Shown here: positions 1-64,000 of the stretch, piece after piece
How the letters are laid out: each line of letters opens with the position of its first letter
Position numbering within the stretch: the first letter of the stretch is position 1
IMG/VR virus record: IMGVR_UViG_3300046820_001584
Location: 21,741-85,740 of that record
Strand: one strand, 5' to 3'
DNA from: a virus
DNA: 64,000 nt
Position numbers and translations under genes: made by a program
The notes under the pieces: generated by a model
Told to the model about the DNA's origin: nothing
Databases searched by the model: none
Seen by the model: only the letters and a program-made list of their open reading frames with translations

Positions 1-978
1 AATAGGAATATTATTTCTAACTGCCAAGTTTTTAAACTCACGAGAAATATTCATGTTGCGTTCTGTTGGCGCCTTTGAATTATTATTGTCTGTAAACAGC
101 TGATGATAATCAAGAATAACAATATCGGGCTTGTGCTGATCTATCTTGGCCTGAATAGCATTTGGAGTTACATTGCCAGAGCCTTCATTTGACACCAAGA
201 TAAACTTATTCTTGTCCGCAAACTTCTTTCCCGACCAAGTTCTGAAATCATCAATATTGATATCACCCTTTGCAAAATCGCTAGCCTTAAATAGACCAGA
301 TCCCAGCATAGTATAAATTCTGTCACGCATATTCTCTGGAGTCATTTCAAGTGAAACAATCATAGGCTTAAATCCCTGCTCCCAAGCCTTACAGGCTAGA
401 TATGATGTAAACCATGTCTTACCACGTCCTGGCCAGCCAATAGCCACTATAAGGTGCCCTGGAGCCATTCCAGTAGGGTATGCAAGGTCGATGGACTGGA
501 AACCAGTCTTAATGCCTGGGGAGCCACCCATCTCGGCTGTACGGACCTTCAGAGCCTCTAAATGCTTAATAGCGTTATCTGCATCAGTTACGTCTAGGTC
601 ACGGACATTATTAGTATATTTATTTAAACTAGATAGTTGAGACTGAAGCTCACCGATCACCCTTGAAGCGGCATCTTCTTTTAGCATTGAGCCACCACGA
701 ATTAAAATACTCTTTAGTCTGCTAGACAAGAATTCATTTTTTAAATTATCTAAGTAATATGCCGTTTCAGCATTTGCATTTAGATCTGGCTCAAAGTCTT
801 TAAACTTTTCCTGGAGAATTCCAACCTCTGGTATAGCCTTAAACTTATTATAATATGATTTTAAACCTTCCCAAACATCTCCGTGAGAAGTAAACAGTTC
901 ATCTACATTTTCAGCCATAACAGTACTTATGTCTTTGTTTTTGCAGATAGCAGAAATTAATGTTGCTTCTGTATTCAT
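1..978 (-). CDS. dnaB: DnaB-like replicative helicase (3' part beyond window start)
   Basis: Translated by hand from ATG at 978 (ATGA overlap with upstream stop): MNTEATLISAICKNKD..., Walker A GWPGRGKT, SLEM motif, Walker B IVILDYHQL; frame runs off the window. Confidence 0.9.
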   Translation of the reverse strand, partial: MNTEATLISAICKNKDISTVMAENVDELFTSHGDVWEGLKSYYNKFKAIPEVGILQEKFKDFEPDLNANAETAYYLDNLKNEFLSSRLKSILIRGGSMLKEDAASRVIGELQSQLSSLNKYTNNVRDLDVTDADNAIKHLEALKVRTAEMGGSPGIKTGFQSIDLAYPTGMAPGHLIVAIGWPGRGKTWFTSYLACKAWEQGFKPMIVSLEMTPENMRDRIYTMLGSGLFKASDFAKGDINIDDFRTWSGKKFADKNKFILVSNEGSGNVTPNAIQAKIDQHKPDIVILDYHQLFTDNNNSKAPTERNMNISREFKNLAVRNNIPI

Positions 979-1295
979 AGTCCGCCTTCTTCCACCATCT
1001 TCTTAGTAGCCTCTCGAAGTAAGCGGCGTGTCTCAAAATCTTTCTGTAATTCTATTCTAGCATTATCCATCTTGTCAAAGTTGTAATAGAAAAATTGGAG
1101 TGGGTGTCCAGCCTTTTCTAATGTAAAATAGTAATGAAGCAGATCATTAGCTTTTTCAAAGCCAACGCTGTCAATTACATCCTGCATAGCCCACTTTTCT
1201 CTAAATTTATTTATAGTGGCAACCTTGCCATATTTATCCTTGTACAGATTTTGATAGGCTGTCATAAGAATATAGGGCTCTCTATTATTTGCCAC
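975..1295 (-). CDS. hypothetical protein directly upstream of helicase
   Basis: 106-aa ORF translationally coupled to the helicase. Confidence 0.7.
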   Translation of the reverse strand: MANNREPYILMTAYQNLYKDKYGKVATINKFREKWAMQDVIDSVGFEKANDLLHYYFTLEKAGHPLQFFYYNFDKMDNARIELQKDFETRRLLREATKKMVEEGGL

Positions 1296-1488
1296 TCTTG
1301 AGTTCTTCCTCTACCTCGCTTGTTTTTTGAATTAGTTTATTCTCTACAAACGCATACACTCTTTCGGTAGCAGAGTCAACAGTCTCGCCAGAACGCACAT
1401 CATCTTCTACTCCAACATTAATTCTAATGCTTTCATAGTTGCCAAGGTTTCTGGTAAAAGAAAGGTCTACCTTTACTCTTGTTGTCAT
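1285..1488 (-). CDS. hypothetical protein
   Basis: 67-aa ORF (TRNLGNYESIRINVG), overlaps both neighbours. Confidence 0.7.
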   Translation of the reverse strand: MTTRVKVDLSFTRNLGNYESIRINVGVEDDVRSGETVDSATERVYAFVENKLIQKTSEVEEELKSGK

Positions 1489-1598
1489 TTGTGCTCCGCC
1501 TTCTTATGTCTAGTTAATGTATCGTTAGCGAATATACCCCAACGAACCTCAATATCTCTTTTGCAAATATCGCAAGTAACGACTCTACCCTTTTCCAT
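1485..1598 (-). CDS. small C2H2-like zinc-finger protein (not in ORF track)
   Basis: MEKGRVVTCDICKRDIEVRWGIFANDTLTRHKKAEHK, 37 aa; CxxC...HxxxxH; ATGA overlap with next gene. Confidence 0.6.
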   Translation of the reverse strand: MEKGRVVTCDICKRDIEVRWGIFANDTLTRHKKAEHK

Positions 1599-1716
1599 CT
1601 TTTGCCTTCTTAACTATTACTGGGCCGTTCTTAGAGCTCCAAGATTTCTCTTCTTCTTCTCTTCTACGTTTTTTAGCAGCACCTGACTCAAGCTTATAAA
1701 TAGCGTTATAACTCAT
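1585..1716 (-). CDS. small charged hypothetical protein (not in ORF track)
   Basis: 43-aa ORF MSYNAIYKLESGAAKKRRREEEEKSW...; ATGA overlap with upstream stop. Confidence 0.5.
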   Translation of the reverse strand: MSYNAIYKLESGAAKKRRREEEEKSWSSKNGPVIVKKAKDGKG

Positions 1717-2189
1717 TGATCTGCCTTCCATACTGGAACAAAACCGCTGTCTGTCTTAGTATACAATATAAAGCTGTGTTTGAGAAGAGCTAGTAATTCG
1801 GCTTTAGATGGTACGTTTTTAGAGTGACCTGATTCTAATATATATTCATGCAAGTCTAATATATCTTTTTCGCTAAACATATATTTATACCATCTATCTT
1901 CTGAAATATTCCCTATGGGATATATCTTTTGAGGAGACTTAATCTTTCCTTCTAGTATATAATCCTGTACTGTAACCCTATGCTTATTAAGCATAGATGC
2001 TACCTGTGCAATACTATATGCGTTTCCCATATTCTTTTTTACCTCTGAGTATGGATACAGCATTCTTTTTTTATCTATATAAGACCAGGCAATTAATTGA
2101 TCTTTAGCTCTAGATGAACTAATTATCTTATGAATTTTACCATTTAAGAAAAAATACTTTATATCTTTCTTTAACTTTTTGTTATTCAT
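1713..2189 (-). CDS. helix-turn-helix DNA-binding protein
   Basis: YSIAQVASMLNKHRVTVQDYILEGKI resembles a MerR/excisionase-type HTH. Confidence 0.7.
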   Translation of the reverse strand: MNNKKLKKDIKYFFLNGKIHKIISSSRAKDQLIAWSYIDKKRMLYPYSEVKKNMGNAYSIAQVASMLNKHRVTVQDYILEGKIKSPQKIYPIGNISEDRWYKYMFSEKDILDLHEYILESGHSKNVPSKAELLALLKHSFILYTKTDSGFVPVWKADQ

Positions 2190-2204
2190 TTGCCCGCCAA
2201 ACTT

Positions 2205-2786
2205 TTAATTAATCTTTATTTTGTTAATGAAATCAATATTTTTACTGTCTTCTTCAGATAGCAATGAGAAGTGGTTTAAGAATGTAATTCTTGAACCTGA
2301 TGTAACAGTACGAACTCCGTGTGTTAAAAGGTGTCCAGGAAACAAAACTGCGTCTCCTAACTCTACCTTTAGATCTACTCCTAGTTCTTCAAAATACAGC
2401 TCTCCGCCTTCACAGTCGGAAAGATATAGATTACATACAAGAGAATCTCCGTAGGTAAAGTCATGCTCTCTGCCAGAATTATAGTGGTCTTTGTGTGGCT
2501 CAAGACGTGCATCTTTATGCATTATTGTTCCATATGACCTAGTTAAAACAATTGATCTTCCCTCTGGCACATAATTTTCCATAAAGTATTGCTCGGCATA
2601 TTTAATTAGATCAGATACTTTATTTTCTGGGTCTACTTTAGAGTAGTCTAAAGGTATACCCTGGAAATAGGAGAATGGGTGCTCTTCAGTTAAATTATTG
2701 TTATTGACATTGTCAATCATTTGCTGAGCATACTCTTTAGTAATTACGTTTTTAATTACTTTATAGTTAGGGTTTTCAGTATTCAT
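2205..2786 (-). CDS. 2OG-Fe(II) oxygenase (prolyl-hydroxylase-like)
   Basis: HKD, YLSDCEGGEL, HGV...V.SGSR: HxD...H triad plus 2OG-binding Arg. Confidence 0.85.
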   Translation of the reverse strand: MNTENPNYKVIKNVITKEYAQQMIDNVNNNNLTEEHPFSYFQGIPLDYSKVDPENKVSDLIKYAEQYFMENYVPEGRSIVLTRSYGTIMHKDARLEPHKDHYNSGREHDFTYGDSLVCNLYLSDCEGGELYFEELGVDLKVELGDAVLFPGHLLTHGVRTVTSGSRITFLNHFSLLSEEDSKNIDFINKIKIN

Positions 2787-2804
2787 ATTACATTAATCCT
2801 TTCA

Positions 2805-2990
2805 CTATGACATTCCGTATTTCCTAGAATGATCTTCCTCTAATTTTTCCAGCCACTTACCCATACTGTTTGTATGTTTGTTCATCATCCAGCGTTTACC
2901 ACACATAATGCAAAACAGCTCCATGTGCATTTTTTGGGAGAATACTCTATCTACAAATACTCTGCCACCGCACTTGTTACATTTTATCAT
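2805..2990 (-). CDS. zinc-ribbon protein
   Basis: Likely start MIKCNKCGG at 2990; CxxC...CxxC. Confidence 0.7.
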   Translation of the reverse strand: MIKCNKCGGRVFVDRVFSQKMHMELFCIMCGKRWMMNKHTNSMGKWLEKLEEDHSRKYGMS

Positions 2991-3787
2991 ACTTGAAAAA
3001 ACTTTCCGTCCACCACACAAGAGTAATCTGGTGACACGTGGATCATCTGAATGTGTGGATAGTCATTAACGATATGTGCAACAGCAAATCCCTTTTGCCA
3101 ATCATGATGCTGTGTATACTTCATACCTGGACCCTTTTCATCACACATGTGGCCAATCTCGTATCCACGAAGAGTTTCTCCAGCGCCGTTGTTTCTAAGT
3201 TCATAGGTAACCATATGAGAAGCAATTCTATGCGAGTGACCACGAATTAAAGAAACCTGCATATCTTCCATATCTTTTCTAGCAGATCCTGTTGCTGCAA
3301 TTGAAAGACCGTGATGAACGTGAATGTCTCCAAAACGTCGCTTAGGAAGCTCATCATAATAAATATATTCATAGCCAAGGGAGTCTAATGACCATAGCGC
3401 TTCTGGGGTTACTTCGTTAATGTAGTCTGGAAGCTTAGCATCTACATAGTTAAAGATACGAATATCATGATTGCCTAAAGCAGAAAATAGCTGTGCGTTA
3501 GGAAGCATCTCTCTAGTTTTTGCATAAAAATCTCTTGCACCCTTTGCCTCATGACGCATCATTGGAACAATTAAGTCACGGCTATCATTCTTATGCAGTT
3601 GCATAAATTCAGCAGAACGGCCTTCTGTATATTTGCTATAACATGCTTGGTCGTCTGTATCACCAAGGTAGTCCACAACATCTGGCTTAAACCACTTCAT
3701 GACCTTGAACCATAGCTCAATCATCTTGTCATCCTGATATGGGAACTGCTGATCTGATGAGAGCATCCACTTTAAATCGTTTGTCAT
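2987..3787 (-). CDS. calcineurin-like metallophosphoesterase
   Basis: SDQQ, GDTDD, GNHD, HHG, GHSH motifs. Confidence 0.85.
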   Translation of the reverse strand: MTNDLKWMLSSDQQFPYQDDKMIELWFKVMKWFKPDVVDYLGDTDDQACYSKYTEGRSAEFMQLHKNDSRDLIVPMMRHEAKGARDFYAKTREMLPNAQLFSALGNHDIRIFNYVDAKLPDYINEVTPEALWSLDSLGYEYIYYDELPKRRFGDIHVHHGLSIAATGSARKDMEDMQVSLIRGHSHRIASHMVTYELRNNGAGETLRGYEIGHMCDEKGPGMKYTQHHDWQKGFAVAHIVNDYPHIQMIHVSPDYSCVVDGKFFQV

Positions 3788-3803
3788 ATTTACCTTAATG
3801 TTA

Positions 3804-3869
3804 ATAGGCCATGAATATTCATGGCCTATAGTCTAAATCAAATTGTAGCATAGTGCTACAGAATGTCAA
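3804..3869 (-). promoter_or_regulatory. sigma70-type promoter with two palindromes upstream of the replication gene block
   Basis: TTGACA (3869-3864) N16 TACAAT (3847-3842); TGTAGCA-tag-TGCTACA at 3844-3860; perfect 26-bp palindrome at 3804-3829. Confidence 0.55.
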
Positions 3870-3879
3870 TACCTAATTG

Positions 3880-4299
3880 CTAACTACAAGCAATCCACTG
3901 AACCCAAATTTCGCCTTCTTTAGTTGCTCCAAGTGACATCATTCTTACTGTGAACCCATTAACACTTGATTCTGTAACAATAGGCTGATATTTTTGAGTA
4001 TTGAAGTTTGTACCACTTGTCTGCCAAATTGTGCAAATTACGTTTGGTCTTGCTGTAAATATCTTAGTGAAAGGAATAGCCTTGAATCCAGTGCCATCTT
4101 TTTTACATGGCACCTTAATTCTTCCAGACTCAATTATTGTTTGAGAGCTTGGCTTATCTTCTGTTCCACCACCGCTGCCTCCATTAATACTGTTTGACAA
4201 ACTATTAATAATATTAATATTAGAAACAATATTAGATAGTAACTCTGAGGTTATTGGATCTCCTGGGTTAACAGGCATTGGTTGTAATTGTTCTGCCAT
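3880..4299 (-). CDS. minor tail/fiber-associated protein, H-type-lectin-like C-terminus
   Basis: IESG...IPFTKIFTARPNVICT...VQWIA pattern; last gene of the tail block. Confidence 0.55.
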   Translation of the reverse strand: MAEQLQPMPVNPGDPITSELLSNIVSNINIINSLSNSINGGSGGGTEDKPSSQTIIESGRIKVPCKKDGTGFKAIPFTKIFTARPNVICTIWQTSGTNFNTQKYQPIVTESSVNGFTVRMMSLGATKEGEIWVQWIACS

Positions 4300-4301
4300 A
4301 G

Positions 4302-4451
4302 CTACTTCTCCTCTGGCTCCGCAGAATTTTGTGGTTGCTGAAGCTGTGTAATTTCTGCACGAAGTATTGCAACATGCGTCTCATATTGTGAGACAATCTC
4401 TCCAATACGTTGCTGTAGTGCTGTTACAACTAGTTCTAATTTATTATCCAT
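4302..4451 (-). CDS. small coiled-coil protein (not in ORF track)
   Basis: MDNKLELVVTALQQRIGEIVSQYETHVAILRAEITQLQQ..., 49 aa; AAGGA upstream. Confidence 0.65.
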   Translation of the reverse strand: MDNKLELVVTALQQRIGEIVSQYETHVAILRAEITQLQQPQNSAEPEEK

Positions 4452-4484
4452 TATATTCCTTTTCTATTCATAACAAGGATACCA

Positions 4485-7100
4485 TTATCCTTCAAGGGCG
4501 TCAAGTCTAGTATTGATGACATCAATCTTCTCTGATAATTCTTGAATAGCTAGTATCAGGGCTGTGGTCATTCTATCATAAGCTAAACCTTCTGTTTCCC
4601 CTAAAGCATTATAATTCACAAAGTCTTTTAATTTATCTATTTGTTCTACATCTTCAGCAATCAAACCAGTTATTATTGGTCTAACTGTTTCATATCCTGG
4701 GGTTTCGTCAATGTCTGTTTCTTGAAGTTTATATGAAAATTTAACTGGCTTTAATAGTTTAATTGCATCTAAGTATCCAGTGCTTTCTATTTCAGAAATG
4801 TTTTCTTTGTATCTTAGACTAGAAGAAGCAACTCTTATGTACCCTTGTGAATCTTGCACTAATCCAGTTCCCGATCCAGTTCCTAGCGTATTTGCATAAA
4901 TTCTTCCAGTTTGAAGGAATACTGAATACGGCTGCTGAGCTGTAACGTTTGTTATAGTATCGCTTCCGCCGTGCCCCATAAAAACTCTACCGCTACTTCT
5001 TACGTCATTCCATCTAAAACCTGGTAGCCCCAAATCACAGTTTGGAGAACCTGGCATATATGGATACCAATGTGTTGTGACGCCACCAGTTGCACTAGAC
5101 TCAATTCCAATTGCATTTATAACTAAAGAATCTATTCCAGCCTTATTTCCTTTTGTATCCAAGAAATAGCTTGTGTTAAGTGCTCCAGCTGTTAATCTGT
5201 GACCGTTTAGTGTGCCGACTGTAATTTTGGAGGCTGAAATTTCAAATGCAGATATAAAGTTTGAAACAACAGCGTCGGCAGAAATTGTTCCTGTTCTTAT
5301 TAATCCGCCTTCGATAGTTGTTGTATTAGTACTATTATTTATTTTAGCTATTATAGCTTCTTTGTTAAAATCGCTTTTTGCTACAGAAGCTAATACTGCT
5401 GCATTCTGAGCAGCTTGAGCTTTTGTTGTTGCATCTCCTGCTGCTGCATTAATTGCTGCTGTCTGCGCCGCATTGGCCTTAGTAGTGGCATCTGCGGCTG
5501 CAGATGATAGTATGCCATTTACAGAATCTGAAGTAGCATATCCAGCAAATACAGCACCAGTTGCATACAAAGTTCCATCTGCTGCGACTCTAAATTTTGC
5601 ATTTGCGTCTGGTGTATTATTACCAGCCCACATAAGAAAGCCACCAGAAGATTTTAAATAAACGCTCTGGGCTGCAGTGGACCCTACCTGTATTTGTCCT
5701 GTGCTGTCTAAGATAATATTGTTTTTAGATAATGTTGTACCGCTTAAGTTCCAGCCACCAATTGATCCAGCATTGGCTGTTATAGTTCCTGTTGCTGCTG
5801 CAATTGTTACAGAGTTAACGCCGTTAGCAACTTTTAATCCTGTTGAGTTTAACGCAAATCCATTTCCAGTTAGGTTGCCAGTAGTAGCATCAATTGTTCC
5901 ATTATAAATTGATGCGCCAGAAGTAGACATAAATATGTTACCGCTAAAGTTTCCGCCTTTTGCATTTATATCTCCATCTATTGTTAGCTTAGTACCATTC
6001 CATAAAAGGTAGTTTGAGGTAGCGCCGCCAACTTTTAATGAAGCTGATTGATTGGAATCTATATACCAATAGTTATTTGGATTAAATAGCAAGCCTCGTT
6101 TGCCAGTCTCGATTCCATATCCAAACTTAAATGCAGTTGAATCGGCATCTGTAGGATTTGCTTTTGCTCTAAAGAACCCAGCAACATCAACGGTTCCAGC
6201 AATATATGGAGTTCCAGTAATAGTTATGTTATTGCCAGCAACATATTGAGTTGATGTATTATTATATTCATCATATGTTGCAACTGCAAACTCATAAGTT
6301 AAACCAACACCAAGACCTAAAAGGTGATACGAAGTTCCTGTTCCAGGAGAGTCAACATATGAATATGCTGTTTCTGGTGTTGCAACTTGTCTCCACCGAA
6401 TTCTATATCCTCTTATACCGTTTCCAGTTACTGGCGACCAACGTATTGTTGCATGTCCATTAAATCCAATTATCCCGTCTAGATCCAAAGACCCTTCGGT
6501 AGTAACAGAACCAACATTTCCTGGGCCAGTTGTATCTACAACAATTGGGTCTTTTGCATTAAACTTTGCAGAAAAAACGCTTTTCTTTCTATAGTCTTGG
6601 TCTCTGGTATCTACACGAATCCACCTATCTGCAGTATTAGAGGCTAATATTGTTGCTGAATTGCCATTGCCATTCCAAACTAAATACTCTTCTCCAGTAA
6701 ATGCTCCAGTTAAACTTTCATATATTTGTATGTCTATAAGCCATTTGTTTGCAGGTAAAGCTTTATCTATTAGGTCCCATTTAACGCCGTAAGAAAGCAA
6801 GCCTGGTGTTACAACAAGATTAGTAACTGGCTGAGTTAAATCTGGTGTTTGTAGAGTAACTATAAAGTTTGGAGATCTTGGGCCAGTAATTGGAGCAGAT
6901 GGATTATCTGGATTTTCATAAATGTATGCAAATGAGAACTTGTATACTCCGTTCTGAACAACATTTAGTCCTGATCGTTGAACAATAAACGCATCTGATG
7001 TCTGTGTATTTGCTACTGCTGCTGCATCTGTTGTGTTAGCCTGTAAATCTGCTGGTCTAAGATTTAGAAATCTATCTATTGCGTCGTTATAACCTGCCAT
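4485..7100 (-). CDS. tail fiber/spike with FN3 domain and C-terminal intramolecular chaperone (peptidase S74-like)
   Basis: FN3-like W..V..IRGYRIRW..LTYEFAVATYD; C-terminal SSLRYKENI...LKPVKF...GLIAEDV...AIQEL. Confidence 0.8.
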   Translation of the reverse strand: MAGYNDAIDRFLNLRPADLQANTTDAAAVANTQTSDAFIVQRSGLNVVQNGVYKFSFAYIYENPDNPSAPITGPRSPNFIVTLQTPDLTQPVTNLVVTPGLLSYGVKWDLIDKALPANKWLIDIQIYESLTGAFTGEEYLVWNGNGNSATILASNTADRWIRVDTRDQDYRKKSVFSAKFNAKDPIVVDTTGPGNVGSVTTEGSLDLDGIIGFNGHATIRWSPVTGNGIRGYRIRWRQVATPETAYSYVDSPGTGTSYHLLGLGVGLTYEFAVATYDEYNNTSTQYVAGNNITITGTPYIAGTVDVAGFFRAKANPTDADSTAFKFGYGIETGKRGLLFNPNNYWYIDSNQSASLKVGGATSNYLLWNGTKLTIDGDINAKGGNFSGNIFMSTSGASIYNGTIDATTGNLTGNGFALNSTGLKVANGVNSVTIAAATGTITANAGSIGGWNLSGTTLSKNNIILDSTGQIQVGSTAAQSVYLKSSGGFLMWAGNNTPDANAKFRVAADGTLYATGAVFAGYATSDSVNGILSSAAADATTKANAAQTAAINAAAGDATTKAQAAQNAAVLASVAKSDFNKEAIIAKINNSTNTTTIEGGLIRTGTISADAVVSNFISAFEISASKITVGTLNGHRLTAGALNTSYFLDTKGNKAGIDSLVINAIGIESSATGGVTTHWYPYMPGSPNCDLGLPGFRWNDVRSSGRVFMGHGGSDTITNVTAQQPYSVFLQTGRIYANTLGTGSGTGLVQDSQGYIRVASSSLRYKENISEIESTGYLDAIKLLKPVKFSYKLQETDIDETPGYETVRPIITGLIAEDVEQIDKLKDFVNYNALGETEGLAYDRMTTALILAIQELSEKIDVINTRLDALEG

Positions 7101-7990
7101 TATAAAAACCCTAAATTAATTTTATATTCTATGTCCATCTCTACACCAAGCTTTTTTACAATTGGGCTGGTTAAAATAGATCTGCTTATTAGTCCGTATT
7201 GACTATTATATCTATCGTCATCGTTTATTCTTAACCCATCAAGTAATACATTAGTAGCTCCAGAAGATTTTGCTTTGGCTCCAACTTCTATTGTTGTAAT
7301 TGCAGAAAAGTCTGTTGCCCCTGCAGAAGAAAATGTTGAATTGAATAGGCTAGACATCTTGGCTGGTAATGAAATTTTTTGCCCAACTGATGAGTATCCA
7401 GGAAATCTTATTTCTTTATAGTTAGTTGGAGAGCTATAGAACCTAACGTAAACATAGTCTAGGTTTAAATCTGTTTGATAAAAAGCAATGGTCATAGAAT
7501 CATCTACACCATAACCAGATAAATTAAAAACTGTATCTAGGCTGTATGATTTCGATTGTCCCGCAGTTGCTGTAATAGAAAAATATGAGGACCCTATTCT
7601 TGGAGTTGGCGTAGATACTGTTGGTGGCTGGTTGCCACTTGAGTCCTTCCATTGTGTAGAGTCTTCAAAAGAAGATATGTACTGTGATGAATAGTCAGTG
7701 CTTCCAGAAGAAGTTGTTGGGAAAATTCCAATTTCTGATATTATTCCTTCAACATCCGTTGGAAGTGTTGTTTTATAAACAACAGAGTATGTAGTCACAC
7801 CAGTTGCCGTATTTGTTTGAATGTCGGAGCTTCCCAAGAAAACTCCTGATCTATAAAACTCAAATTGTAGATCTGAATCATTGAGTGTTGGAGCCTGGGA
7901 ACCTATTCCGATTGCAATATCTTTTTGATTAAAGTTAAGGCCATTGGCCAGATAAGATGTTATAAACCTTTTTCCAAATTTTGTTATCAT
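7100..7990 (-). CDS. minor tail protein
   Basis: MITKFGKRFI...DLQFEFYR...ISEIGIF, a baseplate/fiber-attachment-like pattern; position in tail block. Confidence 0.6.
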   Translation of the reverse strand: MITKFGKRFITSYLANGLNFNQKDIAIGIGSQAPTLNDSDLQFEFYRSGVFLGSSDIQTNTATGVTTYSVVYKTTLPTDVEGIISEIGIFPTTSSGSTDYSSQYISSFEDSTQWKDSSGNQPPTVSTPTPRIGSSYFSITATAGQSKSYSLDTVFNLSGYGVDDSMTIAFYQTDLNLDYVYVRFYSSPTNYKEIRFPGYSSVGQKISLPAKMSSLFNSTFSSAGATDFSAITTIEVGAKAKSSGATNVLLDGLRINDDDRYNSQYGLISRSILTSPIVKKLGVEMDIEYKINLGFL

Positions 7991-8394
7991 ATGATTACTG
8001 CTCCTTTTACAACATCTCCAACACTATTTTTAATTTCGAACTTAACCCTTAACATTCTATTATTGTTTGAGTCATAATATATTTCTGGATCTGTAATGAC
8101 TTGTCCAGAAGAATATCTTTTGCCAGTAGTACCAATTAAAACGATGTCTTCTAGGTTTGGTGCGTCTAAGGAACTACCTGTATCCCCATCTTCTCCTGTG
8201 CCGTCTCCTGGATCTGTTTCTCCATCATCTGGAGTTGTGGCAACATACGTTTTGTCGACCTGATTTGTATATAGATTAACAACATCGTATTGATCTGTTT
8301 TAAGTACTCCAATTAAAGGTGAGTCAACTGGTAGCTGGACTTTAACTCCTCCAGCAACTTGCGACTTGCCTATTTTTGGTTTCTTTGTAGCCAT
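7987..8394 (-). CDS. hypothetical virion-associated protein
   Basis: 135-aa ORF in tail block; leaderless TGGTAGAAT promoter just upstream. Confidence 0.55.
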   Translation of the reverse strand: MATKKPKIGKSQVAGGVKVQLPVDSPLIGVLKTDQYDVVNLYTNQVDKTYVATTPDDGETDPGDGTGEDGDTGSSLDAPNLEDIVLIGTTGKRYSSGQVITDPEIYYDSNNNRMLRVKFEIKNSVGDVVKGAVII

Positions 8395-8414
8395 ATTAAG
8401 ATTCTACCATTTCA

Positions 8415-11400
8415 TTAAACATAAATCGACCTACATGTAATTTTTGTTGAAGGCGACTGACTATAGCCCTGCTCAATATCTAAAATAATATATTTACCCG
8501 CAGTTTTGCCAGTATCCTCAGTAGAGTAGATCATATTATTTGGATAAGATATCTCAACGACATCCCCAGTTTCCAATATTGGGTTAGGGAAAATATCTAG
8601 CTGTATTACTGTTTGCTGCTTAGACCATTGTGTTCGCATCCACTTGGAAAGCTCTTTTGCCTCAGATTCTTTTTGAATCCACATAGATTCAAATGCTACT
8701 TGTTCATCATTTTTAGTTGCAGATAGGTCTGGGTCAAGATACTCAAATGGGTCTAGTGGTGCTACTGTTTCTCCAACAACAATAAAACTCTTTTCCCCTC
8801 CGTCTGCTAAATCAACAAATGCTCCTGTGTTATTTAGAATATATGCGTCTATGCCAAACGAGTTTGCATCATATCCAAGGAGTGTTACATTTGGGTTTAA
8901 TATTATTTGAGGGTACTTTACAAACCCTGGTCTAGTTGCGTACTTAGTTGATATTTTTTTAATCTCTCTTGCAACTGGCCCAAATTCCTTTACCCATGGG
9001 CTAGACAATGTAGATGCTTCTCCGCTGGCAATAAAATCACCAAATACGTTTTTTAGAGCTGTAGAAGAACCAACATATGACCCATAGTTATCGTAAGAAG
9101 AAGAACCAGCAAAGTCTTCTTTCTTTAATGAAGCTGCATATGCATAGTCAAACGCTGACTCGCCTTGTATGCCAATCAGTGCAATTTTATTTTCAATAGC
9201 TATGGGTGCAGAATCTGTTGCGGTGATTACTGTATTGTTAAATTTAATTTTAAATATTAGTTTACCAGAAGTTGCCTTAGAAACTCTTACATCTATTCTG
9301 TAGAACTCTCCACCAGAAACTCCAGTAATTGATGTGTCTTCTGTTTTTTGGCTATCAGAAACAATTGTCTCTACTCCATTAACAAGTTTAAATAATTGAA
9401 CATCTCTATAATTTAATCCTTTATTAGCAACGTTTTGAGAAGTTCCAACTTTTAAAATATATCCATTAAGATTATTTGCGGAAAGGCCTATACCCAAACC
9501 TGCAGATACATATTGTTCTCCAGTAACTCTTCCATTGCCATTTTTTGCAAGCTTGAAGAATAGCGCTGTTCCTACTGAAAAGTATGTCTCAGAAGCAAAA
9601 TTAAATGTAGGTGATATTGAAGCACAGTAATATTCTTTTGTTGAAGGAGGTGAAACAATAGTAAGTAGGGATCTAGAAATTGATTTTCCTGAACCATCTG
9701 TTTGCCTTAATGAGAATACCGATTCGTCATTAACATTTGTTTTTGCGGCTAAATTTAATTTACTACCTCTCCACTCTCCCTTTAAAGAATCTATTTCCAC
9801 TGTGTGTTCATCACCTACTCCTACACCCTTACCAGTAGCGTTAAAAGAGTTTCTTTCTTTGATTCTGTATCTAAGTGTAGGCTTAAATGAATTTATTTTA
9901 CTTTCACCTAAGTACTTAGCAATATCTGAATCAGATGTTATCCACTTGTATAAAACAGGTTTTCCTGCAACAGGAACTAATGGCTCGTAGCCAAATTCTA
10001 TTGCATCATATTCAATTATTTCATTGTTAATTAAAAAGTAACCAGTTTTATTATAAAAAGATGTGTCTGCTAAATCACTGTAAACGCTTATGGGAGACAA
10101 AGATACCACGCCCTTTGGTGCGTCTGTTTCAGCAGTAGCTGCTGCTGGGAGTGTAGTTTGTAGTGCTGCTGCACCAATTGCAGCTGGTGGAGAAACGTAA
10201 AGGTTATCTGATGAACCCTGGTAGTTTGTACTAATAATTGGAGTGTATATTACTTTTACTGCTTTAACAGAAGGAACTGTTTCTTTAGTTAAAGATATAA
10301 TGTTTGGTATGTTTGTTCCTTTGGTTTCACTTCTAAATTTAAAACTAGTTCCTCTTGTCTTATCAAACAGATAGTCTCTTGGATAGAATTGCAAAGTGTC
10401 ATTATTATCAAATGTTGCTATCATTTGTGTATCTTTACATAACTCTTGAATATGTTGCCATACTGTTTTTGTATCTTCTGTGTACCAATATAGTGGTACT
10501 ATAGTGGCTGAATCTACTTTGTTTGGATCCGCTTTCCCATATGTATTAAAGTTATATCCCGTAAAACCTACACTATCTAATAGTCTTCTTATAATTGCTT
10601 GCGATGGTGCGTTTTGAATTACAATATCTGGAGCCAATATTTCTTGTAAAAACTTTGCCCCATCTAATCCCTGTATGTCAATGTCTCCAAATTCGGACAA
10701 GGTAAAGGAGTCTATATAAAATACACCCTGCGGAATAACATCGTCTCCTATTTTATTAAATGGAGTCACCTTTACATTTTTATATAGATTAATATTGTCT
10801 TTGTTAAACGGCATTGTTTTATCGTATTCAATTCCTTTTTTATCATATCCTTCAAGTGAAAGTGATAGTGCATTTGAAGTAACAGATCCTACTGGAACAA
10901 TACCAGATGAGTCATCGGATGAAGTTTTTGAAACCTGAAAAGAAACTATTCTATTTGATACATCTTGTATATACCGTGCTCCAACCTCTATTACTCCAAG
11001 GTACGAATCGGCAACGCTGATTGTGCTTACAGATACAATAACTTTTTTAACGTTAACTGGTGCAGATGGTGTTGTAAATTTTGTTGTTGACCATGCAGAT
11101 CCACTCCAATATAATTGAAATACTCCATTATCTGGAACTACACCATTTGTAGATATAGTGGATTCAACACCAGCATGGTCTTGTATTTTAATAGACCAGT
11201 TGGCTGGCTTAGAGTAGGATGTTTCAAATTTAACTAACACTGTATTTGCTACAGCTGTTTTAGATGCTGGATACTCTACAGTAAAACTAAAATTATCTAA
11301 AATTGTTCCCCCAGACTTAGGAGAAACCCAGAATTTATATTGATTCTTTGGGCTAGAAAAATAAGTTCTTACTGGAAGATCTGATGAAACATTGTATTTA

Positions 11401-11684
11401 GGTATGTTATTGACAACGTTTTGATTTAATATAAAATAATTAATTCCGCCTTTTGAAGGTCTTCTTGGATCTATTATACTTGTTAAAGGAAATAGTTTTT
11501 TAAATGGCTGATATGTCTTACCAGTAATTGGATCTGTTTGAGTTGCTGTTTCAGCTGGTGTAGCTGTTACTTTTGCATCTAAAATTAAATCGTTCATATT
11601 ATATTCTAGCCAGCATCCGCCCGACATTGAATATGATGGAGATGTATTTAGTTTATCTAGAGTTGCTTGGCTTACTGATTGCAT
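8415..11684 (-). CDS. large minor tail (tail-tip/hub) protein
   Basis: About 1089 aa from MQSVSQ (TAATG overlap); second gene after the tape measure gene. Confidence 0.7.
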   Translation of the reverse strand: MQSVSQATLDKLNTSPSYSMSGGCWLEYNMNDLILDAKVTATPAETATQTDPITGKTYQPFKKLFPLTSIIDPRRPSKGGINYFILNQNVVNNIPKYNVSSDLPVRTYFSSPKNQYKFWVSPKSGGTILDNFSFTVEYPASKTAVANTVLVKFETSYSKPANWSIKIQDHAGVESTISTNGVVPDNGVFQLYWSGSAWSTTKFTTPSAPVNVKKVIVSVSTISVADSYLGVIEVGARYIQDVSNRIVSFQVSKTSSDDSSGIVPVGSVTSNALSLSLEGYDKKGIEYDKTMPFNKDNINLYKNVKVTPFNKIGDDVIPQGVFYIDSFTLSEFGDIDIQGLDGAKFLQEILAPDIVIQNAPSQAIIRRLLDSVGFTGYNFNTYGKADPNKVDSATIVPLYWYTEDTKTVWQHIQELCKDTQMIATFDNNDTLQFYPRDYLFDKTRGTSFKFRSETKGTNIPNIISLTKETVPSVKAVKVIYTPIISTNYQGSSDNLYVSPPAAIGAAALQTTLPAAATAETDAPKGVVSLSPISVYSDLADTSFYNKTGYFLINNEIIEYDAIEFGYEPLVPVAGKPVLYKWITSDSDIAKYLGESKINSFKPTLRYRIKERNSFNATGKGVGVGDEHTVEIDSLKGEWRGSKLNLAAKTNVNDESVFSLRQTDGSGKSISRSLLTIVSPPSTKEYYCASISPTFNFASETYFSVGTALFFKLAKNGNGRVTGEQYVSAGLGIGLSANNLNGYILKVGTSQNVANKGLNYRDVQLFKLVNGVETIVSDSQKTEDTSITGVSGGEFYRIDVRVSKATSGKLIFKIKFNNTVITATDSAPIAIENKIALIGIQGESAFDYAYAASLKKEDFAGSSSYDNYGSYVGSSTALKNVFGDFIASGEASTLSSPWVKEFGPVAREIKKISTKYATRPGFVKYPQIILNPNVTLLGYDANSFGIDAYILNNTGAFVDLADGGEKSFIVVGETVAPLDPFEYLDPDLSATKNDEQVAFESMWIQKESEAKELSKWMRTQWSKQQTVIQLDIFPNPILETGDVVEISYPNNMIYSTEDTGKTAGKYIILDIEQGYSQSPSTKITCRSIYV

Positions 11685-12133
11685 TATACTTCTTCCAGTG
11701 CAATAGTTACATCCCAAAATGCTTGTGCTGTATCCGCCGCTTTTTCCTTTACATTTCTTTTAATTAAATTAAATGAGCATGAGGTAAAGCTTGCTACAAA
11801 ATCTTCGGTCCTAGTTGTGTTGTATGCTATTCTGGCATTAAATGTTCCTTGTCCTTTAGCGCTTAAATAGAATGTCTTTATATCTTCTGCGCCCCAGCCG
11901 CCGTCTACGGTCATTGTGGAGTATGACGGAACCATGCTCCAAGAGGTGGACACGTTCTTCTTATCGGCTATAAACAGCTTTCTAAGGCTTCCATTGGCCA
12001 TTCTAGCAGTTTGCTCAAAGCGCTGGGTATCTATCGATATAGGAGATCTATTATGTTCAGTTAGTTTTTGCCATGCGCCAGCGGAATCTTGTATAAACAA
12101 GGCTGATCCTACTGGTAAAATTAAAGCTGGCAT
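11684..12133 (-). CDS. distal tail-like protein
   Basis: Immediately follows tape measure gene; RMANGSLR motif, ends LEEV. Confidence 0.65.
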   Translation of the reverse strand: MPALILPVGSALFIQDSAGAWQKLTEHNRSPISIDTQRFEQTARMANGSLRKLFIADKKNVSTSWSMVPSYSTMTVDGGWGAEDIKTFYLSAKGQGTFNARIAYNTTRTEDFVASFTSCSFNLIKRNVKEKAADTAQAFWDVTIALEEV

Positions 12134-15100
12134 TATATATTCTTCCCCTGTCCAACCATTTTAACATTAATCTTAGCCTTTTGTCCAATAACTATTTCAG
12201 CCTTCTTAACAATCATATTTGATAGTGCTTCGACATCCATTCCTTCTGAAGCATAAATATTTTGATTAACAACATATGAATTGCCTGAAGCAGATCCATC
12301 CTTTAAACTATACTGAGCTTTATTAAAATTATATCTTGGAGATGCGGCAGCCAATGTATTCATAACATCGTTTGGCATAATGTTGGCACGGTTTTTTAAG
12401 TGAACAAATTCTGGTCCATTTTCTCCAACAAGGAACATTCCCTTGCCACCCATAACACCTGTTGCTGCTTTTTTAGGCTTTGGTGCATGCCATATCGGAG
12501 TTCCTCCAGTACTATTCATTCCATACTTTTGTCCCCCGAATAGGAATGTCTCTCCTACTTGAAGATCCAATCTCTTTCTAATAGCATCACGAGCTTCTGC
12601 GTTTAAGACTTGAACCTTTTTACCATCAAAAGTTTTATCTTCCATCTGACTAGCATAATTACCAGTTACTTTAATGTCTTTTCTAAGAGCTGCGCTACCA
12701 GGAGTCTTGCCCTTTACGGCATCTACAACATCCTTAAGAGTTGCTCCACCCTTAATGCTATTTGCCAGTGCGTCGTTGACTGGTGATCCCGCTCCTGATT
12801 TTGCTAAGATCGCTAATGCGTTTGCTTGTGGTGTAACTGGAACCTTTTTAGTTACTAGAGTGCCACCTTCGTAAGCTTTTGTTTCAGTATATCTTGCCAT
12901 TTTTTGGCCAGTAGCAGCTTCAACTGCAGCTACTAATCCAGATGCAGCTTCTTTGTTTGCCTTAACATATTCTTCTACTGATTGACCTGCTGCAGCTGCA
13001 TTTCCATAAAGCGCAGTCATTGAATTATTAACCTTGTCTATTGCTGCTTTCTGTTCATCATACTTACCACGGACCTTATCTAAGCTTTCTCCAGCTAGTG
13101 CAGCACTATCTGCAAGCTTCTGCTGCTTGTTGCCCATAGCTTCAATAGCAGCCTTAAGTGGTGCATTTGCTGCTTCGTTTGCTTTGTCAATTGCTTTAGT
13201 TTGAGATTCTGTTTGCTGTGTAGTGGTTAATGTTTCTAAATCAAGTCTGAGCTCTTGAGCTTTTTGAGTGTCTCCAGTAGCTGAAGCGTTTTGCATTTCA
13301 AGTCTAGTTTTTTCAATTTGTCTTCCGAGATCTGCATCAGCCTGTGCTGCAGTCAAAGCTTTCTTTCTTGCATCTGCAAGTTTATTATTAGCTTCAATTT
13401 GCTTGTTTAATCCAGAAATCTTTTCTCTATCGGATATCTGCTGAGAAACTGTTTGTCCCTTTAGTGCCTTAGTATAAGATTTAATCTGATCTTCTAGTTT
13501 GCCAAGAGCAGAATACTGCTTGCTTAACATTCCGTCTTTACTTGAATTTGTTGCTACTACAGCTGTTGCTATGGCATTAAATGAATCAGAAATTAATTGT
13601 GTTTGAGCAGCATTTAATTGAGAAAGGTCTCCAGTAAAGCCCTTTGCCTGCAATCTAATTTTTTGCCATACGCTGACAACTGTATCTGACCCATTAATCA
13701 TTTTCTTTACTTCTGGATTTGTCTTTGCCATTTCATCAATGGTGCCTTGAGTAATTACTGTTCCAGCTTCCTTTGATTTATTGATCTGGTCAATCATTAT
13801 CTTTTCAGCTTCTGCAAAACTTAGAGACTTAGTCTTTCCAGTTAAATCTTTTGCTACTAATCTTTCTCTTTTTGCAATTAAATCATTAATTCCAGTCTCA
13901 GTTGCCATCAATGCTGTATTTAATGAGGCAGCCTTTTCTTTATTACCCTGGTCTTTAGTATCTTTGCCAAAGCTTGTTACTGCAGAAACTGCAGCAGATT
14001 GTGGATCGGTAATTGCTTTGAAGTCTACGTTACCCATTGTTGCAGTAATTGCTTGATCTTTCTTATTTGAAAGCTGAAGCATTGTATAAACCTTTTTAGT
14101 TGCATCTTCAGCAGACATACCAGCAGCTATAAGCTGCTCTTTAATTCTTCTAACTGCATCTGGAACCTTAGTTGAAGGCTGACGGTCTAATGCATCAATC
14201 TGTTCTTTAAATGTTTCCTTAACTTCAACCTTTAGCTTTTTGTATTCTGCAATTGTCATCTGGAATGGAGTTCCGCCATCCTTCATGCTTTCATAAACTA
14301 ATCTATTTGCATCTGCTAAATCTTTTGAATTTTGAATAGTATCTTTAATCTTTGATCCAAAGTCTGTGAATCTTAAGTTAGCTTTTTTGGCTGCTTCGGC
14401 AGTCATACCAAATGTAGATACGTTAAGTTCTTGTCCCTTTTTATAGTGTTGCCACATTTTGTATCCAGCATATCCAGCTGCTGTAACTGCTGCAAGCGGA
14501 GCAACTAATCCAGCAGCCGCTGCTGCTGTGGCTCCAAAGCCAGCTGAAGCTAATCCTGCTGTTGCTGCGCTAGCTGCGGCTCTTGTAGCAATCTTTCCTC
14601 CAATACCCTTCATGATAGATTGTCCACCCATCATTCCAGCCATGCTTCCCATCATTGCACCAGTTTCACCGCCAAGCTTTCCTCCAACTGCTCCACCAAC
14701 GGCCATTCCGCCCATCATTCCAACTGTGCTTCCGACTGCTCCTTGACCAAATGTTGCTGGATTTATTAAGCCTTTATTCTTCATGTATTGCATTGGATGC
14801 AACATGTTAGAAGTTGTATATCTTGCATTGGCAGCAAAGTTTTGACGTAGTGTTGCACCACCATAAGCTCCTGGAGCAACTGGTGGAGGAGAAGCAGCAA
14901 AACCTTTGAGATAAGATCCAGCTGCTTTTATTTGAGTACCGACTGCTTTAGCTGTTGTAGAAATTTGTGAACCTATGTACTTTATTCCAGTTACTAGTGG
15001 ATTTAGCGCTGATTTAATTTGTCCTGGCAGCATTCTTGCGCCCACTACAAGTTGGTCACCAGAATACTTAATAACCCTTCCAGTTGTAAGCGCATCTTTC

Positions 15101-18100
15101 TTAACACTTGTTCCAAAGGCGAATAAGGCCATCTCTATTTGTTTTGACGCAGATAGTAGGGCTGCTTGTGTTTTATTTAAAGCTGCATGACCTAATGTGA
15201 GTCCAGGCATATATGGCAAAGAACCTTGTACCCCGTATGTGTTTGTTCTAACACCGCCATTGCCAACTACTGTTGTTTTTGATCCAGTCAATGGGCCAGG
15301 CTTACGCTCTGGTGCTTCTACTGGCGCAGGAACATATGCCGCTGCACGTTCTGCCTTAGCTCTTTCTTGTGCTGCACGAGCCGCAGGATTTCCCTTACGA
15401 CCATAATAATCTTTGCTACGACGAATGATTCCACCAGCTTCAAAACCTGGTATTATCTTTCCGCTTTCAGAAGGACTAAATATTTCTGGGCCTTTTTCTC
15501 CAACAATATAATTTTGTCCTGGAGATACTGGACCGCCCATTTCTCTTTTGCCATCAATACCGAATATTGTTTTCTTAAGTTCTGCAGTAATAGGGGTATC
15601 TTTTTTTGAATCCCAGTTTAGATATTTCTTTCTAAGAATGTCTTTATCAATTGGAGATAGCTGTCTTATAAGATTTCTATCACTAAACAAATCGCTAGCT
15701 GCCGATCTAATAACTGAATCTAATGATGCTGGCTCAAGTGCATTCTTTAAAGAGCCCTTTGCATCTTTAACATAACCGTAAGGCTTTTCTTTTGCTAAAG
15801 CTGCAGCAAATTTATCATAAAGTAGTTTTTGTGTATTTTTTCTTAATCCAGAATTTGCAAACAATTTGTTTGCCATTTCGATTGAAAGTGAATTAACTCC
15901 CCAAGGGGCTGACTCATACATGCTTGGCTTAGGGGCACCAGTAGGACCAAATCCAGCACCTATTCTTCTCATGGCTAATCCCTTTAGCACATTGCCAATT
16001 GATCCACCTCCGTTAAATCCGTTAAGAGGTGTTTTAAATGAATTGTCAGAAAGAGATACTGCGTGTCCTCTTTGTCTAATTCTTAGTTCTGCTTCTTCCT
16101 TTAGCTTTTGAAGTGCGGCTGGGGTAAGAGCCTTTGATTGTGAAACCTTAACTGCAGAATGTATTCCATGGAATTCTTCCCAGTTTACTCTTCTTCCATC
16201 TTCAAGTCTCTTGATCATTGCTGCATATACAGCAGACTCTTCTGTGTTTAATTTACCAAGGGACTTGGCTACTGTTTCTTTAAGTCTAGGTAATACATCA
16301 TCTATCTCATCTATCATAGCCTTATGATATTGTTTTGGAGTCATTCCCTTTGGAATAGCCAATGTAGATTCAGCAAAGAATCTTCTTGCTCCGCCCTTTA
16401 CTCCTAGCAGATTAATATTTGCTTGGTCTTTCATTGAAATCATATTTTCTTCATATGATCTCTTACCAGAAGCTGTCTTAAATACACCAGCAGTACCTAC
16501 GTCATTTAATGTGCTTCCATAAAGGTTATCTGGGCTTAAATCTTTATCACCTCTTAGATTAGCTGCAACTAACTGCTTGAAATAATCTTTCTTTGTAAAT
16601 TCTCCAGATGCTTTTGCAAATGCTTCATCATAAGGAGACTCTAGAACTAATAGTTTTCTTCTACCTGCTGGATCGGTAGGATCAATCATTGTTCTAATTT
16701 CTTGCTTAGGGGCATTTAGTCCATGTGCCTCTCTAGCAATAATAGTAGCCCTTTGTTCTGCAAGTGCTGCGGTTTCATCCATTACTGGTTTAACAAATAC
16801 TCTTGTGCCATCTGCTTTTTCATATAAACCGCCAATACCTGGAACTGGGAAACTTCTTCCTGTTGATGGAGAAATTAACTTACCAAAATCTGTTACAGGC
16901 ATTCCTGCAAATCTACTGGTTTGTACTCCAGAATTAATTTCTTCCATGGTAAGTCTAGCTTTTCTTTGTAGTTCTACATCTTTAAATCTTTTTGGTATCC
17001 CAAGGAACAATGGTCTGCCATATGAGCGCTTGCCCTTTGTAACAGTACCACCAATCATTCCGCCAGCATTTTTTCTTTCTACTACATTTCTTTTTAAAAG
17101 CTTTAATTTAGCTGCAGATCCTCCTGCAGCAACAATGCTTGAATCAATAAATGGAATAAATGAATCGAAAGTTATATCTCCCTTCTCATCTCCAATTTTC
17201 TTTGACTCTTTGCCCTTTAATGATGCAGCAATTTTTGCATCAATTTCTCTTTCAGTATCTGCCCACTTTGATCTGTGAACTCCTGAACGTTGCATTATAG
17301 TATCGTATTTGCCAGTACGAGACATATTTCTTTCTAAGAAATTTTTAGCAATTAGTGTACCGTGGTTTGCTTGCAGATTAGATCTTGAATCATAATCAAC
17401 TGTGTACTTGCTAACAAATCTTCTGCCATTTCTTACTGATGCTCTGGTTAAATGTGTAGCATGAGTTACTCTTTCAAGATCCAAGGCTGGTAGCTTATTT
17501 TTTGCTAACAGTTTATCCAATGCTCCGCCACGCTCTAAATGGCCTGGCTCAATTGTAAATGTATCTCTTGCAAATCCCTTGTCCATTCCGCCTCTTCCAG
17601 TTCGTATAGAACCAGAAAAATCTTCTAGCAGGCTGGCTGCTCTTCTTCTTTCTCCAGCAGGCAAAGACCTTATGTAGTCATTAAGTACTGCCCTTGTTGT
17701 TGCTCCTCTAGCTAGCCAAGATCTAGATCCGTAGCCTCCTACGTACTGTGCATCTCTTTCTCTTACGGCTGCTCTTTGTAAATTTCTTTTTTCAGCTAGT
17801 AAAACTAACTGCTTTCTATATGCTGTTCTATTTGATGTAAATAGTCCTCTTATTATTGCGGCAGATGGAGGAACTAATCCATAGCTAGATCTAGAAAGCG
17901 TAATATTTCCACCAGCCATATTTGCCTGAAGAGGAGTTCCATTATTTGCAGCATCTACTGCTCTAAATAATTCTGGATTATTTTGTATGCCTGGGCCAAA
18001 TACTGTTTCTTGTGGAGTAAGCAATGCTGTTATATTGCTGCCAGATTTTTTATGTGTTGAAGGTGCGGCTGCAACAAGTGCTGCGTTTCTTGGATCTAGC

Positions 18101-20937
18101 GAAGCTTCTTGATTTAATACATATCCGCCAATTGGTACTGATCCCATTCTGTCATCATATGTAATTGATGCTGGACCAGTAACCCGTGTTTTATTTGAAC
18201 CAAATTCTTCAATTTTACCGCCCTCATTAAATCTAGGCTTTGTTGTTTGTATGCTGTATCCAGCACCTGAAGTTCTAACGCCAAGACCACGTGCAATAGA
18301 ATCTACAAGCTTGGAAGTTTCTGATTTATGGAAAAGTTCTTTCATGTTTGACTTTCCAGCTGCGCTTACAACTGGCTGAGTTGTTAATGGCACTGTAGTC
18401 AAACTAATAGTTCTTGCTTGAGCTGCTGCAACACCTTGTGCTGTTTGAACCATCATTGCTTCTACTTGTGCGTTTAATGCAAATATTTTAGCTCTTGCTG
18501 CTTCGACTGTAATCTTACCAGCTTGTAGCTGCTTAACAATTAAAGCGGTTTCGTCTGCTGCCAAAGAAGTTATCTTTGTCATTTGTGGAAGTAATGCTTG
18601 GTATGAATCTGCTAATGACGCAGTTACTGTTCCTGTAGCAGCAACTTCAGTTTTAAGTAATGCTAATTCTGCCTTTGACTGCATAGCAATTGCTGCTGTC
18701 ATAGAATGCCACTTTGCTGCTTCTGCTGCAACTATACCATTAGAGACTCCATTTACTGAAGTAACTCCAGGAATTCTTGGAAGATCGTCATTCATATATG
18801 TCTGTGGTGAATTTGAAAGTCTTAGGTTTACTGGCTTAGGGCCAGGCACTGTAGAGAATATTGTTTCACTTGCTCTTTGTTCTGCAGTTTTTGATCCAGT
18901 TGGAATAACATGAGACATGTCTCTTGAATAAGGTCTACCTACAAGAGGGTTATTTTTATCTACAATTCTTCCTCCACCTCGTGTAACTGGATTTCCAGCC
19001 ACGGTAGACATACTATTGTTTGTTGCAATAGTAGAAGACATAGCGCTTTGCTTTAGTTTGTCAAATGAGGCTGCTAAGGTTAAGACTGCATCTGAAAATG
19101 TTGCAGCTGCTTTTGTATCGCTGTAAAATGCTTGTTCTACAGTTTTAGCAGCTGACTCTGCTGCAATTAGTTCTGGTGTTAAAAGCTTAAATCCTGTTCC
19201 ACCCTTGCCAATATTTTTAAGTGCAAATATTCCTTTAATTATGTATCCAAAGAAGTTGGCAAGAACACCAGTTAACATAATGATTGGCCCAGCAATTGCT
19301 GTAAGGCTTCCAATAAATCCTAGAACTGCCTTAATCGGTCCAGGAAGGTTTCCTATAAACTTTACAATTCCATCAATTGCATTTAATACAAATGTTCCTA
19401 CCTTTAAGAACTGTTCTCCAATTACTGCGAGGTCTGCCTTTACAGCTTCGAGTGCTCTTCTATATTTACCAGAAGCAGACTCTGTCATTGCTGTTAATTC
19501 TCGCTCAGATATACTAGCCAAATCTTGTGTGCTAGCTTTCATTAAGTCTAGGACCTGAAGTGTTTGGCTTCCTTCTTTTCCTAGGTTTTCAAATAATGCA
19601 TTGATTCTTGCAAACTGGAACTTGCCAAATAGCTGTTCAATTGCTCTTGCTCTTTGTAGTGGTTGTAACGCATCTAACGAATCTTTAAGTGCCATAACTG
19701 TTCCAGTTAAGTTCCCAGCGTTTTTATCTACTATGCCAGCTAGATCAATACCAAATCCCATAAATTGTTCTTTAGCAACCTTAGTAGGATTAATAATAGA
19801 TGCAAGTGCTGACTTAAGAGCATTTGCACCTTCTGATGCATTGATTCCACCTTCACGCATTGCAGTTAAATAAAGTGCAAGATCTTGTACATCTCCGCCT
19901 AGAGCCTTTACTACTGGACCAGCTTTAGGAATCGCTTCAACTAAATCTGCAAGGCTTGTTGATGTTTGGTTTTCAACTGCGTTAAGGAAGTCAATTGATT
20001 CAGCCAACTGCTGTGTATTTTGACCAAAAGCTGTTTGGATAGAAAGTGTAGCTTTCATTGCTTCTTGTCTATCAACTTCTCCAAGAACTGCAAGTCTTGT
20101 AGTTTGTCTAGTAGAGTCTAGTAACTCAACTCCTTGCTTTCCAGTTGCTGCAATATCAGCCGCTAGTGCAATTGTTTCATTAAAGTTTGCACCTAATCCT
20201 GATGCTAATTCTCTTGATAATGCTGTAACATCTTTTCTAACTTGTAATAAATCTGCTGATGATGTTGCTGTTAATCCGCCATAAACCTTTGTAAGTCTTA
20301 CAAGCTCTTCGTCTGCTTGTCTAAATGCTTTTGCTGCAGCCATTCCAAATGCTGCCAATGGTACAGTAAGTCCTACAGTAAGCTGTCTACCTGCCCACTG
20401 AGTATTCTTACCCCAGTTAATAAGTTGATTAGATCCATCCATCATCACCTTGTTCATGATAGATAGTTCTTGTCTTAATAATGCTGATTTATTTTTTGTT
20501 GCATCTAGACCAGACTGAACCATAACATTGTATTGCATTAATCCTTGAGCATTTTTACCAAGTGGTTGAACTATGGCATTTTCAAGCATTACTTGTTGCT
20601 TAGCTAATTCTTTAACTAGTGTGCTAGTTTTTTGTGTATGACCCTGCCATGTTCTAAAATATTGGCCAAGCTTCATTCTACCGCTATCTAGATTTTGTCC
20701 AAACTTAGATACGTCTGATGTTAATGTTACAAAGTGTCTAGAGAACTGGCCAGTGGAGCGCATGGTTTCGTCAAACTGACGATTCATGACTCCAACCTGG
20801 CTAGTTAAATTTTTATTTAAACCAATTGTTGTAGCTTGAAGTTTTAGAAGTTGAGAGGTCACCGCTTGTAACTGCGCTGTTAGGCCACTAAAATTAGCCG
20901 TCGCAGTTATGTTGGTAACTATATTTTGATCTGCCAA
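12133..20937 (-). CDS. tape measure protein (TP901-type core) with inserted cargo domains
   Basis: 2934 aa; N-terminal TMP core (GRQLTVGLTVPL, EGANALKS), amphipathic segments, VGEKGPE/VGENGPE motifs; follows the chaperone genes. Confidence 0.92.
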   Translation of the reverse strand: MADQNIVTNITATANFSGLTAQLQAVTSQLLKLQATTIGLNKNLTSQVGVMNRQFDETMRSTGQFSRHFVTLTSDVSKFGQNLDSGRMKLGQYFRTWQGHTQKTSTLVKELAKQQVMLENAIVQPLGKNAQGLMQYNVMVQSGLDATKNKSALLRQELSIMNKVMMDGSNQLINWGKNTQWAGRQLTVGLTVPLAAFGMAAAKAFRQADEELVRLTKVYGGLTATSSADLLQVRKDVTALSRELASGLGANFNETIALAADIAATGKQGVELLDSTRQTTRLAVLGEVDRQEAMKATLSIQTAFGQNTQQLAESIDFLNAVENQTSTSLADLVEAIPKAGPVVKALGGDVQDLALYLTAMREGGINASEGANALKSALASIINPTKVAKEQFMGFGIDLAGIVDKNAGNLTGTVMALKDSLDALQPLQRARAIEQLFGKFQFARINALFENLGKEGSQTLQVLDLMKASTQDLASISERELTAMTESASGKYRRALEAVKADLAVIGEQFLKVGTFVLNAIDGIVKFIGNLPGPIKAVLGFIGSLTAIAGPIIMLTGVLANFFGYIIKGIFALKNIGKGGTGFKLLTPELIAAESAAKTVEQAFYSDTKAAATFSDAVLTLAASFDKLKQSAMSSTIATNNSMSTVAGNPVTRGGGRIVDKNNPLVGRPYSRDMSHVIPTGSKTAEQRASETIFSTVPGPKPVNLRLSNSPQTYMNDDLPRIPGVTSVNGVSNGIVAAEAAKWHSMTAAIAMQSKAELALLKTEVAATGTVTASLADSYQALLPQMTKITSLAADETALIVKQLQAGKITVEAARAKIFALNAQVEAMMVQTAQGVAAAQARTISLTTVPLTTQPVVSAAGKSNMKELFHKSETSKLVDSIARGLGVRTSGAGYSIQTTKPRFNEGGKIEEFGSNKTRVTGPASITYDDRMGSVPIGGYVLNQEASLDPRNAALVAAAPSTHKKSGSNITALLTPQETVFGPGIQNNPELFRAVDAANNGTPLQANMAGGNITLSRSSYGLVPPSAAIIRGLFTSNRTAYRKQLVLLAEKRNLQRAAVRERDAQYVGGYGSRSWLARGATTRAVLNDYIRSLPAGERRRAASLLEDFSGSIRTGRGGMDKGFARDTFTIEPGHLERGGALDKLLAKNKLPALDLERVTHATHLTRASVRNGRRFVSKYTVDYDSRSNLQANHGTLIAKNFLERNMSRTGKYDTIMQRSGVHRSKWADTEREIDAKIAASLKGKESKKIGDEKGDITFDSFIPFIDSSIVAAGGSAAKLKLLKRNVVERKNAGGMIGGTVTKGKRSYGRPLFLGIPKRFKDVELQRKARLTMEEINSGVQTSRFAGMPVTDFGKLISPSTGRSFPVPGIGGLYEKADGTRVFVKPVMDETAALAEQRATIIAREAHGLNAPKQEIRTMIDPTDPAGRRKLLVLESPYDEAFAKASGEFTKKDYFKQLVAANLRGDKDLSPDNLYGSTLNDVGTAGVFKTASGKRSYEENMISMKDQANINLLGVKGGARRFFAESTLAIPKGMTPKQYHKAMIDEIDDVLPRLKETVAKSLGKLNTEESAVYAAMIKRLEDGRRVNWEEFHGIHSAVKVSQSKALTPAALQKLKEEAELRIRQRGHAVSLSDNSFKTPLNGFNGGGSIGNVLKGLAMRRIGAGFGPTGAPKPSMYESAPWGVNSLSIEMANKLFANSGLRKNTQKLLYDKFAAALAKEKPYGYVKDAKGSLKNALEPASLDSVIRSAASDLFSDRNLIRQLSPIDKDILRKKYLNWDSKKDTPITAELKKTIFGIDGKREMGGPVSPGQNYIVGEKGPEIFSPSESGKIIPGFEAGGIIRRSKDYYGRKGNPAARAAQERAKAERAAAYVPAPVEAPERKPGPLTGSKTTVVGNGGVRTNTYGVQGSLPYMPGLTLGHAALNKTQAALLSASKQIEMALFAFGTSVKKDALTTGRVIKYSGDQLVVGARMLPGQIKSALNPLVTGIKYIGSQISTTAKAVGTQIKAAGSYLKGFAASPPPVAPGAYGGATLRQNFAANARYTTSNMLHPMQYMKNKGLINPATFGQGAVGSTVGMMGGMAVGGAVGGKLGGETGAMMGSMAGMMGGQSIMKGIGGKIATRAAASAATAGLASAGFGATAAAAAGLVAPLAAVTAAGYAGYKMWQHYKKGQELNVSTFGMTAEAAKKANLRFTDFGSKIKDTIQNSKDLADANRLVYESMKDGGTPFQMTIAEYKKLKVEVKETFKEQIDALDRQPSTKVPDAVRRIKEQLIAAGMSAEDATKKVYTMLQLSNKKDQAITATMGNVDFKAITDPQSAAVSAVTSFGKDTKDQGNKEKAASLNTALMATETGINDLIAKRERLVAKDLTGKTKSLSFAEAEKIMIDQINKSKEAGTVITQGTIDEMAKTNPEVKKMINGSDTVVSVWQKIRLQAKGFTGDLSQLNAAQTQLISDSFNAIATAVVATNSSKDGMLSKQYSALGKLEDQIKSYTKALKGQTVSQQISDREKISGLNKQIEANNKLADARKKALTAAQADADLGRQIEKTRLEMQNASATGDTQKAQELRLDLETLTTTQQTESQTKAIDKANEAANAPLKAAIEAMGNKQQKLADSAALAGESLDKVRGKYDEQKAAIDKVNNSMTALYGNAAAAGQSVEEYVKANKEAASGLVAAVEAATGQKMARYTETKAYEGGTLVTKKVPVTPQANALAILAKSGAGSPVNDALANSIKGGATLKDVVDAVKGKTPGSAALRKDIKVTGNYASQMEDKTFDGKKVQVLNAEARDAIRKRLDLQVGETFLFGGQKYGMNSTGGTPIWHAPKPKKAATGVMGGKGMFLVGENGPEFVHLKNRANIMPNDVMNTLAAASPRYNFNKAQYSLKDGSASGNSYVVNQNIYASEGMDVEALSNMIVKKAEIVIGQKAKINVKMVGQGKNI

Positions 20938-20941
20938 CTAC

Positions 20942-21307
20942 CTACTCCTTTTGGTATCCAAGTCCTGCTCCGATACCGAACCCTGCTTCTGAAGCAAACT
21001 GACCTTGTAGTGAAACAACATCTGATGCATCTGCAGATATTCCAAGAGCTCTTCTTCTTACATCTTCAAAGCTACTTGTTTCTTCTTGTTCTCCACCATC
21101 AAGCTCTATGCCTTGAATGGAGGCCAGAAACTTTCTTTTTTCTGATTCAGACTTTTGCATTGATTTAAAAGTTTGAATCAACTCTGGCATTGAAAGACTG
21201 TCTTCCAATTCCTCATAATTCTTATAGTTGCCTATTAAGAATACTTCTCCTTCTAGTGCAGCTAGATCTAGTTCTGACCAGCTAGAACCGCTGCTGCTAG
21301 CAAATTT
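20942..21307 (-). CDS. tail assembly chaperone, second (frameshifted) ORF
   Basis: -1 frame open from the slippery site: ...WSELDLAALEGEVFLIGNYKNYEELEDSLSMPEL...; no good own start. Confidence 0.7.
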   Translation of the reverse strand, partial: KFASSSGSSWSELDLAALEGEVFLIGNYKNYEELEDSLSMPELIQTFKSMQKSESEKRKFLASIQGIELDGGEQEETSSFEDVRRRALGISADASDVVSLQGQFASEAGFGIGAGLGYQKE

Positions 21308-21600
21308 GGATCATCCATCTTGATGCCACCGCAAATTTCAAGAATGCGATTGATTGTTGGAACATCAAGGGTGTCTTCAAATGCGTCTCTATCTTTTACC
21401 AAATCTGGCAGTTGCTTTTCTAATGCTACTGCACAAGCGTCGATAAGAATGGTTAGTGTCTCGTCTTCTGTAGTTACTTCTGCTGTCTTTGCGATAGCCG
21501 CCATAAACTTTCTAAGCTCTTTAATTGTTAAAGGCTTTAGCTTTACGGTTGCACCATTTTGCAGTTGAATCTCTTCTACATCATATACTGTTGTTGCCAA
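21268..21600 (-). CDS. tail assembly chaperone
   Basis: Lies between tail tube and TMP; LKPLTIKELRKFM; TTG start with AGGAGG. Confidence 0.8.
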   Translation of the reverse strand: MATTVYDVEEIQLQNGATVKLKPLTIKELRKFMAAIAKTAEVTTEDETLTILIDACAVALEKQLPDLVKDRDAFEDTLDVPTINRILEICGGIKMDDPNLLAAAVLAGQN

Positions 21601-21663
21601 TTTAAATCCTCCTAGGATCTCGTCTTAATTATTGTATCATATCAGAATTACCAATACAATGTT

Positions 21664-21693
21664 AAAACCCCCCTAATTTCTTAGGGGGGTTTT
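21664..21693. terminator. intrinsic terminator after major tail gene
   Basis: AAAACCCCCCTAA-TTTC-TTAGGGGGGTTTT. Confidence 0.8.
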
Positions 21694-21712
21694 ATTAATT
21701 AATAAAAATTAA

Positions 21713-22450
21713 TTATGCTGAGTGTGATGAGATGACACGGTCAATAATTAGTCCGTATTCCTGACCTGACTTAGCGCCGTCTGGAAGCAAACGGAATGTT
21801 ACTGGGAATGTTGATGCTGCGTTACGAGCCAAAGAGAACTGTGACTGTTGTACAGAAAGAACACGACGTGCATAATATACACGCTCAGTAATCAAACCAA
21901 GTGTACCGTCAGATGCTGCTGAACCACCTTGTGGTGCTGCACCGACTGCAACTAATTGACGCTCATTTGGAGCCTGTCCAAGAGCACCAGCTTCTAGTCC
22001 AAGTGTACGCTTTGCAGCTGCACCTGTTCCTGAATCTGCGAGAGTTGATGTTCCCTGACCAAATACAGCAAGAATGTTCTCTAGAGTACCTTCTGCCATT
22101 TCTGTAGCGATCATAACTTCCATTGACTCCTTGAAAAGCTTTGCTGTATCAAGAAGCTGATCTACTGTTACTGAACCGTATGATGGGTTGTAAGTAATCT
22201 GAAGACCGTTGTTTGTGTAACCTACGTTACGGAATTTGTTTGTTGCGTCTGCATTAAGAGTTTCTGTGTAAGACTTTCCTGCTGTCTTAACTACTGGGGT
22301 TCCAGTTGAAGTTTCGTTTTCGAAAGCTACACCAGATACTGAACCAGGCTCCATGTTTTCTACATATCCTGCTGTTGTGATGTCCTTAGTAGACAAGAAG
22401 AGCGGTGAAGCTCCAACAAGAATATTCTTAGCATTGTTATACTTTGCCAT
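21713..22450 (-). CDS. major tail (tube) protein
   Basis: NILVGA, GYTNNGLQITY, FPVTFRLLP; position; strong RBS and terminator. Confidence 0.8.
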   Translation of the reverse strand: MAKYNNAKNILVGASPLFLSTKDITTAGYVENMEPGSVSGVAFENETSTGTPVVKTAGKSYTETLNADATNKFRNVGYTNNGLQITYNPSYGSVTVDQLLDTAKLFKESMEVMIATEMAEGTLENILAVFGQGTSTLADSGTGAAAKRTLGLEAGALGQAPNERQLVAVGAAPQGGSAASDGTLGLITERVYYARRVLSVQQSQFSLARNAASTFPVTFRLLPDGAKSGQEYGLIIDRVISSHSA

Positions 22451-22573
22451 GTTGTACTACCTCCATTATTAAATAAATATATATATATTGACTTACTGTA
22501 AATCTTTAAAGCAAGCTGGCTAGGCTCATTTCCTCTTGGTATAAGTTTATCTTACAATCAACTAAAAGGCAAA

Positions 22574-23080
22574 CTAATCGAATCTGCCTCTAGAGGTGAC
22601 TGTCCTAGAGTATTTGACTTCTAATATAACGTCTGCGGAGAGGAAGCCTGCTAGCTCCTCTGATGGCTCTGTAGGAGACATGTCTACAATCATTGTATTG
22701 TGGAATATTATTTTGTCCGTAGACTTTGACCTATTTAGGTCTTTAGCAGAATCGTCCATTCTTCTAAATACATCAAGCATCATATTTCTAATAGAGTTTA
22801 TTTCAGAATAGTCAACTGAGTATATTGTAAATGATAGTTTTTCACAACAGATCATCCAATTCTCTTCATAGCTTGTGCCAATTTTGTCATACACTATATG
22901 AGTCTTGCCGCTTAAAAATTGATTCATTTCTGGTGCTTGCTGCACGGGGATAATAGGGATAATTGTTTCTCCTATGTTATCGCTGTAATATGAATTTGGG
23001 TCTAGCATATTATTTACTTGAATTTGTTGCCATAGGTGCTTTCTTATTTCATACATTGCATCTATATTATAATCTGTCAT
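22574..23080 (-). CDS. putative tail terminator/completion protein
   Basis: Size and position directly upstream of the tail tube gene. Confidence 0.55.
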   Translation of the reverse strand: MTDYNIDAMYEIRKHLWQQIQVNNMLDPNSYYSDNIGETIIPIIPVQQAPEMNQFLSGKTHIVYDKIGTSYEENWMICCEKLSFTIYSVDYSEINSIRNMMLDVFRRMDDSAKDLNRSKSTDKIIFHNTMIVDMSPTEPSEELAGFLSADVILEVKYSRTVTSRGRFD

Positions 23081-23874
23081 TATGCTGCCCCTCCAAATTG
23101 CTCAGTCAATGCTGAGTCTGCCTGTAGTCTAATTGTACCTGGACTAAAAGAATAACGCACCTTGGCAATAGAGGAAGGAACTCTCATTGCTTTTTCAAAT
23201 TTAGATCCGAATAGATTTTGAAAGCCAGAGGCTTTTATAGAATTAGATACTAGTGGACCACTAAAATATCTGCTATAGGTAAGGTCAAATTGGTTAGTTG
23301 AAGCTCTTCCTCCAGGACTTCTTACTGTAACTGATTTACCCTTTGGCATAAAAACTACTTCTCCGTCAATCTCAAACACTAGTCTTTCTGCTGATTTAGG
23401 CCTTATAATAATTGGCATTCCTTTTTCCATTACAGCAGCTTTATTTGCAAAGACATATCGGCTTTTTTGTTTTCTATTTTTTGTTGGGACCGATGTTCTA
23501 GATATCTTAAGGTCATAGTTTATTTTAAATGAAAGACCAAGTGAATCTATCTTATTGAGTCTAAATAGCCTGTTTGTTGCTTGGCCAGTTTTATTCCATT
23601 CGTAAACATGATGTAATGATTTAGGCTTTGTACGTGCTTGAGAATCTATAAATAGCCCAAAATCTTTATCTATCTGATTAAATACTGTAGTTTTAAAAAG
23701 TTTTTGGAATGCTTTATTAGATGTAAGCTTTGCCGCAACATTTGCTTGATAGTATAAGAATGCAGATATCTGTGCAACATTACTATCTTTTAAAACTCCA
23801 ACCGCTGTTGATCCAACCATTAATCTTTCTAGGCCAGAAGCTGCTTGCAATAGTGCTACTCCGTTAGTCTCCAA
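23080..23874 (-). CDS. neck/tail-completion region protein
   Basis: LHHVYEW motif; position in head-tail joining block. Confidence 0.5.
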   Translation of the reverse strand: METNGVALLQAASGLERLMVGSTAVGVLKDSNVAQISAFLYYQANVAAKLTSNKAFQKLFKTTVFNQIDKDFGLFIDSQARTKPKSLHHVYEWNKTGQATNRLFRLNKIDSLGLSFKINYDLKISRTSVPTKNRKQKSRYVFANKAAVMEKGMPIIIRPKSAERLVFEIDGEVVFMPKGKSVTVRSPGGRASTNQFDLTYSRYFSGPLVSNSIKASGFQNLFGSKFEKAMRVPSSIAKVRYSFSPGTIRLQADSALTEQFGGAA

Positions 23875-24292
23875 TTATCTGATTCTCCGACCTTTTGGCA
23901 ATTGAGTTATATGCCATAAGTGTTCCAAACGGATCTGTGATTGGTGTTGAGCTTACTATTTCAAATACTGTTGGTGTATCATTTGGGTAGTTTAATTCAA
24001 ACCATATTACATTATTTGATGAATCTTTAATGTTAGTTATCTTTTGTCTGTATGTAATTGGGGTTTGTGTTCTAACTTCTATTGTTTGAGTATTTTCATA
24101 TTTAGTTGATATAGACCTATTGTCTCCGCTTCTTGCAGTAGATGAATTAGATATCATTCCTTTTGCAAAGCACGGGATAGTCTTTTGATATATCCAAGAC
24201 TTTTTGATAGCACCAGTATTTGGGTCCTGGTAATCTTCTTGCAGATATATATCTACTTTCATATTGAAAATAGAATCAACTAAATTGTTCAT
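23864..24292 (-). CDS. putative head closure (stopper) protein
   Basis: 142-aa beta-rich ORF after the adaptor. Confidence 0.55.
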   Translation of the reverse strand: MNNLVDSIFNMKVDIYLQEDYQDPNTGAIKKSWIYQKTIPCFAKGMISNSSTARSGDNRSISTKYENTQTIEVRTQTPITYRQKITNIKDSSNNVIWFELNYPNDTPTVFEIVSSTPITDPFGTLMAYNSIAKRSENQIIGD

Positions 24293-24293
24293 G

Positions 24294-25274
24294 TTAAATA
24301 ACTACCATTTTGTTTGTGACATATGGAAGCAATAGCTGATCTGCATAATTATTGCCTGTTCCACTAAAAGCAGATGTATCGTATTGGAACTGCCAGTCAA
24401 ATGTCTGTATGCTCTTGATATACTTATTGCGCCACTCTTTATCTTTAGAGAAAAAGTCTTTCATTAATTCAATACATGCAAGCTCAACTTCATCTGGTAC
24501 ATATTGCCAGCCATATCTCCCAGCTACTCTGTATGTTCCTCCATTTACAAAGATACCTCTTCCAGTATCATTAATACTTGGGGGGATCATGCCATTTGCA
24601 TAATATACTACATTGTCTAGAGCATTTGATCTATCAACCTTTAATCCAAATCCACTTTCAGATACTGAAACTGGCATATTTAAATTATTAATGTTATTAA
24701 TAGTGTCAACTAGAAGCATGTCATTTAAATAAAGCTCATGCAGCTGATTAATCTTTTGAGGAAGCGGAAGAACATCTGCTCCAGTAGAATAAACAACGTT
24801 TACGTCGTCATACAGATGGAACTGTTGTCCCGTATAGTTTTCAATTAATTTTCTTGCATATCTTTCTGCAGCAACTAAATCAGCAAATGTTCTGTAATTT
24901 GGGTCAGACTGATCGAAACCAAATCCTAGTGCATCTGCGGCCTGAGTTAAATCGGTATACGGAGTAACAACAAAGAGCTTGTGCTCTTTTGTTACTAGTT
25001 GTCCTTCAACCCGATATTCCCATACTAACTTCAATGATCTTGGTCTGTTTGTAAGAGACAATGGTGGGTATACGCTGTATACTCCAAAATCTGTATCAAT
25101 CTCTTCTGCCGTTTGAGTATGCAAAACGGTAGATGGAATTATAGATGGAGCAACCGCTGGGTCTTCAGTTATGTCGTAAAACTTAACAGTTGGTAAAGAG
25201 TCCGCCTTGGCTATGCCACCCTTCCAAAAAACTCTTTGCTTTACTGGAGCATTTGTTCCTACTATAATTTCCAT
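24294..25274 (-). CDS. head-to-tail adaptor
   Basis: ARKLIENYTGQQF, RYGWQYVPDEVELACIEL, TGNNYADQLL motifs. Confidence 0.7.
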   Translation of the reverse strand: MEIIVGTNAPVKQRVFWKGGIAKADSLPTVKFYDITEDPAVAPSIIPSTVLHTQTAEEIDTDFGVYSVYPPLSLTNRPRSLKLVWEYRVEGQLVTKEHKLFVVTPYTDLTQAADALGFGFDQSDPNYRTFADLVAAERYARKLIENYTGQQFHLYDDVNVVYSTGADVLPLPQKINQLHELYLNDMLLVDTINNINNLNMPVSVSESGFGLKVDRSNALDNVVYYANGMIPPSINDTGRGIFVNGGTYRVAGRYGWQYVPDEVELACIELMKDFFSKDKEWRNKYIKSIQTFDWQFQYDTSAFSGTGNNYADQLLLPYVTNKMVVI

Positions 25275-25289
25275 TTTGTGTGGTTAAGA

Positions 25290-25685
25290 TTAGCCGTAAT
25301 AATCCTGTACTTCTTTTGGTGTGGCTAAACGAAACCCCTCCTCTATATCAAAAATTGCTTGAGCAGAGTCTTTATGCATTGCTACAAATGGGTGGTCCTG
25401 TGTGAACGTATGTCCCAAGATATCATACCTAAAGTTTGCTCTTGTCATTCTAACTAGCACAGTATCTTCTGTACGCTCTGCCTTTGGATCAAATACTGGG
25501 AGGATTTCAATTTCCTCTTTTGCATCTTCTACATCCTTTAGTGTCTTAGCATACACTTCGTATGTGACACCTTCTTCTGCTAGTGCTGCAATTATGTCCT
25601 GCTTGTTCTTAAGTCCTTCTGTTTCAACTGCAAAATCTTCTGCAATTGCTTTTAGCTCTCCGACCTTTAATGTGTCAAAAGACAT
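25290..25685 (-). CDS. Rho-N/SAP-like domain protein
   Basis: LKVGELKAIAEDF...KNKQDIIAAL; follows the capsid gene. Confidence 0.6.
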   Translation of the reverse strand: MSFDTLKVGELKAIAEDFAVETEGLKNKQDIIAALAEEGVTYEVYAKTLKDVEDAKEEIEILPVFDPKAERTEDTVLVRMTRANFRYDILGHTFTQDHPFVAMHKDSAQAIFDIEEGFRLATPKEVQDYYG

Positions 25686-25736
25686 TTATTACTCCTTTTT
25701 CTAGGTAAAACCATTATAGCATTGTATAATTAAAAT

Positions 25737-25768
25737 GAAAAGCCCCCAAAATTAATTGGGGGCTTTTC
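25737..25768. terminator. intrinsic terminator after capsid gene
   Basis: GAAAAGCCCCCAA-aattaa-TTGGGGGCTTTTC. Confidence 0.8.
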
Positions 25769-25784
25769 TGAGATTAATTCCTAA

Positions 25785-26834
25785 TTAGGAAGCAACCTTA
25801 ACGTTCTTTACAACTACCCAAGCGTCTGCTTGCTCAATTTGAACACCAACACGAGTATACATTGTGTACTCGATTGAGTCCTTACGTGGCCAGAAGAAGC
25901 GGTAAACTGTTACGTCACGCTTTACACCAATTACCACGTTGTTAGGGAATGTCAAGTGGACATCTCCGTGTGATCCTGATGGGCTTGCGTATGAACCAGT
26001 CTGTGTCTCTGGAAGAAGTGGAACTTCAACGATTGGAATACCAAATGCGTATGGAGCTACATATCCTGCTGGACCACCTAGAACAGGAACATCACCACGA
26101 ATAATGCCAGAGGCAATATCTTGTGGAGTAACGTTCTGGATGTTCTGTGAGTTTGAGTACAAGTAATCTTGGATCAAGTTTGATCCTGCAAGGAAGCGAA
26201 GGTCTGTACGACGCTGCTTATACTTACGTGGAAGAGCCTTAAGAGCTGAGTTGAATACAGCACGAGAAATTCCCGCACCTGCTGCATCGACTACACGACC
26301 AGAGGTCTTAGCCTTCTTGACTACACCGTCGAATGACTTGTATAGTGCATCGCTTGAAAGTGCTGTATCACCGTTAAGAATAACATCTTCGATGTCATTT
26401 CCTGCCTGTGTTGCCATCAAACGTGCAATGTGATCTTCAAGATCAGCACCTTCAATGTTGTCTTCTAGAGACTCAGTTGAAAGTTCCCAATCCATGCGAA
26501 GCTTCTTTGTTGTTAGAGAGATCTTTGAGAAAGTTACAGCTGAGTTAACACCTGTATTGTCTCCTTCGGATGCAAGCTTAACAAGCTTTTCTCCTACTGA
26601 CATACGATCAATCTCTGTTGTGTCTGACTTCATTCGAACTGTACGTGCGACTTTTCCAATTACGGTTGAATCGAACATATAGTCTAGGAAGCGAGCTGAT
26701 TGTTCTGGATTTAGAAGACCACCGTTGCCGTTTTCAGACGCTGTGTGTACTCCTGCTCCACCTGTTGTTGATGCAAAACCAGCGGTGGCTGTTGTGCCTG
26801 CTGCAATTGCTTTTTCTAATGTTTCATTGCTCAT
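25785..26834 (-). CDS. major capsid protein (HK97 fold)
   Basis: GGLLNPEQSARF, ESLEDNIEG, DIEDVILNGD; biased codon use; follows protease. Confidence 0.9.
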   Translation of the reverse strand: MSNETLEKAIAAGTTATAGFASTTGGAGVHTASENGNGGLLNPEQSARFLDYMFDSTVIGKVARTVRMKSDTTEIDRMSVGEKLVKLASEGDNTGVNSAVTFSKISLTTKKLRMDWELSTESLEDNIEGADLEDHIARLMATQAGNDIEDVILNGDTALSSDALYKSFDGVVKKAKTSGRVVDAAGAGISRAVFNSALKALPRKYKQRRTDLRFLAGSNLIQDYLYSNSQNIQNVTPQDIASGIIRGDVPVLGGPAGYVAPYAFGIPIVEVPLLPETQTGSYASPSGSHGDVHLTFPNNVVIGVKRDVTVYRFFWPRKDSIEYTMYTRVGVQIEQADAWVVVKNVKVAS

Positions 26835-26850
26835 TATAATTTCACCTACC

Positions 26851-28200
26851 CTAGTTAAATATTTCGTTTACGGAACCGAGGAAAGAACCGTTCCATTTTG
26901 ATTTGTTTACTGCTGGTACCGCAGACCCGCCAAGGTCTGAGGACTTCTTAATTGCTGTATCGCCTTCTACGGCATCTACACGCTTTTGAACACCATCAAT
27001 GGTGCCCTTTATTTCTGTTACAGCTGCACTTAGTGCGCTGTGCTTTTCTGCTAACTCTGTAATTTGAGCATTTACGCTCTTGCTAAAAGTCTCTACAGTT
27101 TCTTTAATTTCTGAAACCTGTACTGCATTTGCCTCTGTAGCCTTGCTAAGAGTATCTGCAAAGAATCCCTTTAGGTCTACTAACATTTTTGCAAAATCAG
27201 GCTCTTCGTTTTCTACTGCAGTTTCTGCTTGAGGAGCTTCAACCGACTTAAAGACATCTACAGAAGCAGAGTCTGCATCTTCCACTGAGTTATCAGCGTT
27301 TGGTGCATCTTCGACAGCAAGAGCATCAGATGCTACTACGGTCTCTTCAACGATTTCTGTTTCTGCAGTTACTACTGCTGAATCTTCAGCTATTGCGTTT
27401 AGTTTTTCCACTTCATTACCTCCTTGTACGTTTACCTGTTTTGCTATTGTTTGTGTTTCAGGCAACGGAACTCTTGACTTCTTGAATGAAGCAAGAATCT
27501 TATCTATCTCTTTTGATTTGTTTATGTCTGAGCTTTCAACCCAGCCAATTAGCGTAGCTTCTTTTCCAGTGACTGGAGAAGAGTATGTCTTGTCTGTTGA
27601 GATAAAAACAGAATCGCTTTCTTCACAATAAAAAATATTTTCTGTAACTACATCTGCTGCCATGCCCTTAAATATAAGCTGGCCGTTCATCTTTTCAATT
27701 GAAATAATATTGCACATTTCGTTTGCTGGTGAATCAACAATTGAAAGTTCAATTAAATCATAATCCTTAATAAATCTTACAGTCTCTCCTGTTGCCTTAT
27801 TCATTTCGTTGTCTGACTCTTTAATCTTTCCGCCGATTGAAAAACCTGAAAGTGTTCCGTCTAAAACTTTTTCCCAAGTATCTTGTGCGCCTTTTGAAAT
27901 GTATGATGTTACATAAACGCCATTATAAAATTGCTTTGACTTTTGATCGTAGTATGTTTCTGGCTTAAAAGAAACTACTTTACCTACAGCTAAAGGCTGA
28001 TGCATCTCTCTAAGATTTCCTCTAAAGTTATCAAATGCTTTCATGCTTGCTTCTGCTGTTACAACATCACCTGTTTGATCTACATTATCAAGTGTAGCAA
28101 ACCCAGATACAGTTCTATTTTCCCTGTTCACCTTTGTAAACGGGACAGCTAAATGAATGTTTTGGCCGTCGGTGGACCACTGGGCTTTTTCAATGTTCAT
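26851..28200 (-). CDS. prohead protease with acidic scaffold-like C-terminus
   Basis: VSGFATLDNVDQTGD, REMH, GFSIGG, ELSIVDSPAN. Confidence 0.88.
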   Translation of the reverse strand: MNIEKAQWSTDGQNIHLAVPFTKVNRENRTVSGFATLDNVDQTGDVVTAEASMKAFDNFRGNLREMHQPLAVGKVVSFKPETYYDQKSKQFYNGVYVTSYISKGAQDTWEKVLDGTLSGFSIGGKIKESDNEMNKATGETVRFIKDYDLIELSIVDSPANEMCNIISIEKMNGQLIFKGMAADVVTENIFYCEESDSVFISTDKTYSSPVTGKEATLIGWVESSDINKSKEIDKILASFKKSRVPLPETQTIAKQVNVQGGNEVEKLNAIAEDSAVVTAETEIVEETVVASDALAVEDAPNADNSVEDADSASVDVFKSVEAPQAETAVENEEPDFAKMLVDLKGFFADTLSKATEANAVQVSEIKETVETFSKSVNAQITELAEKHSALSAAVTEIKGTIDGVQKRVDAVEGDTAIKKSSDLGGSAVPAVNKSKWNGSFLGSVNEIFN

Positions 28201-28253
28201 ATGCTTAATTTTATACTTGTCTATCTAAAAATGCAAATAGCAGTTGATTAGGT

Positions 28254-29837
28254 TTAGTCAACCTTTTTGCCATCTCCTTTTGCATTTCTGCCTTCCCCGA
28301 CTTTATCGGAAGAAGCGGCAGATCTGGCAGAATCTCTAGCCCTAGTTTTTCCAGCAGTTGCTTTTTGATCGGCAGCTTGCTGTGGCTTTAATTCAACCAT
28401 TTCATCTCCGCCATCTACAGGAATCATTCCCTTTCTGATTCTAACTTCATTTGGGGTAATTACCTGCATTCTTAAATATCTTTCGTCTATTTGTGACTGG
28501 GTATCTTCATCAGTCAAAGTTAGCTCTTCGAATTTAATTTTTAATGCATCTGTCTTTTCTTCAATTATTGAATTAATTCTTTTTTCAAGTCTCATCTGAG
28601 CTGGACGACAAACCTGCTCTTTGAATGTTTTGTCTGCGTCTCTAGCATTTGCAAGAGATACGCCTTCTGGAACACCAATTTTATTAATTGGAACTCTATG
28701 TGCTAATAAGATTTCATCTCTATTAGACTGTCTATAAATATTAAATGATGACTCTTGAGCACCAGCTTCAACTGGCTCCATTTTAAACTCAACTTTATTA
28801 TCTTGAGTGTCGGCTGGTAGAGGGATATATAGTGATCTGTGGTTCTTTCCTTTTAATCCAACCTGGAAAAACTCAAGCAATTTTCTTTCTGACTCTGGAG
28901 AAAGCTTTGCTCCCTTAACTGTAATAATATATCTTGGGACCGCCTTATTCTCAAAGTAGTCTAGGTTATATCTACCAGCAAATTCATTTCCAGCAAGTGA
29001 CATCTGGGCTGCTACAATATCTGGAATGCCATAGTAATTATTCATCGGAGTATACTTCTTTAAATGAATAATTTCATTTGGACGATCTTCCATATCTCCA
29101 ATTGGGTTTACTGTTTCTGTATCTCCAAAGTTTCTAAAGAATACCGCCTTGCCGTAAAGCAATTGCATAAATCCATCTCTAAGTCTTCTTACACGCATTG
29201 TCTTAGCTGGTATGTGACCAATATATCCAATGTCTCCGCCTGTAGTTCTACCAATTTCAAGGTAACCGTTACCAGTTGCCTCCAGATCCGTATAAACCTT
29301 TATCAAGGTTTCAGTAAATGTATCCTCATCGTTTGTTGCGTCTAGCCAATCTTGAAGATCTTGCTTTAACTTATTTAATTTTCTACGAGCTCTGTCTAGC
29401 TGCTTGTCATCTGTTATTGCATCAATAGCATCATTTGTTTTTCTGGTTTCCATAAAAGAATACCCAAGGCCAACAATGTTTGCAACCTTAGCATTAATAG
29501 CTGCGTAGTTGTATGTTGAAACTTCATATATTTGAGATAGGTATTCTAGATTATATACTGGTTGTACAAGATCAAACATTGCATATCCAGTGACTGCTGA
29601 TTGCAATAGGTTCTGCTGTGTTCCTGCTCCGTCTTTACCAGTAAATGATTTTGCAAAATCTCTATTTACTTTTCTTTTAAAATTTGTTCCTAGACCTCTT
29701 ACTTTTTTAAGGTCATCAATACCGATGGCAAATGGGTCTACGTGTTCTTTTTCTTTCTTAAATGAGAATAGGTCTGAGCTATTTTTAACAGATACTTCGT
29801 ATGTATCTTCTGGTCCGTCTTCTAAAAATTGTGTCAT
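28254..29837 (-). CDS. portal protein
   Basis: TGNGYLEI, YYGIPD, YFENKAVP, HRVP..IG, TPNEVR motifs of HK97/PBSX-type portals. Confidence 0.9.
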   Translation of the reverse strand: MTQFLEDGPEDTYEVSVKNSSDLFSFKKEKEHVDPFAIGIDDLKKVRGLGTNFKRKVNRDFAKSFTGKDGAGTQQNLLQSAVTGYAMFDLVQPVYNLEYLSQIYEVSTYNYAAINAKVANIVGLGYSFMETRKTNDAIDAITDDKQLDRARRKLNKLKQDLQDWLDATNDEDTFTETLIKVYTDLEATGNGYLEIGRTTGGDIGYIGHIPAKTMRVRRLRDGFMQLLYGKAVFFRNFGDTETVNPIGDMEDRPNEIIHLKKYTPMNNYYGIPDIVAAQMSLAGNEFAGRYNLDYFENKAVPRYIITVKGAKLSPESERKLLEFFQVGLKGKNHRSLYIPLPADTQDNKVEFKMEPVEAGAQESSFNIYRQSNRDEILLAHRVPINKIGVPEGVSLANARDADKTFKEQVCRPAQMRLEKRINSIIEEKTDALKIKFEELTLTDEDTQSQIDERYLRMQVITPNEVRIRKGMIPVDGGDEMVELKPQQAADQKATAGKTRARDSARSAASSDKVGEGRNAKGDGKKVD

Positions 29838-30172
29838 TGAACTGCTCCCCCTCTTAACATTGAGTCTTTATACACACCAATATCTAAAGGATCTGGTGTT
29901 AGTCCCCATTTAAGTCTTTCGTTCTGATGTTCAAATTCTTCATCATCAATTTTTCTTCTACCAGAAAGAAATTTAGGCTGGCCTTCGCTAATTCCATAAT
30001 GTCTAACTGCATCTGCAAGTGCGGCAATTTTAGATCTATTGCCCTTTGTGGATGTTATAGAAAGAAAATTTCCATCGTCATCGCCGATCCATCGGCCATC
30101 TGGCATTTCCCATACGTATATGCCTAGGCGTGTTTCTTCAATGATTTGACTTTTTTGATTTAAGATGTCCAT
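29834..30172 (-). CDS. hypothetical protein
   Basis: 112-aa ORF overlapping the portal start. Confidence 0.65.
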   Translation of the reverse strand: MDILNQKSQIIEETRLGIYVWEMPDGRWIGDDDGNFLSITSTKGNRSKIAALADAVRHYGISEGQPKFLSGRRKIDDEEFEHQNERLKWGLTPDPLDIGVYKDSMLRGGAVQ

Positions 30173-30253
30173 ATGTTAAACAGTTTACCATTATTTCTAA
30201 CAAAAGTCCATCTTCTGTCCTAGCCCATGACAATATTTTAAATATATTGTAGC

Positions 30254-32059
30254 CTAGTTGTCAAAAGATCTAACAAAATACGCCGTATTGTCCTGACCAG
30301 TAGCACTTTCTTGAAAAGTTACGCCTGGGTCTTGGACAGATATTGAGTTGTCTGAACAATATAACTTGTAGTTTTTTAATGCTTCTGAGGCTGTAAATGC
30401 TTGTTGGTAGAAAGCAATGTTGCTGTAAACATTTGATCCGCCATAATTGAGTTCATCTTGACTTTGATTAATTTTAATCCCTGTTGCTGCGGCATTTAAA
30501 ACCACAATAACATGGTGAGCTACACCGCCTAATAAAAATTGGGATACGTTTGTTGAAGAAGTCCTATTAACTCCATTTACGTATATTGCACTAATTCCAG
30601 TTTTAGATATAGATCCATTAGCCGCCCAGCTTAATTGGGCAGAAGTAGAAGAAAACAAAACATTTTTACCAGGCTCTGGAGTAAAAAACATCTCTACTGT
30701 TCTTGGCTGTATTGCTAGATCAACAGAGAATCCGTGTCCTGAGTACATAGAAAGCCCATTATATTTATTTTGCATTCTTACTGGATAATTATAATATCCC
30801 AAAGAGAAGTCGTAGTCTGAGTATATTTTGCCGCCAGCATTATCAGAATAAAAATCTTTATTAGAATATAGGTCTATCTCTAGTCTATCAAAATAAGGCA
30901 AGTCAAAAGAGGAGTCTTCAGTAGACATTGTAATTCTTATGTCTAGTATGGGGCCAGATAAATTTTCATTTTTATTAAAGTACGGTAAGGGAGAATTGTT
31001 TTTACAAGGCTTCCATTGTTCTCCAGGAACTTTAACCTCTACCAAAATATTTTCTACATCTTGTCCGTAAGATATTCTAGATGAAACAATACTTTCTGGA
31101 TTTGGCACATAAAGCCTATCTTCAAATACAAAAGTTTTTTCTTCTGGTAACTGTGTCTGTGCAAATTCTATTCTTTGATACACTGGATTATAGTAAGCAT
31201 CACCTGAAACTATTTTGTCTAAAGAATTTGCTCCAGGATATCTAAAAGATACTGCTGGCTTTATAAATACAGAGTTTAGTGAAAAAAACGTACCTTCTTG
31301 TGAATAAACAATTTGTGAGTATTTAGTTTCTTTGTATCCAGCTGCATAATGATTTAGTATTTTTGAATCATCTAGCTCGTATTTATAGATTGCCGCTGAA
31401 TCTACTAAAAATCTTTTCCCTATGTTTGCTGGGCCTATTTTTAAACTAATGTCTTCGTTTATAAACTTAAAGCCATCTGAAATAAGTTTTTCAGAAGCTA
31501 AGACTCCATCTACATAAAGGGCTAATCTATTTTTAGAAAATACTCCAACTAAATGCATTACTTTGTTTCTAGATACTTTGTGCCATACTGTTTTCTGATC
31601 AGTGCATTTAAATATTACATTTTCATTTTTGTAAAATAGACCTATTTTGTTTAGAGAGTCTCCAAGTATCATATATTCATTTAAGTCAGAAGAGTCTGGC
31701 TTAAACCATATTTCAAATGAAAATGGGCTGTCTGGATTTTTAGATGTGGCAACTCCAAGTGCCTTTAGAGATAGATCTACATTGTCATTAATTTCAGTTC
31801 CTCTAACTCCCGCTCCAACTATTGGAAGCACTTCCATGTCAGAAGAATCTAGTGCATATCCTTCCATTGCATTTCCAGAATAATCTATTATTGGAAGCCC
31901 AGATATAGCTGCATATGAAACGCCATTATCTCTTAGATCTGCATAGGTTGCATATAATGTAGTTAAATTGCTGTAAACGCCAGCTTCTCCAGAACGAACT
32001 TCATCTAGCAAAAAAAATGCAAGTGGGTTATCTTTTAAGACAGTGTATTTATATGACAT
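30254..32059 (-). CDS. LamG/concanavalin-A-like virion protein
   Basis: DNPLAFFLLDE, FSFEIWF, HLVGVFS...LYVDG. Confidence 0.75.
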   Translation of the reverse strand: MSYKYTVLKDNPLAFFLLDEVRSGEAGVYSNLTTLYATYADLRDNGVSYAAISGLPIIDYSGNAMEGYALDSSDMEVLPIVGAGVRGTEINDNVDLSLKALGVATSKNPDSPFSFEIWFKPDSSDLNEYMILGDSLNKIGLFYKNENVIFKCTDQKTVWHKVSRNKVMHLVGVFSKNRLALYVDGVLASEKLISDGFKFINEDISLKIGPANIGKRFLVDSAAIYKYELDDSKILNHYAAGYKETKYSQIVYSQEGTFFSLNSVFIKPAVSFRYPGANSLDKIVSGDAYYNPVYQRIEFAQTQLPEEKTFVFEDRLYVPNPESIVSSRISYGQDVENILVEVKVPGEQWKPCKNNSPLPYFNKNENLSGPILDIRITMSTEDSSFDLPYFDRLEIDLYSNKDFYSDNAGGKIYSDYDFSLGYYNYPVRMQNKYNGLSMYSGHGFSVDLAIQPRTVEMFFTPEPGKNVLFSSTSAQLSWAANGSISKTGISAIYVNGVNRTSSTNVSQFLLGGVAHHVIVVLNAAATGIKINQSQDELNYGGSNVYSNIAFYQQAFTASEALKNYKLYCSDNSISVQDPGVTFQESATGQDNTAYFVRSFDN

Positions 32060-32062
32060 GTC

Positions 32063-33175
32063 TTACTTCTCTTCTAGTGCTTTAACTCTCGCTGTAAGCT
32101 CTTGTACTGCTTTAATTAATGGAGCAATAAATTGGTCATATCTAAGTCCCTGCATAGAGTCTTCTTCTGACATATCCATTTTTACCCAGCCTGCAAAATC
32201 TGCAACTCCAGACTCATCTAAAACTGTTTTTACTTCTTGTGCAATAAGTCCATAGTGGGTTCTTGATCCAGGAATTGAAACAATATCTCCGTCTACTATT
32301 TCTTTTCCGCCTTCAATAAACTTATAGCTTACTGGATTTAGATTATTAATAAAATTAAGGCCTAGTTGAGATGATGTAATGTCAGTCTTTAGTCTTTGAT
32401 CTGATGTATTAATAGTTCCAGTGTTTGAGTATATTGTTTTCCAAAATCTATTTGAGCTAACTCCATTAGGAACGTCTGTTGGCTGACCAAGATTATAAAG
32501 GTTGTTTGCAATTGGATACCAGTTAGAGTTTACGCCAAATCCTGCTGAGGTTGGTATATTTAAACTTATTGTTGTTGGCACTGGATCTATAGTTGCGCTT
32601 GATCCAGGAATTCCTTGTGGTCCCGTGGCACCCGTGGCACCCGTGGCACCTCTTGGAATTGTAAATGCAAAAACGGCATTTGCAGACGTGCCAGTGTTGG
32701 TTACAGAAGCGCTTGTTCCAGCTGCACCTGTTGTAGTAGTTCCAATAGCTAGAGTGGTTGGACCCTGCGGGCCAGCGGGCCCTTGCGGACCCTGTGGACC
32801 TTGTGGTAAAACTAGATTTAATGTTTGCGATGGGCTGGTGCCAGTTATTGTTGCATTAGCTGAAGCTCCGCCAACAACGGTACCTATATTTAAAACATTA
32901 GAAGGGCCAGGCCCACCAATAATTCCATCAATACCTCTAGGCAATGTTAAGTTTAATATAGCATTAGAAGATGTTCCAACATTTGTAACTGCTGCTGGAG
33001 TACTTGCGCTAACGGTGGTTACTGTACCTATTGCTAAGGTGCCTGAAGGGCCCTGTGGGCCTGGATTAGCAGCAATGAAGGTTGCAATGTCAGCACCAAG
33101 GTTTCCAAGGTCTCTAGGGACGTCTGGGGTGTCTGTATAGTCTGGAAATCTCCAGCCGTTTACTCCTGTGCTCAT
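32063..33175 (-). CDS. collagen-like fiber protein with C-terminal S74-like chaperone
   Basis: GPQGPQGPAGPQGP and GATGATGATGPQG; TSDQRLK...GLIAQEV...LRYDQFIAPLIKAVQEL. Confidence 0.8.
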   Translation of the reverse strand: MSTGVNGWRFPDYTDTPDVPRDLGNLGADIATFIAANPGPQGPSGTLAIGTVTTVSASTPAAVTNVGTSSNAILNLTLPRGIDGIIGGPGPSNVLNIGTVVGGASANATITGTSPSQTLNLVLPQGPQGPQGPAGPQGPTTLAIGTTTTGAAGTSASVTNTGTSANAVFAFTIPRGATGATGATGPQGIPGSSATIDPVPTTISLNIPTSAGFGVNSNWYPIANNLYNLGQPTDVPNGVSSNRFWKTIYSNTGTINTSDQRLKTDITSSQLGLNFINNLNPVSYKFIEGGKEIVDGDIVSIPGSRTHYGLIAQEVKTVLDESGVADFAGWVKMDMSEEDSMQGLRYDQFIAPLIKAVQELTARVKALEEK

Positions 33176-33195
33176 TTTTTTATTATACCACCGAT

Positions 33196-33846
33196 CTACT
33201 TAATATATACGTGTGCTGGGCTCATATATCTGGTGCCAGAAATAATTGGCTTTACTTCATGAATATATGGCTCCTGCGAAGGAAACATTATCATGCTTCC
33301 AGCCTTTGGCTTAACGGTAACATTGTGATTTGGAAAGCTAATTTCTCCGCCTTCGTAGTCGTCGTTTATATATGCTACCAAAGAAAATGCTAGATCTGCA
33401 TTACCATCTTGTCCGTCAAAATGTGGACCCATAGACTGTCCTTCATTCCAAGCCTTAATAGTGGTGTTATCTAAATTTAAATTATATTTACTTTTATCTA
33501 GCTTGTGTCCTTCTAGGTATCTATCGGTACACATTTCAAATGCCATTAGAAAGCTATTTGCTATATACAAAGTTTTTTTATCTACCACATCTGATCCAGT
33601 AGATTCTTTTAACTTAGACTTATTAATATTTTTCGTTTTCCCGTAAATTAATTCTTTGTCGTCGCTTGCTGTCCAATTTTCCCATTTAGATATTCTAGAA
33701 TAAGACTGTGGCTCTTCATCAATTTTGTCAATAAATACTTTTAGCTCTTCTGGAAAACTTAATGCATTTTCCCAGTACCAAATTTGTGGTCCAAGAACCT
33801 TAAGGTCAAACATTATAAATTGTTTAAACTCAATATTGTTTTGCAT
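33196..33846 (-). CDS. 2OG-Fe(II) oxygenase (P4H-like)
   Basis: HFD, YINDDYEGGEI, HEV..IISGTRY. Confidence 0.88.
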   Translation of the reverse strand: MQNNIEFKQFIMFDLKVLGPQIWYWENALSFPEELKVFIDKIDEEPQSYSRISKWENWTASDDKELIYGKTKNINKSKLKESTGSDVVDKKTLYIANSFLMAFEMCTDRYLEGHKLDKSKYNLNLDNTTIKAWNEGQSMGPHFDGQDGNADLAFSLVAYINDDYEGGEISFPNHNVTVKPKAGSMIMFPSQEPYIHEVKPIISGTRYMSPAHVYIK

Positions 33847-34595
33847 TATTCTACTTCCTTGGCTGGATATTTTTCTCCAGTTGCAGTAATACGTAGTCCT
33901 TGATTACGAATTTCTTCCCATTCGACAGCTTCTGTTTTTTGATATGCTCTTACTTCAGCAAGCTCAGCTGCCCAAGCGTCTCTTACTTCTTGTGGATAGT
34001 CTGATTCTTCTCTGTCATCCCAAAAAGATCCAAGGGTATATCTAATTGCTTTCTTTACGGTTGTAACTTCATGAGTATTTTCAAATCCACCCGCAAATGT
34101 AGCCATGCTTCCAGTCTTTGGAATAATTGTTAATCCGTGCTTAAAATTTAAAACTCCGTCTTCAAAGTCATCATTTAAGTAAATAAATGTTGCGTATCTG
34201 CTTCTTGTAAATGCACCAGAGTTTCCGTCATTGTCTGTGTTATCTGAATGCATATTTGCAAATGCGCCAGGTGCCCATCTCTGAGAGTGCCAACTAATTT
34301 GTGACATTTGCTCAGGATTTTTACCAGCCATATCGGCTGTTGCGTCAATTACTCTTTGTCTTAGTACTTGAAAAAAATCTCCTGGCAATCCGCAAGCAAT
34401 TGTATCTGGATCATTGACTTCTGGCATACCAGATGAATATGATTCATAGAAAGAAATAGGCATCCACTTCAATTCTTCTTTTTGCATTTTTATGTCTAGG
34501 ACTTTAATAATTGCAGCGCACTCTTCTGGAGTCAAGAAATTGTCATATACAACTATATCTGATTTATGTCTTGTTACAACCATGTCTCTTTCCAT
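33846..34595 (-). CDS. 2OG-Fe(II) oxygenase (P4H-like)
   Basis: HSD, YLNDDFEDG, HEV.....IRY. Confidence 0.88.
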   Translation of the reverse strand: MERDMVVTRHKSDIVVYDNFLTPEECAAIIKVLDIKMQKEELKWMPISFYESYSSGMPEVNDPDTIACGLPGDFFQVLRQRVIDATADMAGKNPEQMSQISWHSQRWAPGAFANMHSDNTDNDGNSGAFTRSRYATFIYLNDDFEDGVLNFKHGLTIIPKTGSMATFAGGFENTHEVTTVKKAIRYTLGSFWDDREESDYPQEVRDAWAAELAEVRAYQKTEAVEWEEIRNQGLRITATGEKYPAKEVE

Positions 34596-35410
34596 TATTC
34601 ATTTTCTCCCTTTATATTAGCAAGATCATCGTAAAGTGTTGGTACACCATTTTCCAAATATCTCATGTTTCTTGGATCTTCGTATTTAATTCTTTCCGCT
34701 TCCATTTGAGCCCATTTATATGCACCATAAGTTTTTTGATTATTTAGCCATTCTTTTGTTCCATCGAACGGTGTCATAACAAAGTTTCTTACAAAAAACT
34801 TTTCGTTATTTTCAATAGTTTTAACTCCGTGGTAGTATGGCTCTGTAGATGGAAATACTAAAATATCTCCAGAAACTGGCTTATGATTAATAAGCTTGCC
34901 GTCTACAAAAAATTCAATATCTCCTCCATCATAATCGTCATTTATATACATAGTACATGTTATTGAAAACTTGTCTCCAGGCATATCTTTTTGAGACGTT
35001 ATGTGGTCTGTATGATACTGCATTGTCATTTTATTATCTAGAGTGTTAATTTGTGGATTATACTTTGAATAAGAGCATCCGCTAAATCTCCAGCCTTCTG
35101 GCAAATCAATATTGTGTCTTTCTACGTAGTCCATTAAAACTGCATGATAGGCAGCCTCAACTTCTTCTACAAAATTCTTTTCTTTAATAAACATTTCATC
35201 TGACTGCTGATCATCAGATATCTCCATTGGATTCTTTTTTTGTGTATAAGTGCCAAAGTGTGCCCATGGATCCCATGTCTTTAAAAAATGCTTGCCCTCT
35301 GAAGTTTTTTCAGACTCTTTCATTACTTCGTACATTTTTTGTGGATCAGTAAGAACATCTCTGTAAACTTCTACATTTGGATAAATCTCTATATAGTTTA
35401 ATTTGCTCAT
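34595..35410 (-). CDS. 2OG-Fe(II) oxygenase (P4H-like)
   Basis: HTD, YINDDYDGGDI, HGV......K. Confidence 0.85.
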   Translation of the reverse strand: MSKLNYIEIYPNVEVYRDVLTDPQKMYEVMKESEKTSEGKHFLKTWDPWAHFGTYTQKKNPMEISDDQQSDEMFIKEKNFVEEVEAAYHAVLMDYVERHNIDLPEGWRFSGCSYSKYNPQINTLDNKMTMQYHTDHITSQKDMPGDKFSITCTMYINDDYDGGDIEFFVDGKLINHKPVSGDILVFPSTEPYYHGVKTIENNEKFFVRNFVMTPFDGTKEWLNNQKTYGAYKWAQMEAERIKYEDPRNMRYLENGVPTLYDDLANIKGENE

Positions 35411-36081
35411 GGTTGTCTTTCTCCTGTATGCTTAGATATCGTCCAAAAGAATGGAGATGTAAATCGATTGCCAGATTTTACTGGTCTTACCCCGTGAGTA
35501 TAATACATGTCTCCTGGGAAAAAATATGCTGCTCCTGCAACTGGCTGAAATTCAATTCCATGTTGTGGGAAATAAAGCTCTCCACCTTCATAGTCATCGT
35601 TAAAATAAAAAAGTCCTGCTAAATCGTACCAAGGGAAATCATTTGGTCTGCCTTTTTCTGGGCCAGAATGAAATTCTTTATCTGCATGAGGTTCTTGTCT
35701 TGCGCCAATTGGCCATTTAACAATTGCTGGACCAGTTTCTTTTGCATCAACGTCAAAAAATTTATCTACTTCGATCTTTAGTCTGTCAATCATGCTGTAA
35801 ATAAGTTCTAATATTGTTGGGTCTGAAGCCCGTAAAGAATTTATAGTGCATACTCTGTCTTCCCAAACTTTATGGTCATACAGCACAAGCCCGTCTTCGT
35901 CAACGTGTGTTTCTGTCACATCCCAAATTTTATTAGAAAGGGCAAAATCCATTAATCTTTTTCTTTCTTCTAATGAAAGAAAGTCTTTAATTTCTACAAT
36001 GTTATCTATGGAATTGCCAAAAAATCCAGAGGGTGTAATAGATACTGGTCTGTTGTCATGCCATTCGTTTTGAGGTTTCAT
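35407..36081 (-). CDS. 2OG-Fe(II) oxygenase (P4H-like)
   Basis: HAD, YFNDDYEGGEL, HGV.PVKSGNR. Confidence 0.88.
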   Translation of the reverse strand: MKPQNEWHDNRPVSITPSGFFGNSIDNIVEIKDFLSLEERKRLMDFALSNKIWDVTETHVDEDGLVLYDHKVWEDRVCTINSLRASDPTILELIYSMIDRLKIEVDKFFDVDAKETGPAIVKWPIGARQEPHADKEFHSGPEKGRPNDFPWYDLAGLFYFNDDYEGGELYFPQHGIEFQPVAGAAYFFPGDMYYTHGVRPVKSGNRFTSPFFWTISKHTGERQP

Positions 36082-36132
36082 TTTATCTTCTTCCCTTGGT
36101 AATTAATTTTACCATATTGTCGTTTATAATCT

Positions 36133-36843
36133 TTATTCTTCTTTATTCTTTTGGTTTACGCTTAGTCTTAATGCTTTTACCTGATGCTTGCCGATGGCAT
36201 TTTTTAAATGATCTACCGCATCTCTGTAGAAATTAGACCATACTCCAGACCTATTTAAATCGTAAATTATCTCAGAATATTTGTCTGAATCAAACTGGCT
36301 AGCTGGCATAGTAGACATTGGCTCAAAATTTATTTCTGACCCTTGAAGTGAGGCTAAGTCAATTGGCAAGATGGCTATAATTGGAGTTCCAGCCTTTATT
36401 GTTAAAATTTCATTTGGCTTAGTAATCATCCAGGCTACTGGAAGCTCACCTCTAAAAAAAGAAGTACTAATTAAAGTTGTAAATGGCACAGCGCCATCAA
36501 AAAAGAAATTTGGAACTGGCATAGAAAGAAGACTTAAGTTTTCTTCTGTTTTAAACATAAGCCCAGTATTAAAGCTTATAGTGCCATTTGCTCTTCCTGA
36601 ATATGCATACTTTTCGCCAGATAAAATTTTAACATGATCTGGACTTGCATCGCTTACTCCATCCCAAATAAAGCTTATGTCTTCTGGGAATGATATAGCC
36701 CATCCAAGCTGGTTTGTTAATCCCACTGGAAAACATTTATATGCATGTGCTTCCCAGGTGTCGTCCATCCATTTTCTTTTTATGGAAAGAGGTTCGACTA
36801 TTCCGTATCCGTCTCTTATTTCCCAAGCCTTTATATTATGCAT
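36133..36843 (-). CDS. DUF6065-like protein
   Basis: R.WMD...HAYKCFP...NQLGW...WDG pattern recalled for DUF6065; embedded in the oxygenase cluster. Confidence 0.65.
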   Translation of the reverse strand: MHNIKAWEIRDGYGIVEPLSIKRKWMDDTWEAHAYKCFPVGLTNQLGWAISFPEDISFIWDGVSDASPDHVKILSGEKYAYSGRANGTISFNTGLMFKTEENLSLLSMPVPNFFFDGAVPFTTLISTSFFRGELPVAWMITKPNEILTIKAGTPIIAILPIDLASLQGSEINFEPMSTMPASQFDSDKYSEIIYDLNRSGVWSNFYRDAVDHLKNAIGKHQVKALRLSVNQKNKEE

Positions 36844-37549
36844 ATGGGTTTTTGCCAGTTTTGGCGTCTTCCTCTACCCACTTAGATCTCATTTCCATAA
36901 ACTCTTGTCTGTGTTGATGATCGTTATAATCTAGCATTGTAACAATTGAAAATTTCATTCCAGATTTTACTGGCATTGCTCTATGAGAGAATAAATATGT
37001 TGATGGGAATATGTATAGGTCTCCAGCTTGTGGCTTAATGTCAAGACCTATCTTTGGAAAATATAAATTCCCGCCTTCATAATCATCGTTAACGTAAGCT
37101 ACAAGGGAGACGGTGGCGCTGTAAGAAAATCCATGATCTGCGTGTTCTTGAAAGTGTTGACCTTCCCCATAACGAATACAGTTCATAACTTCCCAGTAAT
37201 TCATTTTTACGTTGTGTTTCGAACAATAATCTTCTACTGCTGGATTTTGAGACTTTTTTAGGTCTTGCCATAAACTAGAAACTAATTTTTCTGTTTCTGT
37301 TCTTGGGTTTGGAATGTCTCCAACTTTAATGTCTTCACAATCTCTATAGTCTGGTCTTTTTTCGCTGTATCCAACAAAACCAAATGTCCATAAAAATCTA
37401 GAGTCGTTGTCTTTAATTGCCGACTCACCAATTTCATTAAGTCTTTCAATAACATTTAACTCTTTTTTAATTGCATTTCTATAAACCCAAACTCCTGGGA
37501 AAAGCTCTTCTTTTGAAGAAAATTTATATTTATCATTAATGTTATTCAT
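36836..37549 (-). CDS. 2OG-Fe(II) oxygenase (P4H-like)
   Basis: HAD, YVNDDYEGGNL, HRAMPVKSGMK. Confidence 0.88.
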   Translation of the reverse strand: MNNINDKYKFSSKEELFPGVWVYRNAIKKELNVIERLNEIGESAIKDNDSRFLWTFGFVGYSEKRPDYRDCEDIKVGDIPNPRTETEKLVSSLWQDLKKSQNPAVEDYCSKHNVKMNYWEVMNCIRYGEGQHFQEHADHGFSYSATVSLVAYVNDDYEGGNLYFPKIGLDIKPQAGDLYIFPSTYLFSHRAMPVKSGMKFSIVTMLDYNDHQHRQEFMEMRSKWVEEDAKTGKNPYA

Positions 37550-37556
37550 AATATTT

Positions 37557-37586
37557 ATTATAGCATTTAAAAATTCATATTGTCAA
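37557..37586 (-). promoter_or_regulatory. leaderless promoter of the oxygenase cluster
   Basis: TTGACA-N18-TATAAT with extended TG; ATG 7 nt after the -10. Confidence 0.65.
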
Positions 37587-37614
37587 TAAGAAAGGGAGCA
37601 GATTGACTGCTCCC
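37586..37614 (-). terminator. intrinsic terminator after the Hint-domain gene
   Basis: GGGAGCAG-tcaat-CTGCTCCC followed by TTTCTTATT on the minus strand. Confidence 0.65.
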
Positions 37615-37635
37615 TCTCTTATTTTACGCTTATTT

Positions 37636-38976
37636 CTAGTTTCTAATTATGAACGATTGTCCTAGAACTAGAACGTCTGGGTCAGTGAAGAATCTATATA
37701 CTATAGAGGCATCTTCTACTGTATCAATTGACTCTACTGCTAAGTACTTAATATCTTCGTCAGATCTATAAACTATCTGATCTCCAATTTGCATATCCGC
37801 TGGGGTTACAAATTTATAAGTATTTCCTCTAAGTGCTAGAATTTCTTCTTGCAACGAGAATCTTGCAGTGGCATCATTATTAACCATGAATGTCTTGTTT
37901 TGCAATGTGGCTTGTATTGAGAATATCTTTGACTCAATTACCTTTGAATTACCAAGATGTGTATCTTCCCATGTTGCTGGGTCGTACTCACCTTCATTTG
38001 GCAACTTATCAAATGATAAGCTTATTAGAATATCTCCAATTTTTATATCTTTAGCCATCTTGTAGCCTGTAGATGTAAGTATTAAAGTGTCTTCATTTAT
38101 GCAACCAAATCTTGGCGGTGCAAAGAAGCCAGGTGGGAAGAACGGTGGCGCAAAGAAGTTAGGTGGGAAGAACGGTGGGAAGAATGGTGGGAAGAACGGT
38201 GGGAAGAACGGTGGCGCAAAGAAGTTAGGTGGGAAGAACGGTGGCGCAAAGAAGCCAGGTGGGAAGAACGGTGGCGCAAAGAATGCGGGTGGGAAGAACG
38301 GTGGCGCAAAGAAGCCAGGTGGGAAGAACGGTGGCGCAAAGAAGCCAGGTGGGAAGAACGGTGGGAAGAACGGTGCCTGAGTTGTAATAGTTGCTGTATT
38401 AGCTGAGGCTGCTGAACGTCCATTAGCATTGTCTGCATAAACATTGTAATACTGTGATGTATTAGCGGCGTCATCAATTGTTGTAGATAACCCTGTTACA
38501 TTGTCTCTGCTTGTTCCATCATTACCAGCTACAAAATACTTGGTGATTGCTTTTCCACCATTTGCTGGAGCTGCCCATGAAATTGTATTCTGGTTAACGC
38601 CTGGAGTTGCTGATGGGCTTGTTGGAGCACTTGGAACTGTTGTTGCTGTAACAGCAGAAGCTGCTACTGCATTTGAATTGCTATCAAGGAAGCCATCATA
38701 AGATGATACTGAGAAAGTATAAGATGTTCCTCCTGATAATCCAGTTATTGTAGCGGTATTTGTGCCAAATGCAACTGTAGCTTTTACTGTTGCGCCGTCA
38801 TATACCTTGTAACCAGTTGGCGTATTACCATCAACTGGTGCTGTCCAAGATACTGTTACAGCACCGTCATTAAATGCTCTGTTGGTACCAATATCAGATG
38901 CCGTGACACCTGTTACTGGATTTGGTCCAATAAAGTTATCTTGGGCGGAAGATTTTCTACCTATATTTTTTGACAT
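37636..38976 (-). CDS. FN3-FN3-(Pro/Phe repeat)-Hint domain protein
   Basis: Two FN3-like repeats; about 88 aa of PPFF/PPxFFA repeats; then G-CINEDTLI...IKIGD...VYRF...IIRN-stop, a Hint-like domain. Confidence 0.8.
   Translation of the reverse strand: MSKNIGRKSSAQDNFIGPNPVTGVTASDIGTNRAFNDGAVTVSWTAPVDGNTPTGYKVYDGATVKATVAFGTNTATITGLSGGTSYTFSVSSYDGFLDSNSNAVAASAVTATTVPSAPTSPSATPGVNQNTISWAAPANGGKAITKYFVAGNDGTSRDNVTGLSTTIDDAANTSQYYNVYADNANGRSAASANTATITTQAPFFPPFFPPGFFAPPFFPPGFFAPPFFPPAFFAPPFFPPGFFAPPFFPPNFFAPPFFPPFFPPFFPPFFPPNFFAPPFFPPGFFAPPRFGCINEDTLILTSTGYKMAKDIKIGDILISLSFDKLPNEGEYDPATWEDTHLGNSKVIESKIFSIQATLQNKTFMVNNDATARFSLQEEILALRGNTYKFVTPADMQIGDQIVYRSDEDIKYLAVESIDTVEDASIVYRFFTDPDVLVLGQSFIIRN
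38113..38376 (-). repeat. coding tandem repeat (30-nt and 12-nt units) encoding APPFFPP(G/A/N)FF and PPFF
   Basis: Plus-strand unit GGTGGGAAGAACGGTGGCGCAAAGAAGCCA repeated with variants. Confidence 0.95.
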
Positions 38977-38996
38977 TTTATTCTCCTATTTCCCAA

Positions 38997-41477
38997 TTAC
39001 GCTTTCAAGTCTCCAGCTAACAACCAAGTTGTTGCTGCGACTTTTGTGGCTGTCACTGATGAGTTTGTTGTTCTAAGTGTTGCACCTGGTGTTGCAAGAA
39101 TTGTAACTCCAGATCCAGTTATGTTAGCACCAGTACCTGATGACTGGTAGAAGTTAATTGAAGAACCAATTGCATACTTAGCATTTCCTGTTGCTTCAAA
39201 GCTTACGTTTACTGCTCCTGATAGAGGGACCAATGAGTCTCTTACTGCGGCATCTGTTCCAAGTGCATCTAATGTTGAGTTAGATGAAACAGCTGTTGCT
39301 ATTGTTGTAAGTGATGGTACACCAGCCCGTGTTTGAACCTTATCTGTAAATGCTACTCCAGCTGCTGCAACTGTTACTGTTCCAGTAAATGTTGGGCTAG
39401 CGATTGGTGCCTTTGCTGCAAGTCCAGTTGTAACTGTTGAAGCAAAGTTTGCGTCATCACCGAGTGCTGCTGCAAGTTCGTCAAGGGTATTGAGTGCTGC
39501 TGGGGCTGATGCAATTACTGCATTTACCTGAGCTGTTGCATCTGCAATAGCCTCTGACTTAGCAGTTGCAATTGCTGAAGCCTGTGCTGTAGATACTGGC
39601 TTAGCTGAGTCTGCTGTATTATTAACATTTGCAAGTCCTACTGAAGACTTTGTAAGTGCTGCTACCGCAGTTGAAACCTTTGTATCTGCTGCTGTTCCAG
39701 CTGCAGTAATAGCTTCTGACTTAGCAGTTGCTACATTTGCTGTAGTTGCTAGAAGTGAAGTATCTGCAATGCCGTGAATGTTTGTTGTATCTGATTCGTG
39801 ATTTGAAAGTGCTGTAGCTGCTGAACCAAATTGTGACTGCACAGAAGATGAAATTCCATCAAGATAACCTAGTTCTGTTGAGCTAAGATTTCCAATTGAT
39901 GTTGTGCTTGGTAGCACTACTGTTCCTGTAAATGTTGGACCATCTAATGGGGCAAGGGCTGTTAGTGAAGCTCCTAGTCCGTCAATTTTACTTTGAGCAA
40001 TTGCTGCGGTAGGGCTAATGTCTGCGTTTACAATTGTTTCATTTGTAATTTTATCAGATGTAATTGCTCCATTTATAATGTTTACTGTATTTATTGAGTT
40101 AGCTGCAACCTTTGCAGCAGTTACTGATGAGTCAGCAATCTTTGCAGTGCTAACTGCGCTGTCGGCAATCTTTCCATTTGATACTGATAAAGCTGCAATT
40201 TTGGCTTCAGTTACAGCATTTGTTGCAATCTTAGATGAAGTTACAGCATCTTCTGCAATCTTCTCTGTAGTGACTGCAAGTCCACCAATTTCATTTGTTC
40301 CAACAGAATCATCAGAAAGATGAGACTGGGAAATTGAATTAGCTGCAATCTTTTCTGCAGTAACTGCATTGAGTGCAATTTTAGCTGTAGTGACTGCATT
40401 TGGAGCAATCTCAGACTCTCCAACTGCATTGTCTGAAATCTTAGCGGCTGTAATTGAGTTGTCTGCAATCTTGGCTGCTGTTACTGCATTTTCTGCAAGA
40501 TTTGCTGCAACAATTGATCCGTTTGGCAAAACTATTGTTCCAGTTAATGTTGGGTTATTTAGAACAGATTCTGTTGACTCTAATCTTCCAACTGCTATGG
40601 CATCTAATGATCCCTGTGTAAAATCAACTGTGGTTGTAGGCTCTGTTGTAACTCCCTTAAATAACTTCCACTTGTCTTCTGAAGCATCACGCACAAATCC
40701 AGTGTGATTAAATGTTCCAGTGTTATGACCAGCAACAAAACCTAAGTCAAGCATTCCCGACTGGTTTGCTTTTGCCATAAGAAGCATTGTGTCTTCAATC
40801 GCAAAGTTTTCGGTGTTAATTGTTGTCATTGTTCCATTGACTGCAAGATTACCGCTAATTGTAACATCCTTAGCAAATAAGTCTCCAGTTGTTGAAATGT
40901 CTGTAGTAAGAGAGCCTAGTGGCAACTCTGACTGTAAAATTTTAGTATTTGAATCTAACGAAGCAACTCCGCCTGCAGTTCCTCTATCTCCTGTTTCTAG
41001 GTATCCTGATAGTGAGCTGTTTAATCCGCTTACTGCAGTGTCAGTGTAATCTTCTGCAGCAGATATTGCTGCAGCCTGTGCTGCATTTGCTTTAGTAGTT
41101 GCATCTGACGCAGCTGCTGCGATTGCTTCTGATTTAGCATTTGCTGCTTTAGTGTTTGCTTCTGATGTAGCAAATGTTTTTGTTGAAACTACATCTGTGT
41201 CTACAGTTATAGTAATTGTATTTGCACCATCGTTATAAGTCTTTGTTAAACCTGCGCCCATTGTTAAGGCTGTGTTAATTGCATCTTGGGAAATTTCACC
41301 AATTGCTACATCTGAGTTGTTGGCATATGCTAGGGCTGTCCATGTAGCTGTTCCATTACCAAACTTAAATAAATTAGTGTTTGTTTCAACACCCATTTCA
41401 CCTGCAGCTAATACTGGATTTGCTGTGGTCCATTCAGAGGCTGTACCTCTTCTTACTTGAATTCTTACTGTTGACAT
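38997..41477 (-). CDS. fiber protein with Mtd-N-like N-terminus and 10-aa VTxAKIA repeats
   Basis: RIQVRRGTASEWTTANPVLAAGEMGVET; (AVTxAKIAxN)n; APAALNTLDELAAALGDD. Confidence 0.75.
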   Translation of the reverse strand: MSTVRIQVRRGTASEWTTANPVLAAGEMGVETNTNLFKFGNGTATWTALAYANNSDVAIGEISQDAINTALTMGAGLTKTYNDGANTITITVDTDVVSTKTFATSEANTKAANAKSEAIAAAASDATTKANAAQAAAISAAEDYTDTAVSGLNSSLSGYLETGDRGTAGGVASLDSNTKILQSELPLGSLTTDISTTGDLFAKDVTISGNLAVNGTMTTINTENFAIEDTMLLMAKANQSGMLDLGFVAGHNTGTFNHTGFVRDASEDKWKLFKGVTTEPTTTVDFTQGSLDAIAVGRLESTESVLNNPTLTGTIVLPNGSIVAANLAENAVTAAKIADNSITAAKISDNAVGESEIAPNAVTTAKIALNAVTAEKIAANSISQSHLSDDSVGTNEIGGLAVTTEKIAEDAVTSSKIATNAVTEAKIAALSVSNGKIADSAVSTAKIADSSVTAAKVAANSINTVNIINGAITSDKITNETIVNADISPTAAIAQSKIDGLGASLTALAPLDGPTFTGTVVLPSTTSIGNLSSTELGYLDGISSSVQSQFGSAATALSNHESDTTNIHGIADTSLLATTANVATAKSEAITAAGTAADTKVSTAVAALTKSSVGLANVNNTADSAKPVSTAQASAIATAKSEAIADATAQVNAVIASAPAALNTLDELAAALGDDANFASTVTTGLAAKAPIASPTFTGTVTVAAAGVAFTDKVQTRAGVPSLTTIATAVSSNSTLDALGTDAAVRDSLVPLSGAVNVSFEATGNAKYAIGSSINFYQSSGTGANITGSGVTILATPGATLRTTNSSVTATKVAATTWLLAGDLKA

Positions 41478-41538
41478 TATGCCACCCCTTTAATTTGATA
41501 TATTGAAATTATAGCATCTAAACTCTTACAATTAAACA

Positions 41539-41901
41539 TCATGCTACTAATGCTCCTGAATCGAAAGTCATTCCAAATTCAGTAGTTGAAGGATCTCCTC
41601 CAGAAACATATTTACTTGTTCCTGATGGGGTTACTCCATTTGCCTGAATAATATATGTTGGTTGACCATTATAATCAATTGCTAGACCTACATCCATAAA
41701 TGAGAGCATAGTGTTCTCATTTGGAATTTCTGAGTACAAAGCTATAGGCTGCCAAGTTCCATCAATTTGGACTTGTAGCCTATTTGTTGCTGTATCAAAA
41801 GATATCGGGGCTGTTCCTAATACAATACTAGAATCAAACGTTGCCGTTCCAGCTACGTTTAACCCATTCTTTACTCTAAAGTTCTTATTTACTGTTGCCA
41901 T
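41539..41901 (-). CDS. virion accessory protein
   Basis: MATVNKNFRVKNGL, similar to the N-terminus of 41972-43492. Confidence 0.55.
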   Translation of the reverse strand: MATVNKNFRVKNGLNVAGTATFDSSIVLGTAPISFDTATNRLQVQIDGTWQPIALYSEIPNENTMLSFMDVGLAIDYNGQPTYIIQANGVTPSGTSKYVSGGDPSTTEFGMTFDSGALVA

Positions 41902-41931
41902 TTAAGTTCACATATCCCCTAATTGTTTGTT

Positions 41932-41961
41932 GTGGGGGATTTTTAAGGAATCCCCCAAAAC
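41932..41961. terminator. intrinsic terminator-like hairpin
   Basis: TGGGGGATT...AATCCCCCA followed by an A tract. Confidence 0.55.
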
Positions 41962-41971
41962 CTTTATTTAA

Positions 41972-43492
41972 TTATTTAATTAATGTTCCAGATACTTTAA
42001 CTGTTGAGTTATTTACTGGTGTAACCTTTACAAGGACATTTGCACCAGATACTTCTGCTGTAATTGTTCCTCTTGATCCATTAGTTCCGACAATTGCATA
42101 TTCTGTAATTGCTACGTTATCTGATGCATCTAGTGTTAGTAGTATTTCTGATATTTCATTGTGTGTTGCATTGTCAATCTTAACAAGAAGCTTGGCTGAA
42201 CGATAATCTGCCTTTGCCCACTGATAAGCTGTTCCTGCAACAGCTGCTGTTCCATTTGAAGATGCTGCAATTTGCTTAGCCTCATCGTTAATGTTTAATG
42301 CTGTAAATGCTGTTGTGCCTGCTTGCTGTGCTGTGTTAGCTGCTGCTGCAGTTGCTTCCGCTGCTGCTTGAGCGGCGTTAGCCTTAGATGTTGCGTCAGC
42401 TGCTGCTGTGGCTTCTGCTGCAGATCGTGCTGCGTTGGCCTTTGTAGTAGCATCAGTTGCTGCTGCAGAGATTGCTGCAGACTGTGCGGCGTTAGCCTTA
42501 GATGTTGCGTCAGCTGATGCTGTCGCTTCTGCTGCTGCTTGAGCTGCATTGGCCTTTGTAGTAGCATCAGTTGCTGCTGCAGAGATTGCTGCAGACTGTG
42601 CTGCGTTGGCCTTAGTTGTAGCATCTGAAGCGGCATTTGAAGCTGCTGTTGAAATTGCTGAAGTTACATCAGCTGAATTAGCTTTTGTTCCAAGAGCAGT
42701 AGTAATTGTTGTTGTGTAGTTAGCATCATCATTAATTGCTGCTGCTAATTCATTTAATGTATTAAGAAGTGCTGGTGCACCGTCTACTAATGAATCTACT
42801 GCAGTTGAAATTGCTGTATTACGATTTGAAACCTCTGTTGAGATTGCAGTTGAAAGCGCTGATGCTGCAGTTGCTTCCGCTGCTGCCTGTGCTGCGTTGG
42901 CCTTTGTAGTAGCATCAGTTGCTGCTGCAGAGATTGCTGCAGACTGTGCTGCGTTGGCCTTTGTAGTAGCATCAGTTGCTGCTGCAGAGATTGCTGCAGA
43001 CTGTGCGGCGTTAGCCTTAGATGTTGCGTCAGCTGATGCTGTCGCTTCTGCTGCTGCTTGAGCTGCATTGGCCTTTGAAGTTGCGTCTGCTGCTGCAGTT
43101 GAAACTGAAGCTGCATCGCCTGATACTCTAAGTGCTGCTTCTGCTGCTACCTTAGTTGTTGCATCTGTTGCAGCGGCTGTAATTGCTGCAGACTGTGCTG
43201 CTGAAGCTTTTGCGCTTGCATCTGTTGATGCAGTCGCTTCTGCTGCTGCTTGAGCGGCGGCTGCTGCTCCTGCTGCATCAAATACGCCAGACTTTACGGA
43301 TAGCTTTCCAGCTCCGCTTACTTCAAGCTGTGTTGCTTCTACGGATTTTACAAGAGTCGCTCCACCAACAAGGTTGAGTATATAGGCGTCTCCGCCTGTT
43401 TCTGTAAGTATATTTTGGCCATTGATTGTACCTGTAGTACCTTCAACTATGAGGCCTGATTTAATTCTAAAGTTTTTTGTTACTGTTGCCAT
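41972..43492 (-). CDS. Ala-rich repeat fiber protein
   Basis: 19-aa repeats ANAAQSAAISAAATDATTK; C-terminal YRSAKLLVKI...SEILL...ITEYA domain. Confidence 0.7.
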   Translation of the reverse strand: MATVTKNFRIKSGLIVEGTTGTINGQNILTETGGDAYILNLVGGATLVKSVEATQLEVSGAGKLSVKSGVFDAAGAAAAAQAAAEATASTDASAKASAAQSAAITAAATDATTKVAAEAALRVSGDAASVSTAAADATSKANAAQAAAEATASADATSKANAAQSAAISAAATDATTKANAAQSAAISAAATDATTKANAAQAAAEATAASALSTAISTEVSNRNTAISTAVDSLVDGAPALLNTLNELAAAINDDANYTTTITTALGTKANSADVTSAISTAASNAASDATTKANAAQSAAISAAATDATTKANAAQAAAEATASADATSKANAAQSAAISAAATDATTKANAARSAAEATAAADATSKANAAQAAAEATAAAANTAQQAGTTAFTALNINDEAKQIAASSNGTAAVAGTAYQWAKADYRSAKLLVKIDNATHNEISEILLTLDASDNVAITEYAIVGTNGSRGTITAEVSGANVLVKVTPVNNSTVKVSGTLIK

Positions 43493-43520
43493 TTATATGA
43501 CTCCTCTTGGTGCTTTTTTA

Positions 43521-44078
43521 TTATGCTTTAAGCGCTGTTCTGACATATCTAACTGAGATAGAACCAGAAACAGGGGTGACTCTTAGACTAATTATACCTG
43601 AATTTTCTTCAAATGTATAAGTAAAGATGTTGCTGTTTGTGTTTGAGATGATATTAGATTCTGAAACCATTATATTTGTTCCATCGTGAGAAACAAGAAT
43701 TTCTGATGTATAAACATCTGAGCCTCTTGTAACCTGAATATTATACTTGGCGGTTCTCCATGCATTCTTTGCAAAAGAATCTACGTTTGTAGGATTCTCA
43801 ATTCCATAAACTGTAAGATCGTTGTTTCCTTCAAGACCCAATAATTCTGATATTGCATCTGTGCTATTATCTAAACTAATTAATGCAGTTTCAATAGTTG
43901 AAACTTTGTATGTTAATGAGTTTGGATCTGTTGAACCATTTACACCAACTTTTGTTTCTAATGCTTCAATCGCATCATTTGCATTTGCATGCTGCTCTGA
44001 ATGCGATGGTGATGATAATACGTCTGATCCGTTTGGGTTAATAAGCTGATCAATACTATTTGGATAACTGGTGGCCAT
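43521..44078 (-). CDS. virion accessory protein
   Basis: MATSYPNSID, HANANDAIEALETKVG; C-terminal WRTAKY..Q..SEILV domain related to that of 41972-43492. Confidence 0.6.
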   Translation of the reverse strand: MATSYPNSIDQLINPNGSDVLSSPSHSEQHANANDAIEALETKVGVNGSTDPNSLTYKVSTIETALISLDNSTDAISELLGLEGNNDLTVYGIENPTNVDSFAKNAWRTAKYNIQVTRGSDVYTSEILVSHDGTNIMVSESNIISNTNSNIFTYTFEENSGIISLRVTPVSGSISVRYVRTALKA

Positions 44079-44139
44079 TGGCTACCCCCTATGTGGTAAT
44101 TATGTTACTTAGATAATTATACCCTATAAAAGTTTAATG

Positions 44140-44376
44140 CTACCACTTATTTAAAGGACATGTTGCATTCTGAAGTTTTGTTTTTAAAGACATAAAACAT
44201 CCACATTTTTTGCAAGTTTTAGTTAATTGGATTAGTTCTGGGCAAGCTTTGCATATGTCATATCTTGATTCTGCCAGATCGTCTGAGGCATATTCTGTAT
44301 TAGGATTTAAAAAATCCCATGGCTTTACATCTTTAGTTTTTTCTTGGTACTTTTCCCATTCGCTTTTCTCTGTCAT
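44140..44376 (-). CDS. small Cys-rich protein (DUF6171-like)
   Basis: RYDICKACP...CKKCGCFM..KTKL....CPLNKW. Confidence 0.65.
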   Translation of the reverse strand: MTEKSEWEKYQEKTKDVKPWDFLNPNTEYASDDLAESRYDICKACPELIQLTKTCKKCGCFMSLKTKLQNATCPLNKW

Positions 44377-44768
44377 TCAAGCTCTCCTGGAATTATAAAG
44401 TCGCCATCAATATACTTCCAGCCTACACCAATCATTTCTGCATATTTGTGTTGCTCTTTTGTCCAGCCAACTAAAGTTGGGTTTGATAATAAAATTGCTC
44501 TTATTTTTTCTGGGCATATAAGTGTTTCTACAACATTGCCGTTTTTTATTAAATCCACGGCATAAGCATCTTCAGAAGAATGCTCAGGATTATCTTTAAA
44601 TTCATCTATTGTTTCCATTAAATTAGAAAACCATCTGTCTGTTGCCATTGTTTCTACAACTGTATCTCCAATAATAAATGCAAGTGGCTTGTTGCCCTCA
44701 ATATTATTATCAATTCTATTTTGTTTAATACCTGGAGTAGACCAGTCTATCTCTGAATAAATAATCAT
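44373..44768 (-). CDS. hypothetical protein
   Basis: 131 aa, leaderless promoter upstream, coupled to the Cys-rich gene. Confidence 0.6.
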   Translation of the reverse strand: MIIYSEIDWSTPGIKQNRIDNNIEGNKPLAFIIGDTVVETMATDRWFSNLMETIDEFKDNPEHSSEDAYAVDLIKNGNVVETLICPEKIRAILLSNPTLVGWTKEQHKYAEMIGVGWKYIDGDFIIPGELE

Positions 44769-44808
44769 AATACATTATATCCTTTTGTTTGCAAAATTGT
44801 CAATACCA

Positions 44809-46377
44809 TTATTGGTAACAAGCTGTTCTAGTACCGTCGCTGTTATTAGGTGCCGTACATGCTCCAACTGAGTAGCAATTATAATAGTTATTGCTCCGAG
44901 AATCATTTACGTCATAAGCCTTACATTGCCATGCATAAAATGTTTTTGATACATTTGGGCAACAATTATTAACTGTTGTTCCGCTAAGAGATCCTGATCT
45001 TTGTGAGCCTCCTGGGCAACACTCAGGGGCGTAGTGATAAGAACCCTGATCTGAATAATTACATACGCAAGCTGGAGGGCGTGGAGTAGTATATCCACAA
45101 ACTCCATTTACTTGGCTATATGGACCATATGAAACTGAATCTTGTGATGCACAATTATAGTCATACTCACCAGTTCTTGTACCATCACTTAATTTTTCTT
45201 TTCTATAATATAAGGTATCTGTATACTTGGTTCTTACATATGTTCCAGAACATTCAGATGTATATGTGCTTGAAGTAGTATAATATTCACAACCAGTCCA
45301 AGTAATTACTGGTGCTGGAGGAACATATACATCTGTATTATATGAGGCAGTTGAGCTAACAGTTCCTTCTGAGTTTGTAATACTAGCTGTACAAGAAACA
45401 GTTTGACCATTTCTTTCGGCTAACATAAAGTTTCCGCCATTCCAAACAAAGTTTGGGCCCCAATAATAATCTAAGGTGCCAGCAGGATTTCCATAGCTTC
45501 CTACGTTAACATTCATTCTTAATTCTACTAAGCTTGGATATTGAGCTGATTGTGTGGCGCTAATAAAAGAGCTATTAATTACTGCTGGTGTAGAAGTTCT
45601 TACGGTAGATAAAGAAGCAGAACTTTGTCTGCCAACCATGTGACTTCCAATTATGGAAGTAAAAGGATTGGATGCATTAATTGGTTGTATAGCAATAAAT
45701 AAAGTGCCCCGTGCATTTGATCCAAGGTCTATATACTTATTGCCAAAATCTGTTCCTACGGAAGTTCCAGGCTCTTCATTATGTGCTGGTAATGTTATTT
45801 GCGTATATGGAATATTTGGTCCCTGATAATACATTATGTATCCAGTAGCACCCTTTGCTTTTTGCCACAAGGAGTATATTCTTCCATCTGAGACTGGATA
45901 CGCCATAAAAAATGGTATTGGGCCAGGCCCAAATATTGCACCAGGTTCTACTAAATATGGATCTGATTCTCCTACTGCATTAATGGCATATACTTTGCAT
46001 CTTACCAAGTACCCTACATAATTAAAATTAAGATATGCGCTAGATTGTGTTTGTGCTACACCATTATGAAGCAGTGTCTGCCAATTATATGCTCCATTTG
46101 TAAATGCTGCTACTTCCCAAACATATCTATAAGAAGTTGGAGAGTTTTCCCATGTTCCAGTTGTAACAGATATTGTTTGTTCAACAGATCCTTCTGCTCC
46201 AGATGTTTGAGAAAATGATGGAGCAGTTGTATTTTTTGGTACGCCAGTTGAAAATAATTTCCAGGCAGTTCCGTCCCACACGTGTGCAGATTTAGCAGTA
46301 ACCCATGATGAACCATCATGAATATTTATTTTTTTAAAGGGGTTCCAACTAGAACCATCAAAAATGTTTAGTGGCAT
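44809..46377 (-). CDS. Ig-like virion protein with Cys-rich C-terminus
   Basis: Three DGxxW motifs at the N-terminus; NTTAP...TTGTW..SPTSYRYVW Ig-like domain; 14 Cys in the last ~165 aa. Confidence 0.65.
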   Translation of the reverse strand: MPLNIFDGSSWNPFKKINIHDGSSWVTAKSAHVWDGTAWKLFSTGVPKNTTAPSFSQTSGAEGSVEQTISVTTGTWENSPTSYRYVWEVAAFTNGAYNWQTLLHNGVAQTQSSAYLNFNYVGYLVRCKVYAINAVGESDPYLVEPGAIFGPGPIPFFMAYPVSDGRIYSLWQKAKGATGYIMYYQGPNIPYTQITLPAHNEEPGTSVGTDFGNKYIDLGSNARGTLFIAIQPINASNPFTSIIGSHMVGRQSSASLSTVRTSTPAVINSSFISATQSAQYPSLVELRMNVNVGSYGNPAGTLDYYWGPNFVWNGGNFMLAERNGQTVSCTASITNSEGTVSSTASYNTDVYVPPAPVITWTGCEYYTTSSTYTSECSGTYVRTKYTDTLYYRKEKLSDGTRTGEYDYNCASQDSVSYGPYSQVNGVCGYTTPRPPACVCNYSDQGSYHYAPECCPGGSQRSGSLSGTTVNNCCPNVSKTFYAWQCKAYDVNDSRSNNYYNCYSVGACTAPNNSDGTRTACYQ

Positions 46378-46386
46378 TAGAACTCC

Positions 46387-48336
46387 TTAATACTGAATAT
46401 ATATATCTCCAGCTACATTTCCGCTGGCTGGTGGTGTTGCGCTGGCTCCATAAGTAATCTTATTAACATTTGATCCGTTTATACCATTAGTGTATCCAGT
46501 GTTTACTGAACCGCCTAAAGATATTGATGATCCATTTATAGTAATTGCATTATTTTGTAGCATTGAATTTGATATTACTGGCAACGCAGATGTTAAAATT
46601 TTACCAGAAATGTCAAGCCCAGCGTATCCTCCAGCAATATTTCTGTCAGAAACAAGTGCGTAAACTCCTAATGAGTTATTAATTCCATTTCTGGCTGTAT
46701 CTGTATATGCTTTTGCTTCATTCAGAGCAGCAGTTAAATTAACTGATGTAGCGTATCCAGATATTAAAGCTCCTGTTGGAATTGTTACTGTTCCAGTAAA
46801 TGTTGGTGAAGCAATTGGTGCGTAGGTTGTTTGTGCTGTAGCAGAAGATAGCTTTGTATCAACTAATGTTGCTAAAGCTGTTGCTGCGGCTCCATCTGTG
46901 CTTATATATGTTGCAATTTCTTTAAGAGTATCAAAAGCTGCTGGTGCAGAATCAACAACACTTGCTATCGCAGATGTTACAGTAGATGCGACGTCAGCTG
47001 TTCTTGCAATTGCTGATGGTATTGCTGTTTCTGATATTTTGCTACCAGAATCAAGTCCAGCAACTCCTCCTGGTGCATTTCTATCTGAAGCAGGAAGATA
47101 ATTTAATATGTCTGCTTGCAACTCTGTTCTTAAATCATCTACAGCAGATAATGCTGACAATAAAATGTTTGTTCTTGCTGCATTTGTAGCAGTTACTGCT
47201 CTAGCGTTTGTAAAATATAGATTGTTTCCTTCTGGAAGATCTGTAGTTGATGTTAATGAAGATCCTCCTCCAGGAACTGATGCTATTGCATCTGCAATAT
47301 CTGATGCAACTGCCGCTTTGGCTCTTTGATCAGTAAAATATTTGTTTGTTCCTTCTTCTATGTCTGAAGTAGTTAAAGCATTAATAGAAGATGCTAAAGT
47401 ATTGGTAATATGTGTACGTAAAATTGCATCTGTAGCAATGTCTCCGTTATCTGCATAATTTTGAGCCAAAGTTTGTGCAGATGTAGCTTTTGTAGTAGCA
47501 TCTGTTGCTGCTGCAGAGATTGCTGCAGACTGTGCGGCGTTGGCCTTTGAAGTTGCATCTGTTGCTGCTGCAGAGATTGCTGCAGACTGTGCGGCGTTGG
47601 CCTTTGAAGTTGCATCTGTTGCTGCTGCAGAGATTGCTGAATTAGCTTTAGTTGTGGCATCTGTTGCTGCTGCAGTTTGTGCAGCATCTGCTGCCGCTTT
47701 TGCATAAGCGGTTGTAGCAATTTGCGTTGTATTTGTGTTAATAGCTGCGGTTGGTGCTGTAGGTACTCCAGTTAATGCTGGAGAAGCAATTGGTGCTTTT
47801 AAACCAACTGAGGCTGTAAGGTTTGAAATTGTGTCTGGTGAGTTACCAAGGGCTGCCGCAAGTTCGCTTAAAGTGTTAAGGGTTCCTGGCGCAGAATTAA
47901 TAAGATCGCTTATTTTAGTAGCAGTATTAGTTGCTGCAGTTACTACAGCCTGATTGGCAGAACCAATTGGATCAAATGCTGTCTGTCCTGCTGCAATTGC
48001 TCTAGCTGGTGTAAAATATAAGTTTGTTCCTTCTGCTATATTTGATGTTGTTCTTGAGCTAAATGCGGTTGTAATAGCTGCTTCTAAATCTTGGATTGAA
48101 TTAAAATTTGGAATCTGAGAAAGCGGAATTTTCCCAGAAGAGTCTAGTGTAGCTACACCATTTGGGCTACCTGGCTTTAATGCATAAAATTCAATGGCGT
48201 TCCATCTTTGTGTTCCATTGCCTACTTTAAATTTTAAAGTATCTGTTTCAATGCCAACTTCACCATTTAAAAGTAGTGGATTGTTTGCTGTCCAGTTTGC
48301 TGCTATGTCTCTTCTTAATTGAATTTTTAGTGCCAT
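46387..48336 (-). CDS. fiber protein with Mtd-N-like N-terminus
   Basis: KIQLRRDIAANWTANNPLLLNGEVGIETDT; EGTNLYFT repeats; 19-aa Ala-rich repeats. Confidence 0.75.
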   Translation of the reverse strand: MALKIQLRRDIAANWTANNPLLLNGEVGIETDTLKFKVGNGTQRWNAIEFYALKPGSPNGVATLDSSGKIPLSQIPNFNSIQDLEAAITTAFSSRTTSNIAEGTNLYFTPARAIAAGQTAFDPIGSANQAVVTAATNTATKISDLINSAPGTLNTLSELAAALGNSPDTISNLTASVGLKAPIASPALTGVPTAPTAAINTNTTQIATTAYAKAAADAAQTAAATDATTKANSAISAAATDATSKANAAQSAAISAAATDATSKANAAQSAAISAAATDATTKATSAQTLAQNYADNGDIATDAILRTHITNTLASSINALTTSDIEEGTNKYFTDQRAKAAVASDIADAIASVPGGGSSLTSTTDLPEGNNLYFTNARAVTATNAARTNILLSALSAVDDLRTELQADILNYLPASDRNAPGGVAGLDSGSKISETAIPSAIARTADVASTVTSAIASVVDSAPAAFDTLKEIATYISTDGAAATALATLVDTKLSSATAQTTYAPIASPTFTGTVTIPTGALISGYATSVNLTAALNEAKAYTDTARNGINNSLGVYALVSDRNIAGGYAGLDISGKILTSALPVISNSMLQNNAITINGSSISLGGSVNTGYTNGINGSNVNKITYGASATPPASGNVAGDIYIQY

Positions 48337-48791
48337 TATGAGCCTCCTCCGTCAAGTGATGGTGCATCAAAGTCTTCCGACCCTCCGCCACCTGTTCCTA
48401 TTTCTTCTAATTCTTGTGTTCCGTCAAATAGTCCTCCATCAAACAAAGTTTCTTCTACAAAAGATGGACTATTTAATACATTGCCTGGGTTTCCGCCATC
48501 GTAACCAATAATTTGTGGTAATGAAATGGCTGGTGTATTTGGTGTGGAAAGCGACTTAAAGTCAATTTGATTTTGAATATCAATTGTATGAACATCTCCA
48601 TCAAACGTATGTGTATGCATGTAAAATGGTGTTGGATCTGTGCTTGGTGGAGTTAATTCTATCCAAGTTGTGCCGTTATGAACACGTAAATTTTTAGTTA
48701 TTGTGTTTATATAAATTTCGCCAACTTGTCCAAAAACTGGGTCTGTTGACAAAGCTAGAAGTCTTAAAGGGACTAGCATTTGTCTAGACAT
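48336..48791 (-). CDS. virion accessory protein
   Basis: GEIYINT...LRVHNGTTW; HTHTFDGDVH; DGG repeats. Confidence 0.55.
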   Translation of the reverse strand: MSRQMLVPLRLLALSTDPVFGQVGEIYINTITKNLRVHNGTTWIELTPPSTDPTPFYMHTHTFDGDVHTIDIQNQIDFKSLSTPNTPAISLPQIIGYDGGNPGNVLNSPSFVEETLFDGGLFDGTQELEEIGTGGGGSEDFDAPSLDGGGS

Positions 48792-48793
48792 GA

Positions 48794-49993
48794 TTAACCT
48801 ACTACAACTACTCTGTATTCTCCAGCAGCTGGTGCAGAGGCAAAGTTAATAACTACGGCATTAGCATTTGATCTTTGAACATCTGCTTCTACCTGTGCAA
48901 ATGGTGTGGCTGATTCAAATATTTGAACAGTCACATCTGTTGTTCCAAGGTTGTGGGTTACTGTGTAAGAAGTTGCTGATGCACCTAGTGTTTCTGCATA
49001 CTTTCTAGCAATTGCATGGTAGTTTGTACCATTGTTTGTTAATGTCCATTTATCAGATGTTTCATTCCATAGAATTTCTACATCTGTTTCTGTTCCACGC
49101 TCAACAACAATTCCTGCATCTGTTGTAGGCGCACCTGTAAATGTGCTATTAAGCTTTACTTTATTGTCTTCAATGTTAATCTGTGTTGTATTTACAGAGT
49201 TAACAGTTCCAAGTACATTTAGGTTTCCACCAACTTGTAAATTACCAGAAATTTCAACGTTGTCTGGCAAGCCAATTGTAACGGCTGCATTATGACCACT
49301 ATTTGGAGAAACGGTAACTTTGTTTGCTGTTCCAATAATAGTTGCTACATAATCGCCTGTTGTTTGTGAATCTAAATCAATATCTTTTACAGTTACTACG
49401 CCTGCGTTTACATTAAAATCTGCTGCATCAAATGAGGCAACACCTTTGTTTGTAGTAGAGGCATCTTCTGCTGAAATTGTTATTGCATTATTTGTTACAG
49501 CAACATCAATTCCTTCTCCGCCATTTACAGTCAGTCCTTCTGTAAGAAGTGATATTGCAGTTGTACCAGTATCTCCAGTTATTGAAAGTTCTGTTGCTAC
49601 ATCTACTTCACCAGCTGAAGTTAATCTACCTTGCTGATCTACTGTAAATGTAGGTATTTTTGTTTGAGATCCGTATGAACCAGTTGTTACTGCTGTATTA
49701 TCTAAATCTAATGTTAAGGTTCCTGCTACATCTGAATAAGTAGCTGTTAATGCTGTGCCACCAAGTACTGCTGTACTAATAACGTCTTGTATAACCTCTG
49801 GTGAGGCAGACATTGGCATCCATGGACCATTAGGAGATGAAAGTCCATTGTAGTAGTACATGACATTGTTTGATGTGTCATAATAAACCTGACCAGATAC
49901 TGGACTTGATGGTGCAGTTCCTAAGTTTTGAATTCTAGCATTGAGTAACTCATTTTTGTTTAAATCAATGCTAACTAAAAATTTTCTTGCCAT
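48794..49993 (-). CDS. virion structural/fiber protein
   Basis: IDLNKNELLNARIQNL, GQVYYDT, YTVTHNLGT. Confidence 0.65.
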   Translation of the reverse strand: MARKFLVSIDLNKNELLNARIQNLGTAPSSPVSGQVYYDTSNNVMYYYNGLSSPNGPWMPMSASPEVIQDVISTAVLGGTALTATYSDVAGTLTLDLDNTAVTTGSYGSQTKIPTFTVDQQGRLTSAGEVDVATELSITGDTGTTAISLLTEGLTVNGGEGIDVAVTNNAITISAEDASTTNKGVASFDAADFNVNAGVVTVKDIDLDSQTTGDYVATIIGTANKVTVSPNSGHNAAVTIGLPDNVEISGNLQVGGNLNVLGTVNSVNTTQINIEDNKVKLNSTFTGAPTTDAGIVVERGTETDVEILWNETSDKWTLTNNGTNYHAIARKYAETLGASATSYTVTHNLGTTDVTVQIFESATPFAQVEADVQRSNANAVVINFASAPAAGEYRVVVVG

Positions 49994-50008
49994 CTTTTTA
50001 TCTCCTTT

Positions 50009-50446
50009 TTAGGACAGGTATGCTGTCCCCGAAAATGGCTGGGCCATTGTCAATGTTATTTGGTTAATACTATTATAGTCTATTCCAGTTTCTAACAAGT
50101 CTCCAGAACTTGACTTAACTGCTACGTTGGGGTGAAATTGCAAATTATGGTTAATAACTACAGAATATATGCCATTTACTGGTCCAGTAATCTGGCTCAT
50201 TTCCCAAGAATACATATAAGATATTTGCTTGTCTAGTACAAAGCTGTTTTGTATATTCCAGGTATCTGTTGTTGCAGATTTAGGGCCCCAAAATCTTGTT
50301 GTCAGCAAATCAAAATAAAAGTCTCCTGGGACTCCAAGTGAATTTGCTGGATTTCCTTCTCCGCTTATTATTGTTCTTCCAGGGGAACCAGAAGCTCTTA
50401 CTACTACTAGTGGATTATTTTCAGTTACAATTAGGCGGGTTGCCAT
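50009..50446 (-). CDS. virion accessory protein
   Basis: G..GDFYFD...WGPK; INHNLQFHP...FSGTAYLS. Confidence 0.6.
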   Translation of the reverse strand: MATRLIVTENNPLVVVRASGSPGRTIISGEGNPANSLGVPGDFYFDLLTTRFWGPKSATTDTWNIQNSFVLDKQISYMYSWEMSQITGPVNGIYSVVINHNLQFHPNVAVKSSSGDLLETGIDYNSINQITLTMAQPFSGTAYLS

Positions 50447-50790
50447 TATAGTGTTACCGCCCTATTTAATGTTAAGTATCCTTCTAGAAGTCTAGTTACG
50501 TTAACACTTGGATCTATCAAAACCAAATCGTAAGCGGATTTTGGGTAAAAAAGCTTTTTAGTTCTTTCTGCTGAAATAGAAATTGAAAGTTTGCCAAGTG
50601 ATGGGGTTATTGTAATTCCATCTTGCTCTGTTAAAGTAAATGCTAATTTTTTGCCACCTTGTGTATCTCTAACCTGCATTTTTGCTGTGTGGTGGTTTAA
50701 TTGTATTGGATCATTGTCTTCATCAAGGTATTGTATTTCAAAAGTAAACGTTGCATTCTCGTCTACCTGAAAATTTTTTTGAGCTGCCAT
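50446..50790 (-). CDS. beta-sandwich fiber-adaptor-like protein
   Basis: TFTF...AKMQVR...AYDL...TRLLEG pattern. Confidence 0.6.
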   Translation of the reverse strand: MAAQKNFQVDENATFTFEIQYLDEDNDPIQLNHHTAKMQVRDTQGGKKLAFTLTEQDGITITPSLGKLSISISAERTKKLFYPKSAYDLVLIDPSVNVTRLLEGYLTLNRAVTL

Positions 50791-50860
50791 TTTTTTTACC
50801 CCTAAAAAGAAAATACCCTTACACTATTTTAGCATAAGGGCATTCCCAATTGACTAATAA

Positions 50861-51103
50861 TTACTTGCTTGTAAATCCGAATTCTTTGTTGCTTGGACTT
50901 AAAGCCTTTAGGATTACTGGGGCAATTGCTGCCACTCCAGCTGCAATAAGATCCTTTGGATTTGTATTGCCAGTCATATATAGAGCTGTGGCTGCTGCCA
51001 AGAATGCTCTACCGTATGTTCCAATTGCTGCTAAAATTTGCTCTTGCATTGTTACTTTCCCATCTTTATTTAAATCAGCTTTATCAAATTTTTTGATAGC
51101 CAT
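50861..51103 (-). CDS. putative holin with N-terminal EF-hand motif
   Basis: Two hydrophobic segments, YGRAFLAAA...LKALSP..KEFG; GAGGAG RBS; DLNKDGKVTMQE. Confidence 0.6.
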   Translation of the reverse strand: MAIKKFDKADLNKDGKVTMQEQILAAIGTYGRAFLAAATALYMTGNTNPKDLIAAGVAAIAPVILKALSPSNKEFGFTSK

Positions 51104-51169
51104 TTTATCATCTCCTCATGGGCGGGTTGCCCAAGAATTTTGGTTTTACCCAATACTATAATTCTACCA

Positions 51170-53104
51170 TTAGGCAGATATATCTACAAGCTCGCAATTA
51201 CCGTCTGAACTGCATGCAAGCGTTGCATTTGTAGAAGTTCCGTCCTCAGTCTCATAAAAAGAGAGGTCTTCCCATCTAATATTTTTAGGCATTTTTGATA
51301 AAAGAGCCTCATATTCATCCTTTGAAATTTCTTGGTATGGAGCTTGCTTATATGTATGCTCTGAGTGAGGCAAGAATGATATACCAGAAACTTCATCAAA
51401 GTTTTTATAAACCCAAGCTCCCACTTCCATCCATTCATCTTCTTTTACAGAAACTGTAATTGAAGGCTTATGCTCACACCAAGCACGTTGATATACAAGC
51501 CATATATTTAAATGATCAATTGCTGTTAAATCGTTTCTTACAATTGCACCTCCTGGTGCCTTTACTGGAAACGAAAATACATAAGTTTCGTTTGGCTTCA
51601 TCACATCATCTTCAACTGGAATTCCAACTTCCTTTAAAAATGTTGAAATTGGATCTCCCTTTGAACCACGAACTGTACGAACGTAATATGGTGAATGCCA
51701 AGGGTGCATTCCTGAAGATACACCGACCAATTGAGATACTGTTCCAGAAGGCTTTACGCATGTAATTGCAGCAGACTCAGGAATTCCAATTTTACTAGAC
51801 TCTTCTTGATTTGCTTCTCTTGCTTTTTCACGTAGTGTCATTAAAAATGCCTCTAGTGAAACTAAATCTTCTTTACCAGACATAAACTTATGTCCAAATT
51901 GTCCAGTCAAAGAAACTCCTAGAAGTCTTTCTTCTTCAGTGTTATCTTTCCAAATTTTACGAATATACTTAAAGTCTGTCAAAGTTGATTGCCAAGTTCC
52001 AAGAATAGTTGCTAGCTGTACTTTTCTTTCAATTTCTTTTTTGGTGTCATTTTCACGCAAAACAACTTCTGAAAGATTACAAAACTGATATGGGCGCAAA
52101 ATAATTTCTGAACATGGATTTGTTCCATAATGAATATCTGGATCTCTACGACCATACTTAGCTGCTTGTGCTTGCGCTGCAGCAACATTGTAAATTCCAC
52201 GCTCTCCAGACTTAGAGTCATACAAAGACTTCCATTCCGCAATAAACTGTTCCATTTCTGGTTTGCGAGAGTATGCAACAGAATTATTTGATAAAGCTCT
52301 TTGAGGGCTTGCCTCCCACCAATTACCTGATTTAGCTTGAGCCATCTCAATGTCATTAATGTTTGATAGTGAAATCATTGCAGAGCGTCTAACTCCACCG
52401 ACTACTACTACTTCACCAATTTTGCACATTATGTCATGGCATTCAATTGGCTTAAGGTTTCTGCCAGCAGCAGATTTAAATTTTGCAATAGTAAAATCAA
52501 AAAGGTTTACAAGTGGTTGTGGTCCAGAAGAACGTCCACCCATTGTCTTTAGTCTTGCTCCTGCAGGGCGAACCTTTGAAACATCTATTGCTGGAATATG
52601 TCCTGTCCATAATAGTGCAAGTAACTCACGATATGCTTTTGCCCAACCTTGCTTTGAATCTTCTACAACAATGACTGTATCTGATTTTTCAAGTTTTTCT
52701 GGTACGGCAGGAAGCTTATTAATATACTTGTATTCAACTGAGAATCCAACACCAGTTCCACACATCAAAATATACATAGTTTCGTCAAATGTGCGTGGTG
52801 AATCAACTGGAACAAATGCACAGTTGTATCCTGCTACATTATCTCTTTCAAGCGCTGCACCTGAAGTCATTACGGATCGCATAGATGGCATAACGTTTCG
52901 TTCAAATACAAACTCTTTTAATTCCGCAACAAGCTTTTCATTTGGAATGTAATTGTGATTTTCTTTTAAATGGTTTGTCATGAAAGAAAAATATCTATCT
53001 ACTGTTTCTCCCCAAGTTTCTCTACGTCCTTCTGCTTCTACCCATTTTGCATATCTAGATAGTGCAATAAAATTTTCATAAGGGTTTTCGATAGTATTTT
53101 TCAT
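51170..53104 (-). CDS. nrdJ: class II (adenosylcobalamin-dependent) ribonucleotide reductase
   Basis: RRETWGETVDR, YNCAF, GTGVGFSV, GGVRRSA, TNPCSEI, QFCNL, TCVKPSGT, C-terminal Cys pair; likely start MKNTIEN at 53104. Confidence 0.93.
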   Translation of the reverse strand: MKNTIENPYENFIALSRYAKWVEAEGRRETWGETVDRYFSFMTNHLKENHNYIPNEKLVAELKEFVFERNVMPSMRSVMTSGAALERDNVAGYNCAFVPVDSPRTFDETMYILMCGTGVGFSVEYKYINKLPAVPEKLEKSDTVIVVEDSKQGWAKAYRELLALLWTGHIPAIDVSKVRPAGARLKTMGGRSSGPQPLVNLFDFTIAKFKSAAGRNLKPIECHDIMCKIGEVVVVGGVRRSAMISLSNINDIEMAQAKSGNWWEASPQRALSNNSVAYSRKPEMEQFIAEWKSLYDSKSGERGIYNVAAAQAQAAKYGRRDPDIHYGTNPCSEIILRPYQFCNLSEVVLRENDTKKEIERKVQLATILGTWQSTLTDFKYIRKIWKDNTEEERLLGVSLTGQFGHKFMSGKEDLVSLEAFLMTLREKAREANQEESSKIGIPESAAITCVKPSGTVSQLVGVSSGMHPWHSPYYVRTVRGSKGDPISTFLKEVGIPVEDDVMKPNETYVFSFPVKAPGGAIVRNDLTAIDHLNIWLVYQRAWCEHKPSITVSVKEDEWMEVGAWVYKNFDEVSGISFLPHSEHTYKQAPYQEISKDEYEALLSKMPKNIRWEDLSFYETEDGTSTNATLACSSDGNCELVDISA

Positions 53105-53347
53105 TTGTCGCCTTTTCTTCCGCCTAACGGATTGATTGTATTTTTGGTTGAAGTCTAAGTGTATCAAACTTTTTTATAAAAGAAAAGAAAAATAAGTTTT
53201 AGTATTGTTTCTTAGTTAACTATAATATATAATACTTTATATATACATATATATAATATATGTTGAATTTTGTTGATTTGCTGACCCCCCGACCCCCCTA
53301 TTGGAAGTATACTAAATAGATATTCTTTGTCAAGCAAAAAAAATCAT

Positions 53348-53377
53348 TTGACATGGTCTTTATTCAAATGGTATGAT
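53348..53377 (+). promoter_or_regulatory. sigma70-type promoter
   Basis: TTGACA-N18-TATGAT with extended TG, then AAGGAGG before ATG at 53405. Confidence 0.6.
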
Positions 53378-53404
53378 TATAGTTCGCTATCTCTAAAGGA
53401 GGAA

Positions 53405-53959
53405 ATGCCAATGGAGAATATAAAGAAAAGTTTAAGCGATATTGTTCATCAATATGCTGCGATTGCAATTACAGTAATGTTTTTGTTTTCCAACACAGTT
53501 AATGCAACATATGCAGAAGCTTTAATAGTAAAACCAAAGACAGAAGTACAACTTAAGAAAGAAACCTTAGAGAAGTACAGCAATACTGTTTATAAGCCTT
53601 CAGAAATGCTTTCAGACATTGAATTGAAAGAACTACTGTCAGCAGTAGGTTTTGAAGGAAAGGCCCTTAAAACGGCTTGGGCCATTGCTAAGAGGGAGTC
53701 CAACGGACGACCACTAGCTTACAATGGTAACAGGAATACTGGAGACAGTTCTTACGGAATTTTTCAGATCAACATGTTGGGTGAACTCGGCGTAGATCGT
53801 AAAGAAAAATTTAGATTAAAGTCAAACGAGTCATTGTTTGACCCAACTACAAATGCAGAGATAGCGTATTACATGACTAATGGCGGAAGTGATTGGTCAG
53901 CTTGGAAGGGTTTAACCCCAAGAGCACAGGAATTTTATTTAAAGTTCCCAAATAGTTAG
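53405..53959 (+). CDS. exported lysozyme-like/SLT lytic transglycosylase
   Basis: Hydrophobic N-terminus; AIAKRESNG, SYGIFQIN, LFDP..NA..A, WSAW. Confidence 0.8.
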   Translation: MPMENIKKSLSDIVHQYAAIAITVMFLFSNTVNATYAEALIVKPKTEVQLKKETLEKYSNTVYKPSEMLSDIELKELLSAVGFEGKALKTAWAIAKRESNGRPLAYNGNRNTGDSSYGIFQINMLGELGVDRKEKFRLKSNESLFDPTTNAEIAYYMTNGGSDWSAWKGLTPRAQEFYLKFPNS

Positions 53960-53971
53960 AAAGGAAGTGTA

Positions 53972-54187
53972 ATGAGGATACAATATGTGTCTGCTTACAT
54001 TAAACTTTCGGAAGAGGGCCTTGTTCCCAAGCTTTTATGCCCACAGGATCAAGGCTCTCTTTTATGCAACGGCGATGGTGAGTCTGTAATATACCTATAT
54101 TGCCTTGAGTGCAATTATAAAAATACAATGGGTATTGCTAAGTATGAAGATATAGTAAAATTGGTAGATGAACAAAAAAGAGTTTGA
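53972..54187 (+). CDS. zinc-ribbon-like protein
   Basis: LCPQD...YCLEC. Confidence 0.6.
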   Translation: MRIQYVSAYIKLSEEGLVPKLLCPQDQGSLLCNGDGESVIYLYCLECNYKNTMGIAKYEDIVKLVDEQKRV

Positions 54188-54246
54188 ATTTGAGTCGGGA
54201 ATAGTTCCTGAAACAGATGCTATGGGTAGAGAAATATGGTGGTTAG

Positions 54247-54459
54247 ATGCAGGAAGACCAGAAGGCGGAAACGAGTAATTTAGAGGATAACCTACCAATG
54301 GTTACCTACATAATGCTACACAGAATTTATGACCTATTATCTTTAATTGCTAATAAAGTAGTAGGTTCACAAGATGTTGAAAAAATGATACAATATCATG
54401 AGGCGGGATATTTGTTGGGCCCAGTTCCGTCTTTTAAACCAGGAGAAGAAAATGAATAA
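54247..54459 (+). CDS. hypothetical protein
   Basis: NLPMVTYIMLHRIYDLL; 70 aa. Confidence 0.6.
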   Translation: MQEDQKAETSNLEDNLPMVTYIMLHRIYDLLSLIANKVVGSQDVEKMIQYHEAGYLLGPVPSFKPGEENE

Positions 54460-54646
54460 GCAAGACTTTACTGAACTTATGATTAATGAGTTTCAGTTAG
54501 CAAACAAAAATGCAATGATAAAGATTGGTATGACAGAAGAAGAAGCAGAAGAAAAAAATGCTGAGTTCTACCCCTCAATTTCATTTTTGCTCGGACAAGT
54601 AGCGGAAAAGGTTTTTGAGAAAGACATTACTTTAACAAAAGAATAA
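54452..54646 (+). CDS. hypothetical protein
   Basis: MNKQDFTELM after AGGAG. Confidence 0.55.
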   Translation: MNKQDFTELMINEFQLANKNAMIKIGMTEEEAEEKNAEFYPSISFLLGQVAEKVFEKDITLTKE

Positions 54647-54653
54647 ACAATAT

Positions 54654-54729
54654 TACGCTAGTTGAGTAAATCCTAGCGTATGCATGAAAATGCACATTAC
54701 CCCTACGGATCCGCCTCCGTAGGGGTTTT
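54654..54729 (+). ncRNA. candidate structured RNA (three hairpins, the last terminator-like)
   Basis: TACGCTAG/CTAGCGTA, TGCAT-GAAA-ATGCA, ACCCCTACGGA/TCCGTAGGGGT followed by Ts. Confidence 0.4.
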
Positions 54730-54750
54730 GCATGCTATAATATAAATACT

Positions 54751-54891
54751 ATGGTTCATCATTTTGCAAAGTGGATGGCTAGTCCACAATTTAAAAGTCC
54801 CCAGATTTGTAACGGGTCTTGCAAACACGAAGAAGCAAAAAAAGAAAACTCAATTTTTGAAAAACTATTAAAGAAGGTTGGTAAGAAATAA
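54751..54891 (+). CDS. small hypothetical protein (not in ORF track)
   Basis: MVHHFAKWMASPQFKSPQICNGSCKH..., 46 aa; TGCTATAAT upstream; TAATG coupling to the oxygenase. Confidence 0.55.
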   Translation: MVHHFAKWMASPQFKSPQICNGSCKHEEAKKENSIFEKLLKKVGKK

Positions 54892-55751
54892 TGTTTTATG
54901 ACAGAGAAGATTGTACACGACTTTCATTTTTCCCAGATGATTATGGAACACCTAGCGGAGTATTTTTATTTAAGGGATTCTATACTGATGAAGAGTGCAA
55001 AATTGTAGAAGACGCACTTAAAGAATACAAGTATGACGATGTCTACGAACAAACATTAATTAGCTGGTATGCGGATAAGCTTTCTCCACCAATTCGTGGT
55101 CTACACAAGCTTTGGGAAAAGGCTAGCGACCTATTGTATCCAGAATATGTTATCCACCCACAAAACAACGTATTAGTTATAAGTGAGCATATGAAGCAAG
55201 GTATGTTTACTCACTCAGACTCTCCAGGAAAAGGCGAATGCCACAGACTTTCACAGGTAGATGTATGGAAAACTTGCTGCGAATTAGATTACGGCCTAGT
55301 TGCTTATTTTGGAGACTTTGAAGGCGGAGAAATCTTCTATGTAAACATTAATGAAGATGGATCTAAAAAGGACCCAGATGTTAACTCAAAGATACTAGAA
55401 TTTAAGCCAGAAAGAGGAGACTTGGTCGTTCATGGCGCATTCTCCCCACATACACATGGAGTTAAAGAAGTAACAAAGGGTGTTAGATATGCTTTTTCAA
55501 ACTTTGTTTTAAAGGCAGAAGATAACCCAGGAACTTTTTACAACTACAAGACTCCAGAGTATTATGAGCAGATTAAAGATGTCGATACAGACTTTGAAAA
55601 ATTTCAACACACCTGGATGCAGCCACTCAAGCAAAATCCACAGTTTACAGATGAAAGAATCAAAATGTTACAGGCTTCTGGACTAGAGGGAGTAGAATTA
55701 GCAAATGCATTTCCTTTTGATCATGACGAAGTAAATGCCAAAACCGTTTGA
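54891..55751 (+). CDS. 2OG-Fe(II) oxygenase
   Basis: HSD, FEGGEIFY, HGVKEVTKGVRY. Confidence 0.85.
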   Translation: MFYDREDCTRLSFFPDDYGTPSGVFLFKGFYTDEECKIVEDALKEYKYDDVYEQTLISWYADKLSPPIRGLHKLWEKASDLLYPEYVIHPQNNVLVISEHMKQGMFTHSDSPGKGECHRLSQVDVWKTCCELDYGLVAYFGDFEGGEIFYVNINEDGSKKDPDVNSKILEFKPERGDLVVHGAFSPHTHGVKEVTKGVRYAFSNFVLKAEDNPGTFYNYKTPEYYEQIKDVDTDFEKFQHTWMQPLKQNPQFTDERIKMLQASGLEGVELANAFPFDHDEVNAKTV

Positions 55752-56304
55752 GGCTAACTCTAATCTACAAGAAATACATAAAGGGATATACCTATACAAA
55801 GGATTCCTTACAAAAAAAGAATGCTATTACTTTGTAAAACAGCTGTCTTCATTTAAGGAAGAAAGTTGGTATAAGCATGAAAATACAATCCCAGGAGATA
55901 TATCTGGGGACTATATGGATGGTAAGTTAAGCATAGACATTATTGATCAAGAATTTCACGACAAGATAATAAATATGTTTGCCCCAGAGTTTTGGATTTT
56001 TTCACATAGCAATTTTTTAAAAATGGAAACTGGAGAGTCTTCAGACATACAGCATTCGCTTTCACAGAAAATGGAATTATTTAAAGATATCATACCCTAC
56101 AAAATAGCCGTATATGTAAGTGACTTCGGCGGCGGAGAGATAGTATTTCCAAATATAGGATTTGAGTATAAGCCAGAGCCTGGCGATCTTTTAGTATTTA
56201 TGGCTGGAATAGAGTATGAGCATTATACTAAGTTAGTTACATCTGGTACTAGATACGCATATATGGACTATTTGATTAAACATCCACAATATTTTATGCC
56301 TTAA
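55735..56304 (+). CDS. 2OG-Fe(II) oxygenase-like protein (HxD not evident)
   Basis: DFGGGEIVFP, H....VTSGTRY; no clear HxD. Confidence 0.7.
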   Translation: MPKPFEANSNLQEIHKGIYLYKGFLTKKECYYFVKQLSSFKEESWYKHENTIPGDISGDYMDGKLSIDIIDQEFHDKIINMFAPEFWIFSHSNFLKMETGESSDIQHSLSQKMELFKDIIPYKIAVYVSDFGGGEIVFPNIGFEYKPEPGDLLVFMAGIEYEHYTKLVTSGTRYAYMDYLIKHPQYFMP

Positions 56305-56359
56305 AGTGCGAAAAAAGTGCGTCGGCGAGAAAGAACACATTTAGTCAACTGGAATATAT

Positions 56360-56375
56360 TGTTCCACGTGAAACA
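56360..56375. promoter_or_regulatory. parS: parS-type ParB binding site
   Basis: TGTTCCACGTGAAACA, intergenic, fits the TGTTNCACGTGAAACA consensus. Confidence 0.7.
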
Positions 56376-56800
56376 TATTATCTGATCTGCATCAACTTCT
56401 TAATATACCCCACAGAAAGCCTGTAGAGGCTCTCTAAGCCTTTACTAGGCTATTTGCCTATACCAGGGCGGGAGAGGGCCAAAAAGTCCCTTTACGGTAA
56501 TATACTAGAGTTTCCCAGTAGCAAGTAAGACGAGATATAGACTCATAAGTAACAAGGAGAATCTAATCAGGTATCTATATGCTTTCCATTTCTTATAGGT
56601 CATCTTCGTCCTCTATGTCAAAGATATCTTTTATCCCCGCCATTTTTTTAGCTTCGTATAAAAAGATTATTACTGGAGACATAATAGATACGATTAGTAA
56701 AACAAAACCAAGGTATTTTTTTCTGAACAATTTCATATTTCTATTATACTATACATAATATCCTAGTTGACTAGTAATTTTTCTACAGTATAATAGTAAT

Positions 56801-57448
56801 ATGAACTATACAATTGAGCCTTGGAAAGACAAAGTACTAGATGCAGAGTTTCTTGAAGTTTTAAATGAAATTATATCTTTAAATCTCAAGCTAGCTGCAA
56901 CACCAGAAGAATATCTTAAGCAATGGGATCCTTTTGAAAGATACTACATCTTATGGAATGCATTAAAGCAAATTTCTGTAGATGGAGACTTTGTGCAATG
57001 TGGTGTCTATAAAGGCGAAGAAGCTTTTTATATGGCCAAAGAATGCAAGACACATCTGCACCTATTTGACTCATTTGAAGGAGCAAAAGATCTTGGAGAT
57101 CTTGATAACAAGTACTACGAAGAGAATCCTTATAAGTGTTCTGTAGAAGAAGCAAGATCCGTACTCGCTCAATTTGATAATTTAACTATTAATGTTGGTT
57201 CCGTACCCGCCAATTTTGAAACAGTACAGTCAATTGCATTTTTGCATGTTGATGTTAATCTTTATGCTCCGACCAAAATAACTTTAACTGAGCTATGGCC
57301 TAAAGTTGTATCTGGTGGTATGGTTATGGTTGATCTTCATGACTCCTATTCTTCAGGAGCAGAAATTGCAGTTAATGAATTTTTTGAATCACTAGGGATA
57401 GAACTTCAAAAGCTTCCTACTGGTATTGTAGTAGCTTACAAGCCTTGA
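56801..57448 (+). CDS. TylF/MycF-family O-methyltransferase
   Basis: GDFVQCGVYKG, LFDSFEG, IAFLHVDVNLY, LWPKVVSGG; leaderless promoter. Confidence 0.8.
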   Translation: MNYTIEPWKDKVLDAEFLEVLNEIISLNLKLAATPEEYLKQWDPFERYYILWNALKQISVDGDFVQCGVYKGEEAFYMAKECKTHLHLFDSFEGAKDLGDLDNKYYEENPYKCSVEEARSVLAQFDNLTINVGSVPANFETVQSIAFLHVDVNLYAPTKITLTELWPKVVSGGMVMVDLHDSYSSGAEIAVNEFFESLGIELQKLPTGIVVAYKP

Positions 57449-57449
57449 T

Positions 57450-58145
57450 TTACGAGTAGAGACCTTCTTCTACGTAAGACTCCATAAATTTCTTTAGTCT
57501 TTTGTTGTCTGATGGACCATGAGCTATAGTGTAATGAAATCTAGAATCTTCTAGGTTGAATGGCTTATCTGGCCATGAAATCAAATTGTAAATCTCTGGA
57601 GTTAGATAATAGTTATCGTTTACTTGTGCAGCATGCGTATATCTATGTCCAGATATAACTTTTTTAACAGCATGTACACTTTGTATGTCATGCATTACTA
57701 AGTCACCAGCATTTGGTTTGTAACAAAAATCAAATTCTGGATAACATATTTCTCCGCCCTCATAATCATCATTGAAGTATAGTATAAAACCAAATCTAGG
57801 TTGACGAATAGCCCTCTGCTCTAATTCTAAATTTTTATCTACTTCATTGTCGTGTATAATATTTGCGTAATTAAGTATATCAACATGAGGAGTAAACCCC
57901 ATTGTTTTGTGTCTTACAACAATGTGATCAAAGTCAAGTAATTCTGCTTCTGGCATGTGTAAGGATTCTAATAATCTATTTTTGTATTGAGAAAAACTTT
58001 TTAGGTCATGGATATGATAATTCTCTTCCCACTGGTGAGAATCTATTTCTTTCATTACAGGAATAATTTCTTCCGCAGATAAAAAATTTTCCCAAACGTA
58101 TACGCCTGGACATAATTCTTTATAGTTATCATTAAGATATTTCAT
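57450..58145 (-). CDS. 2OG-Fe(II) oxygenase
   Basis: HVD, YFNDDYEGGEI, HAVKKVISGHRY. Confidence 0.85.
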   Translation of the reverse strand: MKYLNDNYKELCPGVYVWENFLSAEEIIPVMKEIDSHQWEENYHIHDLKSFSQYKNRLLESLHMPEAELLDFDHIVVRHKTMGFTPHVDILNYANIIHDNEVDKNLELEQRAIRQPRFGFILYFNDDYEGGEICYPEFDFCYKPNAGDLVMHDIQSVHAVKKVISGHRYTHAAQVNDNYYLTPEIYNLISWPDKPFNLEDSRFHYTIAHGPSDNKRLKKFMESYVEEGLYS

Positions 58146-58163
58146 ATTAATATTATACCATTG

Positions 58164-58238
58164 TAGGGATACTGGGATTTGAACCCAGACTCTATTGTAT
58201 ATAAGACAAGTGCTTTAACCAGATTAAGCTATATCCCC
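58164..58238 (-). tRNA. tRNA-Ile (anticodon UAU)
   Basis: GGGGATA/TATCCCT acceptor, D arm GCTT..AAGC, anticodon loop CT-TAT-AT, T arm CTGGG-TTCAAAT-CCCAG; 3' ACAA, no encoded CCA. Confidence 0.85.
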
Positions 58239-58326
58239 TAGTTTATATTGAATTGCAGAATTATTCCGCATATATAAACTAATATAGCTATTACACCGAT
58301 CCAAATTATTGTTTTCATTAGTTCTA

Positions 58327-58896
58327 TTACCAAGCAAACACAAAAGAAGCTCTAGGCTCAGACACGACTACTTGATGAACTACTCCAGTAGGACAAAAAA
58401 TTGCATCTCCTGGGTTTAAGACTATAGACTCATATTCTGCTTCAGATTTAGTTTTGTGAAAATCAGATTCTGAGATATTTTTGTAAATTCTCCACTCAAC
58501 CTGACCTTCGCAGTGCCAAAGAAATACATTGTGGTTATCTGGATGAATGTAGTATCCGTTTGCTTCGTTTCCAATCAGATTAGATATAACCTTTGGACCA
58601 CTATTAAGCAAGCTGTAGCCAAATAGTTCTGTGAGTTTATCCTCATTTTGCAAAAACTTTTTATAGATGCCAATATCTTTAAAGTCTAGCGCTCCCACAA
58701 TAACTGGATCTAGTCTGTTGTATGTTAGCATAGTTCCAGAAATACTTCTTGGGTCATCAGAAAATATTTGCTTTGTGCTACTGGAAGCTCTATGCATTAA
58801 CTCAATAACATCATACCATGTTGGAGATTCTGTAAAATATGATCTAAATACTGCAACCTGGTTTAGATCTATAGCTTCTTGAATTTTCTCGTGCAT
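58327..58896 (-). CDS. JmjC/cupin-like oxygenase
   Basis: HPDNHNVFLW...G...WRIY, LNPGDAIFCP.GVVH, R.S. Confidence 0.8.
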   Translation of the reverse strand: MHEKIQEAIDLNQVAVFRSYFTESPTWYDVIELMHRASSSTKQIFSDDPRSISGTMLTYNRLDPVIVGALDFKDIGIYKKFLQNEDKLTELFGYSLLNSGPKVISNLIGNEANGYYIHPDNHNVFLWHCEGQVEWRIYKNISESDFHKTKSEAEYESIVLNPGDAIFCPTGVVHQVVVSEPRASFVFAW

Positions 58897-59281
58897 TTAC
58901 TTTACCCCGCCCCTTATTAACTTTTCGATGCAATGAGTACAAAAGTTTTCAAGTACGCCTTTAGAATTAATACGCTCTACATATTTTGGATTTTCGCAAA
59001 AGTCACATTTCATATTATAAGTATATCATATTCCAGTCAACTAGTATTTGAGATCTTACAAAATGTTAATAAATTTTTAATATGTATGATACACGTATTT
59101 AAAATGTCCGTTTTGTTTATATAGTCCGCACATACCCCAGCGACCTTGAGCGTGAGTGTGATGCGACTCACAAAGATTTATTTTGATACTAGCGAGTAAC
59201 CCACCCTATTTGTCAGTCCCCCCTGCTAGACTAAAGATATAAAGAAAGCAAGAAACACTTGCTAGAAAGGAGTCTAGTAAT

Positions 59282-59437
59282 ATGACTCAACTAACTGAAC
59301 AACTATTCAGCACTATCGTGCACGAATATCATAATGGTGGCGTGTCCTCATCTTATGGACTAGACACATACACACGCAAGCAAGTGCTTGCCTACCTTAT
59401 CCGCTCTAAGGGTTGTGAGTGTATCAACTGTCTGTGA
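59282..59437 (+). CDS. small early protein
   Basis: 51 aa MTQLTEQLF...GCECINCL; AAAGGAG RBS. Confidence 0.6.
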   Translation: MTQLTEQLFSTIVHEYHNGGVSSSYGLDTYTRKQVLAYLIRSKGCECINCL

Positions 59438-59532
59438 GGTAACTCACACGACACACCCCCTCTATATCCCTAAAATGTCAGCCACATAGGCTATAATTCC
59501 TACTATAACCACTAAAGAAAGAAGAACAGATA

Positions 59533-59706
59533 ATGACTATCACTTACTCAATTTGGCAAGGCTCTCGCCTACTATCTATTGACAATGTAGCACACGAGAT
59601 GAAGGCTATTGACCACCTAATCGCATCTCTCAACGCTAGCGACCTAGCAAAGAAAGTAAAGTTTTCCGCTAATGTAATGACTATCAAGACAGGAGATAAT
59701 AACTAA
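59533..59706 (+). CDS. small early protein
   Basis: 57 aa MTITYSIWQGSRLLSID...; first gene after the 59476 promoter. Confidence 0.6.
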   Translation: MTITYSIWQGSRLLSIDNVAHEMKAIDHLIASLNASDLAKKVKFSANVMTIKTGDNN

Positions 59707-59873
59707 TGATGACTAAATGGGATACTATCCAAGCCGATGTAAGCGATGCCTATGTCTATCTAGATGAAGAAGAAGCCTATAATAAGGCACTAGCAGAGGG
59801 CGTAGATTTTGGCGCTGATGATTATGATGATGATGAATTACACAAATCACTAACGCTAAATTGGGAGGACTAA
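59706..59873 (+). CDS. small very acidic early protein
   Basis: 55 aa with 17 D/E; TAATG coupling. Confidence 0.6.
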   Translation: MMTKWDTIQADVSDAYVYLDEEEAYNKALAEGVDFGADDYDDDELHKSLTLNWED

Positions 59874-60025
59874 TGATTACTAGCGGACTTATCTTAGAAC
59901 TAAACGAATACGGCTTAGAGTTTGATAGTTTCTTAGGGGCTATCTATCTACCTTGGCACACTATTGTTATCACCGCCCTACTAGTAACCGCCTACAAGAT
60001 TTACAAGAGAAAGAAGAATAAATAA
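59873..60025 (+). CDS. small membrane protein
   Basis: 50 aa, hydrophobic segment then basic tail; GGAGG RBS. Confidence 0.55.
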   Translation: MITSGLILELNEYGLEFDSFLGAIYLPWHTIVITALLVTAYKIYKRKKNK

Positions 60026-60195
60026 TGAAAGAATGTAAAGTAATCAACTGTAATAACACCGATTTGGTTTATAGCGGTATAGATGCCCTTATGCTAGGCG
60101 GTATCCCTACCGAAACATATTGCTACTCTTGCGCTAATGCGTATAATCAAATAGATAGCGCTATAACACTACTAAGAGAAAAGGCTAACGCATAA
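60025..60195 (+). CDS. small Cys-containing protein
   Basis: 56 aa; CKVINC...CYSC; TAATG coupling. Confidence 0.55.
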   Translation: MKECKVINCNNTDLVYSGIDALMLGGIPTETYCYSCANAYNQIDSAITLLREKANA

Positions 60196-60299
60196 TGAAT
60201 AGACTACTAACTACACTAGTCCAAATAGGTATCGGTATTCCCGCCCTACTTATGCTCCGCCTAGTAATAAAAGACCTTAGAGAGAATGGATTAAATTAA

Positions 60300-60470
60300 A
60301 TGCTAAGCAAGAAACACTATATCGGTATCTCCGAAATTCTTTCATCTTATAAAGATTTAATCGGTGATGAATTTACTTATCACGATCTCGTTGAAGATTT
60401 TGCGGGATATTTTGCAGAGGATAATCTTTTATTCGATGCACAAAAATTTGTAGACGCTTGTAATAAATAA
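60300..60470 (+). CDS. small early protein, paralog of 61597-61791
   Basis: MLSKKHYIGISEIL...DFAGYFAEDN..FD..KF..AC. Confidence 0.6.
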   Translation: MLSKKHYIGISEILSSYKDLIGDEFTYHDLVEDFAGYFAEDNLLFDAQKFVDACNK

Positions 60471-60734
60471 AAATAAATAAACGGCGTGTCGGCTTGACAA
60501 TGTCAAGCTGATCCCCCACACATGCACGGGGTCGGGCGTGTCGTTATGAACTTGTTATAAAATCCCCTGAAAATTTACGGCGTGTCGATTTGACAGACAT
60601 ATCGGACATTTTTATGTGATTAGTATCACACGGCTTGAGCGTCTCAAAGTATGGAATTACTGGCTAGTAGGTAGATAAATGTCAGACCCCTGATGTATAA
60701 TGTCTACTATAACAACAACGAAAGAAGGTCAAAA

Positions 60735-60851
60735 ATGAACCTAGACGAATTCAAGGCGTATGTCAGCGCCACCCGTGAAGCAAGCAAGGCAGAAGCCTTG
60801 TCAGTGCTATCTGCTACAATTACCAAATCAACAACGAAAGAAGGCAAATAA
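60735..60851 (+). CDS. small early protein
   Basis: MNLDEFKAYVSATREASKAEALSVL; AACGAAAGAAGG leader. Confidence 0.55.
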   Translation: MNLDEFKAYVSATREASKAEALSVLSATITKSTTKEGK

Positions 60852-61051
60852 TGTCAGCAAATGTCTATACTGTAGAAAGTCTCCTAGTGGGAAAAATGTA
60901 TTACTCAAATTCTGTAAAGGGAGAAATTATCTCCGCAGAAAAAAATGATGATGTCTGGTATTCCGATTCAGACACTTACAAGGTGCAGGTGCGCCCTCTA
61001 AATTCTTTCAAGGATACTTATCGCTATGTAGCGGTGAAGGTTGGTGAATAA
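60851..61051 (+). CDS. small early protein
   Basis: 66-aa ORF with TAATG coupling. Confidence 0.6.
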   Translation: MSANVYTVESLLVGKMYYSNSVKGEIISAEKNDDVWYSDSDTYKVQVRPLNSFKDTYRYVAVKVGE

Positions 61052-61215
61052 TGCTGAACATAATTGATAAAACCGATTTCTATGAAATCGCAGATGAAAT
61101 GATTTTCTGTTGTGATGAAAGTCAGTTTAAGTATTACTGTATCGAGCACTTAGAATTTATGGGTTGCTACTTTTGCGAATTTGATTACTCTAAAGATTGC
61201 GAGGAACAACACTAA
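61051..61215 (+). CDS. small acidic Cys-rich protein
   Basis: 54 aa; CC...C..H...CYFC...C. Confidence 0.55.
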   Translation: MLNIIDKTDFYEIADEMIFCCDESQFKYYCIEHLEFMGCYFCEFDYSKDCEEQH

Positions 61216-61337
61216 TGGGATACATAGAAATTTTCCGAATTGATGATGAGGGTGCGGGTTGGGTAGATTTATCCGAAGCCACCCCCGATGAATTGCTAAA
61301 CCTTGAAATAGGTTTATTTCAAGAGGGCGCTCTCTGA
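61215..61337 (+). CDS. small acidic protein
   Basis: MGYIEIFRIDDEGAGWVDLSEATPDELLNLEIGLFQEGAL. Confidence 0.55.
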   Translation: MGYIEIFRIDDEGAGWVDLSEATPDELLNLEIGLFQEGAL

Positions 61338-61393
61338 TTTGTCAGACCCCTCTGCTACAATACTCTAAATAACCAAACGAAAGGGAAAACCTA

Positions 61394-61600
61394 ATGTATC
61401 AAATCTCTGTTTCATACGATAGCAAGCCTATCCATTTTAATAAGAACTATGCAGACGCACTAGAGGCGTTCACCGAATTTAATAAATTCACCGATTGGGG
61501 TTGGGCTAATGAATACTCAACTGTTAATCTGCAAATGCCAACAGGCAAAATGTATACACGCATTTTTTATCGTGAAGGTCGAAAGGTCGTAACAAAATGA
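61394..61600 (+). CDS. small early protein
   Basis: 68 aa; DWGWANEYSTVNL; first gene after the 61340 promoter. Confidence 0.65.
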   Translation: MYQISVSYDSKPIHFNKNYADALEAFTEFNKFTDWGWANEYSTVNLQMPTGKMYTRIFYREGRKVVTK

Positions 61601-61791
61601 TGACTCGTAAAGATTATGTCGCAACGGCAGAAATTCTAAAGTATGCAAGCAATAAAACGCACCCAGCGTTATTTTCTAAAATCGTAAATGATTTTGCGGA
61701 AATGTTTGCAAAAGATAATCCTCGATTTGATGTCGTGAGATTTCATGAAGCCAGCAACTACACAACAGTTTTCGGAAAGGTTGAAAAATGA
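61597..61791 (+). CDS. small early protein
   Basis: MMTRKDYVATAEIL...DFAEMFAKDNPRFD. Confidence 0.65.
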   Translation: MMTRKDYVATAEILKYASNKTHPALFSKIVNDFAEMFAKDNPRFDVVRFHEASNYTTVFGKVEK

Positions 61792-61920
61792 TTCTTCAAA
61801 TGTCTGCAATTTATTGCGAGGATTGTAATGATTCTGCTTTTATTATTGAACATGAGGACATGATAGAAATTTCTGCGTGTAACTGTTCACAAGATTTACA
61901 AGAAATAGCGGAGTGGATAA

Positions 61921-62040
61921 ATGAACCTTAAAGAAAAAATAAAACGCATTCAGGAATTGCGGAGATCAAATGCCGCAACTCCTGTTCGCAATAAGAAAAA
62001 ATATTCACGCAAGCGCAAGCATAAAAATTCAGAGTATTGA
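61921..62040 (+). CDS. small very basic protein
   Basis: IQELRRSNAATPVRNKKKYSRKRKHK. Confidence 0.5.
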   Translation: MNLKEKIKRIQELRRSNAATPVRNKKKYSRKRKHKNSEY

Positions 62041-62295
62041 ATATTTATGCGACCCGCACATAGCTGCGGGGTCGGGCGTGTCGTTAAGGGTGTGATCAAA
62101 AACACCCTGGAATTTTTGGGCGTGTTGCGTAAAATGTCAGTGGGCCATGGTATTATTCTCTTAAATCAAACGAAAGGCTCATCCCATGGATTTTTATGAT
62201 GACTACTATGAAACAGATATGATACGCCCCGACGCTAAATCATGCTATTGTAAATTGCATTCTATTTGCACTAATTGCAAGGAGAGTTATAACTA

Positions 62296-63018
62296 ATGAC
62301 TAAACTAAAACGTTCTAATGATAGAAAGGTGGCTAACCTTGTCACAAAAAATGGAAAGCAAGCCGCAATTGCCAATACATTCGGATTACCTGCAGGAAAA
62401 GACTATTCATGTCCTGGCGCTACGAGTATCTGCGAAAGTGTTTGCTACGCTGGCAAATTGGAAAAGTTATTCCCTGGAGTAAAAACTAATCTGCTACACA
62501 ATTGGGAATTGCTACGCAATGCCGATATGGATACAATGCTTATTCTATTAGATGAGATGATTGTAGAATTTATTGCAGATTGTGAAAAGAAAGACGCTCC
62601 TAAGTTATTCCGTATCCACTGGGACGGAGATTTCTTCAATGATACTTATACCTATGCCTGGAAAGTAATTATTGAAAATCATCCCGATATTCAATTCTGG
62701 GTATATACACGAGTAAAGTCTGCGGCCCTTATTCTTAAGGATGTCTCTAACCTATCTCTATATTATTCTACCGATGACGAGAATAAAGAAATAGCATTCG
62801 ATTTGAAAACTAATTCTAAAGTCCGCCTTGCTTATCTAGGAAAGACATTCGCCGCAACAGAAGACACAATGAAAGAATTGACTGGTAAGCCTGGCGCTAA
62901 GTGCCCTGAGAATATGAAATCAATTCCACTTATTAGCAATGCAGGGTCCGCTTGTGTTTCATGTGGCTTGTGTGTTTATGGTAAAGCGGATATTAGATTT
63001 TCTGCGAGTAAAAAATAA
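62296..63018 (+). CDS. GP88-like, radical-SAM-related Fe-S protein
   Basis: SCPGATSICESVCYA (CX6CX3C), FRIHWDGDF, FWVYTR, C-terminal CP...CVSCGLC. Confidence 0.7.
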   Translation: MTKLKRSNDRKVANLVTKNGKQAAIANTFGLPAGKDYSCPGATSICESVCYAGKLEKLFPGVKTNLLHNWELLRNADMDTMLILLDEMIVEFIADCEKKDAPKLFRIHWDGDFFNDTYTYAWKVIIENHPDIQFWVYTRVKSAALILKDVSNLSLYYSTDDENKEIAFDLKTNSKVRLAYLGKTFAATEDTMKELTGKPGAKCPENMKSIPLISNAGSACVSCGLCVYGKADIRFSASKK

Positions 63019-63161
63019 TGTATGATGTAATTGGTGTAATTGGAGGGGCCATAGCTATAGTACTTTCGCTATTACCTTTTGTTCTTGCATACTATATTTT
63101 TTCTAAGATGTAGCGGCGTGTCGACTTGACAAAGATCAGGTCGGCCCGTATATATGGGGGG

Positions 63162-63192
63162 TTATCCACAGTGTTAAGTGGACTTATCCACA
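63162..63192 (+). promoter_or_regulatory. two DnaA boxes
   Basis: TTATCCACA at 63162-63170 and 63184-63192, intergenic. Confidence 0.65.
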
Positions 63193-63303
63193 ACCCCTGG
63201 AATTTGTGAGTATTATCACAAAAGCTGCGACACGCCCATAATGGATTAGGTAATGTCAGTGCCCAATGCTATAATACTCTTATCCAACAACGAAAGGCTA
63301 CAA

Positions 63304-63510
63304 ATGACACAAGTAGAACACTCACTCAAATTCGTAACTGAGTTTGACGAAACACATCCAATCGCACAACGATTTTTACAATTAGAGTCAGAGGCTCAAA
63401 TTGCTATGCTAGAGTCAATGCTAAAAGATTTATTAGTATCTGCTATTCAACCAGTAATTGACCAAATAAATGAAAATGGCTCTTACGCAATTCTAAAGGT
63501 GGCTAACTAA
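63304..63510 (+). CDS. small early protein
   Basis: Likely start MTQVEHSLKFV after AACGAAAGG. Confidence 0.6.
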   Translation: MTQVEHSLKFVTEFDETHPIAQRFLQLESEAQIAMLESMLKDLLVSAIQPVIDQINENGSYAILKVAN

Positions 63511-63785
63511 TGGGAAGTAATCTAGCATACGATTTAGCAAGCGATGAACTAGGACTAAACTTAGAGAGAGGATTAGCAATTCACTTGCAATCTAATCACT
63601 ACCCGCCCGTTCCCGTTGCTATGGTGCAACCCTGCATAGATGCTATTGACGCATACTATGAGGAAGATTTTGATCGTGAGATTAATTTACCTGAAGGTAT
63701 CTCTTGGCGAGGTCAGACTTCCTGCCCTGCGTCTGCCATAGTAGATGCTCACCACTTAGATGCGTGGCTTCCTGAAAGTGATTAG
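63510..63785 (+). CDS. hypothetical protein
   Basis: HLQSNHYPPVP...AIVDAHHLDAWL; 91 aa. Confidence 0.65.
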   Translation: MGSNLAYDLASDELGLNLERGLAIHLQSNHYPPVPVAMVQPCIDAIDAYYEEDFDREINLPEGISWRGQTSCPASAIVDAHHLDAWLPESD

Positions 63786-63879
63786 CATCACACAATAACT
63801 TTCTCAAATACTGAGATAGGGCTATACAAATGTCAGCCCCCAATGCTACAATACTACCTAACAAAGAAAAGAGGCAAAA

Positions 63880-64000
63880 ATGACAATAGATAATAAACTC
63901 TATCAGGTTGGCGATTTATTCACCACCCTAAAGTCAAAAAAGACAGGTGTTATCAAAGAGATACACCCACAGGCATCTGGCTCGGTGCGTGTGCTACTGG
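63880..64000 (+). CDS. small early protein (truncated by window end)
   Basis: MTIDNKLYQVGDLFTTLKSKKTGVIKEI after GAGG. Confidence 0.5.
   Translation, partial: MTIDNKLYQVGDLFTTLKSKKTGVIKEIHPQASGSVRVLL

Follow-up and report, generated by a model that had tools for sequence, protein, structure and literature searches.

The window analysed here is a 64,000-nucleotide stretch of the IMG/VR virus record IMGVR_UViG_3300046820_001584 (positions 21,741 to 85,740 of that record), and its minus strand contains a single very large tail gene with the following features.

12133..20937, minus strand: tape measure protein (TMP) gene, 2934 aa, TTG start, one continuous ORF
20942..21600, minus strand: two small ORFs, of 110 aa and 88 aa, directly upstream of the TMP gene
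18358..20640, minus strand: conserved TMP N-terminal core, residues 100-860, including PF10145 at 19624-20211
19219-19335, minus strand: hydrophobic segment within the N-terminal core, residues 535-573, from a hydropathy scan
14467..14544, minus strand: second hydrophobic segment, residues 2132-2157, from hydropathy and composition scans

By its sequence, the 2934-aa ORF is a phage tail tape measure protein and a putative ruler. PhageMin_Tail (PF10145) matches residues 243-438 in Pfam (E 4e-27), and tape-measure families make up 11 of the 12 PHROG families matched by the ORF, nine of them on its N-terminal third. In addition, the gene is the largest of the tail genes and is flanked by a pair of chaperone-like ORFs on one side and by the distal tail genes on the other. 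The 110-aa ORF matches phrog_10504, and both small ORFs are positioned as tail assembly chaperones would be, a role that we infer from position alone. The N-terminal core is matched by 4315 proteins at E<=0.001, the best 120 of which are 69-97% identical to it. The second hydrophobic segment follows a Gly/Met-rich tract and precedes the helix-rich C-terminal half. The context points to an uncultured freshwater siphovirus, and the host is probably an actinobacterium. A search for WhiB gave a sub-threshold match of 13.9 bits in the phage's own record and matches above the cut-off in three of five related records, and none of the 23 pattern matches in GTDB genome contigs was a relative.

The middle of the TMP is divided by repeated Gly-Gly linkers into exchangeable units, of which the second listed here in gene order is the subject of this analysis.

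17062..17856, minus strand: upstream cassette, TMP residues 1028-1292
17017..17070, minus strand: upstream linker, repeated motif N-A-GG-M-I-GG-...-S-Y-G, residues 1290-1307
16006..17016, minus strand: kinase cassette, the present/absent unit, TMP residues 1308-1644 (337 residues)
16123..16950, minus strand: modelled kinase-fold domain, TMP residues 1330-1605
16000..16017, minus strand: downstream linker F-N-GGG-S, residues 1641-1646

Residues 1308-1644 are a true accessory cassette, a discrete insertion in the TMP. In a kinase-less relative (P0289) the alignment covers residues 1-1307 and continues at residues 1645-2833 without a gap in P0289 itself; exactly residues 1308-1644 are lacking, and the junction falls at the repeated "N-x-GG" linker; in two other relatives (P0277 and P0278) different cassettes occupy the same place. 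The cassette is present in 88 of the 120 closest TMPs, and since the other 32 do without it, it is dispensable. The preliminary description of this DNA had placed a HipA/PI3K-like kinase domain, inserted in the TMP, at 16150-17010 (residues 1310-1596 of the minus-strand ORF), and had proposed presence or absence across related TMPs as a check. The comparison confirms the insertion and the location, and the unit proves slightly larger than was given, in that the cassette covers 16006-17016 and the fold 16123-16950.

An AF2 model built from 37 sequences (pLDDT 95.7, pTM 0.93) is two-lobed, with an N-lobe sheet bearing a helix C and a helical C-lobe. In a Foldseek search of the PDB every match listed was a kinase or a kinase-containing complex, at E-values of only 1e-3 to 1e-2, and a repeat fold comparison agreed (5jd9, 12.1; CtkA, 11.5; LepB, 9.8; HipA, 9.2). 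Model and search thus give the kinase fold that the preliminary description had anticipated, with CotH and not HipA as the best structural match. The named neighbours in the ESM Atlas were the HipA_2 (19 hits), PI3_PI4_kinase and LepB_N clusters. We predict from the model that the cassette belongs to a branch of the protein-kinase-like fold together with CotH, CtkA, PI4KII, MavQ, LepB, Fam20 and HipA.

Membership of a named family is a separate matter. No Pfam family matched the kinase segment even at E<=10, no kinase was found in the PDB by phmmer or by a 37-sequence profile, and only one of the 37 relatives gave a match to HipA_2, which was below significance (E 0.014). The best PDB profile match was a leucine-rich-repeat protein (E 0.008), which was taken as spurious. 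CotH, an atypical Ser/Thr kinase from the spore coat of Bacillus (5jd9/5jda; PF08757), is 8-9% identical to the cassette and is a free-standing spore protein, whereas the kinase domain described here lies within a phage tail protein; the cassette has no significant match to the CotH family HMM, and the CotH Pfam model found nothing in the whole virus record at E<=10. Compared with the type II PI 4-kinases and with MavQ and LepB, the lipid kinases among the Legionella effectors, the cassette has no PF00454 match, and its loop, D-L-S-P-D-N, is without the Arg-His of the DRHxxN motif of PI3_PI4_kinase. The toxin kinases HipA (PF07804) and HipA_2 (PF20613) gave no significant HMM match; only the C-terminal kinase part of HipA (chain residues ~122-437) aligns with the cassette, and, unlike HipA, the cassette has no antitoxin context visible around it. 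Therefore, the label HipA/PI3K-like holds for the branch of the fold, given the structural matches and the Atlas neighbours, and fails as a statement of membership in HipA or PI3K/PI4K, in view of the empty Pfam search, the absent DRH histidine and the closer structural match to CotH.

The motifs expected of a kinase active site are found in the following order.

16822..16860, minus strand: beta1-beta2 loop and strand beta2, presumed nucleotide-binding loop, with G1360, S1362, G1370 and Y1372
16822-16842, minus strand: PGIGGLY, residues 1366-1372
16789-16800, minus strand: VFVK, residues 1380-1383
16789..16791, minus strand: K1383, the beta3 lysine of VFVK, kept in 129/129 homologues, model strand E50-55
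16753-16764, minus strand: LAEQ, residues 1392-1395
16756..16758, minus strand: E1394, the helix-C glutamate of LAEQ, kept in 129/129 homologues, model helix H59-74
16522..16557, minus strand: catalytic loop LRGDKDLSPDNL, residues 1461-1472, following model helix H120-133
16495..16506, minus strand: NDVG, the DFG equivalent, residues 1478-1481, just past the short strand pair 143-148

All five motifs noticed in the preliminary description lie inside the TMP where it had put them. Conservation was assessed over 276 columns in 129 domain homologues that are 28-80% identical to the query (mean 50%). Eight columns are invariant (G1360, G1370, K1383, E1394, P1410, Q1455, N1471 and D1479), which places the pattern beyond chance, and four of the eight correspond to the Lys, Glu, Asn and metal-binding Asp of kinases. 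In the catalytic loop, D1464 is kept in 123, D1466 in 128 and N1471 in all 129 homologues, the one exception at D1466 being a Val; in NDVG, D1479 is kept in all and G1481 in 126. The Lys, Asp and Asn residues on which the earlier proposal depended are thus conserved. In the model the lysine lies in a strand and the glutamate in the following helix, the D..N loop comes after a helix and D-V-G after a short strand pair. Beta3 Lys and helix-C Glu are accordingly accompanied by an Asp-x4-Asn loop and a metal-binding Asp-x-Gly, as in the protein-kinase-like fold, with residue equivalence drawn by motif order and secondary structure; D1466 would be the presumed base, and N1471 and D1479 the presumed metal ligands.

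Two details differ from what had been proposed. The pattern GxxDxHxxN had been quoted for such kinases, and the loop found here, G-D-K-D-L-S-P-D-N, lacks its His. PGIGGLY had been taken for the Gly-rich loop; the model assigns "GLYE" to strand beta2 and makes the beta1-beta2 loop the equivalent of the nucleotide loop, for which DSSP gives 12 residues that hold G1360 and S1362. G1360 and G1370 are kept in all 129 homologues, S1362 in 128 and Y1372 in 125. S1362 and S1490 are speculative candidates for autophosphorylation.

These observations bear on whether the motifs mark a domain at all. Short motifs could arise by chance in a low-complexity or coiled-coil ruler protein, and the motifs here are indeed short and without Pfam or PDB sequence matches. 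Against this stand a domain of 276 residues that is conserved across 166 cluster representatives, purifying selection, the confident model with its kinase-only fold matches and the conserved catalytic columns; together, domain conservation, model, fold matches and catalytic columns refute a chance origin, which we give practically no credence. In contrast, we regard it as very probable that the segment adopts a genuine kinase fold and that its active site is intact.

The kinase cassette is under purifying selection. Eight pairwise comparisons gave dN/dS values of 0.058-0.144 for it and of 0.047-0.075 for the TMP core, many of the dS values being about 1 and hence close to saturation. For the upstream module, dN/dS values of 0.64-0.98 in six of the eight pairs reflect forced alignment of non-homologous cassettes and were discarded. 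Pseudokinases are common in the kinase fold, and the domain might be a non-catalytic module that serves the ruler as nucleotide sensor, plug or spacer, its conserved residues supporting ATP binding or folding rather than phosphotransfer; a cassette in a length-determining protein could simply add length. However, a spacer needs no conserved active site, 32 of the 120 relatives lack the cassette, and the full catalytic set (D1466 128/129, N1471 and D1479 129/129) at a dN/dS of ~0.06-0.14 is untypical of pseudokinases. A non-catalytic role accordingly appears very unlikely, and judged by these residues the cassette is likely to be a real phosphotransferase.

We favour the reading that the TMP carries a catalytically competent atypical kinase that is delivered and acts on the host, and assign this whole chain a probability of about 0.5. 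The cassette would remain within the TMP in the virion, exit the tail together with it at infection, and reach the inner membrane face or the cytoplasm of the (probably actinobacterial) host. There it would fold or refold, use host ATP and divalent metal, and phosphorylate a host target prior to any phage gene expression, in order to take over the cell, counter its defences or exclude rival phages. The chances that the cassette is delivered and acts at entry are near even or a shade below, by analogy with known TMP behaviour and with the CHAP, LysM and OmpA domains in the TMPs of relatives, which occupy the same linker-bounded slots and are flanked by the same GG motifs. The substrate is somewhat more likely to be protein Ser/Thr, as in CotH, CtkA, HipA and Fam20C, than a membrane lipid such as phosphatidylinositol.

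Two considerations weigh on action at entry. ATP is found only inside the cell, which counts against it, and a folded domain of ~30 kDa in at least three copies would hardly fit the lumen of a siphovirus tail, so that the kinase domain would need to travel unfolded or sit elsewhere. Both would be relieved if the kinase acted in the producing cell, where ATP is freely at hand and no folded domain has to be fitted into the tail lumen, and if it worked while the late, abundant TMP is still free or after it is cut at the GG linkers. It would then phosphorylate structural proteins of the phage or host factors while particles are being assembled, comparable to CotH with its coat proteins in spore assembly; the best structural match is indeed this assembly-phase kinase, and the repeated GG linkers that bracket every cassette could be cleavage sites. 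However, the analysis found neither a protease nor evidence of cleavage, CHAP, LysM and OmpA domains in such slots are sensible only if the virion takes them along to the next cell, and the RNA polymerase fused to the TMP of phage P23-45 is an example of a TMP-borne enzyme that can act after ejection (PMC10770324). We hold action in the producing cell to be rather unlikely.

It is also conceivable that the cassette is delivered and acts on lipids or sugars of the envelope rather than on proteins. Its substrate where the phage enters would then be, for example, phosphatidylinositol or some other precursor of the membrane or cell wall, and the phosphorylation would aid channel formation or block superinfection. 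CotH (the top match), CtkA, Fam20C and HipA are all protein kinases, and the PI3_PI4 Pfam match and the DRH histidine are absent, which makes an envelope substrate unlikely. Actinobacteria, unlike most bacteria, possess phosphatidylinositol, and in a more specific version the TMP would be a modular injection platform that, once ejected, inserts in the actinobacterial host membrane, where a phosphatidylinositol kinase would remodel the membrane at the entry site for DNA passage or close it to other phages. This version, to which we give a low probability, would if true be the first phosphoinositide-type signalling step in phage infection.

The kinase domain is widespread. It was found in 166 cluster representatives at 50% clustering and, among proteins of 1613-5135 aa, in 782 clusters at 90%, and PF10145 is present in 112 of the 120 kinase-domain proteins listed. 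Only 11 short proteins match the domain, eight of them on contigs of at most 2.8 kb. A tblastn search with the segment against 50,697 cultured-phage records found no match, and therefore the cultured phages of this collection have no detectable copy at E 1e-3; megablast of the whole TMP gene likewise gave no match.

The established roles of TMPs are those of a ruler and of a component of the DNA conduit; wall-cutting motifs occur in a few of them and an RNA polymerase in one, and the kinase cassette is a real addition to this known kind of enzyme-bearing TMP. In Thermus phage P23-45, gp96 is a giant TMP that includes a virion RNA polymerase, an enzyme employed when infection begins (PMC10770324). 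Both are giant TMPs that bear an enzyme; in P23-45 it is an N-terminal RNA polymerase whose activity was shown experimentally, whereas here it is a kinase fold in the middle of the TMP, known from sequence. Phage and plasmid "polyvalent proteins", which combine several effector domains in one DNA-delivered polypeptide, often with a processing peptidase, also include a kinase (Iyer et al., 2017; PMC5512222). These kinases are described as being of the Ser/Thr/Tyr type, have lost the C-terminal subdomain and occur in prophages of Verrucomicrobia-Chlamydia and Bacteroidetes, whereas the cassette retains its helical C-lobe and sits in a TMP; "tape measure" does not occur in the main text of that paper, whose supplementary lists of architectures could have a bearing on whether such a kinase has been recorded in a TMP before. 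The TMP contains several linker-bounded cassettes, of which the kinase is the only one assigned, and a Pfam search of the TMP identified no peptidase. For actinobacterial contractile injection systems, PMC11126660 and PMC13277306 describe the TMP-related effectors Tme and Sle1 with enzyme domains, which resemble the present case as TMP-like carriers of exchangeable enzymatic domains and differ in being cargo of bacterial phage-tail-like particles, not phages, with nuclease and other domains but not a kinase. A published description of a kinase domain in a TMP was not found in open-access papers and bioRxiv preprints, judged mainly by titles and abstracts, nor in passages of PMC8876498 and PMC7824862.

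Given the predicted fold of the cassette, the phage particle may introduce a preformed kinase into its host, and a conserved, apparently active kinase of this kind in hundreds of TMP clusters of abundant freshwater phages would broaden the view of the tail as a vehicle for ready-made enzymes. It also offers a concrete protein for testing takeover or counter-defence before phage gene expression. In addition, a clean, linker-bounded cassette that some TMPs have and others lack, although their cores are ~90% identical, provides a natural experiment on the contribution of cassettes to tail length and on the passage of folded domains through the tail. Were the cassette to act as ruler, its 337 residues would add about 50 nm at 0.15 nm per residue.

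The neighbouring upstream cassette (residues 1028-1292) was modelled by AF2 from a shallow alignment of four sequences at pLDDT 68.7, a model from which no fold was assigned, and a stretch of it that had been suggested as a "His-Me nuclease" was modelled at pLDDT <50. Upstream of the window lies a P-loop APS-kinase-like protein, the fold of which is unrelated to that of the kinase-like cassette in the TMP.

The kinase-like region lies within a single gene for the tape measure protein (TMP):

12133-20937, minus strand: TMP, 2934 residues, one ORF enclosing the whole kinase finding

This protein matches Pfam PhageMin_Tail over residues 243-438 (E 4e-27), and tape-measure families make up 11 of the 12 PHROG families matching it, with nine on the N-terminal third. 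Preceding the gene are a pair of small chaperone-like ORFs and a 245-aa protein with an Ig domain, which is probably the tail tube protein judging by its position; tail and minor tail proteins come after the gene. The virus record containing the window comprises 85.7 kb in IMG/VR, with a completeness estimate of 80%.

A preliminary description had reported a kinase-like domain in the TMP, and this observation was confirmed: all five motifs named (PGIGGLY, VFVK, LAEQ, a catalytic loop and NDVG) were found at residues 1366-1481. An AlphaFold2 model of the domain built on a 37-sequence alignment (pLDDT 95.7, pTM 0.93) shows an order of elements matching that of a protein-kinase-like domain:

N-lobe: strand, 12-residue loop and strand; strand ending at K1383; helix with E1394; two strands and a helix
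Remainder: loop D1464-K-D1466-L-S-P-D-N1471; short strand pair; D1479-V-G; helical C-lobe

Foldseek comparison of the model with the PDB gave weak E-values (1e-3 to 1e-2), and every match listed was a kinase or a kinase-containing complex. Similarly, in an independent VIA search of 48,161 chains, kinases accounted for all 50 matches listed, including MavQ (10.3), PI4KIIalpha (10.2), CtkA (10.1), Fam20C (9.6), actin-fragmin kinase (8.5), HipA (8.4) and PI3K/ATM-type kinases (about 8). A second structural comparison was concordant, with the spore-coat Ser/Thr kinase CotH (5jd9, 12.1) followed by CtkA (11.5), MavQ (10.6), PI4KIIbeta (10.4), LepB (9.8) and HipA (9.2), and the language-model features of the ESM Atlas placed the domain near HipA_2, PI3_PI4_kinase and LepB_N clusters. 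The putative equivalence of its catalytic residues with those of known kinases is drawn from order, spacing and secondary structure.

Conservation was analyzed in 129 full-length copies of the domain, whose identity to the query is 28-80% (mean 50%). Eight of 276 columns are invariant (G1360, G1370, K1383, E1394, P1410, Q1455, N1471 and D1479); in addition, D1466 is conserved in 128 copies, with a single Val, and D1464 in 123, with Asn in the other six. Pairwise dN/dS against eight related loci was 0.058-0.144 for the kinase part, compared with 0.047-0.075 for the TMP core and 0.119-0.197 for the C-terminal part in the same pairs, dS being near saturation in many of them; in the two pairs with the least divergence (dS 0.36 and 0.39), the kinase values were 0.058 and 0.110. 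Computation shows that the TMP cassette holds a predicted kinase fold with a complete catalytic set under selection.

The assignment to a HipA/PI3K-like family fared less well, and the earlier interpretation stands in part: the kinase fold with its conserved catalytic set and the insertion in the TMP are supported, and no named family is reached by sequence. The domain had no Pfam match at E<=10 and no PDB match by sequence or profile, a CotH HMM found nothing in the virus record, and HipA_2 matched only one of 37 relatives (E 0.014). We therefore place it in a new family, separate from all named ones, within the atypical branch (CotH, PI4K, HipA) of kinase-fold proteins.

The domain is found chiefly on large proteins. 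When residues 1290-1620 were compared by HMMER with the full set of 1.84 billion cluster representatives, 166 proteins were retrieved at E<=0.001, and 133 of the 150 matches listed exceed 1000 aa. Among proteins of 1613-5135 aa, a word-indexed search located the domain in 782 clusters (clustered at 90% identity); by inspection, 112 of the 120 matches listed from this set carry PhageMin_Tail (PF10145). Only 11 short proteins (151-483 aa) matched, all with partial domain coverage (61-96%) and eight on contigs of <=2.8 kb, suggesting that they are fragments; no free-standing form was seen in this size range. In BFVD, nine fold matches at E<=1e-3 were mostly large multi-domain phage proteins, including two that bear the name ADP-ribosyltransferase (1220 and 1340 aa), of which one belongs to a Mycobacterium phage, an HK97-type portal-named protein (1201 aa) and a PI3/PI4-kinase-domain protein (614 aa); a head-morphogenesis-domain protein and two proteins of Gordonia phages were among the weaker matches. 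As the best viral neighbours of the model are of this kind, large phage proteins other than TMPs may also carry kinase-fold cargo, perhaps commonly.

That the domain is inserted in the TMP was borne out by its presence in some close relatives and absence from others. Among 120 relatives listed for a TMP-core query (residues 100-860, core identity 69-97%) and scanned with a kinase HMM, it is present in 88 and missing from 32. One TMP without it, P0289, matches residues 1-1307 and, directly afterwards in its own sequence, residues 1645-2833; therefore, exactly residues 1308-1644 are missing from P0289. This clean joint sits within a repeated linker: the cassette is flanked by N-A-GG-M-I-GG-T-V-T-K-G-K-R-S-Y-G upstream and F-N-GGG-S downstream, and P0289 has one linker, F-N-S-GG-P-V-GG-M-I-R-S-G-K-Y-N-Y-G. 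Two other relatives, P0277 and P0278, hold different, unrelated segments at the site. The motif (N/E/A)-x-GG-x-(I/V), in many cases with (S/Y/N)-Y-G no more than about 12 residues after it, has five copies in the TMP of the window (residues 653, 904, 1290, 1642 and 1833):

15400-18230, within the TMP ORF: linker-motif region bracketing cassettes, residues about 900-1850

The same GG motif flanks CHAP, LysM and OmpA domains of relatives. Its role may be that of a joint for recombination, a site of cleavage or a peptide that docks to the tube. Computation shows the kinase cassette to be a dispensable, linker-bounded TMP unit. In 241 proteins, a sample skewed to close relatives, the domain has two main upstream contexts (136 and 93 proteins) and many downstream ones; its median position is residue 1224, with extremes at the first residue, in truncated proteins, and at residue 2820. 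Since dS of cassette and flanks differs within the same pair (core 0.52 and kinase 1.30 for locus L010; core 0.76 and kinase 0.36 for locus L003), the data fit recent exchange of the cassette among related phages by recombination.

As part of the TMP, the kinase cassette would be carried in the virion and may act at entry. TMPs leave the tail ahead of the DNA, and the two hydrophobic segments of this TMP also count for such action. The CHAP, LysM and OmpA-type domains in the GG-bounded slots of relatives, which bind or cut the wall, would be useful solely on arrival at a new cell, and in P23-45 an enzyme borne on the TMP can function after ejection (PMC10770324). Against this reading, several copies of a folded 30-kDa domain should not fit the tail lumen. 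ATP is absent outside the cell, which also speaks against it. The substrate may be protein or phosphoinositide, as the top matches of the model include both kinases of proteins (CotH, CtkA, Fam20C, HipA) and those of phosphoinositides (MavQ, PI4KII, LepB).

Enzyme-bearing TMPs are already known, as are kinase domains in phage "polyvalent proteins" (PMC5512222) and TMP-related effectors of injection systems (PMC11126660 and PMC13277306). The polyvalent-protein kinases, as described in PMC5512222, are of a different type, having lost the C-lobe and occurring in other host phyla, whereas the TMP domain is modelled with a helical C-lobe; "tape measure" never occurs in the accessible text on these proteins (PMC5512222). 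Literature searches covering open-access main texts turned up no published account of a kinase domain in a TMP.

The host is likely actinobacterial, as indicated by three observations. Among cultured phages, those closest to the TMP core and to a neighbouring 601-aa protein infect Streptomyces and have genomes of about 130 kb (23-34% identity). A 240-aa protein at 62296-63018 matches Pfam GP88 over its full length (E 6e-54), a mycobacteriophage family, which hints at actinophage ancestry. WhiB genes exceed the Pfam cut-off in three of five related kinase-TMP virus records, one a complete 110-kb genome (sub-threshold in the incomplete record of the window), and in a control of 14 genomes only Corynebacterium was positive. 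This DNA occurs in metagenomes from freshwater, lake or aquatic sources, with a share of at least 0.2 in 18 runs from 8 studies, giving only a lead to such a habitat.

Upstream of the window, locus L046 (G000:C1) carries a minus-strand run of four named proteins:

4305-7211, minus strand: P-loop APS-kinase-like protein (253 aa); staphylococcal-nuclease homologue (135 aa)
4305-7211, minus strand: IMPDH/GMP-reductase-like protein (332 aa); CHAP-domain protein (197 aa)

The first of these has no relation to the TMP kinase fold. Within the window, a 665-aa protein (51170-53167) has matches to the barrel of ribonucleotide reductase and to the insertion domain of B12-dependent RNR, and two minus-strand proteins of 826 and 649 aa (38997-41477 and 46387-48336) begin with Mtd_N (E 5e-14 and 2e-11), the N-terminal domain of the major tropism determinant.

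Follow-up and report, generated by a model that had tools for sequence, protein, structure and literature searches.

A Pro/Phe-repeat protein beside five P4H-family oxygenases in a viral fibre region: a possible cassette for hydroxylation of a phage's own proline-rich repeats

In 2010 Iyer, Abhiman, de Souza and Aravind reported on a gene array, gp41-gp54, of Synechococcus phage Syn9 (PMC2938197). The same paper predicts that, in bacterial beta-hydroxylase/sulfotransferase operons, collagen-like or phage tail-collar proteins are hydroxylated and then sulfated (PMC2938197). The P4H of the chlorovirus PBCV-1 hydroxylates Pro-rich peptides in vitro. For the virions of PBCV-1 it is reported that hydroxyproline was not found in their proteins (PMC7019647). 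BIL domains, for their part, are described as auto-cleaving at their N- or C-terminus (PMC7765530).

The window analysed here, a 64-kb stretch of viral DNA, holds a locus that can be set beside these systems. A preliminary description of the sequence had singled out a repeat-containing open reading frame together with five oxygenases, a DUF6065-like gene and a collagen-like fibre, and both the coordinates and domain searches bear this out. An ORF check of the window placed the genes at the following positions, all on the minus strand.

38997..41477, minus strand: Mtd_N-headed fibre protein (context; PF18454, 52.3 bits), directly upstream of PFH
37636..38976, minus strand: gene of the Pro/Phe-repeat protein (PFH), 446 aa, with an FN3 domain, an FN3-like region, a tract of (PPxFF)n type and, at the C-terminus, a Hint/BIL-type domain (ORF; Pfam fn3)
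38692..38871, minus strand: FN3 domain of PFH, residues 36-95 (PF00041, 45.6 bits against a cut-off of 25, E 8.2e-12)
38104..38376, minus strand: Pro/Phe tract of PFH, residues 201-291, 91 aa with 81% P+F, encoded by a tandem DNA repeat that is hypervariable
37639..38103, minus strand: Hint/BIL-type domain of PFH, residues 292-446, beginning at Cys292 (codon 38101-38103), from family alignment and profile matches
37593..37615, minus strand: terminator-like hairpin after the PFH stop codon, a 9-bp stem followed by TTCTTATT on the minus strand
37557..37586, minus strand: sigma-70-type consensus promoter, TTGACA-N18-(TG)TATAAT, upstream of Ox1, 12/12 match
36836..37549, minus strand: Ox1, P4H-like 2OG/Fe(II) oxygenase (PF13640, 51.8 bits; H136, D138, H189, K199)
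36133..36843, minus strand: DUF6065 protein (PF19541, 101.4 bits), overlapping the end of Ox1, with an invariant Cys37
35407..36081, minus strand: Ox2 (PF13640, 32.0 bits; H132, D134, H196, R206)
34595..35410, minus strand: Ox3 (PF13640, 34.6 bits; H133, D135, H194, K204)
33846..34595, minus strand: Ox4 (PF13640, 32.1 bits; H116, D118, H175, R185)
33196..33846, minus strand: Ox5 (PF13640, 46.1 bits; H142, D144, H196, R206)
32063..33175, minus strand: collagen-like fibre with G-X-Y runs and a C-terminal S74 intramolecular-chaperone domain (Peptidase_S74, 54 bits; PHROG tail fibre and tail spike families)
30254..32059, minus strand: Laminin_G_3/ConA-like protein (context; PF13385, 46.2 bits), between the fibre and the portal block, syntenic in relatives

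All five oxygenases exceed the PF13640 cut-off of 27 bits and carry H-x-D...H, with a K/R at +10 from the distal His. Ox2-Ox5 share 23-29% identity with Ox1, in agreement with the mutual divergence and intact triads noted earlier. The four catalytic residues of Ox1 are invariant in 64/64 orthologues, as are those of Ox2 in 63/63 and Ox4 in 62/62. Ox3 orthologues keep H, D and H in 62/62 and the K in 61, with R in 1, and H, D and H of Ox5 are kept in 53/53. The presence of these residues supports the prediction that Ox1-Ox5 are catalytically intact P4H-family 2OG oxygenases. The solved structure closest to Ox1 is the P4H of Bacillus anthracis (PDB 3itq/5hv0, 5e-6), and Ox5 matches 3dkq, 5c5t (the PBCV-1 P4H; 1.3e-3) and LH3; lysyl and prolyl-3 hydroxylases are also among the solved relatives of these enzymes.

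Two FN3-like domains had been proposed for PFH. The first stands, and the N-terminal third, scanned separately against Pfam, still scores 35.5 bits. The second (about residues 100-200), scanned in the same way, gave no Pfam match; the part it has in common with the first is the T[VI]SW.AP..G motif only (BLASTP E 0.004, 10 aa), and we therefore call it FN3-like by motif only. Residues 33-201 are matched by the NCBIfam model CbhB. The tract, earlier put at about 88 aa, has 91 residues by count (37 P, 37 F, 9 A, 5 G, 2 N, 1 R) and contains 11 FFPP and 7 FF[x]PP units, and its DNA at 38198-38364 is a tandem array of period 30 with 5.6 copies and 94% matches (TRF). Homologous tracts among relatives are 16-120 aa long, and even two sister sequences (L009 and L012) differ, with 16 versus 100 aa. 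The same phages have Pro/Phe tracts in further fibre-like proteins, and a Hint domain caps some of these as well.

The C-terminal domain, described earlier as Hint-like, is supported as a divergent Hint/BIL-type domain by its family. Taken singly, the window's copy failed to reach any of Pfam's Hint or intein models. A profile built from 22 homologous C-terminal domains, by contrast, matches inteins of known structure as well as a bacterial intein-like domain (9hth, 1.8e-7; 2lwy, 2e-5; 4e2u, 3e-5), Pfam finds Intein_splicing in 12/22 members and Hint_2 in 10/22, and tblastn gave a match to a phage tail protein with an annotated intein domain. The domain ends ..IIRN-stop, and a C-extein is absent. 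Since, in the family alignment, the window's copy has S-L-Q-E in place of the block-B His and terminates in RN instead of HN, its cleavage competence is uncertain. Roughly 60% of relatives have the cap; it is missing in 29 of 72 tree rows, which amounts to 6 changes on the tree (about six losses), and the enzymes were retained each time. A literature search found no phage fibre-region protein in which a Hint domain follows a Pro/Phe polymer.

A repeated core adjoining tailoring enzymes had suggested a RiPP-like layout, in which the tract would be a multi-core precursor and modified, perhaps cyclic, Pro/Phe peptides would be released. Ox4 does show a faint, sub-threshold match to the cyclophane-peptide 2OG maturase YhhC (16.4 bits against a cut-off of 150), and ligation driven by a Hint thioester is conceivable. 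Nevertheless, we regard peptide release as highly improbable, because Pro/Phe tracts elsewhere in these phages, identical ones among them, are linkers between globular Cys-rich modules, or tails, in fibre-like proteins of 450-890 aa. Searches of the cluster with Pfam and NCBIfam turned up neither a protease nor a cyclase nor a transporter. The would-be precursor is the 446-aa PFH, whose N-terminal region is no leader but a conserved structural module of FN3 type. The spread in tract length, 16 to 120 aa among near-identical phages, and the frequent absence of the Hint domain also argue against it.

The relation of PFH to the enzymes was assessed in 74 related viral loci found with PFH as seed, 69 of Pro-Pro type and 5 of FG-type (FGFTPFGA repeats). 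Ox1 and DUF6065 were present in all 65 Pro-Pro loci whose downstream sequence is 3 kb or longer, and in 3/3 where it is 1.7-2.4 kb; one further Pro-Pro locus ends at the PFH gene. Conversely, PFH was found in 52/52 new DUF6065-seeded loci with at least 1.3 kb upstream, so that co-occurrence and synteny hold in both directions among scorable loci. The Mtd_N-headed protein always precedes PFH in relatives. In L185 and L186 the upstream genes are different ones, and oxygenases and DUF6065 once more come after a tandem pair of FN3-Pro/Phe proteins. In 8 related loci Asp/Asn beta-hydroxylase and sulfotransferase genes are inserted between PFH and Ox1. Given that all loci come from one phage supergroup, this synteny may reflect inheritance alone.

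Ox1, DUF6065 and Ox2-4 are absent from one clade, and in this clade the repeat has become the Pro-poor FGFTPFGA type. Ox1/DUF6065 were found in 0/5 of these loci, which carry 0-2 oxygenases each (lineage HMM); the basal member of the clade retains two oxygenases and two weak DUF6065-like genes. The co-variation of repeat type and enzymes is one change on the tree (1 independent pair, sign test p = 1) and, as a single event, is without statistical power.

The earlier caveat that a terminator and a separate promoter lie between the repeat gene and the oxygenases was well founded, the hairpin at 37593-37615 being followed by the 12/12 promoter at 37586-37557. The terminator scan scored the hairpin on the plus strand, and its palindromic stem is readable on the minus strand too. 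The window has two exact matches to the promoter pattern, where 0.12 would be expected. Hairpin and promoter uncouple PFH from the enzymes. From Ox1 to 31900 the scan gave only one weak terminator-like site (5-bp stem, minus strand), and the enzyme unit appears continuous into the collagen-like fibre, the lectin-fold protein and the head genes.

Our tentatively preferred reading, which we hold with somewhat less than even confidence, is that the locus is a conserved fibre-region cassette of an abundant uncultured siphophage lineage (~110 kb) and that the phage hydroxylates its own Pro-rich repeats. The PFH gene would close a fibre transcription unit, its product joining an FN3 stalk to an expandable aromatic-proline low-complexity tail, (PPxFF)n. 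A second unit, beginning at the consensus promoter, would supply five specialised P4H-family dioxygenases and a Cys-containing partner, DUF6065. These dioxygenases might act in virion morphogenesis, hydroxylating prolines, and possibly other residues, in the phage's Pro-rich repeats, chiefly in the Pro/Phe tail and secondarily in the fibre's short Gly-Pro-X tracts. Hydroxylation could then adjust how stiff, soluble or adhesive an exposed appendage is. As for the Hint domain, it would be an optional, self-removing C-terminal module, an N-S acyl shift at Cys292 leading to cleavage of the Gly291-Cys292 bond.

It is also quite possible, if somewhat less probable, that the oxygenases and DUF6065 act on non-repeat targets, such as host proteins (translation factors, for instance), some secondary metabolite or small molecule, or 2-oxoglutarate, and that they lie beside PFH through inherited synteny, in a variable slot that precedes the head genes. 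The same slot in relatives carries genes for RNR class II, cobalamin adenosyltransferase, SDR, a luciferase-like monooxygenase and GNAT-like proteins. The genome has 8-9 PF13640 matches in total: beyond Ox1-Ox5, three oxygenases lie among genes for replication and packaging, and a weak one lies at 54891-55751. The separate promoter and the single co-variation event fit this reading too, as does the Syn9 array, which has a DUF6065-like protein but no Pro/Phe repeat. For that array Iyer et al. proposed metabolite biosynthesis (PMC2938197), while Sullivan et al. proposed 2OG modulation (PMC3037559), and the report on PBCV-1 virions (PMC7019647) points the same way. Against it, PFH-enzyme adjacency is perfect across all scorable loci, loss of Ox1-4 and DUF6065 coincides exactly with loss of Pro-Pro units in the repeat, and the cassette recurs with different flanks in L185/L186. 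In addition, the closest solved relatives are peptidyl hydroxylases, the enzymes seem to be co-transcribed with structural genes, and these phages have several Pro-rich repeat proteins.

A further alternative, which we consider unlikely, makes the collagen-like fibre and other Gly-X-Y tracts the true substrate, as in collagen/BclA-type systems, and PFH a bystander. The best solved relatives include a collagen-type P4H (B. anthracis) and the lysyl hydroxylase LH3, and the fibre gene, which directly follows Ox5, has G-P-X runs, containing GPQGPQGPAGPQGPT and further G-X-Y runs. However, its longest collagen run is only 5 triplets, and prokaryotic collagen-like proteins are said generally to fold without hydroxyproline (PMC8968730). 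The fibre gene is also absent from 15 loci that reach LamG or portal and retain Ox1-5, where the gene strand has no other G-P-X run except regex matches inside PFH; the fibre is thus the poorer correlate of the enzymes.

Overall, the proposal that the Pro/Phe tract, possibly with the collagen fibre, is a dedicated substrate survives in part. Intact P4H-family enzymes, tight synteny and the FG-type co-loss favour it, whereas the single event, the hairpin and separate promoter, the cargo in the slot, the 3-4 oxygenases elsewhere in the genome and the Syn9 array without a repeat weigh against it. Should the Pro/Phe tail be the target, which is plausible, it would provide a testable substrate for widespread orphan phage enzymes.

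Among known systems, Syn9 resembles the window in having many mutually divergent classical 2OG/Fe(II) dioxygenases in tandem directly after tail-fibre genes, accompanied by a non-dioxygenase protein with a conserved Cys. Its array comprises 10 tandem dioxygenases and a DUF6065-superfamily protein: hhalign links Syn9 gp43 to a family of the relatives, A4 (97%, E 1.2e-10), which in turn matches DUF6065 (86%, E 5e-6), although the Pfam DUF6065 model itself gave no match in Syn9. We infer that gp43 is the 'dUTPase-fold Cys protein' of Iyer et al. In contrast to the window, Syn9 is a T4-like myovirus with a JmjC member and two tryptophan halogenases in its array; Pfam finds nothing of either kind in the window. 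Its enzymes belong to different subfamilies (lineage oxygenase HMM weak, best 3e-4 among 18 proteins). No FFxPP tract or repeat protein was found in Syn9 (3 scattered pattern matches versus 2 in a control), and its fibres have 2-5% Pro.

PBCV-1 (PDB 5c5t) likewise has a viral P4H-family enzyme in a genome that also encodes Pro-rich repeats. Unlike the window, it has one enzyme instead of five plus a partner, and a eukaryotic host.

For the cap, BIL and Hedgehog Hog/Hint domains (e.g. PDB 2lwy) share with PFH a C-terminal Hint fold on a variable, non-conserved surface protein, the lack of a C-extein nucleophile, and presence or absence among close relatives. They differ in that neither the block-B His nor the terminal His-Asn is present in the window's copy, and a sterol-recognition region is absent from PFH. 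The endosialidase-type S74 chaperone, present in the neighbouring collagen-like fibre of this phage, offers a functional analogy as a self-removing C-terminal domain on a phage fibre. Its fold and chemistry, a Ser-Lys dyad, are unrelated to those of the Hint cap.

Finally, neither gene of the beta-hydroxylase/sulfotransferase operons is in the window, whose enzymes are P4H-type (PF13640), and the published substrate, itself a prediction, is Gly-rich, whereas the candidate here is a Pro/Phe polymer. These operons nonetheless resemble this lineage in co-encoding dioxygenases with a repetitive or fibre-like putative substrate, and the 8 relatives noted above carry that exact enzyme pair between PFH and Ox1.

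The Pro/Phe-repeat protein and the oxygenase cluster that follows it form a real, conserved, and abundant cassette. Its source record, an 85.7-kb IMG/VR virus with an estimated completeness of 80%, has a siphophage-type structural region by PHROG and Pfam (portal, head protease, major head protein, tail proteins, and several fibre-like genes). Every gene of the cassette is encoded on the minus strand:

44774-44803, minus strand: exact consensus promoter (TTGACA-N18-TATAAT), the second in the window, in the gap between a 522-aa ORF and a 131-aa ORF
37636-38976, minus strand: PFH, a 446-aa protein with FN3, a Pro/Phe tract, and a C-terminal Hint-like domain
33196-37549, minus strand: five 2OG/Fe(II) oxygenase genes, Ox1 to Ox5
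36133-36843, minus strand: DUF6065 gene, between Ox1 and Ox2
32063-33175, minus strand: collagen-like fibre with an S74 domain
28254-29837, minus strand: portal (PHROG/Pfam)

Read along the minus strand, the fibre genes run from the promoter (44803-44774) through the 131-aa ORF, p185, an Ala-rich fibre, p120, and an Mtd_N fibre to PFH. A hairpin, a second consensus promoter, Ox1, DUF6065, Ox2, Ox3, Ox4, and Ox5 come next, followed by the collagen-like S74 fibre, a Laminin_G_3 protein, a 112-aa ORF, the portal, and head genes. Transcription of this fibre unit would start at the 44774-44803 promoter and end at the hairpin that follows PFH. The preliminary description had cautioned that a terminator and a separate promoter divide PFH from the oxygenases, and a hairpin followed by a consensus promoter is indeed found there. 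The DUF6065 gene (PF19541; 101.4 bits against a gathering cut-off of 26.6) and the collagen-like fibre (Gly-X-Y runs and a C-terminal Peptidase_S74 domain) are likewise as described. Elsewhere in the window, a single 2934-aa ORF in the tail region (12133-20937, minus strand) is presumably the tape measure, and the sole tRNA is a tRNA-Ile with anticodon TAT (58163-58238, minus strand).

Host signals are in conflict. The portal is 55-59% identical to those of Streptomyces phages, whereas a contig scan for bacterial DUF6065 returned only four contigs, all from Bacteroidota MAG bins (L155-L158) in which the phage cluster recurs; each bin has 2-11 PF13640 matches. GC content is 35-44%, and no WhiB was detected in the 85.7-kb record. 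Among named phages, neither megablast of the region nor tblastn of DUF6065 gave a match; tblastn of PFH matched a single record.

Using PFH as query we recovered 74 viral loci, and DUF6065 as query gave 204 relatives, from which we retained the 80 best loci. The lineage is abundant; many loci are near-identical, one supergroup is represented throughout, and 51 of the 72 tree rows are different. Ox1 and DUF6065 follow PFH in all 65 loci with Pro-Pro-type repeats and at least 3 kb of downstream sequence, and in 3/3 with 1.7-2.4 kb. Conversely, in 52/52 new DUF6065-seeded loci whose upstream sequence reaches 1.3 kb or more, PFH precedes Ox1. Locus L058, which has zero downstream DNA, was left out of the forward count and of the trait tests, and the reverse count leaves out 20 of the 72 DUF6065-seeded new loci whose upstream sequence falls short of 1.3 kb, among them L142 (805 bp upstream) and L153 (1225 bp), which contain no PFH fragment. 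The co-occurrence and synteny of repeat protein and oxygenase/DUF6065 set, for which a search had been proposed, hold in both directions within this one supergroup.

Two loci whose upstream genes are unlike those of the window encode a pair of tandem proteins of 164 and 173 aa, each with one FN3-like domain and a PFFPP tail and no Hint (L185:3222-4265, L186:1733-2776). The tails end in ..PPWFP..ATR[NR] and are followed by oxygenases, a protein of the ~240-aa family A4, and DUF6065. These loci read as a second, though homologous, instance of the Pro/Phe-oxygenase pairing.

The FN3, Pro/Phe tract, and Hint-like domain assigned to PFH in the preliminary description were all recovered, with Pfam support for one FN3 domain (residues 36-95); the second region is weaker, being FN3-like only through a common T[VI]SW.AP..G motif and an NCBIfam alignment over residues 33-201. 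The tract itself (residues 201-291) contains 37 Pro and 37 Phe in 91 residues, and the underlying DNA is a nearly perfect tandem array. Its length ranges from 16 to 120 aa among relatives and differs between sister sequences (16 aa in L009, 100 aa in L012). Other large fibre-like proteins of relatives, including FN3/Ig arrays, end with the same tract and Hint, as do large Cys-rich proteins in which WYCTESY..GGG.GNCGY modules recur and TPPATPP serves as linker (L093:1-2190, L103:2-1723, L104:2-2659, L149:3-2486, L015:1-798). In further proteins, whose ends resemble phage fibres, PFFPP[ST]F runs are linkers joining globular Cys-containing modules. A region-limited protein search for the tract beyond this phage group returned 31 proteins, most with fn3 and none named; the four examined are fibre-like, and when two of these served as seeds, the loci recovered fell within the same supergroup. 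In a literature search for PPFF/FFPP with phage, a query also met by "phage" or "bacteriophage" alone, the only PPFF case among the matches listed concerned peptide libraries.

The occurrence of the tract as a linker or tail in several fibre-like proteins, together with the L185/L186 pairs, argues for a structural module, an exposed structural or adhesive element, and against a RiPP precursor. A repeated core beside tailoring enzymes had earlier been likened to a RiPP cluster, a comparison that finds no support: the candidate precursor is a 446-aa protein with a structural FN3 module rather than a short leader-core peptide, and Pfam and NCBIfam identified no protease, cyclase, or exporter among the genes at 32063-38976. 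We consider a RiPP system highly improbable. A resemblance to antamanide and cyclic peptides was rejected on the same grounds.

The C-terminal domain of PFH comprises 155 aa from Cys292. Alone, it scores below threshold for every Pfam Hint model. Alignment of 22 homologous domains revealed intein blocks A, F, and G; the profile of this family matches inteins and a bacterial intein-like (BIL) domain (1.8e-7 to 3e-5), and 12/22 members match Intein_splicing. The position-1 nucleophile is Cys292 in the window copy, and the aligned column holds Cys or Ser in relatives. The block-B T-x-x-H His is absent from the window copy (S-L-Q-E); Cys-type relatives have Q or E, and [ST]-x-x-H is kept by Ser-type relatives only. 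The window copy ends in I-R-N-stop rather than in His-Asn plus a nucleophile, and the aligned relatives, some with V-H-N-K, carry no +1 Cys/Ser/Thr extein. Given the missing C-terminal His-Asn/+1 nucleophile, the domain is predicted to be at most of the cleaving type, not splicing. Since the window copy lacks both the block-B His and the terminal His-Asn, we only infer self-cleavage at Gly291/Cys292, which seems marginally probable. The hallmarks of BIL domains set out in PMC7765530 match PFH: Cys at position 1, clear blocks A, F, and G, no C-extein, and presence/absence among close relatives. Hint is missing from 29/72 tree rows, with six changes on the tree, and the enzymes are retained every time; Hint-less PFH proteins end 7-14 residues past the tract, often with ..R.Y. 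A phiCbK paper considered as a Hint precedent proved irrelevant, as Hint occurs there only for terminase and RNR inteins.

Ox1-Ox5 score 51.8, 32.0, 34.6, 32.1, and 46.1 bits, respectively, against PF13640 (gathering cut-off 27), and Ox2-Ox5 are 23-29% identical to Ox1. All five contain H-x-D...H and a K/R ten residues past the distal His; these four residues are fixed in 53-64 orthologues of each enzyme, K/R exchange being the one variation. In collagen prolyl 4-hydroxylase (P4H), the Lys at +10 from the distal His binds the C5 carboxylate of 2OG. The genes, noted earlier as five mutually divergent oxygenases with intact triads, are predicted to encode P4H-type 2OG/Fe(II) dioxygenases of the peptidyl-hydroxylase type, and the hydroxylation chemistry proposed for them is plausible. 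Such oxygenases rank with the most frequent "auxiliary" genes that aquatic phages carry; to our knowledge, their substrates there are essentially unknown. Outside the cluster, a 286-aa ORF (54891-55751, plus strand) has a sub-threshold 2OG-FeII_Oxy_3 match (21.6 bits, cut-off 27) and is possibly one more divergent member of the family. The opposite end of the genome, outside the window, encodes a partial 490-aa ORF (G000:C1:2-2823) with a signal-like N-terminus and proline repeats of the PQPEPT/PPAEE kind (15 Pro in one 30-aa stretch). This ORF adjoins an SDR-like gene and another 2OG oxygenase, a second Pro-rich-repeat/oxygenase pairing in one genome.

A clade of five loci inside the Pro-Pro tree has FGFTPFGA-type repeats and lacks Ox1, DUF6065, and Ox2-4, with 0-2 oxygenases per locus by a lineage HMM. 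A 70-kb FG-type record yields zero PF13640 matches by genome-level Pfam, whereas the lineage HMM finds one divergent member; the basal member of the clade retains two oxygenases and two weak DUF6065-like genes. Because each trait changes once on the tree, giving one independent pair where a sign test requires a minimum of six independent changes, this co-variation carries no statistical weight. Directly after FG-type PFH lie two to three tandem paralogues of A5, a family of ~200-240-aa proteins ending in ..NEPG.W.P.., of which some Pro-Pro-type loci have one copy (sites: L024:3064-5056, L029:11260-13249, L047:10818-12100, L073:9222-10474, L016:9867-10463). Comparison of A5 with the oxygenases gave a probability of 0.06%, and searches of Pfam and PDB provided no link.

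Gene content also varies between PFH and the portal. Relatives carry an Asp/Asn beta-hydroxylase with a sulfotransferase (8 loci), an SDR (4 loci), or a luciferase-like monooxygenase (2 loci) in this slot, as well as class II RNR, cobalamin adenosyltransferase, a GNAT-like gene, and three unknown families. Sulfotransfer_2 and the beta-hydroxylase lie between PFH and Ox1 at L078:10507-11776 and also in L022, L040, L131, L133, L144, L150, and L154. That the collagen tracts of the fibre encoded directly after Ox5 are alone the substrate is unlikely, as 15 loci extending to LamG or the portal retain the enzymes yet lack this fibre gene.

The DUF6065 profile matched nothing significant in PDB, and hhalign of DUF6065 with the oxygenases gave a probability of 0.3%. 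ESM Atlas matches were DUF6065 clusters only, mostly viral, and a literature search for the term DUF6065 returned no paper. A protein collection held 1700 family members at E <=0.001, on contigs of up to ~120 kb; the best 120 of the 1700 are all at least 56% identical. By hhalign, A4 matches both DUF6065 (86%, E 5e-6) and gp43 of Synechococcus phage Syn9 (97%, E 1.2e-10), and a conserved Cys and a KAGTP motif are common to the alignments. Direct comparison of DUF6065 with gp43 is weak (10.8%), and A4 has no match in PDB. We infer that gp43 is the conserved-Cys, dUTPase-fold protein of Iyer et al. (2010) and that DUF6065 belongs to its superfamily. Through these DUF6065-A4-gp43 matches, the partnership of such a protein with dioxygenase arrays appears to span two unrelated phage groups. 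An FFxPP tract is absent from Syn9, and the fibres of that phage are poor in Pro, so a dioxygenase array as such does not depend on a Pro/Phe repeat.

Hydroxylation of the phage's own repeats is favoured by the peptidyl-hydroxylase type of the enzymes, their perfect adjacency to PFH, the recurrence in L185/L186, and the coincidence of enzyme co-loss with a change in repeat chemistry. It is further favoured by the several Pro-rich repeat proteins, including the PQPEPT/PPAEE ORF beside an oxygenase, and by the hydroxylase-sulfotransferase pair of relatives, for which PMC2938197 predicts protein substrates. The single co-variation event, the promoter separate from the PFH unit, the cargo-like slot genes, the oxygenases elsewhere in the genome, the Syn9 array without a repeat, and PBCV-1 virions, in which PMC7019647 reports no hydroxyproline, weigh instead toward a cargo island whose oxygenases have targets unrelated to the phage repeats. 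Adjacency, co-loss with repeat change, and the L185/L186 recurrence speak against unrelated targets, which we regard as possible but rather doubtful. That the Pro/Phe tract is an oxygenase substrate is a suggestion from sequence that we hold tentatively, as one falling just short of probable.

If the repeats are hydroxylated, post-translational hydroxylation of a phage's own surface proteins would be established for viruses of bacteria, a role could be assigned to DUF6065 and to the relative in Syn9, and phage fibres would have one more known building block, a Hint-capped aromatic-proline polymer. If hydroxylation is absent, the cargo-island reading gains and the enzyme targets are to be sought in the host. 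A bolder proposal, drawn by analogy and in our view improbable, is that Ox1-5 and DUF6065 would form a dedicated system that modifies a genetically expandable polymer of proline and aromatic residues, yielding an appendage rich in hydroxyproline and similar to extensin. In variants with a Hint domain, its thioester would then, beyond self-removal, ligate the modified tail to a virion component or a host-envelope nucleophile, as Hedgehog does with cholesterol. Such tailoring of virion proteins would give the 2OG oxygenases of phages, a large orphan family, their first defined protein substrate, and would represent a new type of modified biopolymer carried by a bacterial virus. The cassette offers a concrete, cheap test system: a Pro/Phe peptide or recombinant PFH, five small soluble enzymes, and one partner.

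Two tryptophan halogenases and ten dioxygenase genes flank gp43 in Syn9, immediately following the fibre and fibre-assembly genes. Like that array, the window combines divergent tandem dioxygenases, here five, with a conserved-Cys accessory protein; unlike it, the window cluster has no tryptophan halogenases or JmjC/MINA member among the Pfam hits of its genes. The Syn9 array (PMC2938197) and the PBCV-1 enzyme (PMC7019647) have stood unexplained since they were first described. The cassette is a variant of phage dioxygenase arrays and of virus-encoded P4H with Pro-rich repeats, and it brings a new, well-defined candidate substrate.
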